Shown here: positions 1 through 40,696 of the stretch, piece by piece | Layout: every line of letters starts with the position of its first letter | Position numbering within the stretch: position 1 is the stretch's first letter | Source: Trichomonas gallinae | Lineage: Eukaryota | DNA length: 40,696 nucleotides | Assembly (NCBI GenBank): GCA_008369845.1 | Contig: MRSU01002597.1 | Span: 1-40,696, forward strand | Reading direction: 5' to 3' | The notes under the pieces: model-generated | What the model was told of the DNA's origin: nothing | The model's input: only the letters and a program-made list of their open reading frames with translations | Databases searched by the model: none | Program-made: the position numbers and the translations under genes

Positions 1-37
<37 letters not shown>
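1..37. repeat. poly-A homopolymer at window start
   Basis: 37 consecutive A's; probably an assembly/contig edge. Confidence 0.95.
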
Positions 38-39
<2 letters not shown>

Positions 40-103
40 ATGGCAAAATTATAAAATTTTGGTGGGAAAATTATGAAAATTTTTTATTAATAATAAATAT
101 GCA

Positions 104-395
104 TGAAATCTAATAATGAGTAATAATTAAGTTCAAAAATTTTAAATTTATCATGATTTACTCGCAACTTAGATTCCCATCTCTCATGAAATGGAAATTA
201 GCTTTACTCTCTCATATATCGAGTAATGATTGAGTTCAAATGAACCAACATCTCTCATGAATTAGAAAAAGGATCATTAGAAATTAGAAAAAATGATGAA
301 ATCTAAGAATGAGTAATTTATGAGCTCAATATGAAATTAGATTTACTCTCTCTTACAACGAATCAGATTGAAGTTGAACTTTCCTCATGAATTGG
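104..395. repeat. degenerate dispersed repeat (TTTACTC / CTCATGAA / ATGAAATCTAA-GAGTAAT units)
   Basis: ATGAAATCTAA.AATGAGTAAT at 104 and 296; TTTACTC...CTCATGAA blocks at ~157, ~203 and ~342. Confidence 0.5.
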
Positions 396-805
396 AAGGA
401 GTACAATCGAAGATAAACACAATTTCAAATTGAGATTTAGCTATGTGTTTTTCAATAATTATTGGGAAAGTTGTCGCGACTTTGATGATGAAATATTCTA
501 ATAATACAGTGATTTTTCATTGGTTTTCGATAATATGCCTAATGTTTTGAAATTTATAGAAAGAAAATCAAATCATGAAAATCTAAAACTGTTAAAATGA
601 TTTCCTAATATGTATGATGTTTGGAATTTAGTATACTATCATGTTTACCCACTAGGTTAGTTCATTTCTAATCACATAAGCTAGTTGACTTCAATTATTA
701 GTCTGGTGGATTTTTGACAAATCAAAATTAAGAAACATGGTCAGCATATATAGTACATCATGATTAAATCGAAATTTTATTTGGCCAAATAAAAAATCAG
801 AAAAA

Positions 806-1813
806 ATGTTGTCCTTCTTTTTCGCGTCAGTGCTTTCATATTCTCCGCACGTGAAACACCTCAATGCCCCGGCCTTCAGAGATTTTGTCGTGAACAGGAA
901 GGGCTCTGAGATCTGGGTTGTTTTATTCGTTGGAAGATATGTTAATCAAGAGAATATTGACGAGAAAAACTTCGTTGCAATTGAAGAAATCGAAAAGGCC
1001 GCAAATCAATCATACAAATTCTGTAATTACGGTATAGTTAATATCACGCAAGATCCATTCCTTGCTGCAAGGAACCAAATTCAATATATTCCATGCATAC
1101 ATATTTACTTCCAGGGTGGTATGGAAGAATATCGTGGAAATCACAAAGCAGACGCGTATTTGGAAGCTGTTAGCAACAGAATGCCAAATTTAGTCCGCAA
1201 CTTCGATAGAAAGTGGGTAGATGATAGTGTCCCATCAGTTGTACTGTTTACAGATCAAATTAAGAGCCCAACACTTTGGTCTGTATTATCAATCGAATAT
1301 AAGGACGCATTCGTTAGATTTGGAATCTGCTCTGACTTTTACATGCATAGACAATACAACATCGCGCGCCTTCCAACAGTTATGTACTTTAATTCGACAT
1401 TTCAATTTCGTTACAAAGGAGAATTAACGGAAGTAAACCTCAAGACATCAATCGATCAATTCCTTAATGGAACTATTAACACAGACGATGATTTCGATGA
1501 CGAAGGCTTTTATCATTTCTCCGAATTTAAAGATCAATGCTATGGACGCGATTTTTGCGTGCTCTCAACATTCTCGAACATATCAGATACCCTTCGCGAG
1601 ATCAGACTCAACAGTCGTCGCCATCCAATGAAATTCTTCTACGGAGCTTCAGATTTTCCACTTAAGGTCATCAAAGCTGGCAAGTTCTATATCTGGAAGC
1701 CGCGTGGACATGGTTTGATCACTGTTGATTATTTGGAAGAATTATCTCCTGCTATTGATCGCGTCCTTGATGGTGGTGCACGTTTCAAGAGACTGAAGGA
1801 AGATGAATTGTAA
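806..1813 (+). CDS. ER-resident thioredoxin/PDI-like fold protein lacking CXXC
   Basis: N-terminal hydrophobic signal peptide; two thioredoxin-like segments (WVVLF...IQYIPCIHIY; YNIARLPTVMYF...YKG); C-terminal EDEL retention signal. Confidence 0.7.
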   Translation: MLSFFFASVLSYSPHVKHLNAPAFRDFVVNRKGSEIWVVLFVGRYVNQENIDEKNFVAIEEIEKAANQSYKFCNYGIVNITQDPFLAARNQIQYIPCIHIYFQGGMEEYRGNHKADAYLEAVSNRMPNLVRNFDRKWVDDSVPSVVLFTDQIKSPTLWSVLSIEYKDAFVRFGICSDFYMHRQYNIARLPTVMYFNSTFQFRYKGELTEVNLKTSIDQFLNGTINTDDDFDDEGFYHFSEFKDQCYGRDFCVLSTFSNISDTLREIRLNSRRHPMKFFYGASDFPLKVIKAGKFYIWKPRGHGLITVDYLEELSPAIDRVLDGGARFKRLKEDEL

Positions 1814-2150
1814 AATATCGTTTTATGAATCCAATTTCTAAAAAATTTAATATTTAGTTTTTGAAAAACATCATTTTTAGTCATATTTCATGCTTAATCT
1901 CATTATTATTTTGATGGATTGACGAAAATTTATCATATTAAATTTTGATAAAATTAATAATTAGATTTTGGAAGTCTAATAAGATATTAAACTATACACT
2001 TTGCCAATATATGAAAATAAATAGCAAATATTTTTGATGAATCTATAAAATAATAGATTTGAGAAAATATCTAGGAAATATTATATTGTTCTCGATGTAC
2101 AACGGGCTTAAATGATTGGTTTCTTAATTTGTTCTGGTTTTAACATGAAA

Positions 2151-2975
2151 TTATTTTGATTGAGAAGAAATTTTGTTTTCTTCTTGTTTTGTGAAATCAG
2201 CAGGTGAAAAGAAGCTTGAAAACTCATCCCAAAGTTCATCAAAATTATCGGAATATTTGATTTGAGATTTTTTCGATAAATTTTTCTTCATTTGTTCCAA
2301 TTCTTTTACAACAAGTGACGAATGATCATATGCCGAGAGTGTCTGATCTATTGCATCTGTCGAAGGAGGTTGTTTTTTAAATTCTTTCAAACAAAGAGCC
2401 GTATCATCATCTGTCCAGTTCACTTGGCATGACAGAGATGTTAGAAATATATTAATGGCATTAGTTTGCCGATCTGGCGAATTAAAAATCTCGATCCATT
2501 GTTTTGCTTTTAATCGACGAAATGTTGACGTTTGTGCGAATAATGGATAGTAGTAAGCTAGGAAATTTCTGCTTTGCCTTTGTAATTCGATTGTTTTAGA
2601 TTCGAGAGAATTAAATGCATCGCGTATGTACTTCAAAAATAATGAAAATATCGCTGTTACTTCGATTATTTTAGGAATTTTGAGTTCAAGTGCAAGAAGA
2701 TGAATCATTTCATAATTATCTTCTTTTAAATTTATCAATTGATCATTTTCGATATAATTGTGTACGATTTTAATATATTCTCCATTCTCTATTTTGAGTT
2801 CCGTTGATGATAAAGGCAAATTTCTTACTAAAATTGAATATGCACTTAATCTATAGCGGGTGAATGTATATTTATCATCTCTGAAGATAATATTGAAATC
2901 ACCTTGTTTATTGGACGGCAATATTGTTTTCAAAGGTGATACTAATCTATTGATAGATGATGATCCAGTATTCAT
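2151..2975 (-). CDS. hypothetical protein, possible N-terminal BTB/POZ-like domain
   Basis: 274-aa ATG-initiated ORF; N-terminal pattern DFNIIF..KY.F.R..LSAYS..V resembles BTB starts (weak). Confidence 0.65.
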   Translation of the reverse strand: MNTGSSSINRLVSPLKTILPSNKQGDFNIIFRDDKYTFTRYRLSAYSILVRNLPLSSTELKIENGEYIKIVHNYIENDQLINLKEDNYEMIHLLALELKIPKIIEVTAIFSLFLKYIRDAFNSLESKTIELQRQSRNFLAYYYPLFAQTSTFRRLKAKQWIEIFNSPDRQTNAINIFLTSLSCQVNWTDDDTALCLKEFKKQPPSTDAIDQTLSAYDHSSLVVKELEQMKKNLSKKSQIKYSDNFDELWDEFSSFFSPADFTKQEENKISSQSK

Positions 2976-3293
2976 CTTTCAACAAAAATGACAAATTTGG
3001 TCTGAATTATTCGTTTAACTCGTTATATTGAACAATAATGCGATTTTGAGTATCTAATTATTGACAAAACAAAATAAACTATAGAACATTTATTTACCAA
3101 AGATTCAAGCTCTGAAAAGGTATTTTCACGTGTTAGTACACCTTTACAATAAATATTAAACAAAAAAGATTTATAACATAAAATTAAAAAAAAAAAGATA
3201 AAATAACAGGATAGTTTTCTAAACATCGATTTTCTGCAGCTTCAGCAAAGTTCCAAAACCGCTAAAAGCCTCATAAAATAAAATAATAAGATT

Positions 3294-5465
3294 TCATGTA
3301 ATATTATCTGAAGATGACAGCTTGTAATTAGTATTAAAGCTGATAATTGATGTAGATCCGGAATCAGATTCTCCAATTCCCATAATATCAGCTTCAGGAA
3401 TAATTAATTTGGTCTGCAACTCATTAAACTTGGCCATAAGAGGAGTTGTCTTACCAGAATCTCCATGTGGAAGACTCTTTATCAAATCTATAAATATTCC
3501 GTAAAATGCATTCCAATTCGTTAGCATGTCATCATCTCTTAAAGATTCGAACTCTGGGTTCTTCATTATATATTTATCCGACATCAAAACGATCAAAGGA
3601 ATTTTCGTGCAATTCGAAATAATCAAAGCTTTCTCAGGAATCGTTTCATCATATTCTCTTATCAATCTGAGCTTTTTGATGATGATCATCAGCAGCTCAA
3701 ATTGCCTTGATGAAGGAACATTTGTTAATGATCTCAATTCTTCAACGCAAACCCAAAAGTTGTACTTGAGAGTGTTGTTCATTCTGTCTAGCTTCTCCGT
3801 CTGCATGTCTTCCATGAATATTTTTATATGGTTTTCCCACATTTTTTCAAGATCTGAAAATTCATTCGAATATTTTTCGAGCTCATTCTTGAAATATTTA
3901 GCTAAAAGAGTGCAAAACTGCAGACGCTTCAGTTCTGTACTCAGAAAATACTTTGAACACTTGATATATGGCTTGAAAAAGTTTGTTGGGTCAATTTTCA
4001 TGGCAGACTTAGCTGCATTGAGTGCCATTGGTGTCATAAGCACTACTTGGCGCTTTTGGTCGATTTTGTTAAGCGTAGAAAGCTCGTCAAGATAAACTGT
4101 GAAATTTAATAATGATTCGAAGTTTTTCGCTTGATCTATCATTTCATTTATTGATAAATCAAATGCGTACTGTTGAAAATCGTGACTCCGAGTCAAATCT
4201 GTTAAAATTGCAGATTTTGATTTTGTTGATTCATTGATTAAAACGTCAAAAACTGTTCTTTCTTGTAGTGTTTTGTTTGTGAAGATTTTTCTATATATTC
4301 TATCATATGTAGGATTCGATTGAACTTCAATTTTTGTGAAATCTGTAAAAATTAATGGTTTTAAGTAAACTTTTGGCGGTCTGCTGTATTTTCTGTTATA
4401 TATTCTAATAATGTATGGCGAAAATCGCTTCTCTAGCGGAAAATTTTCGTATTTCACGTCTGTTAATGAAATCGGGAGTTTGTTCTGGGTAGAATAGCAA
4501 ATGGCAGCAACCATGATGTCAGCCGCAGATATGAATACTTGCACGTAATCAAGGTTAAAGCATTTGTAAGTATTCGGAATTTCGATTTTTGATTCAACTT
4601 CGAGAAATTTTCTGAAAATATCGCGGATTTGTTTAACGTTTGTAACAGCTTCTGTCAAAACTTGCTGAAAAACGCCAACTCTCGTTGAATAATATGAAGA
4701 TGCGACCCATGTAACAGCTAAATGCGAGAAGAAGTGGTTAAAAAATAAAGCAATCAAGTCTCTTAGTGTCCACTTCGATTGTACGATGAATTGAAATAAC
4801 GCTAGTATTGGTCTAGGCAGTAAATGCATGTGATGTTGAATCGAATTTAAAATATCAACGCCGAATTGTTTAATTAAGTCTTTCTTGCGTTTTTGGTCAT
4901 CCAATCTCGAGTCCACACCAAATTGAGAACCAAAATCAGTCATAACAGCTTCAATGAATTGAAATGTGCTCAACGAGCAGAAAAGAGGCTGTATGATTGC
5001 TGATGCTATATTCGGTGGGGCTATGTTAATAACTTCCTGATAGAAAATCAGGCTTCTTTCGATGTGTTCTAAACTTGTAAAAAATCCGTAAAAAGCAGGA
5101 ACAACGGAGTAGATTACGTAGTGGAAATCCTGCTGTCCGTACCTATTTACGACGACATTTGCGAATAATTCTGGTTTTGAATAAATGAAATTAACGAATA
5201 ATGAAGAATGTTGAATAAATTGAGGCGTGACGTCTTTTGTTTGAAGAATTGGCGGACAAAGGATGTAATTCAGTATTTGGCTCCTCTCAGGAATGATTCC
5301 AGTCAAATAAGTATTAGAGGCGAGGAGCGGCAATAAATTTATTGTCCTTTCTCTGTAGAATATGTCTTGTCTCACTTTATCTGCATTCTCAAGGCACTGC
5401 TGTAGATGCATGTTGACAGAAGTAGGCAGGTGGTCCTGATAAAAATGCAGTAATTTCTCATCCAT
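3294..5465 (-). CDS. large helical hypothetical protein, possibly degenerate RasGAP-like + VPS9-like architecture
   Basis: 723-aa ORF from first in-frame ATG at 5465 (ORF-track start 5474 is TTG); segments LLPRPILALF..FFNHFF and CVEELRSL..VPSSRQFELL loosely recall GAPVD1-type domains. The CDS is solid, the product is speculative. Confidence 0.75.
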   Translation of the reverse strand: MDEKLLHFYQDHLPTSVNMHLQQCLENADKVRQDIFYRERTINLLPLLASNTYLTGIIPERSQILNYILCPPILQTKDVTPQFIQHSSLFVNFIYSKPELFANVVVNRYGQQDFHYVIYSVVPAFYGFFTSLEHIERSLIFYQEVINIAPPNIASAIIQPLFCSLSTFQFIEAVMTDFGSQFGVDSRLDDQKRKKDLIKQFGVDILNSIQHHMHLLPRPILALFQFIVQSKWTLRDLIALFFNHFFSHLAVTWVASSYYSTRVGVFQQVLTEAVTNVKQIRDIFRKFLEVESKIEIPNTYKCFNLDYVQVFISAADIMVAAICYSTQNKLPISLTDVKYENFPLEKRFSPYIIRIYNRKYSRPPKVYLKPLIFTDFTKIEVQSNPTYDRIYRKIFTNKTLQERTVFDVLINESTKSKSAILTDLTRSHDFQQYAFDLSINEMIDQAKNFESLLNFTVYLDELSTLNKIDQKRQVVLMTPMALNAAKSAMKIDPTNFFKPYIKCSKYFLSTELKRLQFCTLLAKYFKNELEKYSNEFSDLEKMWENHIKIFMEDMQTEKLDRMNNTLKYNFWVCVEELRSLTNVPSSRQFELLMIIIKKLRLIREYDETIPEKALIISNCTKIPLIVLMSDKYIMKNPEFESLRDDDMLTNWNAFYGIFIDLIKSLPHGDSGKTTPLMAKFNELQTKLIIPEADIMGIGESDSGSTSIISFNTNYKLSSSDNIT

Positions 5466-5710
5466 TGTTTTCAAAACATATGATTCCGAAAAAAGTGTCA
5501 GATTGACATTTAACCTTATAATTCAATAATAAGGTTAAATCGTTTTCATTGTATTCGCTCGTCATCTCATATCTATTTAATCCATTTCTGATCACCTCAA
5601 TGAAACTATTCTCTAAAACTGTAATTAAACCAACCATGCATGGATCTGATTGCGAAATTAAATTTCTGACACGTAAATCTGACCTTTCAAAATTCTGTCA
5701 AAATTTTTAT

Positions 5711-6035
5711 TATTGCAGGATCCGAAAAAATAAAACAGGGATGAGAACTTCAAAATATGCAGGGTTAGAAAAAATAAATCGGGGATTTTATTTATTTTTT
5801 TTTTTTCTATAAAAATATACAGGGCGTGAAATTTTAAAATAGGGAGAATGAATTTAAAAAATATACAAGGTCTATGGCTCATATATTGGAAGGTGTGAGG
5901 AGTTGGAAAAAATCAGGCCTTTAAATATGATGGCGCCGCTGAGCTTTCGGAATTATTTCCATATTATGCAGGGTCTGGAAAATTAAAACAGGGAAACATT
6001 CTCAAAATATGCAGGGGTAGAAAAATAAATTAGGG
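5711..6035 (+). repeat. imperfect ~45-nt repeat array (TATRCAGGG...TAAAAYAGGGA) between divergent genes
   Basis: ~74-bp blocks 5711-5784 and 5962-6035 are close copies; a third degenerate block lies at ~5815-5872. Confidence 0.75.
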
Positions 6036-6046
6036 GTGTGTTAAAA

Positions 6047-6421
6047 ATGGAAGTTGTTGGCTCTTTTGAATATAAAGGATTCCACATTGACTGGATCAAT
6101 GCTATTTCAAAAGTTGGCTACGTTAAAGTTATCAATGCATCTGAAAAAGAGACAGATAACGTTCAAATGTGGCTTATCGCGCAAGATATTGGAAATTTCT
6201 TTCGAAATTGCGATTTAATTAAGTCGGAAGATAATGCATTTCATTCTCTACAGAGATCCGGTGATTTAGACAACATTTGCATTTTCCCAAGATATGCAAA
6301 TGATTATCCAGACAACAATCAAACATACAACATATCTGAAAGTGATACACAACCTGCAACATCCACAAAAGAAATCATTTTACCATTAATTGACCTGCTC
6401 AAAAAGCATTTATCAATTTAA
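6047..6421 (+). CDS. small hypothetical protein, possible degenerate HIT/Fhit-like fold
   Basis: 124-aa ORF from ATG 6047; ICIFPRYANDYPDNNQTY parallels Fhit VHVLPRKAGDFHRNDSIY, but the histidine triad is absent. Confidence 0.6.
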   Translation: MEVVGSFEYKGFHIDWINAISKVGYVKVINASEKETDNVQMWLIAQDIGNFFRNCDLIKSEDNAFHSLQRSGDLDNICIFPRYANDYPDNNQTYNISESDTQPATSTKEIILPLIDLLKKHLSI

Positions 6422-6649
6422 TTTTAATCAATAGCACTAATTTCACGAGAATCAATAGCAGCAAGAATTATACTTTATAACTATCATCTATCTATTATAC
6501 TAAATTGTTAAATTATTTTATCCACAATTTATATTCATAATTCATTTGAGATTTTGATTTTTGATAATATTAATTGCCATTCTAAAAAAGAATATGTGAA
6601 ATAGTTGTGATTTTGAAAAATATAAACTTTAATCTTTAGAAATTCAAAA

Positions 6650-9600
6650 CTATCCGACGAGTTTAATAGCTTTGATGATACCATTAAGTGATCTGCTGAT
6701 GATCTTAGAGAGTTTCTGGTCACCAATCTTCTCGAACTTGAACTTCTTGGCTGTTTCAGTATAATCGACGCCCGAGTCTGGAATGGACATGAACATTGCT
6801 GAGATTGTTGCGAACAAATCCAACTCTTCGATTAGGATAACGTTTGAGTCGATCATCTTCCAGCACCTTGACACGACATTCGTCTTGAATGGCTTGAAGA
6901 ACGGCGGGAATTTCTGCGCACCGTATGTAAGGATCTCCGCAATTCTGTGCGTGTAGTTCTTGCACGCGCCATCTGTGATGCAGTTGGACATGTAGGCTGC
7001 AATATATACCTGATCGAGTTCTCTTCTCTGCTCGAAGTTCTCGAAGATGATATCCGCAGGAGTTTTCTGCTCTGTGAAGCATGAGCAGATCGGGAGGATG
7101 TCGAGATCTGTGTAGGCGATGAGTGGCATCACGAAATGCGTTGCGAGGAACGGCCTGTCTTTGAGTGCGTTGATGCACGTCTTCGCGATTGCAATAGCTG
7201 CTTCTTGCGTCTCCTGGCTCTCGAAGCCTCTGCTCAATGCTTGAGAAAGAACATAGATGAACGGATTCTCAGGATCTGAGCCAAATGATGCTCTGAATTC
7301 GTCAAGAGTCTTAGTCAACTGTGCTGAAATATATGTTGTCGTCTCAATACCACCGATGTTCTTGAAGTCGCCGTGATCATAAGCGAACTGGATGCAGACG
7401 TTCAAGAGCTTAAGTGCAGAGTTTCTCAGCTGAATGTTGAGAACGCATGTCGAATACAAAGCCGGCCAGACGAGTATGAGTGGAACAAGAGAGCTTGAAT
7501 CCATGTTCGGGATGATGGATGATAAAGTGTCGAAGCAGAGCTCCAATCTGAGGTGTCCTGGCTTGAGTTGGAAGAGAGAAGGAAGCAAATCGACAAACTT
7601 GTTGACAAAGTGTGTGTCGCGGTTGCCGTTCTGTACCATGGCGGCTGCCTTGATGTACCACATGTTTGGATTCTCTCCCGGCTCCTGAGAGTTGATGAAG
7701 GCCTCGTATCTTGCTTTCTCATGCGGTGAGAAGGCGTTGCAGAGGTCAGAGCCAGCAGAAATGAGCTGAGAAACAATCATCTCTCTGTGTCTCTCGAGGA
7801 GCTTCTCCATGACTTGGAATCTTGTGATGATTGAGCCGTTCTTCTCTGGATACTCTTTCTCAATGACCATGACTGTGGATCTCAAGAAAGTGATGATGTC
7901 GCTTGTATCCTTCTCGACGTGAACTGAGCCGAAGACAGACGAGAAAACGAGTGCGGCGATGTGGCCTTCGACGAACTTCGGGCAAGAGAATGGAAGATGC
8001 TTGAGAGCACCGAAGATTCTTGAGTGCTTGATTGGGTTTCCGTATGGATTTCTTCTGACTGTACCATCCAAGATCTTCTCGATCAACAAGTGGCCCATGT
8101 ACTCTGGATCTCTGTCTACGAACTGCTTGAAAACGTAACCAACGACGATCTTTGGGACTTTATTCCTGAGCAACTCAGCAACGGCGATTTCGATAGCTTC
8201 GCGTGCAGTGATCTTCGTCCAGAGGAATCTGTTGATCATGTAGCGGAGATTCTGAACATTGGAGTCTGTGTCCATCTCCTTCTCAGCGCTAGACACCGAT
8301 GCACGCTTTCCTTTCGACCTGCTGACGGATGATTCGTCTGTGTCTTTGATGGTATAGTTTCTCATGCACTTGATGACGTTGATAATGACTCTCGACAAAA
8401 TGACTTGGTTCTTCTCGCGGTTGAGGAAGATAACCAACAGCTCAAGCAGTGGAACGCATGATTCTGGGTTCTCAACCATGTAATCTGAGAGACGAGGAAC
8501 GACGTCTTCAAGCAGATTGGAGTTGATGAGCTCGTGGAAGAAAGCTTGATAAGTGGCAACTGGTCCAATCGGGAAGTAAGCATCCGGAGAGAACTTCGTG
8601 TTCTTAATCGCTGTCTCGAAGAGATGGATGGCTGATGTAACCATGGCGTTGTTCTTGAGTGAGATCAAGTGCAAGCCGAGGGCAGCGCATTCGCCTCTAA
8701 GTGACTTGGAGCAGTTGAGCTCGATCTCTGTAAGTGTGACTGGTGGTTTGAAGTTCTTCCAAGACATGATGGACTTGAATGCGTTGATGTAAAGATCTGG
8801 AGAAATTGTCTTCAGTCTCAAGATGTTGAATCTCTCTTCTGCCTTGTACTGGATAGTGATGCCACCTTCTTCTTGAATAATATCCTTGATTTCGGATATA
8901 TAAATCTCGTGGTATGTGGAGATGTTCTCGTTGAGGAGTTTCGGAGAAGTTGGGGCTTTCTGAGACTTGATGATCAATTCTGAGTCTGTGATGATCAATT
9001 TCGCGAAGTTGCCTGATGGAAGAGTGACAATACCATATGCGCGCGCTGTCTCCTCTGGAGCGAGTGCCCAGACAGGAAGAGTGATATGAGGATGGTCCTT
9101 GTACAATTCAGAAACATCTTCGCAGAGTTTGAATTTGTCGCCTAATTTAGAGAACTCGATCTTGCTGATGACATTGTAGTACAAAGTGGAAACACGTGTG
9201 AGATGTACATAAGTAATCTTGTCGGCGAAGTTTGACGGCAATTTGTCGAGGAAGTCTTTGAAGATAGACTGAATATATTCTGGGATTCTGTCGGCAAAAA
9301 CAACTAATTCGATTTTCTCGAATGCGCGAGTGCAGATGATCAAGTGCTCTGCAACTGTTGCAGCTGAGCACCTGTGGATCTTGGAGAGTCTCAATAAGAA
9401 GACTGGTGTGTTTTCGTTCGTGTATCCGGCGAATTCGATCCATCTGTGTTTCTGGAGATTCAATAGGTCGTGCGCTGAGATGTTCTCTGCTGTCTGGAGT
9501 GTCTGAGGGATGTGGATTGTGGATTTAGCTCTGCCAAGAACAGACAAGACAACTTCTCTGTCGTAGTCGAATGTCGGAATGTCAACGTGAGCAATGATAG

Positions 9601-12600
9601 GCTCCATCTTCAAGATTCCAATGATGCAGCTCATCAAAGCGTCACTGACTTTAATCTGGTTGATGAACAACTTCAAGTCGCCAGTGATATATGGCACCTC
9701 GACATTATAATCCATAGGAGAGATCAAATATGGCCTGATGAATGACTCTACATATACTTCCTTGCAGAATTCGATGCTGTTGGTGATCTGGTAGAGCTTG
9801 ACGAAGTAGTATGCCCAGTAGTAGTTCGGATTGATTGCCTCGATGAACTTCTCCGGGTTCTGGTTGATGGCGTGGTGCAATGGAGTGGCAAGATCAGTAT
9901 CGAAAACGAGAGAAAGCAAAAAAGCCTGGAAGAAGAACCTCAAGTTCTCAGGAAGCTTGCCGTTTAATCCCTTGCACTGGTGAGCGACATAATCGAAGAG
10001 CTCGTGGATGTGCGAGGATGTGGCGAGGCAGCGGATGGCTGAGGCCAAAACCTTTGGTTTGTCTGTTGGAGGACTGAGGAAGAAATCGAAATTGTTCTCA
10101 ACTAAAACGTCAGTCAACAATTTCGGCTCTGGTGCTGAGAAGTCGAGCTTCGATGGTTTTCTGATGCTCCTCGAGTAATAGATGAGGTTCTGGATGATGA
10201 GTTTTTCGTATTGTTCGACTTCTTCTTTCTTGAATTTATCTCTGCCCTTGACACCCTTCAGCAAATCCGTTGGATCTAGGCATTGAACAGATCGAATTGC
10301 CTGCGAAGAGATCCTGTTGACAACATAAAATCTCATGCCAAGATATTCTGTGAATGCTTCAACGAGGACTGCTGACATGACTTGTCCGACAGAGTGCGCG
10401 ACAGTGACGAGCATTCTCCAGCCGAGGCCTGGGTTTGCTGCCAAGATTTCAAGAACTGAATCGTAAACTTTGTTGACGAGTTTTGGTGTCAAGCATGATT
10501 GCAAGCATTTGTCGAATGCCGTGATTAAGTAGAACAAGTTGTTCGTTCCATTGATCTGCAGCTCGTGATCTGGAAGCTTAGCAATTGCTTGTGTTCCATC
10601 GACTTTGAAGTTGTGGAGGATAATTGGGAATATCTCGATCAATGATTCAAGTTTGTTCTCATTGAAGTTCGCGCTCGTTCTGTCGGAGAACTTAATTAAA
10701 ACATCTGCAAGTGATGTGACAGTCAAGTACCACCTTAATTGATCCGGCTGGTGCTTGCCGAGATAAATGGCCTTGATGAACCTGATGATAGATGGCGTCA
10801 TCTGGTGCTTCGACTTAATGAATAAGTCCAACGAGTAAATAGATATGAACTGGACAATCGCCTTTTGAAGGAATTCATATGAACTTGCAGTGAGATTTGG
10901 ATCAGAGGCCCTTCCTGTGCACATCGTGATGAAGTTGATCCAGTAGGCTGCAGAAGCGAACCTGCTGTTGATGTATGCGTTGAAGCCGTGGTTCTTGACG
11001 GACTCGTTGAATTGGGCGTCAACTGAAGGATGCAAGTGTGAAAAGGCTCGGCCGAATCTCTTATCGAGAACTTTCGCGCGAGACATGAATTGGAATGCGG
11101 CATCGAAGAAACACTCAGCTGTAGGCCCACATATCTTCCCATCGCTTAATATGAGGTTGGTTGTGTCGACGTATCTCGCGATGAATTCGGTCATGACTGC
11201 GATTCTTTCCTGCGATGGAACGAAAATTGGGTTCTTCTCTGCGCCTTTGATGATTCCGCGAGTGAATGATGCGATGTAGCCGAACCATGCGCGGAGGACG
11301 ATTTTGATCGCTGGCATCTGTGGAATGTCTCCTCCTTTGGCTCCTGAGTAAGGATATCTGTTAATTGGAGCCATACCGAAGGCTCTGAAGATTCTGTCGA
11401 TTGTATCTTCTGATATATCGTATGCACGTGACTTTCCGCATGTTCCACGAAGCAAAGCAATCGTAATCGTCATATTATCACTCATATCTTGTGTAAATGA
11501 AGCACCTTCGTTCTTCTTGTCGCCATGTGCGCGGCTGCGCTTGATGAGAATTGTTTCTGCCCACCTTAAGAATGAAAGGAAGATGCCTGGAAGAATTTCC
11601 AAACTTTGTGCATTGTTGTTAACAGCATCTGTGACTGAAGAACGGATTTCCAATGTGAGATCTTGGATGATCTTCGAAGAAACTTGGATATTGACGCTCT
11701 GTGTCCAATATGGAGTGTGCGCCCAGATAATGAGTAGTAGTGGAATGAGGTTTGTAACGATGTTGTGTGAAGCACTGGCAATAGCTTTGAAGAGCGCGCA
11801 GAGAACCTTCGATGTCGTGTTGCTTTGCTGAATTGCAGTCAAAAATGCAGTTAATGCTGGCGTTGGGGACCATTCTGTCGCTGGGTCTCCACGAGCAATT
11901 GTAAGAGCAGAGACTAATGGATCTCCGTGAAGTCCTTGTGTTAAGTGTTTAGCAATATTGATTGCAGCAGAAGATGAACTATCGAGAAGCTCTTTATTGC
12001 AGTTTGTATTGCAAATATTTCCGAGAGCTTCGACTAATCTCTCAGCCATTGCTTGGTATTTGCTGTTATCGAATTTAAGGTTTTCTTTCGTTAATGGATA
12101 ACCATCAGTTGCAATGTAGAAGAATGTGGCCATTGCGCCCCATCCGTCGATTGTTGATGTAACTTCTTGAAGATATTTCATTGCTTGTCCTTCAACTTTA
12201 TTTGCGAAGTCTACAGCCGCATATCTTGGAACGAACTCGTTGAGAAGTCTGCTATCTGACGAGATAATCTTGTCTTTGCTGTTGAATATTGACTTTTCGA
12301 ATTTTTCTTGATGTTTGTGGAGAAAATCTTTAATATTTGTTATGTAATCGGCCTTGATATTCTCGAGATGGACAAGAGCAGCATAGAGCTCGAGGTATGC
12401 GAAGCATGCGCCGATGAAATTCTGGTTCTTCTTGAATTTCACATCTCCAAGTGCCTTAAGTATAGAGTGGTACTTGCTCTTCTTGTTCTGCATCATGTCC
12501 ATGAGGCATGTCTTGCAGAGTGGGAGAAGTGCGCAAAGAACTGGGAGCTCATCTACATCCGGAGCGTTATGCCAAGAAAGAATTGCATCAATGACCATTT

Positions 12601-13315
12601 GAGCTTGATTTACTGTCAACGAAAGCATTTCATGGTGCATGGACGGGTGCTCTACGTTGAAAGATCCGAGAAGGGAGTAAAATTCGATACAAAATTGATG
12701 TCTCGTTGATTCTGCAAGAGCTGTAACGGTAGTCATTATAGCGCCCAAGACACATCTGAAGGCGGATACGTTATGTGTTCCAACCTTAACAGAACGAAGC
12801 AAACCGATAATATCGGGTTTTTCGTCACCATAAAAAAGGCCGGGGATAGGGTTTGATCCCGCAACGACGGACAATATAATTACCTTGTCAATAGCTTCGT
12901 AAACTAATCCTTGGAAGTCTTTCAAAATAATTTTTGTTGAAAATCTTGCTTGAAGTAAATCAGTAAGCGCGATATTAATATTAGGAGAAGTTTTGTGAAC
13001 AGGGCAGAGCAAAATTAACTCACATAATATAAGAATGAACTTTACATCCGCTGATGTTGGTCCTTCTTGCTTAGTAAAGAGATTAATTTTATCTCTGAGC
13101 ATAAATAGCATTGCTGCATATGGAATGTTAGGTCCTAAGATAGTAAAACATCCGATATCAGCTGCGAAATTTGTAAATGAAGACTGCAGCCAGCAGAGTG
13201 GCTCGAAATTGTACGTGCTATCCATACCTGTCTCTGTTTCTATGATGTCTTTCTCAAGTTTGGCAAGGAGAGTGGCTGTCTCCTTCATGAGAAAGTTATC
13301 ATTTGATTCACTCAT
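6650..13315 (-). CDS. neurofibromin/Ira-like large protein (helical scaffold, degenerate RasGAP, Sec14-PH module)
   Basis: 2221-aa ORF; IEFAGYTNENTPVF, LPSNFADKITYVHL, LPVWALAPEE, HEIYISEIKDI, GECAALGLHL and LVWPAL occur in the same order as NF1 Sec14-PH and C-terminal motifs. Confidence 0.75.
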   Translation of the reverse strand: MSESNDNFLMKETATLLAKLEKDIIETETGMDSTYNFEPLCWLQSSFTNFAADIGCFTILGPNIPYAAMLFMLRDKINLFTKQEGPTSADVKFILILCELILLCPVHKTSPNINIALTDLLQARFSTKIILKDFQGLVYEAIDKVIILSVVAGSNPIPGLFYGDEKPDIIGLLRSVKVGTHNVSAFRCVLGAIMTTVTALAESTRHQFCIEFYSLLGSFNVEHPSMHHEMLSLTVNQAQMVIDAILSWHNAPDVDELPVLCALLPLCKTCLMDMMQNKKSKYHSILKALGDVKFKKNQNFIGACFAYLELYAALVHLENIKADYITNIKDFLHKHQEKFEKSIFNSKDKIISSDSRLLNEFVPRYAAVDFANKVEGQAMKYLQEVTSTIDGWGAMATFFYIATDGYPLTKENLKFDNSKYQAMAERLVEALGNICNTNCNKELLDSSSSAAINIAKHLTQGLHGDPLVSALTIARGDPATEWSPTPALTAFLTAIQQSNTTSKVLCALFKAIASASHNIVTNLIPLLLIIWAHTPYWTQSVNIQVSSKIIQDLTLEIRSSVTDAVNNNAQSLEILPGIFLSFLRWAETILIKRSRAHGDKKNEGASFTQDMSDNMTITIALLRGTCGKSRAYDISEDTIDRIFRAFGMAPINRYPYSGAKGGDIPQMPAIKIVLRAWFGYIASFTRGIIKGAEKNPIFVPSQERIAVMTEFIARYVDTTNLILSDGKICGPTAECFFDAAFQFMSRAKVLDKRFGRAFSHLHPSVDAQFNESVKNHGFNAYINSRFASAAYWINFITMCTGRASDPNLTASSYEFLQKAIVQFISIYSLDLFIKSKHQMTPSIIRFIKAIYLGKHQPDQLRWYLTVTSLADVLIKFSDRTSANFNENKLESLIEIFPIILHNFKVDGTQAIAKLPDHELQINGTNNLFYLITAFDKCLQSCLTPKLVNKVYDSVLEILAANPGLGWRMLVTVAHSVGQVMSAVLVEAFTEYLGMRFYVVNRISSQAIRSVQCLDPTDLLKGVKGRDKFKKEEVEQYEKLIIQNLIYYSRSIRKPSKLDFSAPEPKLLTDVLVENNFDFFLSPPTDKPKVLASAIRCLATSSHIHELFDYVAHQCKGLNGKLPENLRFFFQAFLLSLVFDTDLATPLHHAINQNPEKFIEAINPNYYWAYYFVKLYQITNSIEFCKEVYVESFIRPYLISPMDYNVEVPYITGDLKLFINQIKVSDALMSCIIGILKMEPIIAHVDIPTFDYDREVVLSVLGRAKSTIHIPQTLQTAENISAHDLLNLQKHRWIEFAGYTNENTPVFLLRLSKIHRCSAATVAEHLIICTRAFEKIELVVFADRIPEYIQSIFKDFLDKLPSNFADKITYVHLTRVSTLYYNVISKIEFSKLGDKFKLCEDVSELYKDHPHITLPVWALAPEETARAYGIVTLPSGNFAKLIITDSELIIKSQKAPTSPKLLNENISTYHEIYISEIKDIIQEEGGITIQYKAEERFNILRLKTISPDLYINAFKSIMSWKNFKPPVTLTEIELNCSKSLRGECAALGLHLISLKNNAMVTSAIHLFETAIKNTKFSPDAYFPIGPVATYQAFFHELINSNLLEDVVPRLSDYMVENPESCVPLLELLVIFLNREKNQVILSRVIINVIKCMRNYTIKDTDESSVSRSKGKRASVSSAEKEMDTDSNVQNLRYMINRFLWTKITAREAIEIAVAELLRNKVPKIVVGYVFKQFVDRDPEYMGHLLIEKILDGTVRRNPYGNPIKHSRIFGALKHLPFSCPKFVEGHIAALVFSSVFGSVHVEKDTSDIITFLRSTVMVIEKEYPEKNGSIITRFQVMEKLLERHREMIVSQLISAGSDLCNAFSPHEKARYEAFINSQEPGENPNMWYIKAAAMVQNGNRDTHFVNKFVDLLPSLFQLKPGHLRLELCFDTLSSIIPNMDSSSLVPLILVWPALYSTCVLNIQLRNSALKLLNVCIQFAYDHGDFKNIGGIETTTYISAQLTKTLDEFRASFGSDPENPFIYVLSQALSRGFESQETQEAAIAIAKTCINALKDRPFLATHFVMPLIAYTDLDILPICSCFTEQKTPADIIFENFEQRRELDQVYIAAYMSNCITDGACKNYTHRIAEILTYGAQKFPPFFKPFKTNVVSRCWKMIDSNVILIEELDLFATISAMFMSIPDSGVDYTETAKKFKFEKIGDQKLSKIISRSLNGIIKAIKLVG

Positions 13316-14085
13316 TCGAAATTTTGATATTAACCTTATTAATTTTTATTGTAAAAATCAAATCTATTGTGGTTGTAATATAATGATTATATTGACAAAA
13401 AAAGTGAAAACGTTGTAAATTTTTGGAAAATTCGCTTTTTTCGGTTTTTGGTCATATTTAGCATCTTTACAATGTATGTATATTATATTTATAAGAAAAA
13501 TCGATATTGAATTTGATAGTTATGTTATAACTTTTCTCTTTGATTTTTGATATGAGGAAAATGTGTATAATTTATTTTTGTTATCCAAAGAAATTTTGTC
13601 TTAAGTGTCAAAAATCTTGACTTGATAAAAATAGAATTAAATTTTATAATATATTTGTCATTTACACGGCTTTTTTTATTCAGCAGATTAATCAAAACAA
13701 AATATCTTGGAGAAACATAAACGTAAGAACAACTTTTAATAATGAAATAATATTGATGAAATAGAAATGTATTTATAACCTTAATACTGAGAGATAATTT
13801 GCAATAATTCAAATTTCGGATATCGTATAAAACATTATAAAAGGATGTCAATTAAATGGTAACTCAGGAAAAATCATAGTCATTCAGGATACTCGTTAAA
13901 AGCTGATAAATTCATAATGGTCAATTGGAAAAATTCGATTTTCCGAAATTATTCAAAATTTTCATATATCATGATATATTACAAATAATGGAATTGATTC
14001 CATTAATTAAATTTTCGTTTTAAGCTAAATATTAGACAAATAATGTATAAGATAGAAAATATTAGGAGGAAAAATATTTTGTTAA

Positions 14086-14093
14086 AAAGTGAC
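14086..14093 (+). promoter_or_regulatory. AAAGTGAC core-promoter motif (trichomonad M2-like)
   Basis: exact AAAGTGAC ending 8 nt before ATG 14101; the same octamer is at 30367, 37929 and (reverse) 33885, all intergenic. Confidence 0.5.
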
Positions 14094-14100
14094 ATTTAGA

Positions 14101-15231
14101 ATGCAGGAAAGTCATCGTCCGAGTAAGCGGCCAAGCTCGGGGAAGACAGTTTCTTACTTTCTAGAAATACCTGATAAAGAGCAAGGCGAGAATTTTGGCC
14201 GTATCCAGGAGCAAAATTTCGCTAAATTGCGAAATATTTATGAACATATTCTAACTCCTGCAGAGAAAAAACCAATTAACGAATATAAAAATGAGCTTCA
14301 GGCTACTATAGACATATTACAATCAATGAAAGCTTTATTAGTCGAAGGATATACTCGTTTTGAAGAAAATACAACAAAACTCGTTCCAACCGTGCCAGTT
14401 CGTCAAAAGGCTGCACCAAAGAGGGAAATTATCAGATCAATGTCCCAAAAAATCAGCTACAATCCAAATACGAATCAAAAACCACAGAAAAAACACAAGC
14501 GAGCGTCGATTACTACAGAGACTGGCTCTAAGCAGCTGAATTGCAACACAATTTGGAACCAAGTGAACCGATTTTTCGGCACTGTTCCTACAGTAACAAA
14601 TCTTGCGAAGTATCTATATCAGATAGACGTGACTCCTTCTCGCGGACAGATCGGGCAACACTACTCGATCGCATACAACGAGAAGTTAAAGCAAAAATAC
14701 AAGAATGATTCGGTCCAAATTCGAATTCCTGGCACAATTTCATCGACAACGACATCAAATGTTTCTTCGCCAGACGTTGTTTTTCAGAGATTACTTTGCT
14801 CGTTCGTTCATTTATCAAAAGAAAGATCAATAGAAAGAAATAATAAAATTACAGATACTCCAAAGATTGATCACAATGTTGATGAGTTACATCCGAATGC
14901 ATACGGTACTTCAATATACACAAGTATTCCATTCGAACAAAAACTCATTCTAGAAGTTCAATCATTAGGATTGCATCCAGGAAAGAGTGCAATCAATACA
15001 GTTGATAATCAGATCGCACGAGAAATGGATATGGCTCACGAAGAATACATAAATAGCCTCAAGAAGACAAACCAAATGAGAGCCGTGATTATGGATAAAT
15101 TAAAGAAGATGGAACCGATTTTGACTGCGAAGGCCTTCAAACTGAGGCGAGCAATGCCACAACCTGAACGTCCCGAGACTCCAAAGAAGATTCCTCGGCC
15201 AAAATCTCGTGATAAATCTGTCGATGATTAA
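14101..15231 (+). CDS. Ada3/Ngg1-like histone acetyltransferase complex subunit (putative)
   Basis: 376 aa from ATG 14101; IWNQVNRFF, FQRLLCSFV, FEQKLILEVQSLGL and DNQIAREM match the order of Ada3 conserved blocks. Confidence 0.6.
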   Translation: MQESHRPSKRPSSGKTVSYFLEIPDKEQGENFGRIQEQNFAKLRNIYEHILTPAEKKPINEYKNELQATIDILQSMKALLVEGYTRFEENTTKLVPTVPVRQKAAPKREIIRSMSQKISYNPNTNQKPQKKHKRASITTETGSKQLNCNTIWNQVNRFFGTVPTVTNLAKYLYQIDVTPSRGQIGQHYSIAYNEKLKQKYKNDSVQIRIPGTISSTTTSNVSSPDVVFQRLLCSFVHLSKERSIERNNKITDTPKIDHNVDELHPNAYGTSIYTSIPFEQKLILEVQSLGLHPGKSAINTVDNQIAREMDMAHEEYINSLKKTNQMRAVIMDKLKKMEPILTAKAFKLRRAMPQPERPETPKKIPRPKSRDKSVDD

Positions 15232-15338
15232 AAAATTGTTATTTATTTGTTGATAATTTAGTAGATATTTCAAGAGAACATATATAGTAGTCTTAAGATT
15301 AATGTTTTCGTTAATTTCAATTTTTTAATTTAAATTTT

Positions 15339-15932
15339 TTAGTTGTGAGAACATTTAAGCATGGCCATCTTGAGATTTGCCTGTTCAACAGTCTGGCTGT
15401 CATCTGTTAATGGCCTATTTCCTTGCTTAACGACGAAATTGATTTCTTTATCTTGCAATGTTGGGCGGTTGTATGTTAAGAATTTCTTAAGATCAGCGAT
15501 GGTATGTGACATAGAAAGTGTAATTGTGATTGGCGGGAGTGTTGGGTCTTCGAATTCAATTCTAACTTTTGTCTTCGGCTGTCCTTGGATAGAATAGTCA
15601 GTATTTGGCACGACAAGTTGTGCTGGTGGTTGTTGGCGAATAACTGTTGGAGCAACTGGCTGATTTTGCTGTTGTGGTGGCTGAGGTCCATCTAATGGTG
15701 TGTATTTTTGAATATTTTCTGGTGCAGCGATGACTGCGAGGCCTCCACTGGTATCACTTCCACCTGCATACCATTCAACGGTTTTTCCTTTTGGTGGCGG
15801 TGGGCGGCCTCCGTAATATGATCTTAAGGCTTTCTCAATGTCGTAGTTATTAGATTGGAGGTATTTCGCAGCCATCTGACGTGTGCAATTGTCAGCTAGT
15901 GACATAAACTCTTGAATTTGTTCTTCACTCAT
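15339..15932 (-). CDS. UBX-domain p97 cofactor, p47/Shp1-like
   Basis: N-terminal UBA-like (IQEFMSLA..AAKYLQSNNYDIEKAL..YY), p47 motif WYAGGS..SG, C-terminal UBX-like (TKVRIEF...HTIADLKKFL...LTDDSQTVEQANL). Confidence 0.8.
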   Translation of the reverse strand: MSEEQIQEFMSLADNCTRQMAAKYLQSNNYDIEKALRSYYGGRPPPPKGKTVEWYAGGSDTSGGLAVIAAPENIQKYTPLDGPQPPQQQNQPVAPTVIRQQPPAQLVVPNTDYSIQGQPKTKVRIEFEDPTLPPITITLSMSHTIADLKKFLTYNRPTLQDKEINFVVKQGNRPLTDDSQTVEQANLKMAMLKCSHN

Positions 15933-16324
15933 TTTGATGTCAACTTTTTAAAAATTGACAGTATTCAACAAATTTCTTTAGACATTTAGCTTTTTTACAA
16001 TATATTGAGCCGTTCTGCCCGACAATCTTTACGAAATTTTAACTGAACAAATAATTTTGCAATTATTTTTTTGATATTTTTATAAAATTTTATTTATCTC
16101 TTTATTTACTAAATTTTGAATATAAAAAAATTTTCAAAACAATTTCATAATTGTTCTAGATTTTAAATCAGCAAAAATCATTTTTAATATATTCAAAAAT
16201 TGTTGTGTAAAGTGATATACATGACAAAAAATGAAAAATTAGTATAGAAATATGTCATATAAAATTATTTACATGCCAAAAATAAGAGTCATTTGATTTG
16301 TCTATAAAAATTATATAAAAAACT

Positions 16325-17782
16325 TTATTCTGCGGCTGCTTCTGCTGGAGCCTCTTCACTTGTGTGCTTTCTATGCTTGCGGTGCTTCTTCTTTGGAGCC
16401 TGTTCCTCACTAATCTGGAAATCAGCCTGCTCCTTATAAGCTGGGGCCTGCTCCTTAACTTCATTGAGAGCATCACCCTGCTCTGCTCTAGTGACAGCTG
16501 TTGCTGATTCCTGCTCTTTAACTTTAGCGCGGGAAATAGCAAACTTAACGTTCTGTCCCTGTCTCTGGTGGATCCTGTTCTCTAAGTATTCTCTATCCTG
16601 TGTACCAATAGTAAGTGTTGGCTCGTCTGTGTAGTTATCGACTCTCGATGAAAGTGAGATCTTAGCAGCGAGAGCACGAGCGATTTGTCCCTTAAGTTTA
16701 GGATATTTCGCGGCTTCTGCGGATGTGACGAGTTTGGCGTGGTAAATGTAGCCGTACTTCGGTGTCTCCTTGCCCTCCTTCAGGGCCTTGAAGAGAGCCT
16801 TCTCAGCACCGTAAACTTGGACTGTTGATGATGCAAGTTTAGCGAGCTGCTGGAGTGAGCCTGCGTGTGCGATAAGGCGTGATCCAATCTTATCGCCAAC
16901 GAGTTCTGTAAGGTTTGGTGCGATTGCTAACATTCTTGTTCTGATATATTCTTCGATTTCATTTCTGAACTTTGTAAGTTCGATAACTTGGTCGCAAAGG
17001 GCCTGGATGCAGGCAAGATCAGCATCAGAGAGCTCTGTACCGATGGATCTCTGTGCAATTTTGAGTGTTTCGTCAACTTGATCAGCATTGAGAAGCTTAT
17101 CAAGCTCTTCTCTGCGGGCCTCGAACTGGTCACGGCGGCCAACAAAACGAACGATTTTAGCGTAAATATCATTATCTGTTGTGATGTTCTTGAGTTCTGG
17201 GAAGTGCCAGCCATACCACTCGCGAACACGCATACCGTAGTTGTTGAGTTCCTTGTCAAGTTCCTCCTGAAGCTGAACTGAGTGGACAATCATTGAATCA
17301 ACTTTTGATGGAGAGAATTTCAAGATCTTGGAGCTGAGTTCGTGAGAAACACCGAGTTCAAGAGAGCGGCAGGCGTCCTCAGAAATAGCTGGAAGTAAGT
17401 TTTCAATCTGTGATCTGATAAGGCGGAAGATTTCTGGAACATTTTGGCCAGATGAAGCAACACATTCGATACCAAGGACATCCTTGATAGCGTGTGCTAA
17501 GTTTGCATCGCTTACTTGAAGCTGCTCTTTGATTCCTTTGCTAACGATGTTTGTTTTGAGGAAATCATTGAGTGTTTGGTGGACTTCAGAGTTCTGAAGA
17601 GATTGCATTGCTTCAACTGATTCGCTTGTCTTCGAAAATGTTGAATGTGCTTGAAGAGAGATGATTTTTGAGGCTTGTTTCGCATTAGAATATGCACTGC
17701 AAAGGTCTTCCTTTGAGAGAGCGCCCTCGTTGTCCACGCGCCACAGAGAATAGCCGGCAGCTGTTTCGAAGAGGACTAACAT
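16325..17782 (-). CDS. NOP58: box C/D snoRNP protein Nop58 (Nop5)
   Basis: starts MLVLFETAAGY at ATG 17782 (485 aa); LDKELNNYGMRVREWYGWHFPEL, IAPNLTELVG, GAEKALF, TPKYG motifs; basic C-tail. Confidence 0.93.
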   Translation of the reverse strand: MLVLFETAAGYSLWRVDNEGALSKEDLCSAYSNAKQASKIISLQAHSTFSKTSESVEAMQSLQNSEVHQTLNDFLKTNIVSKGIKEQLQVSDANLAHAIKDVLGIECVASSGQNVPEIFRLIRSQIENLLPAISEDACRSLELGVSHELSSKILKFSPSKVDSMIVHSVQLQEELDKELNNYGMRVREWYGWHFPELKNITTDNDIYAKIVRFVGRRDQFEARREELDKLLNADQVDETLKIAQRSIGTELSDADLACIQALCDQVIELTKFRNEIEEYIRTRMLAIAPNLTELVGDKIGSRLIAHAGSLQQLAKLASSTVQVYGAEKALFKALKEGKETPKYGYIYHAKLVTSAEAAKYPKLKGQIARALAAKISLSSRVDNYTDEPTLTIGTQDREYLENRIHQRQGQNVKFAISRAKVKEQESATAVTRAEQGDALNEVKEQAPAYKEQADFQISEEQAPKKKHRKHRKHTSEEAPAEAAAE

Positions 17783-18299
17783 GGTAATAAAATTGAACTG
17801 GTCTGGCCGATTTTTTGTTTTTTGGGACAAAATTTCTTTTTTATTTAATATTTGGCACCTACTCATTACAACATATCAAAATCATCAATTCTAAAGGAAT
17901 TTATTGATGATGGCCTAAAATTTTTGTCATGTAAACTTTTTTTTCTAAACAATGTCAAATAAATATTTTTTGCCATGTAAAATCACTTATATTTCAAAAA
18001 TTGCAATCTGTTGATATGATTTCTCTCATGATAACATTTCCATTAAGCGAATATTATTCTATATGACGCTATTTATTGAATAAAATGTGAACCATATAAT
18101 CAAATGATTTCTCTTTATCTAATGTTTCTTATTATTATCGGTGATATCCAAATTAGTATAATAGCATATTTACATGATATAGTGAGGATTCGTGCATTAG
18201 AACTCCCAATGAGTTCCGACGAAGTCATCATGATATCAAAAAAAAAGTATTTTTTTATTCAAAATCAATTCATATCCGCTGTTTTTCCATTTGATTTGG

Positions 18300-18389
18300 T
18301 TATACAAAAACATACTGCCTTGCCTCCAAGTACTTGATGATTTCGGTTGCTGAATATTCTTTAGCGACCTGTAGCATAGATCTCTTAAT
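18300..18389 (-). other. isolated terminal ankyrin-repeat coding module (continuation of upstream ankyrin gene)
   Basis: reads IKRSMLQVAKEYSATEIIKYLEARQYVFV-stop. Confidence 0.6.
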
Positions 18390-18600
18390 AAAAAATGAAT
18401 TTCATTGTTTTATGATGAATTTTATATAATTTTGACGATTTATCTCTCACAATAAAGAATAAAATGAAACAATAATGAACACCTTACAATAATAAAGAAT
18501 ATCATTAGTTAATGGTGAATAAAATACGATAATGATGAAATCCAATTGAATTTGATGAATTACTTCATTAGAAAAATACAAATTTCAAAAAATAATGAAG

Positions 18601-18696
18601 AATTGCAATTTTCATGTCTATATCACCTCCATTTTCAACAAGATATTCAACAATCTTGAACTCTCTCTTTTCTATTGCAATGGACAGCGGCGTCTT
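18601..18696 (-). other. isolated ankyrin-repeat coding module
   Basis: reads KTPLSIAIEKREFKIVEYLVENGGDIDMKIAI; immediately preceded by in-frame TAA. Confidence 0.85.
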
Positions 18697-18802
18697 TTAT
18701 TTGTATGATAAACATCATGTGATAATAATGAATATAATATAATCATTATGATAAATTCTTTCATCATAAAAATTATTAGAGAAGGAAAAACATCAATATA
18801 CA

Positions 18803-18907
18803 ATGATGAGCTAATATCTGGTTAATTTTCGCACCATGCTCAACAAGATACTGAACCATTTCAAGTGATCTCATTTCAATAGCTATGCTAAGAGGCGATT
18901 TATATCT
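18803..18907 (-). other. isolated ankyrin-repeat coding module
   Basis: reads RYKSPLSIAIEMRSLEMVQYLVEHGAKINQILAHH; same frame as upstream ORF but behind the TGA at 18977-18979. Confidence 0.85.
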
Positions 18908-18976
18908 ATAAAATGAAGATGAATTGTTTTTGATTTTGATGAATATCTTCTCATAATAATGAATGTTATAGTAATA

Positions 18977-19864
18977 TCATAATAATGAATTGCATTCAGT
19001 TATCATATTAATGAATGTAAAATAAAAATGATAAACTCTACAAGTATCATTAATTTCAAATTCATTTTCAGCAAGGAACAAAAACGCTTCATAATTTCCG
19101 TTATAAATCGCTTCCATTGCATTAAATTCTCCAATCAGCTCTTTAGCTTCGATCATCCATTCGAATACTTCATTATGATGATAGTTAATTGCTGCTTGCA
19201 AATGCTCGTTTTTTAATTTTAAGCCATCATTATATAGTGATAAGATGATGTTTTTGTTGCCACCTTCAGCTGCGTAAATTGATGTTTTATCAGTTATTTC
19301 GGCTCCAAGCAGCTTCAAATACATAAAACATTCTTCAGATCCGTATTTGGATGCAATATCAATCAAAGAAAGATCATTGCATTTCTGATTTATATCAAAA
19401 CTGCCGCTTTTATATGCTTCTTCAAGGAAAGTTAATTCATTCCATGCACAAGCGTGAAAAACAGTATCAGCAGGGTAAATGCTAAGGATTTCATCATAAT
19501 TTTTGCATGGAGATGGAATTCCATAGTTTAAACCCATACTATTGAGGATAACATTAAATTCAGCGTCTAGTGGCTCAAAATCAAATTCATACTTATTTAA
19601 TAAGCATCTGAAAATTGATGCATAAATTAAAATATTCTTTGGGCGAATTCGCGGCATGGAACAGACTAAATATGCAATAGTTTCCTTAGTGACGCGTTTT
19701 TCATCGATATATTCGCATATTTCGTCGTATATCGAATTTATTTTCTCATCTTCATGCGGAATGTTCACAAGTTCCTTCTCCAATTTAATAATTGGCTGAT
19801 AACATGGCGTAATTTCTAGATCTTCAATCTTTTTTACCTTGAGAAGACTGTGAATAGTTTGCAT
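18977..19864 (-). CDS. DUF3447-type ankyrin repeat protein (5' part of an interrupted gene)
   Basis: ATG 19864; SLIDIASKYGSEECFMYL, YAAEGGNKNII, AAINYHHNEVFEWM; ORF runs into AT-rich spacer after ...FEINDTCR (19037). Confidence 0.85.
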   Translation of the reverse strand: MQTIHSLLKVKKIEDLEITPCYQPIIKLEKELVNIPHEDEKINSIYDEICEYIDEKRVTKETIAYLVCSMPRIRPKNILIYASIFRCLLNKYEFDFEPLDAEFNVILNSMGLNYGIPSPCKNYDEILSIYPADTVFHACAWNELTFLEEAYKSGSFDINQKCNDLSLIDIASKYGSEECFMYLKLLGAEITDKTSIYAAEGGNKNIILSLYNDGLKLKNEHLQAAINYHHNEVFEWMIEAKELIGEFNAMEAIYNGNYEAFLFLAENEFEINDTCRVYHFYFTFINMITECNSLL

Positions 19865-20339
19865 CAATTTTTTGTGATTAAAATTCTGTCATTTTCTGTA
19901 TAATTCCATAAACAAACGATAATAATCAGTTCTTTGCAATCCAAAGACAAGCTGTCAGGAGATTTTTATTCGTTCATTTAATAAACAGCAATCAATAGTT
20001 TTGGGACTGATATTAGCAATATTTTATCGAGAATTAACTAATGATTGAGCGATAACCTCAAAATCACGATAAAATAAATGAATTTTGATATTTTAAATAA
20101 AATTGATTTTTAATATCATAGCTAGATTATATGTTACAATTTAATCATATGTATACTGATAATAAGTGCAAAATAAGAAAAAAAATTCAATCTAATTTAT
20201 TGGACTAATGAATGAATTGATTACAAATATGCTACAGCAAAATGAATGAACACTAAATTGTCAATAGTCTTCATAAACAAAGCCGTGTAGTTCTAGGAAT
20301 ATTAAAATAGTTAAAATAAAAAATAAATCATAAAACGCT

Positions 20340-23300
20340 TTATTCAAGGATGTTATTCTTAATAAACTCACAAACTTCACCGAGAGTAGCATAATGCTCT
20401 CTCTGTGGCAGTATTGGTGGCAAACTCTTCGGGTCAGCGATCTTGAAACCTTTTCTTGGTGAAATAAGAGGAGCGACGATAGCAGATATATCTGGGAACT
20501 CTTTTTCTTCTTTGACGAGTGTGCGAATGATCTTCGCGTTGTCAGATGATAGTGATCTGTAGTTCTCATCTGTGGCACCAATGAGCATGTGTGCGATTGC
20601 GACGCTGAGGCATGCAGGATTCAAGATGTGCTTGTTATCCGTCCAGTCGCTTGTGATGATTCTCAGCATTGTAAGAGCATTGGCTGGAACGTCCTCCATC
20701 ATTGTTGTAGCGGCCCATGCCTGCAAGTATGACATGATGTAGGAAACCTGTGGGCCAGTCCAGTACTTCTTCAATATTTCGATGAGGTCGTTGTAATTTT
20801 CTGGAGGGTCTATGCCTAAAAGTGGCTGCGATATCATCAGCGACAAACCTTTAGTTTCAATTCTCCTGATTGAGTCGAAGAGGAATAATATAGCTGATGT
20901 CAAAGAGTACTTAGTGTCTGATATAGCGAGAAGGCTGCCGACTTCCAGCAAGAATGTCAATGATGCGCTGAAGTTAGGTGACATGAATGAATCCGCGCTT
21001 GCGAGTGTCTTAATGACACCTTCAACTACAGCTTGTTCTCCACCGTGTTCTTTGATGACCCAATCGAGCGTGCTGGTGATTGTCGAAGCCTCGCTTGATA
21101 ACTGAACAGCTTCGACGAAGCCTGGTAAGTGCTTCGTGATGAGCTTCAGGAACTGTAAGTCGCCAGTTGTTGAAATGACGAAAATGATAACATCGACGAA
21201 GCCACCGATGTGTTCGGCACGAGCATTCTGTCTGACAACACCAGTGAGGATAGGAAGCATGCGGCCGACTGTCTCCAAGTCGCCTGCCTGTGCGCTGTTC
21301 ATGAAGTTGTTGAGGAAAGCGGATGAGTGTCTTGGCTGGAAGAAGTTTGAGAACAATGTCCAGAAGTCTGCTGAATACTTTGTAAGTGATGCGGCCTTGT
21401 CTGCGCAGACATCGAGGAAGAGTTCTGCAGTGAGGAGAGAGAACTTCTTGAGCGTGGCAAGAAGAAGCTCCATCTGCGGAATCGTGAATTCTGTTGTGTA
21501 TCTGAATGGAAGAACGACAGCATTAGCAACACACTCAGATGGCTTCATGACGAAGAGCGGTAAGTCGCTGGATGGAACAGCAGCGTGAGAAACGGAGATC
21601 AAAAGTGGAGGAATCATATGTGATTCGTAAAGTGGGTTGAATCTCAAGAAAATCGCCCAAGCGAGAATGTACTGGATCTTGTCCATCCAGCAGACATTGA
21701 ATCTCTGGACATCAATTTCAAGGGAGAAGATGTATGACATGCAGGCAGATGCAGCAAGTTCTGAAGCTGTTGGTGTGAAGTTGTCGAATGTCATCTTTGG
21801 ATCTTGAATGATGCGAAGCTTCGATATCAAGAACTGAGCAGTGATTTTAGATTGCTGCAGGAAAGCGCGCTGGAAAGCAATGCAAACAGCGCATAACTGT
21901 TTGGACTCGTTGACAGACACGAACTTGCTCAAAAGCATCTCGAAGATATCCTGGATCTTGACAGGTGGATTCTTGAAGATTATATCCCAGATAGGAAGAA
22001 GAGGCTTGATTGGTGTCAAGTCTGTGAAATCTGTTATAGCAGTGAACTTGAGAAGCTGCTCGATCTGTTCTATGCTAGTGATTGTCCTGAACCTGCTGGC
22101 TATGAACTGGAGGTGCGGCAAGATTGTTCCATTTGCTGCTGTGCTGCCGACAACTTCTGGGAGTAATGTGAAGACGAAATCTCTAGAATCGTTGTCAAGG
22201 AACTGGCTGAAGTGGGCGACAATCTGATCTTCGAAGTCTGCTTCGAGATAAGCCATTGGATGGAACTTTCCTTCAGCTACGTTGTTAGCGATTTCAGCTG
22301 CGATTGCCCTGCAGACGATATTTGGCCTCGAGCATAATCCGAGAGCGAGAACAGCTTGATAAAGTGGTTTGATGTTTGAAATTGCGATGGCGGCAGCGAC
22401 GTGTGCTGTTGTGTAGATAGATGTTCTGAAGCAGGACTTGATGATGGAGGCCATGCATTCCTGGTTCATCATGATGATTGTCTGGAGCAATTCATGGCAC
22501 TTTGCCTGCAGCAAGACTGAGCCTTTAGTCTTAAGAGCGATGAATGTTGTCCAGTCGATTAAATCTTCGATGACTTGATCAGACAATCTCCATGTTGTTA
22601 CGAATGCGTGGACAAGTTCGAGCATTGCGTAAACGTGGGAAATATCTGGTAAAGTGATAGAGTCTGGATTCAATCTCGCGATGATTGAGTTGATGTGCTG
22701 ATAAACATCCTGGAATTCTTCGGAATTTGTCAAATATTCAGAAGAAGCTCTAACCAATGTCGCGCAAAATTCTGATGCAGAAACATCAGCCTGTTGCTCG
22801 TCTTCGTTCCTTGGGGCTGGAGAAACAATGAATGCTTTGAGTAGCTGAATCAATAAATCTGTTAATGTTCTGTTCTCGTTCACAGCCTTCTTGAAATTCT
22901 TGTTGCAAGACATTGCGTAAGGGATCTTTAGCTTATTCCTGATGTCGAGGTCCTTAATATTCTTCAATATTTCGATGTACATTGACCAGACGTCGAATGG
23001 AAGCATCGTCGTGATGTTGATAAGCTCTTGTCTTGGTAATGTAGACAAAACTTTCAGCATCTTAGAGACTCCTTGCTGCATCAAATTCTCGTTGTTGACG
23101 AAATATTCGTGTCTGCATAAAATGTACAAGAACTTCGCCAATCTAACTCTGAACTCTTTCAAGTGATTATCAGCTGAGTTGAACGTCATAATCAGAGAAG
23201 TGATTCTCTGCTCAATGCCTTCTTGCATCAAGATCTTGATCAAAGAATTCAAGTCGATATCGGTAATATTCGGAATCAAATTTGCAAGAGTCTTGGCATT

Positions 23301-25142
23301 AGGAGCAATGCTCGTGATGCTGCCTGATCTCATCATCTCCCATATGTCTTGAACTGTGTCCAAGATGTTCTGTGCAGGGAAGAAAGAGAACATGATGAGC
23401 TTGTTTTCTGTCGCCTTGAGAACCCTTATGAATTGCTCCTGGTCGACGACATTGTCGCCTCTCTTCGCGTAAATTAAGATAGATCTGAAGAATGCGTGAT
23501 AAATGTTGAAGACAGAGTTAATCTGTTGTGAAGAAATGTCAATTTCTGTTCTCTTCAAGAACTGTATCGCGAATGTTGTGATGAGGTTGATTGGCATTGT
23601 GCCGACAGGATAGTTCTCCATGATGTCTGTGAAGAAGGTTGACGCGTGTGTTAAAACGGTGATATCATTCGATTTGATGAATCTCGACATTAATGACGTA
23701 ATCAAGCCGTGCATATTTGTCTCGTTCTGCCATAATATACTTAAAAGAGGGGCGAATAGCTTGAGAGTGTTCGGTGGTATGTCTTGTTGGTTGCACATGT
23801 CTGTGACAACTGGCGCAATCATCGATGTTAAGCCGCTCATGTTTTCTTTTGTGATGCAGATGATGATCTGGATTGTCTGGACGATCCTGGTGTAGAGTGG
23901 ATGCGATTCGCCTGCCTGTATGATTGGTGTCGCGAGTTCTTTGAATTGATCTGGGGCGCAAAAGTGAATCTTAGATGCAATCTGCATCCAGTAGTCTGTA
24001 TCATTTGCATATGTAGATGTGAAGTTGCTTGTCTTGTCAAACCATTTACCAAGGAAGTATTTGACGACTTCAGCAGCGATTGCTGGTTTTTCGACAAGAG
24101 AATCGAGATACAAGCCAATAAGCCTGAAGTATACCATGCCACCGAGCTTGGAATAGTGCTTGTTCAACGAATGCGAGAATTTTTGTGCTAATGGTGCGAT
24201 TTCTGTTTCACTCGCGATTTTTGTGAGCTGGAACAAGAGAGTAAACCAGTCTTCAGATGGAGAGTCCAAAGCATATTTGGCTAAATTGGCGTAAAACAAA
24301 GTGATATAAGATGAAATGTAATGTTTTTCTGGTGAATTCTCGTTAATGAAGTAGAATGTCTTTGTAATGAGCGAAGCAACTGGCTGCAATGACCATTTAC
24401 CCTTCAACTGACTGAGAATTTGAACCATACTAGTTAATGTATCTCTTGAAGCTTCTCTGAAGTAATCGACACCCGTTGTGATAAGGTTTAGAGAGTTTTG
24501 AACCTTCGGCTCTAGTTTTAACTGCGCAATTGAAGTAATCATTTCCCAAATTTGAGCGGAAATCGCCGAGTTAACTGTCATCAAGTTGATAATGATACCT
24601 TCTGTACCATTACCTTTCTTTCTTTTGAGTAAAACGTTCAATAACAGTTCGAAAATTGAATGATCAAGCGCTGCGAGCTCTTCGACTGGAATTTGTTTGA
24701 TAAATGTGCCAAGATAATCAAGTAAAGTGATAATATAGTTGTATCCTTGTTTTGGAATGTGTAATCCTGATCTTCCTTTAGTTCTTTCTCTACGAATTTC
24801 TTTTCCTGGTTTCAAAGTGCGTACACCCCATATTATAATATGTTGAATAGCAACAGCAATCGAACTCGTGATAAAATTGCGTGTTTCATCATCAGCAAGA
24901 TGATTAATATGTAATTCGAGCACTTTTTGATGTAAGCGGATATCTTCTTGGCTTAATTCGTCGAATTTTTCTGGTATTTGCTTAAAATAAAGAGCAAAAT
25001 TAGAATTTTGCATATATCCAGCCGAAGAATACACGTTCTCCACCGCGAGCTTGCGGTCCACACCCAGATCTTTCATGAATCCGAATAAGGAGACGGCTGC
25101 CCACTGCCTGATTAAAATTTCGATTTTTTCTTGGATATTCAT
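20340..25142 (-). CDS. large hypothetical alpha-solenoid (ARM/HEAT-like) protein
   Basis: 1600-aa uninterrupted ORF rich in amphipathic helices; no catalytic motif recognised. Confidence 0.85.
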   Translation of the reverse strand: MNIQEKIEILIRQWAAVSLFGFMKDLGVDRKLAVENVYSSAGYMQNSNFALYFKQIPEKFDELSQEDIRLHQKVLELHINHLADDETRNFITSSIAVAIQHIIIWGVRTLKPGKEIRRERTKGRSGLHIPKQGYNYIITLLDYLGTFIKQIPVEELAALDHSIFELLLNVLLKRKKGNGTEGIIINLMTVNSAISAQIWEMITSIAQLKLEPKVQNSLNLITTGVDYFREASRDTLTSMVQILSQLKGKWSLQPVASLITKTFYFINENSPEKHYISSYITLFYANLAKYALDSPSEDWFTLLFQLTKIASETEIAPLAQKFSHSLNKHYSKLGGMVYFRLIGLYLDSLVEKPAIAAEVVKYFLGKWFDKTSNFTSTYANDTDYWMQIASKIHFCAPDQFKELATPIIQAGESHPLYTRIVQTIQIIICITKENMSGLTSMIAPVVTDMCNQQDIPPNTLKLFAPLLSILWQNETNMHGLITSLMSRFIKSNDITVLTHASTFFTDIMENYPVGTMPINLITTFAIQFLKRTEIDISSQQINSVFNIYHAFFRSILIYAKRGDNVVDQEQFIRVLKATENKLIMFSFFPAQNILDTVQDIWEMMRSGSITSIAPNAKTLANLIPNITDIDLNSLIKILMQEGIEQRITSLIMTFNSADNHLKEFRVRLAKFLYILCRHEYFVNNENLMQQGVSKMLKVLSTLPRQELINITTMLPFDVWSMYIEILKNIKDLDIRNKLKIPYAMSCNKNFKKAVNENRTLTDLLIQLLKAFIVSPAPRNEDEQQADVSASEFCATLVRASSEYLTNSEEFQDVYQHINSIIARLNPDSITLPDISHVYAMLELVHAFVTTWRLSDQVIEDLIDWTTFIALKTKGSVLLQAKCHELLQTIIMMNQECMASIIKSCFRTSIYTTAHVAAAIAISNIKPLYQAVLALGLCSRPNIVCRAIAAEIANNVAEGKFHPMAYLEADFEDQIVAHFSQFLDNDSRDFVFTLLPEVVGSTAANGTILPHLQFIASRFRTITSIEQIEQLLKFTAITDFTDLTPIKPLLPIWDIIFKNPPVKIQDIFEMLLSKFVSVNESKQLCAVCIAFQRAFLQQSKITAQFLISKLRIIQDPKMTFDNFTPTASELAASACMSYIFSLEIDVQRFNVCWMDKIQYILAWAIFLRFNPLYESHMIPPLLISVSHAAVPSSDLPLFVMKPSECVANAVVLPFRYTTEFTIPQMELLLATLKKFSLLTAELFLDVCADKAASLTKYSADFWTLFSNFFQPRHSSAFLNNFMNSAQAGDLETVGRMLPILTGVVRQNARAEHIGGFVDVIIFVISTTGDLQFLKLITKHLPGFVEAVQLSSEASTITSTLDWVIKEHGGEQAVVEGVIKTLASADSFMSPNFSASLTFLLEVGSLLAISDTKYSLTSAILFLFDSIRRIETKGLSLMISQPLLGIDPPENYNDLIEILKKYWTGPQVSYIMSYLQAWAATTMMEDVPANALTMLRIITSDWTDNKHILNPACLSVAIAHMLIGATDENYRSLSSDNAKIIRTLVKEEKEFPDISAIVAPLISPRKGFKIADPKSLPPILPQREHYATLGEVCEFIKNNILE

Positions 25143-26100
25143 ATAAAAATAAATATTTTTGTTGTTTTATTTTTTTATACCAACAAAATAAATTTATTCT
25201 CTTCTTGCTGTACACTTCACATATCTCTCGATTCGGATTATCCTTTTCAAGTTTTCAATAAAAAAATTCCTGAAATTACATCTTTTTATCTTTTAATCTG
25301 TGGATTTTTCATTAGATTATCGAGCGCATTCTGTTTTCATTAATAATTTTGGAGATTACGAAAAGAAAATTGGAATTTTTTACTGCAATTTTGTTTTATT
25401 TTATCATATTTGTATTGTATATCTAAAATAAATCACAATCTCATATTTATTATGTGTATTTAATGATTAATTTTATCGTTTTTTTGAAATTTTTTAAATT
25501 TTTCAAGAAAAAATTATACATTTTATATTGCATCAAGAAATAAAAATCATAATTATATAATTTTGACACGAAAATAATATGAAATTTCATCATATCCCAT
25601 CGTTATCATATCAATGAACCTAAAATTAATACATTTTAACAACATAATTTTTAAATTTGATTATTTTAACAATTATTACTGGTAAATAATGTTATTTCTT
25701 AATGATTTATATACTTTATATTGTCACTTAATTTGATACATGCACAAAATTATATAATAGTGTTTGTTGAATGTTTTTGCTGAAACAAAATTCTTCCGAG
25801 AAAAATGTTGGAAAAAAATTCGGTAATTTTAACACAAAAATATTTAACTCATATTTATTATATCAATCAACATAAAATTGTCCAATTTTGAAAACATTGA
25901 TTTTAAATTTCATTATTTTCACAATCATTATTAGGAAGTCATATTCTTTCTTAATAAATTATATTCTTCACATTGTTAATTATCATAACATATATATAGA
26001 ATTAAGTAATATTTTTTATGTAATGTTTTTGCTGAAGCGAAATTAGTCCGAGAAGAAGAAGAAAAATTAGGGAGAGACAAAATTCTTCAGGGGAGAAAAA

Positions 26101-27435
26101 ATGAAATGCTCGTCGCCCACGGACGGGGAGTCAGAGGACTGGCTTGACATCCGCATGTCCACAAGCAAGGACATCCCAGAGCATTACTTCTCCAAAGAAT
26201 GGGCGAGGAGATTAATCGACGACAATCCAATTGAAGTGCCATTTGGCGGCCTGCACAACCTAGGCAACTCCTGCTTCCTTAACTCTGTTCTTCAGTGCCT
26301 GGCTTATACACCTGGCCTTGAAAGACTTGCGAATTCTCTTCCGAACGTCATATTAGAAAATTGTTCGGGCAAACCATGCTTTTTATACCATTTTGGGCAG
26401 CTATGCAAAGCTCTTCGCACATTGCCTATATCGGCACCGCATGTTTTCTTCGCTAATATGCGCCAGGTGAGCTCAGATATGGAATGCGGAATTCAACAAG
26501 ATGCACACGAATATTTATTCGCTCTATTGAACCATTTCGACGACGAGTGCTCTTTATCGAAAGAAAAATGCGCTGTCAACTTAGATACACCTGTTCACTC
26601 ATTTTTCGGTGGACAGTTCAGAGAAACGAAAATTTGCGCAACATGCGGACATAATGATCAAACAACGTCAAGATTTCTCGATATTACGCTTCCTTTAGAT
26701 GCAGATACTCTTGAAGGCTGTTTTGATAGCTTTATGAAGCCAAGAAATGTAGGAAGCAACTACATATGCGAGCATTGCAAACAAGCCGGTACCTGTTCTA
26801 CAAGAACTAAATTTGCTGATACACCAAATATTTTAATTATAACAATGATGAGATTTACAGCCACGGCAAATAAAGATGAACGACCAGTAGATTTCGGATT
26901 GAACATAGATCTTAAAGATTTCGTTGAAGAAGGTGTAGATCATTTTTATGAGCTTTTCGCAGTTATAAATCACAGTGGCCACCAGGTAAATCGTGGTCAC
27001 TTCACATGCATGGTCAAGTGTAACAATGGATCATGGTATAACTGTGATGACACAAAGATTACAAAAGATGCATCTCAAAATGTCCTTGATTCTAAACCTT
27101 ACGTTTTATTCTACAAGAGAACAAAGGGCCCAGTGATGGAGCCCGTATACGTTACTTTCGGAATTATGCCAAAGGAAAAGAAAAAAATCCAGCCGAAATC
27201 AGTCAGAACGAGGCGCCGCGTCAAAATCGAAGAAGAAGAGGAAGAACAGGACGAAATAATGGCACAGCAACATAACATGCCAAAGAATCCATTTGATGGC
27301 TTCGTTAGTGAAGTTTCTGATGGAGATCAGGATTTGATAGACGATGGTGAAATGATTGTCGAGAAAACGTTCCACAAACAGGATAAGAAACTCATCACCG
27401 TGCAATTCTTCTGCGCAGCTTCAAAGAAGAAATAA
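26101..27435 (+). CDS. ubiquitin-specific protease (family C19)
   Basis: Cys box GLHNLGNSCFLNSVLQCL, QQDAHEY, two CxxC pairs, His box GHFTCMVK..WYNCDD, YVLFY. Confidence 0.95.
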   Translation: MKCSSPTDGESEDWLDIRMSTSKDIPEHYFSKEWARRLIDDNPIEVPFGGLHNLGNSCFLNSVLQCLAYTPGLERLANSLPNVILENCSGKPCFLYHFGQLCKALRTLPISAPHVFFANMRQVSSDMECGIQQDAHEYLFALLNHFDDECSLSKEKCAVNLDTPVHSFFGGQFRETKICATCGHNDQTTSRFLDITLPLDADTLEGCFDSFMKPRNVGSNYICEHCKQAGTCSTRTKFADTPNILIITMMRFTATANKDERPVDFGLNIDLKDFVEEGVDHFYELFAVINHSGHQVNRGHFTCMVKCNNGSWYNCDDTKITKDASQNVLDSKPYVLFYKRTKGPVMEPVYVTFGIMPKEKKKIQPKSVRTRRRVKIEEEEEEQDEIMAQQHNMPKNPFDGFVSEVSDGDQDLIDDGEMIVEKTFHKQDKKLITVQFFCAASKKK

Positions 27436-27623
27436 TATTAGATTGAATATTTTTATAGATTATTGTTCTAAAAAATTGTCAAATTATATTGATTACGCAC
27501 ATGTTTTGGAATACAATCCATCAAATCACATTTGAAAATTGTGATTTATTTTTATATTCAATTTCTTAAATTAGTTGTAATGAATCAACGGCATATTTTT
27601 CAACATAAAAAATTATTTAAAAT

Positions 27624-27960
27624 TTAATTAAGCTCATAATGGCTTGTAATCAATTCATTAAAATTGCTGAAGAAGTTTGACAATCTCAGAATGATTTCTG
27701 AAGCAATATCTAAGGCTGTCTTGTTAATTTTATCTCGTGCGTTTACATCAATTGCAAGGAGAAACTTGACAATTTCAGTACGTTCATAATCTGAAGCTTT
27801 CATTAAAGCTGTTTGTTTTATATCATCTTGTGCGTTTACATCAATTCCATTAACCACAAGAAGAAGTATAACATTTTCGGTCTATCCATTAACTGAAGCT
27901 CTAATTAAAGCTGTTTCTACGAATTTATCGTGCGTTGATATCTAATTCTGGAATTGTGAG
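27624..27960 (-). pseudogene. ankyrin repeat pseudogene fragment
   Basis: LTIPELDINAR / frameshift / DKFVETALIRASVNG-stop-TENVILLL..GIDVNAQDDIKQTALMKAS...DVNARDKINKTALDIAS; frameshift, internal TAG and a short deletion; no 5' part. Confidence 0.8.
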
Positions 27961-28112
27961 AGATTTCGAGAATTATAGGATCTGAACTTTGTTGCTCTAT
28001 TGTTTTATTTTGCATTGATATTTTCGCCCCACCCAGTCTATTTTGGGTATTATATTATCATCGATTAAAAAAAAGTTCATATTTGATATCAACAAACAAC
28101 AAACTAATTTAT

Positions 28113-30347
28113 TTATTTCTTAGATTTTTTAGATGATTTGCTTGTCTCAGAAGTAGTATCATCACCAGTTATCTCATCATCTTTAGATATCGAAGCCTTA
28201 GACTTCTTTCTTGCAGGTGTTCCATTCTTCTTGCCTCCTTTCTTCTTCTCGGATGTTTTCGAAAGCTCGGATTGCATAGACAGCTGAGGGCTGACAATAG
28301 GGAGGTTCTTAGAAGGCGATTTGCTGATTGTTTCTTTCTTCTTGATAACTTTCTTTTCAGTTTTTTGCTCACCGAAAACCAAAAACTCTGGTAGTTCTTC
28401 TAACTGGTCGACAGCACCAGTCTTCAGCATCTCTTCCAGCTTCTTGACTTCGACTTCAAGAAGCTCAACATCCTCCTTCATCTTCTCCTTCTTTTCGTTA
28501 TTCTTTTGCTGGATGTTTTCCAGCTTCGTCTTCGCTTCAGCTATCTGCCCTCTGACCTTCTCTGTCGCCTTCTTGTTCTCTTCCAAATCCTGCTTCAGTT
28601 TCTTCTCTTTCTCGCGCAAAGTTACAAGCTGTCCTTCGATTTTCTCTGTTTTTGCAGCGCTTTCAGTTTTTTCGAGTTCTAGCGTCTGCTCTTTCTCGAC
28701 AATCTGCTTGTGCAAGTTGGAAGTCTCGTTTGACTCCGAATCAAGTATTGCGATCGTTTTTTCTTCGATTGATTTGATTTCATCTTTCATATGATGGTTT
28801 TGGCGTTCTAAGTCATGTAAAATCTCGTCTTTCCTCTTCAACTCAGCTGATGCATATTGAAGCTGAAGGTACGTGTTCCTTGCCGGCTGTTTTCTGCGCC
28901 TTTTGAGTGTATCTGCATTTCTTGCGCAAATTTCGTTAAGAGCATTGAATGAAAAGTGGTTGATTTGTGTTCCACTGACATTAATTTTCAGTATATGTGT
29001 GTTAACTTTGAAGATTTTCTCGAAATCAGTGCCAGTTGCTTCGAGGAAGAAATTATTGCACATTTCGAGAGAAATAAGCGATGGACATAATATTGATGCT
29101 TCAGCTATTGCGCGACCACCTTTGTCTGTAATCATTGCAGTTGATAAATTTAATGTTGTAATTGTTTTGTTGGATTGAAGAACGATTGCAAGGGCAAGAG
29201 CAGTTTCATCACCAAGTTTGTTTTGTGACACATTTAATGACGCCAAAACCTCGTTTTTAAGTAATGCATTTGCTAAAGCGACACCACCTGTGTGTGTGAT
29301 CTGGCAATTCCTTAGGTGCAGTTCTACAATGGTCTGGTTCGTTTCTAACGCCTTGGCAATAGCTTTCGCGCCATCATCGCCGACAACATTATCGCTTAAA
29401 TCTAAATAGCCGAGATAATTAGTTTTTTCTATGTATTTCGCAAACTTGAATGCAACTTCAGGCTGGAAACAGTTATCACTAAGGTCTATGTAGAATAAAT
29501 GAGGATAATCTCCTTGTTCATTTGAATTCTTTTTCTTTGTTGGATTTAAGAGGTAATCTGCGAATGCCACACCAAACTGATACTCTGGCTTCGGGCTGGC
29601 GTTCAAATAATTACTACTTAAATCAATTCGAATTAAAGTTGAGTTATAGCCAAGTCCACTTGTAATAAAGTTAGTAGATAGAATGGGTCGAACGTCAGAA
29701 AGCTTTTTCTTTTCAGAATCGATATTATTCGCACTTAAAAATTTTAGAGAGCTAGATTGCGATAATAGCTTAATTAAAATGGTCTCAACGGGCAGGAATG
29801 TTGATTCATGATGCATTGTAAAGTCGCAACCGCTAATTCCAAGTGTTTGGAAATTTGGTGCTTTTATTATTGCGTCAACGAGGATTGTAAGTGTTGCTGG
29901 CGTTATTGTATTAGCATGCACAGCCTTTTCTGTAATTCCAAGTTGCAAAGAAAGCAAATGATTTGATAAAATCATATTAGCCATGTGATTCGCTGATTTA
30001 TCAGTAATATCATTACATCCAATGTTCAATGTTTGTATTCCTTTGTTTAATTGAATGAAATGGGCCAGTATAGCTAAGCCCTGATCCTTTAACGAATTGC
30101 AATAAACATCAATTTTGCGTAAATCTGTTCTATTTCGACTGAATTTTGCTATGGTATTCGCTGCAGCGCTGCCTATATGAATAGATCTTAAAATCATTGA
30201 TTGTCCGTAAACTTTGTTTTTCAATTTTGAAGTGAACCTGAAAAATTCTTCGCGAGTTGGTTCTTCTTGAGTATCTTTGCATCTAGAAACATACAACTCC
30301 TCTAAAAATAGTAACTGATCTGGAACTTCTTCTTCTTCAACATCCAT
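28113..30347 (-). CDS. RNI-like leucine-rich repeat protein with C-terminal coiled coil
   Basis: repeats such as YLDLSDNVVGDDGAKAIAKAL and LNVSQNKLGDETALALA; E/K-rich heptads; basic tail. Confidence 0.9.
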   Translation of the reverse strand: MDVEEEEVPDQLLFLEELYVSRCKDTQEEPTREEFFRFTSKLKNKVYGQSMILRSIHIGSAAANTIAKFSRNRTDLRKIDVYCNSLKDQGLAILAHFIQLNKGIQTLNIGCNDITDKSANHMANMILSNHLLSLQLGITEKAVHANTITPATLTILVDAIIKAPNFQTLGISGCDFTMHHESTFLPVETILIKLLSQSSSLKFLSANNIDSEKKKLSDVRPILSTNFITSGLGYNSTLIRIDLSSNYLNASPKPEYQFGVAFADYLLNPTKKKNSNEQGDYPHLFYIDLSDNCFQPEVAFKFAKYIEKTNYLGYLDLSDNVVGDDGAKAIAKALETNQTIVELHLRNCQITHTGGVALANALLKNEVLASLNVSQNKLGDETALALAIVLQSNKTITTLNLSTAMITDKGGRAIAEASILCPSLISLEMCNNFFLEATGTDFEKIFKVNTHILKINVSGTQINHFSFNALNEICARNADTLKRRRKQPARNTYLQLQYASAELKRKDEILHDLERQNHHMKDEIKSIEEKTIAILDSESNETSNLHKQIVEKEQTLELEKTESAAKTEKIEGQLVTLREKEKKLKQDLEENKKATEKVRGQIAEAKTKLENIQQKNNEKKEKMKEDVELLEVEVKKLEEMLKTGAVDQLEELPEFLVFGEQKTEKKVIKKKETISKSPSKNLPIVSPQLSMQSELSKTSEKKKGGKKNGTPARKKSKASISKDDEITGDDTTSETSKSSKKSKK

Positions 30348-32261
30348 ATTACGTTATTTATAAGGAAAAGTGACAGATCCTTTTTTTTTTGATTTTTTCA
30401 CATCTTTTTGAGATCAAAATACTAATATACAACTAATTTAATTCACTTTTTACAAAACAATTAGTGACATTTATTGAATATTTTTTGATTCAATATTTTC
30501 TATTTCAGTATTATCAATAAATGATGAGACCAAATGAAAGTGTTAGATATAGCAATCTTATAGTTATCATATTTAAACAAAATCGAAGATTTGATTAAAT
30601 TTTTAAATGCATTGATTCAAGTCCAGTTTTCTGATTTACTATCAAATAGTTTCACTTTTTACTATATAATGAATGATTTTTATTTGCTAGCAAATTTATT
30701 TTTTTTGATTCCGCAGACGCAGTATCTGGAATTAATAGATTATGCTCAAGTTGTACTAATTACTAGTACTAATAAACACTGTTTTATAGTCTATTAGACA
30801 CAGATTCGATTGCTGATAATTTTCTTCAAAATTTCCAAGCAAAATACTGTTATTCGCAAGCTTTTGGTATTTTGGCCTATACATATGTAATTTTTATACA
30901 TAAAATGCTTTCCTTTTAGTAAGCTTGTCTGTCTAAATTTCGCTCAAGTTATATACATGCATTACCATTTAATAACGCACCTATATATGATAGCTATATA
31001 ATATATAGAACGTATTGGAACCAAGGCGGTGAATTTATTAAATTTTGATTTACATTGTCTCAATATGATGCGGCATTAAATGAACTAGCTGCTATTGGAA
31101 GAATTCAGATATTTCCACTATTAGTTTATCCGTAAAACTCAATTTGGTCACTCAAAATTGATCTGCAACAGCATTTATAAGGTTTGGAATAAAACTGATG
31201 ATGGAATTAATGAAAATACATGAAAGAAGATCTATAGCCTAAGCATCCAGACAAATTGTCCCAATCTTGAAAATAAAATGGCATTTGATATTTTAACTTC
31301 CCTCCTTAAAACATGTGATAATAGTAGCTAATGACATAGATATTCGTAGAATTCAATTTAAATCGCATTATGCCATTACTACGCCAGAAAATTTGAGATG
31401 CGAAAAAATACCCTCACGTTGTAGTGCGCTATTTATCTAGATCAAGTTGTTATGCTATATCCATCATATATTACCACCCACCGGCGTATGTGTACCAATA
31501 GGATTTTTCGAGAATTGATAACTGAACCCGAATTTTTTATGAGGTTTAGCAACAAAAATCAAAATTTACCAACAGTTTATAATGTACAAGGCCTTAAAGC
31601 ATGTATTCCCGATTTTTCAAAATAAAATATTTTTTCCCCTTGAAACGAAAAACAACGTTATATAATGTGATGTAAATTAAAAATATCATATCTAATTTTT
31701 GAATGAATTTTTTTGAGAGAGATTTTCATATGGGCATACAAAAATCAATTATAACGAAAAGAGAAAATCTATAAATATAATGATATTGATTAATTTTTTC
31801 TCGTAAAATTTATTGTTTTTTTTAATAAATAATTGTAAGACTGATTTATGATATATTGTATATTTTATATCTGAATATGGAAAATTTTGAGAGGCGATTT
31901 AATTTACTGTAATTGATACAATGCTATCTATGTCCAAAAGATGAAGATTTTATTCATTTTATTTCGTTTAATTTTTCTCACAGGGAAGCATTCAAAAATG
32001 AATTGATTCCACTTTTTGAATAGTTATGCGATGAAAAACAAAGATACATCATAATCAATAATATAGCAAATATATAATAAAAAAATATCCCTGGAGTAAA
32101 GCATTCAAAAATGTAATTAATATTTATAACAATTAATTGACAGTCAGTAATTATCATCGACCGCAAATTCCTTTGAATCATATCAATTCTTTCAAAAATA
32201 TTCAATAAAAACAGTTTTGTAATTTTCACAATATTTTCAATTGAAAAAAAAAAAATTAACA

Positions 32262-33428
32262 ATGTCTATTCCTTTCAGGGTTGGTGATTTTGAAATACAT
32301 GAAGAAATCGGGAAAAGCCTCTGTGGATCTGTTCGTAGAGGCATTCATTCCCAATCAAGAAAGAACGTAGCAATCAAAATCCTTGAAAAATCAAAATTTC
32401 AAACAATGCAAGAAATAACCCGCTTACAACGTGAATTACATTTACATATGAAACTTCAGCATCCTCTTATTTCGCAAATGTTTGGCTATTACGAAGATGA
32501 GAACAATTATTACTTATTGATCGAGTACAGCGAGAATGGAACACTTCTTCAACACATTAACAAGAATGGCCCAATTATCGAACAACTTGCGAGACGCTAC
32601 TTTACACAATTATTGATTGCCGTAGAATATCTTCATACAGTAAAGAGAATCGCGCACCGTGATATCAAGCTCGAAAACATATTATTCGACAGTTTTTACA
32701 ACATAAGACTCACAGATTTTGGTATTTCCAGAGATTTCGAAGAGAATGCTGAGTTCCACACAATCTGTGGCTCTCCTTCTTACCTTGCACCAGAGATCAT
32801 CAAAGGCGAACCATATAATACTAAATCTGATATTTGGGGAATGGGTGTAGTTCTTTACAGTATGGTTAATGGCAAACTCCCATTCAACGCTACAAACAAG
32901 AAAGATTTATTCAATCAGATACTTAAAGAAGACATAAAGTTCGACAGAAATATTTCTGATTCACTTAAAGACCTCATTAACAAAATGTTCAACAAGAACC
33001 AATATGCTAGAATTTCACTCGAGCAAATCAAAGAACATCCATGGTTCTCCATGAACATGTACCAAACAGCAATTAATTATTTAGACTGCTTAGAAGAAAA
33101 CCAGAATGATCAAGTAGTTCGTTCTGAGCTTGACTCATATCAGATTGATACAAGCTGCTTAATGACAAAGATTTACAACGAACAGTCTGACTCAACAACC
33201 ATTGCTTATAAGCTTCTTAAAAAGGAGTTTATCAACAAAGACCTTAGATGCGTCTTTCGTAACAGAGCTAGTAGAACATCCAGATGTTCTGCCGAATATG
33301 ACGTAAGCAATCTTCAACAGCAAAGAGTCAAGCTATCAACAGCTAATAAGCCTAGATCCCAGGTATTTGGTTCCAAGGTTCCTTTCCCTGAGATTCCTGT
33401 TGAACTTCGTTCAAAAATATCTTATTAA
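32262..33428 (+). CDS. CAMK-group (SNF1/AMPK-like) Ser/Thr kinase
   Basis: ATG 32262; VAIK, HRDIKLEN, DFG, TICGSPSYLAPE, DIWGMG. Confidence 0.92.
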   Translation: MSIPFRVGDFEIHEEIGKSLCGSVRRGIHSQSRKNVAIKILEKSKFQTMQEITRLQRELHLHMKLQHPLISQMFGYYEDENNYYLLIEYSENGTLLQHINKNGPIIEQLARRYFTQLLIAVEYLHTVKRIAHRDIKLENILFDSFYNIRLTDFGISRDFEENAEFHTICGSPSYLAPEIIKGEPYNTKSDIWGMGVVLYSMVNGKLPFNATNKKDLFNQILKEDIKFDRNISDSLKDLINKMFNKNQYARISLEQIKEHPWFSMNMYQTAINYLDCLEENQNDQVVRSELDSYQIDTSCLMTKIYNEQSDSTTIAYKLLKKEFINKDLRCVFRNRASRTSRCSAEYDVSNLQQQRVKLSTANKPRSQVFGSKVPFPEIPVELRSKISY

Positions 33429-34277
33429 TTTTCTTTCTAATTGCTAATAGTTTTACCTACGAGTAGAAGCTTACGTTTCATAGATGAGTAAGTACTGTCA
33501 TTTCTATTTTGTCTTGTTTTTTTAAATTATGTTTCTATCCTTATCTTAAGCATTTTTTACTTATATTGTTACATTGGTAAGTTATATATATCGAAATAAT
33601 ACATTTTTATTAAATTAATTCAAACAAATAAGATAGATTAGCAGTAAGAAGTAATCATTCGCGTGCTTTTGGAACATACTATCCAAACAAAGCCAACAAT
33701 TAATATGAAAAGTTATAATATTTGCAATCTTAAAATATCGATATCCAAGAAGATCCTAATAAGCGAATTAATATGATATTAGTAGGGAATATATGCTATA
33801 ACTAGGCAATATGGAGTTCACAAAGAGATTAAAACAAAAATGAATGGGTAATACTACCACTTTTGTCGTTAAATTAACAAAATCGTCACTTTTTGCAAAC
33901 TTTCCTTGACCGTTTTTATTTCCAAGATCTATAATTTATTCCATTATATTTTTACCCATTATAGGACGTATTTATCGATAAAGTGTATAGAAGTTTACAG
34001 GTCTCGTTAATAATATGGAAATATTTTCGGAGTACTTGGGAATCCCAAATATTTCAAAATTTTTCGACTATTCAACTAAACGACACTTTTTGAAAGATAA
34101 AATTTCTGACTTTTTGTGATAAAAATTTTTGCTAAATTTTTAATCTAATTTTGATTTAGTATTATTAGCACACAACAACTCCAATTTTTTTTGAAATTTT
34201 TTTCTTTCAATTTTTTGTGGGGAAAATTGTTCGGGTAAATTCTCCATTGATTTACATCATTTTTATAGTTGTTGCAC

Positions 34278-34817
34278 ATGACACAGCCACTGACTAAGGT
34301 TTACTACAAGGTAGACATTATCAATCCCACCAATGTTACAGCAGAAGAACTTGCAATGACAGAATTTGAAAAATGGTTACAATCATTCGACGAAAGTGAA
34401 TCGTTAGAATCCATTAAAATTCGAATAATCAAAGGATTTGAAGATGTTAATGCATCAAATAATTCATACTCTGCTTGCGTTTGCTTTTACCTTCATGAAG
34501 ATGCAAATGCTTTCAGAAGATATTTTAATTATACAGAAATAGACGGTATTGCACGTATTGTTACATTTTGGTATGGTATTCGTGCTGGTCATGAAGTTAT
34601 TGCAAAGAATATGCCACGTAATACTTCCAGAAGAACAGTTTTTGAAAAATTCGAAAAATATGGAGATATTGGACGTGTAACACCGTGCAAGAGCAATCCA
34701 TCCGTTTTTTGGATCGCATTCATCAGTTCCAAGGGTGCCAAAAATGCCATAGCTAACGAAACATATATATCAGAGAGAAAATTAACTGTCCAAAAAGCAG
34801 TTTCTTCTTCCAGATGA
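34278..34817 (+). CDS. RRM-containing protein (one clear and one degenerate RRM)
   Basis: ATG 34278; VIAKNMP...VFEKFEKYGDI...FWIAF...AKNAI pattern. Confidence 0.65.
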   Translation: MTQPLTKVYYKVDIINPTNVTAEELAMTEFEKWLQSFDESESLESIKIRIIKGFEDVNASNNSYSACVCFYLHEDANAFRRYFNYTEIDGIARIVTFWYGIRAGHEVIAKNMPRNTSRRTVFEKFEKYGDIGRVTPCKSNPSVFWIAFISSKGAKNAIANETYISERKLTVQKAVSSSR

Positions 34818-35627
34818 TTCATATTATTTGTTATTTGTAGTAAAATCAGTTATTCATGTTAAGTATTATCATTTTACAATCTGAATTAAAATAAACATCT
34901 AATATAATTCTCAAATGATTTTTGTTTTGAAAATTTGAAAAATAATCTTTAGGCGAAAATCTCGACTCCTTATTGTCTAAATCATTAGATATCTTATCTA
35001 TACAATCTTCAACATATATATATAATACATGCAAAGTTTAAAGCAATTCTCTTGGGCTCTTCGATGTTGACACACATTTTAAATCACATTATAATTTAAA
35101 TAAAATTTTATTATAACGTATTTTTTTGTAAAGTGCAAAATGCCAAAATTTTACAATAAAAGATTCAAGTTCGATTCTAGAATGTTTTTTCCTTTTTGAG
35201 ACTTTGCGTTTTCTGAATCAGAGGCGCTATATTATCATCTTTTCATTGAACTTTCATCATAGATGGAATTATGTTATCGACTAATAATTGTTCTTAATTT
35301 AGTAATCGCTTATATTGAAGTAATCGTTAGGTCAGCATTATATGGCTGATATGAATATCTGGCATGTAACCTCAAAAATGCCTATAATTGTTTAGATTCC
35401 ATAATATTTTTCAAATTTTTGTTGATATAATTTTTTTTGACAAAATTTTACTTGACAAATTTAAAAATTTACATGGCACTCGTTGATATAATAATGTATA
35501 ACACAATGATATGAATGCGAAATGAAATTTAACGATAAATGTAAATTTTGTTTAAAATCCAAATTCGCCAGTCAATAAAAAGTGCAGTCAATGAACACAA
35601 CAAAAAACAAATTTATCCTTTTTTGGG

Positions 35628-35662
35628 TCATTTCACAAAAAAATTTTTCTTCATTTCACAAA
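35628..35662 (+). promoter_or_regulatory. duplicated initiator-like element TCATTTCACAAA
   Basis: identical 12-mers at 35628-35639 and 35651-35662, the second running into the ATG; matches trichomonad Inr TCAYT. Confidence 0.55.
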
Positions 35663-36585
35663 TGGAAAATCCACCATTGGCGTATATTAGACAGTATTTC
35701 ACAACGGCTAAGATGGAGAAAATGACTGACAATGATATATCATACATTTTAATGGAGGCTAAGAATACTTTGAGCCAAGATCCGACTGTTTATAATTTGA
35801 AATCCCCAATTACCATTGTAGGAGACTTACACGGAAATCTTAAAGATCTTCTACACATATTCCAGACTGCAGGCACACCTCCAGAACGCAAGTTTCTCTT
35901 TCTCGGTGATTACGTTGATCGAGGACCTCAAAGCGTTGAGGTTCTTTTGTTGCTTTTTTCACTGAAAGTGTTATACCCTAACCATATATTTTTGTTACGT
36001 GGCAATCATGAGGTCATCGATTTCGCAGAACCTACAGATTTTATGAATGAGGTTAAAAAGAAACTGTTTTCTTCTGCAATGATCCTAATTTCGGAGGTAT
36101 TTGATGAAATGCCATTAGCTGCATTGATTGACAACAAAATATGGTGTATACACGGCGGACTTTCACAAGGATATACTAAAATATCTGCGATTCAGGCAAT
36201 AAAGAGACCATTTAGAACACCAGATAATGGATATCTAGCCGATCTCCTTTGGTCTGATCCTTGTCAGACAGTTCAAGAATGGGGACCAAATACACAAAGA
36301 GGAAACACAGTTGTTTGGGGTTCTAAAGCAGCTAAGAAGTTCATGGAAGACAACAAGTTAAGCTATATCATCAGAGCGCATCAAGCTGTTTTCGAGGGGT
36401 TCAAATATGCATTTCCTCCTGATAAATCTGTAGTTACACTATATTCATCGACTTTCTCTACAAATGGGAATGCAAACAAAGCCGCTTATTGCAGTATAAC
36501 GCCAGGAAATCCTCCAAAGCTCACACAATTAAATCAAGTATCATACGGCACTCAATTCAACATTTATTGGAAAGATTCTCATTGA
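35662..36585 (+). CDS. PPP-family Ser/Thr protein phosphatase (PP1-like)
   Basis: ATG 35662; GDLHG, GDYVDRG, LRGNHE, HGG, LLWSDP, IRAHQ. Confidence 0.95.
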   Translation: MENPPLAYIRQYFTTAKMEKMTDNDISYILMEAKNTLSQDPTVYNLKSPITIVGDLHGNLKDLLHIFQTAGTPPERKFLFLGDYVDRGPQSVEVLLLLFSLKVLYPNHIFLLRGNHEVIDFAEPTDFMNEVKKKLFSSAMILISEVFDEMPLAALIDNKIWCIHGGLSQGYTKISAIQAIKRPFRTPDNGYLADLLWSDPCQTVQEWGPNTQRGNTVVWGSKAAKKFMEDNKLSYIIRAHQAVFEGFKYAFPPDKSVVTLYSSTFSTNGNANKAAYCSITPGNPPKLTQLNQVSYGTQFNIYWKDSH

Positions 36586-36798
36586 TAGAGCTATAAAATC
36601 ATATGATTACAGTTAACAATATTATTCCAATCAAAAATTAATTTTTTTTTTGATTGTTAGTCGTTTGGAAAACTCAAATTAGCCAGAATGCCTATCATTT
36701 ATTTGTTGCATTTTGATTTTGATTGCAATTTTTCGTTAATGATTGTATAGTTTATATAAAATGTATGTTAAACATGGTATTTATATTAATTACAAACA

Positions 36799-37662
36799 TT
36801 AGAGTGCTTCGATGATTCTTTTCCAGTCAAAATCATAATCGTAAACATATCCATTTTTGATGAATAGAGAACGAAAAATTTTTAAATATAAAGAGTAGTC
36901 AGGTTCTTCATCAAATCTCAGTCCTCTCGTGAAACTCAAAAATAAAGCGAATTCTTCTGGTAAATCAGAACAAAGTTCGTCGATAGGAGTTTTCATCTTA
37001 ATTTCGGTAATTTTAGCGTAATCACGGATGCCAGACCATGGTAAAGTGCCTTTGAGAAAGTAAATTAACATATAAGCTAATGATTCCATATCATCTCTTC
37101 TCGTTTCTCGAATGCCAACATGTGCATTCACAGAATTGTATCTAGCAGTTCCTACAACATTTGTTTCGTCGCAATATTTTATATGCTGTTTTGTTTCAGG
37201 GTCAATGTAATTTGTAGCAAGTCCAAAATCTATTAGATTAATCACATTTGAGTTTTTGTCTTTTCCAATAAGAAAATTTTGAGGTTTTATATCTCGATGA
37301 ACGAATCCTTTCTTATGGACGTATTGTATACGATTAATCATCTGATCCACGAGCATTAGTACCGTTTTTAATGAGAATTTCTTTTTGCAGCTTTGAAATA
37401 AATCTTCAACAGAATAAGAAAACAAATCCATGACCAAAACATTGTAATTATTTCTTTGTCCAAACCATTTTACTGAAGGAAATCCAACTGCATTTGAAAA
37501 ATATCGATAAATTCTGCATTCATATAATAATTGAAGATTTTCATTTGTTATAGGCTCTTTTTTGATAGCAAACTGTTCTCCTTTGTCGTTTTCACCACGA
37601 AATATCTCACCAAAAGATCCCTTTCCTATTCGCTCTTTTATGGTGAAATTCCAAGGCTTCAT
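36799..37662 (-). CDS. casein kinase 1 family kinase
   Basis: ATG 37662; IGKGSFGEI, HRDIKPQNFL, IDFGLA, GTARYNSVNAH, RRDDMES, LPWSG. Confidence 0.95.
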   Translation of the reverse strand: MKPWNFTIKERIGKGSFGEIFRGENDKGEQFAIKKEPITNENLQLLYECRIYRYFSNAVGFPSVKWFGQRNNYNVLVMDLFSYSVEDLFQSCKKKFSLKTVLMLVDQMINRIQYVHKKGFVHRDIKPQNFLIGKDKNSNVINLIDFGLATNYIDPETKQHIKYCDETNVVGTARYNSVNAHVGIRETRRDDMESLAYMLIYFLKGTLPWSGIRDYAKITEIKMKTPIDELCSDLPEEFALFLSFTRGLRFDEEPDYSLYLKIFRSLFIKNGYVYDYDFDWKRIIEAL

Positions 37663-37780
37663 CAAAATTAGAAAATAATTGAAAATACGAATAAAATAAT
37701 TTTAGAAGAATTCAGATTTATATGTTTTGGCAAAATATTATGCGGAAATTTTTTTTGTTGTCAAAAAATATTGTCGTTGT

Positions 37781-37850
37781 AAACGGCATCGGTGCCTGTG
37801 TTAAACTCGAGAAATACGACTCAGCATCATACACGATCTCATACAACGGT
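37781..37850 (+). repeat. 70-bp intergenic copy of GP63 coding sequence 39429-39498
   Basis: 69/70 identical, same orientation. Confidence 0.95.
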
Positions 37851-38166
37851 TCAACAAATATGTCTATTTTTGACTCATAGTTTGTGTCGTTTTAAGAGAA
37901 GAATTACATATTGTGCTATACATGTCAAAAAGTGACATTTGGCGCTTGGTCTGGCGCTCTCCAAAACCGCCATTTCGACATGTATATATTGTGCATAATA
38001 AAAATACAGAAATGAAATTTAATTTCGTATTTATCTTAAGGCAAATAGTGTTCACAAAAATTGAAATACTCTGTTCGTTGAAAAATCGAATATATTCGTA
38101 ATAGTTATATCAAACAATAAGATTGGCCGAATTTTGTAAACATTTCAATTCATATTATTTACAAAA

Positions 38167-39795
38167 ATGTTTCTCTTATATGCGAATATAGTTTTTTCAT
38201 CACCAATAAGGGTATTTTATGACTTAGATTACCTTGATAACAACTACTGTCGGTGTGAAACCGAAGAAAACACTTCGTGTAACAAAATGAAATGTGATAA
38301 GGAAGATTTAGTTACAGAAAGCACTAAAGAGAAGATCAAATACACTACAGATGCAGCATCAGCATATTTGAAAGAACTTCTTTCAATAAAAAAACCACGA
38401 AACGAAATTCAACTTTCTCAATATAGCGACAACGAACTCTTCAACATATACAAACCTAAGGAATACATCAACAACGTCGATGTTTACATTCAAGTTGCAG
38501 TTCAGAGTCTTCCAGGCGACAACCGCGCAGCTTTCTCTCTGAACCACAACGACACATGCTGTTCTCCATACCACGGCATTATTGTTTTGTCATCCAAGTA
38601 TGTCAACAGTGTTGAAGCCTCAAACTCCACATCAACAAACCGCGAACTTTTCCAAACCATTGTTCACGAAACATTCCATATTCTTGGTCTTCGGAGCAGC
38701 CTATTCAAGTATTGGATCAACCCATCTACAAACAAAATCTATGGAAGCGTGATTAATATGTCTCATGTTATCAATTTCCGTGGCATCAAAAGGAATTTCA
38801 CACTCATTAATACACCTCTTGCCCAGATGTTGGCAAAAGTTAGATTTAACATAGAAGATAGTGTTCCACTTGGTATTGAACTGGAGGATGCCGGACCTAA
38901 AGGAACATGGAGCGACCACCTCGAGTCTCGTATATATTTCGGTGACATCATGATGGGACTCTCAGACAAACGTCTCAGTGTCAGTGACATCACGCTTGCT
39001 CTTCTTGCAGACACTGGTTTCTACGATGTCAATCTCAACATGAGCGAACCTCTTGCATGGGGCGACTCACGCTTCTTCAATGGAGACTTCACAGAAACAT
39101 TCTTATATAACAATCCAGCAACATTCCCGTCAAGCTACTTATGCACAGACAATGAGTCACTAAATCAACAGACAAAAAGCAACTACAATGTTTGCACTTA
39201 CGATTTCCTTGGTCTTGCAACATGCAGATCAAAGCGTGACACAATTGACTGCGCGAACACTACGAATGATGAGGAGCAGTACTACTGTGACTCCAAGATA
39301 TACTATAATCAAAACAATCACAGCTACATTGGCCTCGATCGCATTGTTGACTGGCTTCCTACTAAGAGCACACTTTCTCTTTGTGGCAAAGGCCATCGTT
39401 GCAGCATTGTTGGTTCCGATCCAACATCAAACGGCATCGGTGTCTGTGTTAAACTCGAGAAATACGACTCAGCATCATACACGATCTCATACAACGGTGC
39501 CACCGCTACATGCCATTCCGAAGGCGAGATTGTTAATCTTGGCGACACTAAATTGAAGTGTGACCACATCTATGGTTTTTCACATGCGGAAGAATTCTAT
39601 GAGAAAACTGAATCACAGTTGTTAACGGTAGATGAAAATACACAAGAGGGACTTAGTGGCTGGGAGATCAGTCTTATAGTAATCTCCTCATGCTTAGGTG
39701 TCGCTGGTACAGGTGGAGTCTCAGTTGTTATTTACATACGTATTGGCAAGAAAGATGAAGATGACTACCACAAAGAAGAGTTACTTTTGGTTTAG
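38167..39795 (+). CDS. GP63-like (leishmanolysin, peptidase M8) surface metalloprotease
   Basis: short N-terminal signal, HETFH zinc motif, LEDAG..GT.SDHLE, DIMMG Met-turn, LALLADTGFYDVN, Cys-rich region, C-terminal TM helix and short acidic tail. Confidence 0.93.
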   Translation: MFLLYANIVFSSPIRVFYDLDYLDNNYCRCETEENTSCNKMKCDKEDLVTESTKEKIKYTTDAASAYLKELLSIKKPRNEIQLSQYSDNELFNIYKPKEYINNVDVYIQVAVQSLPGDNRAAFSLNHNDTCCSPYHGIIVLSSKYVNSVEASNSTSTNRELFQTIVHETFHILGLRSSLFKYWINPSTNKIYGSVINMSHVINFRGIKRNFTLINTPLAQMLAKVRFNIEDSVPLGIELEDAGPKGTWSDHLESRIYFGDIMMGLSDKRLSVSDITLALLADTGFYDVNLNMSEPLAWGDSRFFNGDFTETFLYNNPATFPSSYLCTDNESLNQQTKSNYNVCTYDFLGLATCRSKRDTIDCANTTNDEEQYYCDSKIYYNQNNHSYIGLDRIVDWLPTKSTLSLCGKGHRCSIVGSDPTSNGIGVCVKLEKYDSASYTISYNGATATCHSEGEIVNLGDTKLKCDHIYGFSHAEEFYEKTESQLLTVDENTQEGLSGWEISLIVISSCLGVAGTGGVSVVIYIRIGKKDEDDYHKEELLLV

Positions 39796-40041
39796 GAACC
39801 AAGGGGCATTCTCAAAGATCTAAGAGAATGCTCTATATCAAATGATAAGAATATTCAGGCTTTTAAGAAATTTTTTATGTTTTGATTTTTCATATATAGA
39901 ATATAATTGTAAAGCTGATTTAATAATTTGATCGGATATTTGTCAAAATTAACATAGCATCTGAGTTAATTCGTGATAAAACGATTATTTTTCAATTTTT
40001 AAAATATATCGAAATAAAATGACTGACAAAGCAAACAATAC

Positions 40042-40287
40042 GAAATCTATGAGAAAACAGAATCACAGTTGTTAACGGCTGTAGTAAATGCCGGCGGAAT
40101 GGAGTGGTGGATAATTCTTCTTATAACAGTTGGCTCAGTTGGAGCAACATTGCTTATTTCAGCATAAGGCTACGGAGTTTACGCGCACATCAAAGTATCT
40201 AAAGAAAATAACATTAAATCTATCGAACGAAATCTTAACCCAGCTCAATACACTGAGAATTCAAGTACAGACGATGTTTATATTGTA
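40042..40287 (+). pseudogene. orphan alternative TM + cytoplasmic tail module of GP63
   Basis: 37-bp match (35/37) to 39592-39628, then in-frame AVVNAGGMEWWIILLITVGSVGATLLISA*GYGVYAHIKVSKENN...STDDVYIV. Confidence 0.75.
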
Positions 40288-40663
40288 AAAGTTTGTATCG
40301 ATTTTTCTAAATTTTGTAAAGTTCCAGATTTTTTAATTTTTTTCTTGATGACAGAGTCTATGTAGCACCATCATAGAGAATCAAACAACTTCTGAAGCCA
40401 ATGGTTTTTCCAATTAATGTTCTATTAGTATTAATGAAATTCGAATCCTCAAAAGCATCAGATTTCAAATATCATTTTTGTAAAGTATCAAAATGACAAG
40501 TAAAGCGTCAGATTTTTTTTTTGAAGAGACTTTCTTGATGCTTATCGATAAATATCGATTATTAGAGTGTCATGTAAAGCATCAAATTGAGAAGTAGTAA
40601 ATTTTTAGCAACATAAGCATAAGGGATCGAATATCTTCTGTGCATATGCAGCCTAAAATTCTC

Positions 40664-40689
40664 AAAAAAAAAAAAAAAAAAAAAAAAAA
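40664..40689. repeat. poly-A homopolymer near window end
   Basis: run of ~26 A's. Confidence 0.95.
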
Positions 40690-40696
40690 TATCATA

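What the first reader, a model, noticed from the sequence alone, without database searches (positions are those of the whole stretch)
18300..19864. Ankyrin gene split repeat-by-repeat by AT-rich spacers that are not canonical introns
Seen: the ankyrin ORF loses protein-like sequence at ...EINDTCR (19037). Three clean single ankyrin repeats follow on the same strand (18907-18803, 18696-18601, 18389-18300 ending in TAA). Each is separated by an AT-rich spacer of about 132, 106 and 214 nt, always at the same place in the repeat: the loop between 'IN/ID' and the (T/S)PL-type motif. The modules have no internal stops or frameshifts, while the spacers contain stops and the last two shift frame. The nearby GT/AG pairs at junctions 1 and 2 (AGA|GTTTAT..TATAG|A; CATT|GTATAT..AAAAG|ACG) would give out-of-frame joins. 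There is no GT near the start of spacer 3, and no trichomonad ACTAACACACAG 3' motif is present. Joining at loop positions restores near-canonical spacing (INDTCRYKSPL; INQILAHHKTPL; IDMKIAIKRSML). Inference: intact modules with position-specific spacers imply precise removal or skipping, e.g. non-canonical introns, DNA-level excision or ribosomal bypassing. The alternative is a mutational process that inserts AT-rich DNA at a fixed repeat position.
Basis: partly seen in the sequence, partly recalled or inferred. Interest (0 to 1): 0.88.

Follow-up and report, generated by a model that had tools for sequence, protein, structure and literature searches.

The report
17-base introns between single-codon exons
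An ankyrin gene of a likely trichomonad parasite is interrupted by 22 pieces of exactly 17 bases with no normal splice signals; a likely-RNA dataset lacks all 22 and keeps exons as short as one codon, which points to a likely new kind of RNA splicing.

Summary
The three 'spacers' are not single introns. Each is an array of segments of exactly 17 nt (6 + 5 + 11 = 22; consensus start RTTYATY; none GT-AG) separated by 19 in-frame micro-exons of 3-18 nt, 14 of them single codons. Removing the 22 gives one 396-codon frame. A contig of probable RNA run X2 matches this to the base: length 1181 and five junction positions. Run X3, from another study, shows 12 junctions letter by letter. DNA run X1 keeps the segments where it covers them and shares X2's variants. 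All 10 visible changes at or after the first junction that fall in exons are synonymous. The micro-exons build long Tyr/acid-rich ankyrin loops. Protein tails suggest similar arrays in 56 T. vaginalis paralogs (14 versus 17 nt unresolved). RNA-level removal: about 0.88. The machine is untested: a ruler-type cut-and-join system is my best guess, a relaxed spliceosome the main rival. No DNA and RNA from one isolate were available. Ten paper searches found no description; the scan had not noted it before.

The parts
19037..19864 (-). Exon 1: start codon, DUF3447 domain and first ankyrin repeat (276 codons)
   Evidence: covered without gaps by X2 contig from 19835
18908..19036 (-). Array 1: six 17-nt segments (19020-19036, 19000-19016, 18974-18990, 18948-18964, 18928-18944, 18908-18924) with micro-exons 19017-19019, 18991-18999, 18965-18973, 18945-18947, 18925-18927
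   Evidence: parse; X2 skips 135 with 33 letters between = 6 x 17 removed (table 5c); X1 DNA contig keeps 18954-19036 without gaps
18812..18907 (-). Exon with ankyrin repeat module 1 (96 nt)
   Evidence: Pfam Ank; X2 record positions 830-923
18697..18811 (-). Array 2: five 17-nt segments (18795-18811, 18775-18791, 18740-18756, 18717-18733, 18697-18713) with micro-exons 18792-18794, 18757-18774, 18734-18739, 18714-18716
   Evidence: parse; X2 positions 923 and 955 fit 5 x 17 removed; X3 shows the last three junctions by letters, identical to the window's micro-exons; the first two junctions rest on length only
18604..18696 (-). Exon with ankyrin repeat module 2 (93 nt)
   Evidence: Pfam Ank_3 E 1.9e-4; covered by X2 and X3
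18384..18603 (-). Array 3: eleven 17-nt segments (18587-18603, 18567-18583, 18544-18560, 18524-18540, 18504-18520, 18484-18500, 18464-18480, 18444-18460, 18424-18440, 18404-18420, 18384-18400) with ten micro-exons, nine of 3 nt and one of 6 nt (18561-18566)
   Evidence: parse; X2 skips 220 with 33 letters between = 11 x 17 removed; X3 has a 33-letter loose end with the same micro-exons
18300..18383 (-). Last exon: capping half-repeat and stop codon
   Evidence: X2 record positions 1079-1166

Best explanation
The gene holds 22 segments of exactly 17 nt that are absent from the probable RNA contig, so they are likely cut out of the transcript, and the 3-18 nt pieces between them join in frame to give a predicted 396-aa ankyrin protein; the cutter is likely a dedicated, non-spliceosomal cut-and-join system that reads the RTTYATY start and measures 17 nt. 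Shown: the parse, the open frame, absence of the segments in X2 and X3 contigs, presence in window and X1 DNA, synonymous-only exon changes. Inferred: X2 and X3 are RNA of this locus (about 0.88 overall for RNA-level removal). Inferred and untested: the enzymes, for example an RNA-binding endonuclease plus an RtcB-type ligase working 5' to 3' along each array (about 0.6 given RNA-level removal). Inferred: arrays grow and shrink by slippage or duplication of units of one 17-mer plus whole codons, which keeps phase 0 and lets the binding loops gain or lose residues codon by codon.
For: Exact arithmetic: predicted contig positions 830, 923, 955, 1045, 1079 and length 1181 equal those of X2's record. 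20 of 22 junctions are seen by letters in X2 or X3. X2 looks like RNA: no depth at 25132-25615, 27552-28035 and 18200-18295, listed contig depths 4.7-154.5 by gene, while X1 is flat at 25.4 across one 9586-nt syntenic contig. X1 keeps segments 1-3 and part of 4, shares 7 of 7 listed changes with X2 in 19040-19150, and carries the same synonymous change at 19039 as X2's junction letters. Five listed X1 changes inside segments lie at positions 7 and 9-12, none in positions 1-6, with no gaps. Against the spliceosome: 0 of 22 GT-AG under any equivalent cut; starts AT 15, GT 4, GC 1, TT 1, AA 1; ends AT 10, AA 5, TT 4, AG 2, TA 1; only position 3 (T) is invariant; segment 8 has no A between positions 1 and 14 for a branch point; known Trichomonas introns are all GT-AG with a fused branch motif, at least 23 nt, at most two per gene, and no U12 type (PMC12316389). 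T. vaginalis has four RtcB genes (passage in PMC8718801).
Against: No run pairs DNA and RNA of one isolate; X2 and X3 are only guessed to be RNA; all evidence is contigs, one per run. X1 does not cover arrays 2-3, so their presence in DNA rests on the window alone. No enzyme, intermediate or excised piece was seen. 15 of 22 segments read RT...AN, position 16 is A in 17 of 22, and the start resembles the type B 5' site GTWYWD, which suits a relaxed spliceosome. The motif alone is not sufficient: 8 motif-like 17-mers scoring 5 bits or more (3 in phase 0) lie in 6788 coding bases that X2 contigs cover without gaps, and the motif is not depleted in phase 0 of 28,263 coding bases. What confines cutting to the arrays is unexplained.
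Confidence: 0.55

Rival explanations
1. Same RNA-level removal, but by the spliceosome or a specialised version of it that tolerates non-GT-AG ends and measures a fixed length, as for tiny introns elsewhere.
For: Fixed tiny lengths are typical of spliceosomal introns of Stentor (15-16 nt) and mikrocytids (16-17 nt). 19 of 22 start RT, 17 of 22 have A at position 16, 3 of 22 carry CTAA near the end. Trichomonas keeps 57 spliceosome genes for 63 known introns. Relaxed ends handled by a major spliceosome are known in Fritillaria (recalled, no call).
Against: 0 of 22 GT-AG; no invariant branch A; G at +1 in only 5 of 22; Stentor introns mostly keep GU-AG and a fixed branch A; the same lineage's known introns have strict extended motifs.
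Confidence: 0.28
2. The mRNA comes from a segment-free copy of the gene (an intronless paralog or a DNA-level excision product), and the copy with arrays is a second version.
For: No same-isolate DNA/RNA pair. X1 has three long contigs over 19269-19274, so paralogs exist. Relatives exist whose long loops are encoded without interruption as far as the protein shows (P0023).
Against: X2's variants track the syntenic X1 contig that keeps the segments; no joined form is listed for X1; the window's own micro-exons differ from X2/X3 only synonymously (4 of 4 inside micro-exons), which needs selection on the interrupted copy.
Confidence: 0.08
3. The segments are never transcribed (the polymerase jumps 17 nt at the motif), or they are cut on the translating ribosome, which would explain strict phase 0.
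For: All 10 segments whose ends cannot slide are in phase 0, and all 19 micro-exons are whole codons. The X2 contig joins across the arrays and no unspliced X2 contig is listed.
Against: Phase 0 is also expected from frame-keeping duplication of one ancestral phase-0 segment. Three phase-0 motif-like 17-mers in ordinary coding sequence are retained. Contigs drop rare forms.
Confidence: 0.07
4. Artefact of reverse transcription or assembly, or a dead gene with AT-rich insertions.
For: Only contigs were seen; the sequence is AT-rich and low in complexity.
Against: 22 deletions of one length, 10 with no repeated base at the ends, the same in two studies, restoring one frame; 18 of 22 segments have no predicted fold; exon changes are synonymous.
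Confidence: 0.02

Closest known systems
Tiny spliceosomal introns of Stentor (15-16 nt; PMC9505925, section 2.1 read) and mikrocytids (16-17 nt; PMC10245619, section read)
   Same: Very short, nearly fixed length, AT-rich, removed from mRNA.
   Different: Stentor introns mostly keep GU-AG and a branch A at position 10-11; mikrocytid introns have highly conserved sequence. Here no GT-AG, no fixed branch A, 58% mean pairwise identity, 22 in one gene in arrays with single-codon exons.
Trichomonas type B introns (23-25 nt; PMC12316389, sections 8 and 10 part 1 and passages read)
   Same: Same lineage; short and uniform; 5' site GTWYWD resembles RTTYATY.
   Different: Type B always ends in TCTAAC..AACAG and has GT-AG; one or two per gene. 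That study discarded junctions without these motifs, so arrays like these would have been filtered out.
IRE1/RtcB splicing of XBP1/HAC1 and tRNA splicing (XBP1 26 nt from abstract listings; the rest recalled)
   Same: Short non-spliceosomal intron, precise cut and ligation, frame change.
   Different: Those cuts are set by paired hairpins or tRNA structure in one target; here 18 of 22 segments do not fold, and the signal looks like a 5' motif plus fixed length, repeated.
Non-canonical introns of diplonemids and euglenids (PMC12621601, abstract only) and of Giardia (PMC10711314, passages)
   Same: mRNA introns without GT-AG in protists.
   Different: Those pair their ends or are GC-rich, longer and variable in length; no arrays or single-codon exons in what I read.
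Split or read-through genes of Trichomonas (bioRxiv 10.64898/2026.08.31.748405, part 1 of 4 and passages read)
   Same: Transcripts spanning several predicted ORFs, ankyrin genes among them.
   Different: Explained there by stop read-through of unspliced mRNA; the words deletion and indel do not occur in its main text. Here the RNA contig lacks the interrupting bases.

Membership tests
U2-type spliceosomal intron (Trichomonas type A/B) | GT...AG ends | tested here: not met
   0 of 22 under any equivalent cut within 3 nt
U2-type spliceosomal intron (Trichomonas type A/B) | Branch motif fused to the 3' site (RCTAACACAYAG or TCTAAC..AACAG) | tested here: not met
   CTAA in 3 of 22, none followed by the 3' motif
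U2-type spliceosomal intron (Trichomonas type A/B) | 5' motif GYAYGY or GTWYWD | tested here: inconclusive
   G at +1 in 5 of 22; positions 2-4 (T, T, Y) fit type B in 20, 22 and 22 of 22
Tiny spliceosomal introns (Stentor, mikrocytid) | Narrow fixed length | tested here: met
   22 of 22 are 17 nt
Tiny spliceosomal introns (Stentor, mikrocytid) | Branch A at a fixed position 6-7 nt from the end | tested here: not met
   A at position 11 in 13 of 22; segment 8 has no A in 1-14
Any spliceosomal intron | Lariat release, snRNP dependence | not testable with these tools
   needs lariat sequencing or depletion
U12-type intron | RTATCCTT 5' site and TCCTTAAC branch (recalled) | tested here: not met
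   position 3 is T in 22 of 22; U12 introns reported absent in T. vaginalis
IRE1-type or tRNA-type intron | Conserved hairpins or helices presenting both cut sites | tested here: not met
   18 of 22 unfolded alone; with 10-nt flanks energies 0 to -5.6 kcal/mol with no shared shape
IRE1-type or tRNA-type intron | Cyclic-phosphate/5'-OH ends sealed by RtcB or Trl1 | not testable with these tools
   needs end chemistry
Euglenozoan non-canonical intron | Base pairing that brings the two ends together | tested here: not met
Translational bypassing (T4 gene 60, byps) | Skipped stretch stays in the mRNA | tested here: not met
   absent from X2 and X3 contigs, if these are RNA
Group I/II or other Rfam RNA | Match to a curated RNA family | tested here: not met
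   no Rfam match at gathering score in the window
DUF3447-ankyrin proteins of trichomonads | DUF3447 followed by ankyrin repeats | tested here: met
   PF11929 28.3 bits over cut-off 26.9; Ank_2 32 bits; named relatives are T. vaginalis G3

The most novel reading that the evidence does not exclude
Trichomonads, T. vaginalis included, run a second, spliceosome-free mRNA splicing system that removes 17-nt units by ruler from large ankyrin families, and they use it to assemble binding loops from single-codon exons, with unit gain, loss or skipping acting as a built-in loop diversifier.
Probability: 0.22. Interest if true: 0.98.

Novelty: categorically new. Interest (0 to 1): 0.93.

Why it matters
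It would add a class of mRNA intron with no GT-AG, no structure and one fixed length, packed so densely that exons are single codons, in a lineage taught as nearly intron-free. It offers a testable account of part of an old puzzle, the many split and truncated genes of T. vaginalis (1,465 split genes cited in the 2026 preprint), and implies that many annotated truncated DUF3447-ankyrin proteins have wrong C-termini. Existing RNA-seq can test it at once. If the enzyme is not the spliceosome it is a new RNA-processing machine, of interest as a tool and as a parasite-specific process.

Tried and rejected
No whole genome is held for this window, so no genome-wide count was possible. No holder on record as RNA was listed; runs X4 and X6 laid nothing; X1 has no cover over modules 2-3 or the Nop gene: these blanks are no evidence. 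Single-intron GT-AG solutions rejected (out of frame). Whole-spacer removal rejected by the 33 retained letters. A matrix scan of the window found only the three arrays plus one weak 3-unit chain at 25908-25979. Protein-seeded metagenome scan: 572 pattern matches, none confirmed. No spliced-form protein was found for the window gene or for TVAG_004680. The 61-aa internal stretch of TVAG_004680 does not fit 17-nt units and TVAG_271400 gives no signal. No phase-0 depletion of the motif. The consensus of 9 X2 loose ends at 18831 (agreement 0.72) contains a stop and is uninformative. No sign of alternative micro-exon use: X2 and X3 include the same ones. Seven look-ups of earlier findings gave nothing relevant.

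Full report
Setting. The window is gene-dense eukaryotic DNA with long uninterrupted ORFs. The gene in question is a DUF3447-ankyrin gene on the minus strand between a 1600-aa ORF and a Nop-domain gene. Named relatives are Trichomonas vaginalis G3 proteins, so the source is likely a trichomonad; this is an inference. No whole genome is held.

Observation. Module 3 has no Pfam hit at E 0.1.

What the reads showed. Three public runs hold part of the region. Laid on 14000-28500 and 18200-19150, run X2 has one 1181-nt contig that joins exon 1, modules 1 and 2 and the last exon. At the first and third spacer it has 33 letters between the two sides. These letters are found inside the spacers of the window as short pieces, separated by stretches of exactly 17 nt: 135 - 33 = 6 x 17 and 220 - 33 = 11 x 17. 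Spacer 2 parses the same way with 5 x 17. Removing all 22 gives 1191 nt, 396 codons and one stop, at the end. The parse predicts contig positions 830, 923, 955, 1045 and 1079 and a length of 1166 + 15 loose letters = 1181; all six equal the values. Run X3, another study and organism label, has a 152-nt contig made of 26 letters of array 2 micro-exons (identical to the window's), module 2, and 33 letters of array 3 micro-exons, 30 of them printed. Junctions 1-6 and 12-22 are seen by letters in X2, 9-20 in X3; junctions 7 and 8 rest on length.

DNA or RNA. The tool only guesses that X2 and X3 are RNA. X2's listed pieces lie on coding stretches, with depth 0 at 25132-25615, 27552-28035 and 18200-18295 and 4.7 to 154.5 by gene. 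X1, guessed DNA, has one 9586-nt contig at flat depth 25.4 across genes and intergenic DNA, syntenic with the window; it keeps segments 1-3 and part of 4 with no gaps and ends at 18954. X1 and X2 share 7 of 7 listed changes in 19040-19150 and 32 of 35 listed rows in 19043-19608 (that table shows 40 of 676 rows chosen by support, so it leans to shared changes). X1's change at 19039 appears in X2's junction letters. So the DNA genotype nearest to X2's contig carries the segments. X1 and X2 are different samples, and X1 does not cover arrays 2-3.

Selection. By eye from tables 5c and 7, X2 and X3 differ from the window at four codons inside micro-exons and two flanking codons; all six are synonymous. 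Four listed changes in the modules are synonymous (4 of 13 X2 differences there were listed). X1's five listed changes inside segments fall at positions 7 and 9-12.

Anatomy of the 17-mers. All 22 are distinct, 18% GC, mean identity 9.9 of 17 (range 6-15). Position 3 is T in 22, position 4 pyrimidine in 22, position 6 T in 21, position 7 pyrimidine in 21, position 2 T in 20, position 8 A in 18, position 16 A in 17, position 1 A in 16 and G in 5. None is GT-AG under any equivalent cut. Ten have ends that cannot slide, and all ten are in phase 0. The 19 micro-exons are 3 nt (14), 6 nt (2), 9 nt (2) and 18 nt (1). Eighteen segments have no predicted fold. Held-out parsing beats 300 of 300 shuffles for each spacer. 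The 30 micro-exon codons include 6 Tyr, 3 Phe and 9 Asp/Glu and lengthen the loops between repeats to 14-16 residues, about twice the usual; these loops are the known binding face of ankyrin proteins (established knowledge, no call).

Spread. In the same runs, loose ends of paralogous contigs agree: in X1 the repeat ends run into motif-like AT-rich sequence in phase 0, in X2 two consensus ends upstream of a repeat start are open coding sequence (few contigs each). Among 150 protein hits, 59 had a 12-80-residue tail after the last ankyrin motif; 25 of these (P0001 left out) were rich in I, F, Y, H, L. A model that reads such tails as translation through units of L nt plus whole codons gave, over shuffles, 256 bits for L = 17 and 244 for 14, at most 129 for other lengths when back-to-back units were allowed, and 230 for 14 against 162 for 17 when not. 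Simulation shows 14 and 17 are hard to tell apart. Of 87 hits to TVAG_104420, 76 are named T. vaginalis G3; 60 had a tail by my rule; 56 are true post-ankyrin tails and all score above their shuffles for L = 14 and 17, the other 4 are earlier truncations and score below. Sums: 512 (14), 490 (17), 364 (20), 257 (23), at most 153 otherwise. These are one subfamily, not independent cases, and the evidence is protein-level only. TVAG_004680 and TVAG_271400 do not fit. Metagenome and viral scans found no further locus.

Mechanism. Removal at the RNA level is well supported (about 0.88). I favour a dedicated cut-and-join system that reads the 5' motif and measures 17 nt, because the ends lack what the spliceosome needs in this lineage (GT-AG and a fused branch motif; PMC12316389), there is no fixed branch A, and there is no structure. 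An RtcB-type ligase is a candidate only (four genes in T. vaginalis; passage in PMC8718801). A relaxed spliceosome is the main rival: 15 of 22 read RT...AN, the start resembles type B sites, and fixed tiny lengths are known from Stentor and mikrocytids. Unexplained under either: motif-like 17-mers in ordinary coding sequence are kept (8 in 6788 covered bases), so array or loop context must matter. Strict phase 0 could come from frame-keeping duplication of units (segments 3 and 4 share their first 14 bases), from selection for skippable codons, or from a link to the ribosome; nothing here separates these. No alternative isoform was seen.

Novelty. Ten full-text searches found no description of fixed 17-nt non-GT-AG arrays or single-codon exons in trichomonads; the library lacks most subscription journals and I read no supplements. 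The 2025 intron catalogue gives 23 nt as the shortest Trichomonas intron and discarded junctions without canonical motifs. The 2026 read-through preprint treats split genes as unspliced. The segments fail the defining tests of every intron class I could test. Seven look-ups of earlier scan findings showed nothing on this.

Verdict. Observation confirmed; interpretation partly supported; categorically new on present evidence, or a new variant of spliceosomal intron if the rival holds. Interest 0.93.

Noticed in passing
window 27625-27935, minus strand: A second ankyrin-like stretch with an in-frame stop, degenerate repeats and no 17-nt array; X1 differs there by small indels and X2 has no depth at 27552-28035. 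Looks like an ordinary decayed fragment, a useful contrast.
   Followed up: partly
window 25908-25979, plus strand: Weak chain of three motif-like 17-mers upstream of the ORF at 26101; probably chance in AT-rich intergenic DNA; no RNA cover to test.
   Followed up: partly
proteins P0160-P0240 (T. vaginalis G3): A subfamily of DUF3447 proteins, mostly 180-340 aa, annotated as ending 13-51 residues after the first ankyrin repeat in a hydrophobic I/F/L tail; likely mis-annotated read-through into arrays, with frame steps of about 17 and 20 nt by eye.
   Followed up: partly
proteins P0023/P0155, P0026, P0028, P0031: Relatives with long inter-repeat loops read without interruption, some ending in a tail at a later loop; long loops may predate the segments or the segments may be lost loop by loop.
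   Followed up: no
protein P0010 (TVAG_004680), residues about 317-377: A 61-residue I/F/Y-rich insertion between two ankyrin repeats that does not fit 14- or 17-nt units; a different unit length or irregular array is possible.
   Followed up: partly
window 38167-39795, plus strand: ORF with an HETFH zinc-protease-like motif and a C-terminal hydrophobic stretch, by eye a GP63/leishmanolysin-like surface protease (recalled label, not tested).
   Followed up: no
protein P0100 (JGI/IMG, 1586-nt contig): A DUF3447-like protein from a JGI dataset whose tail fits 17-nt units (18-19 bits over shuffles); its DNA could not be fetched.
   Followed up: partly
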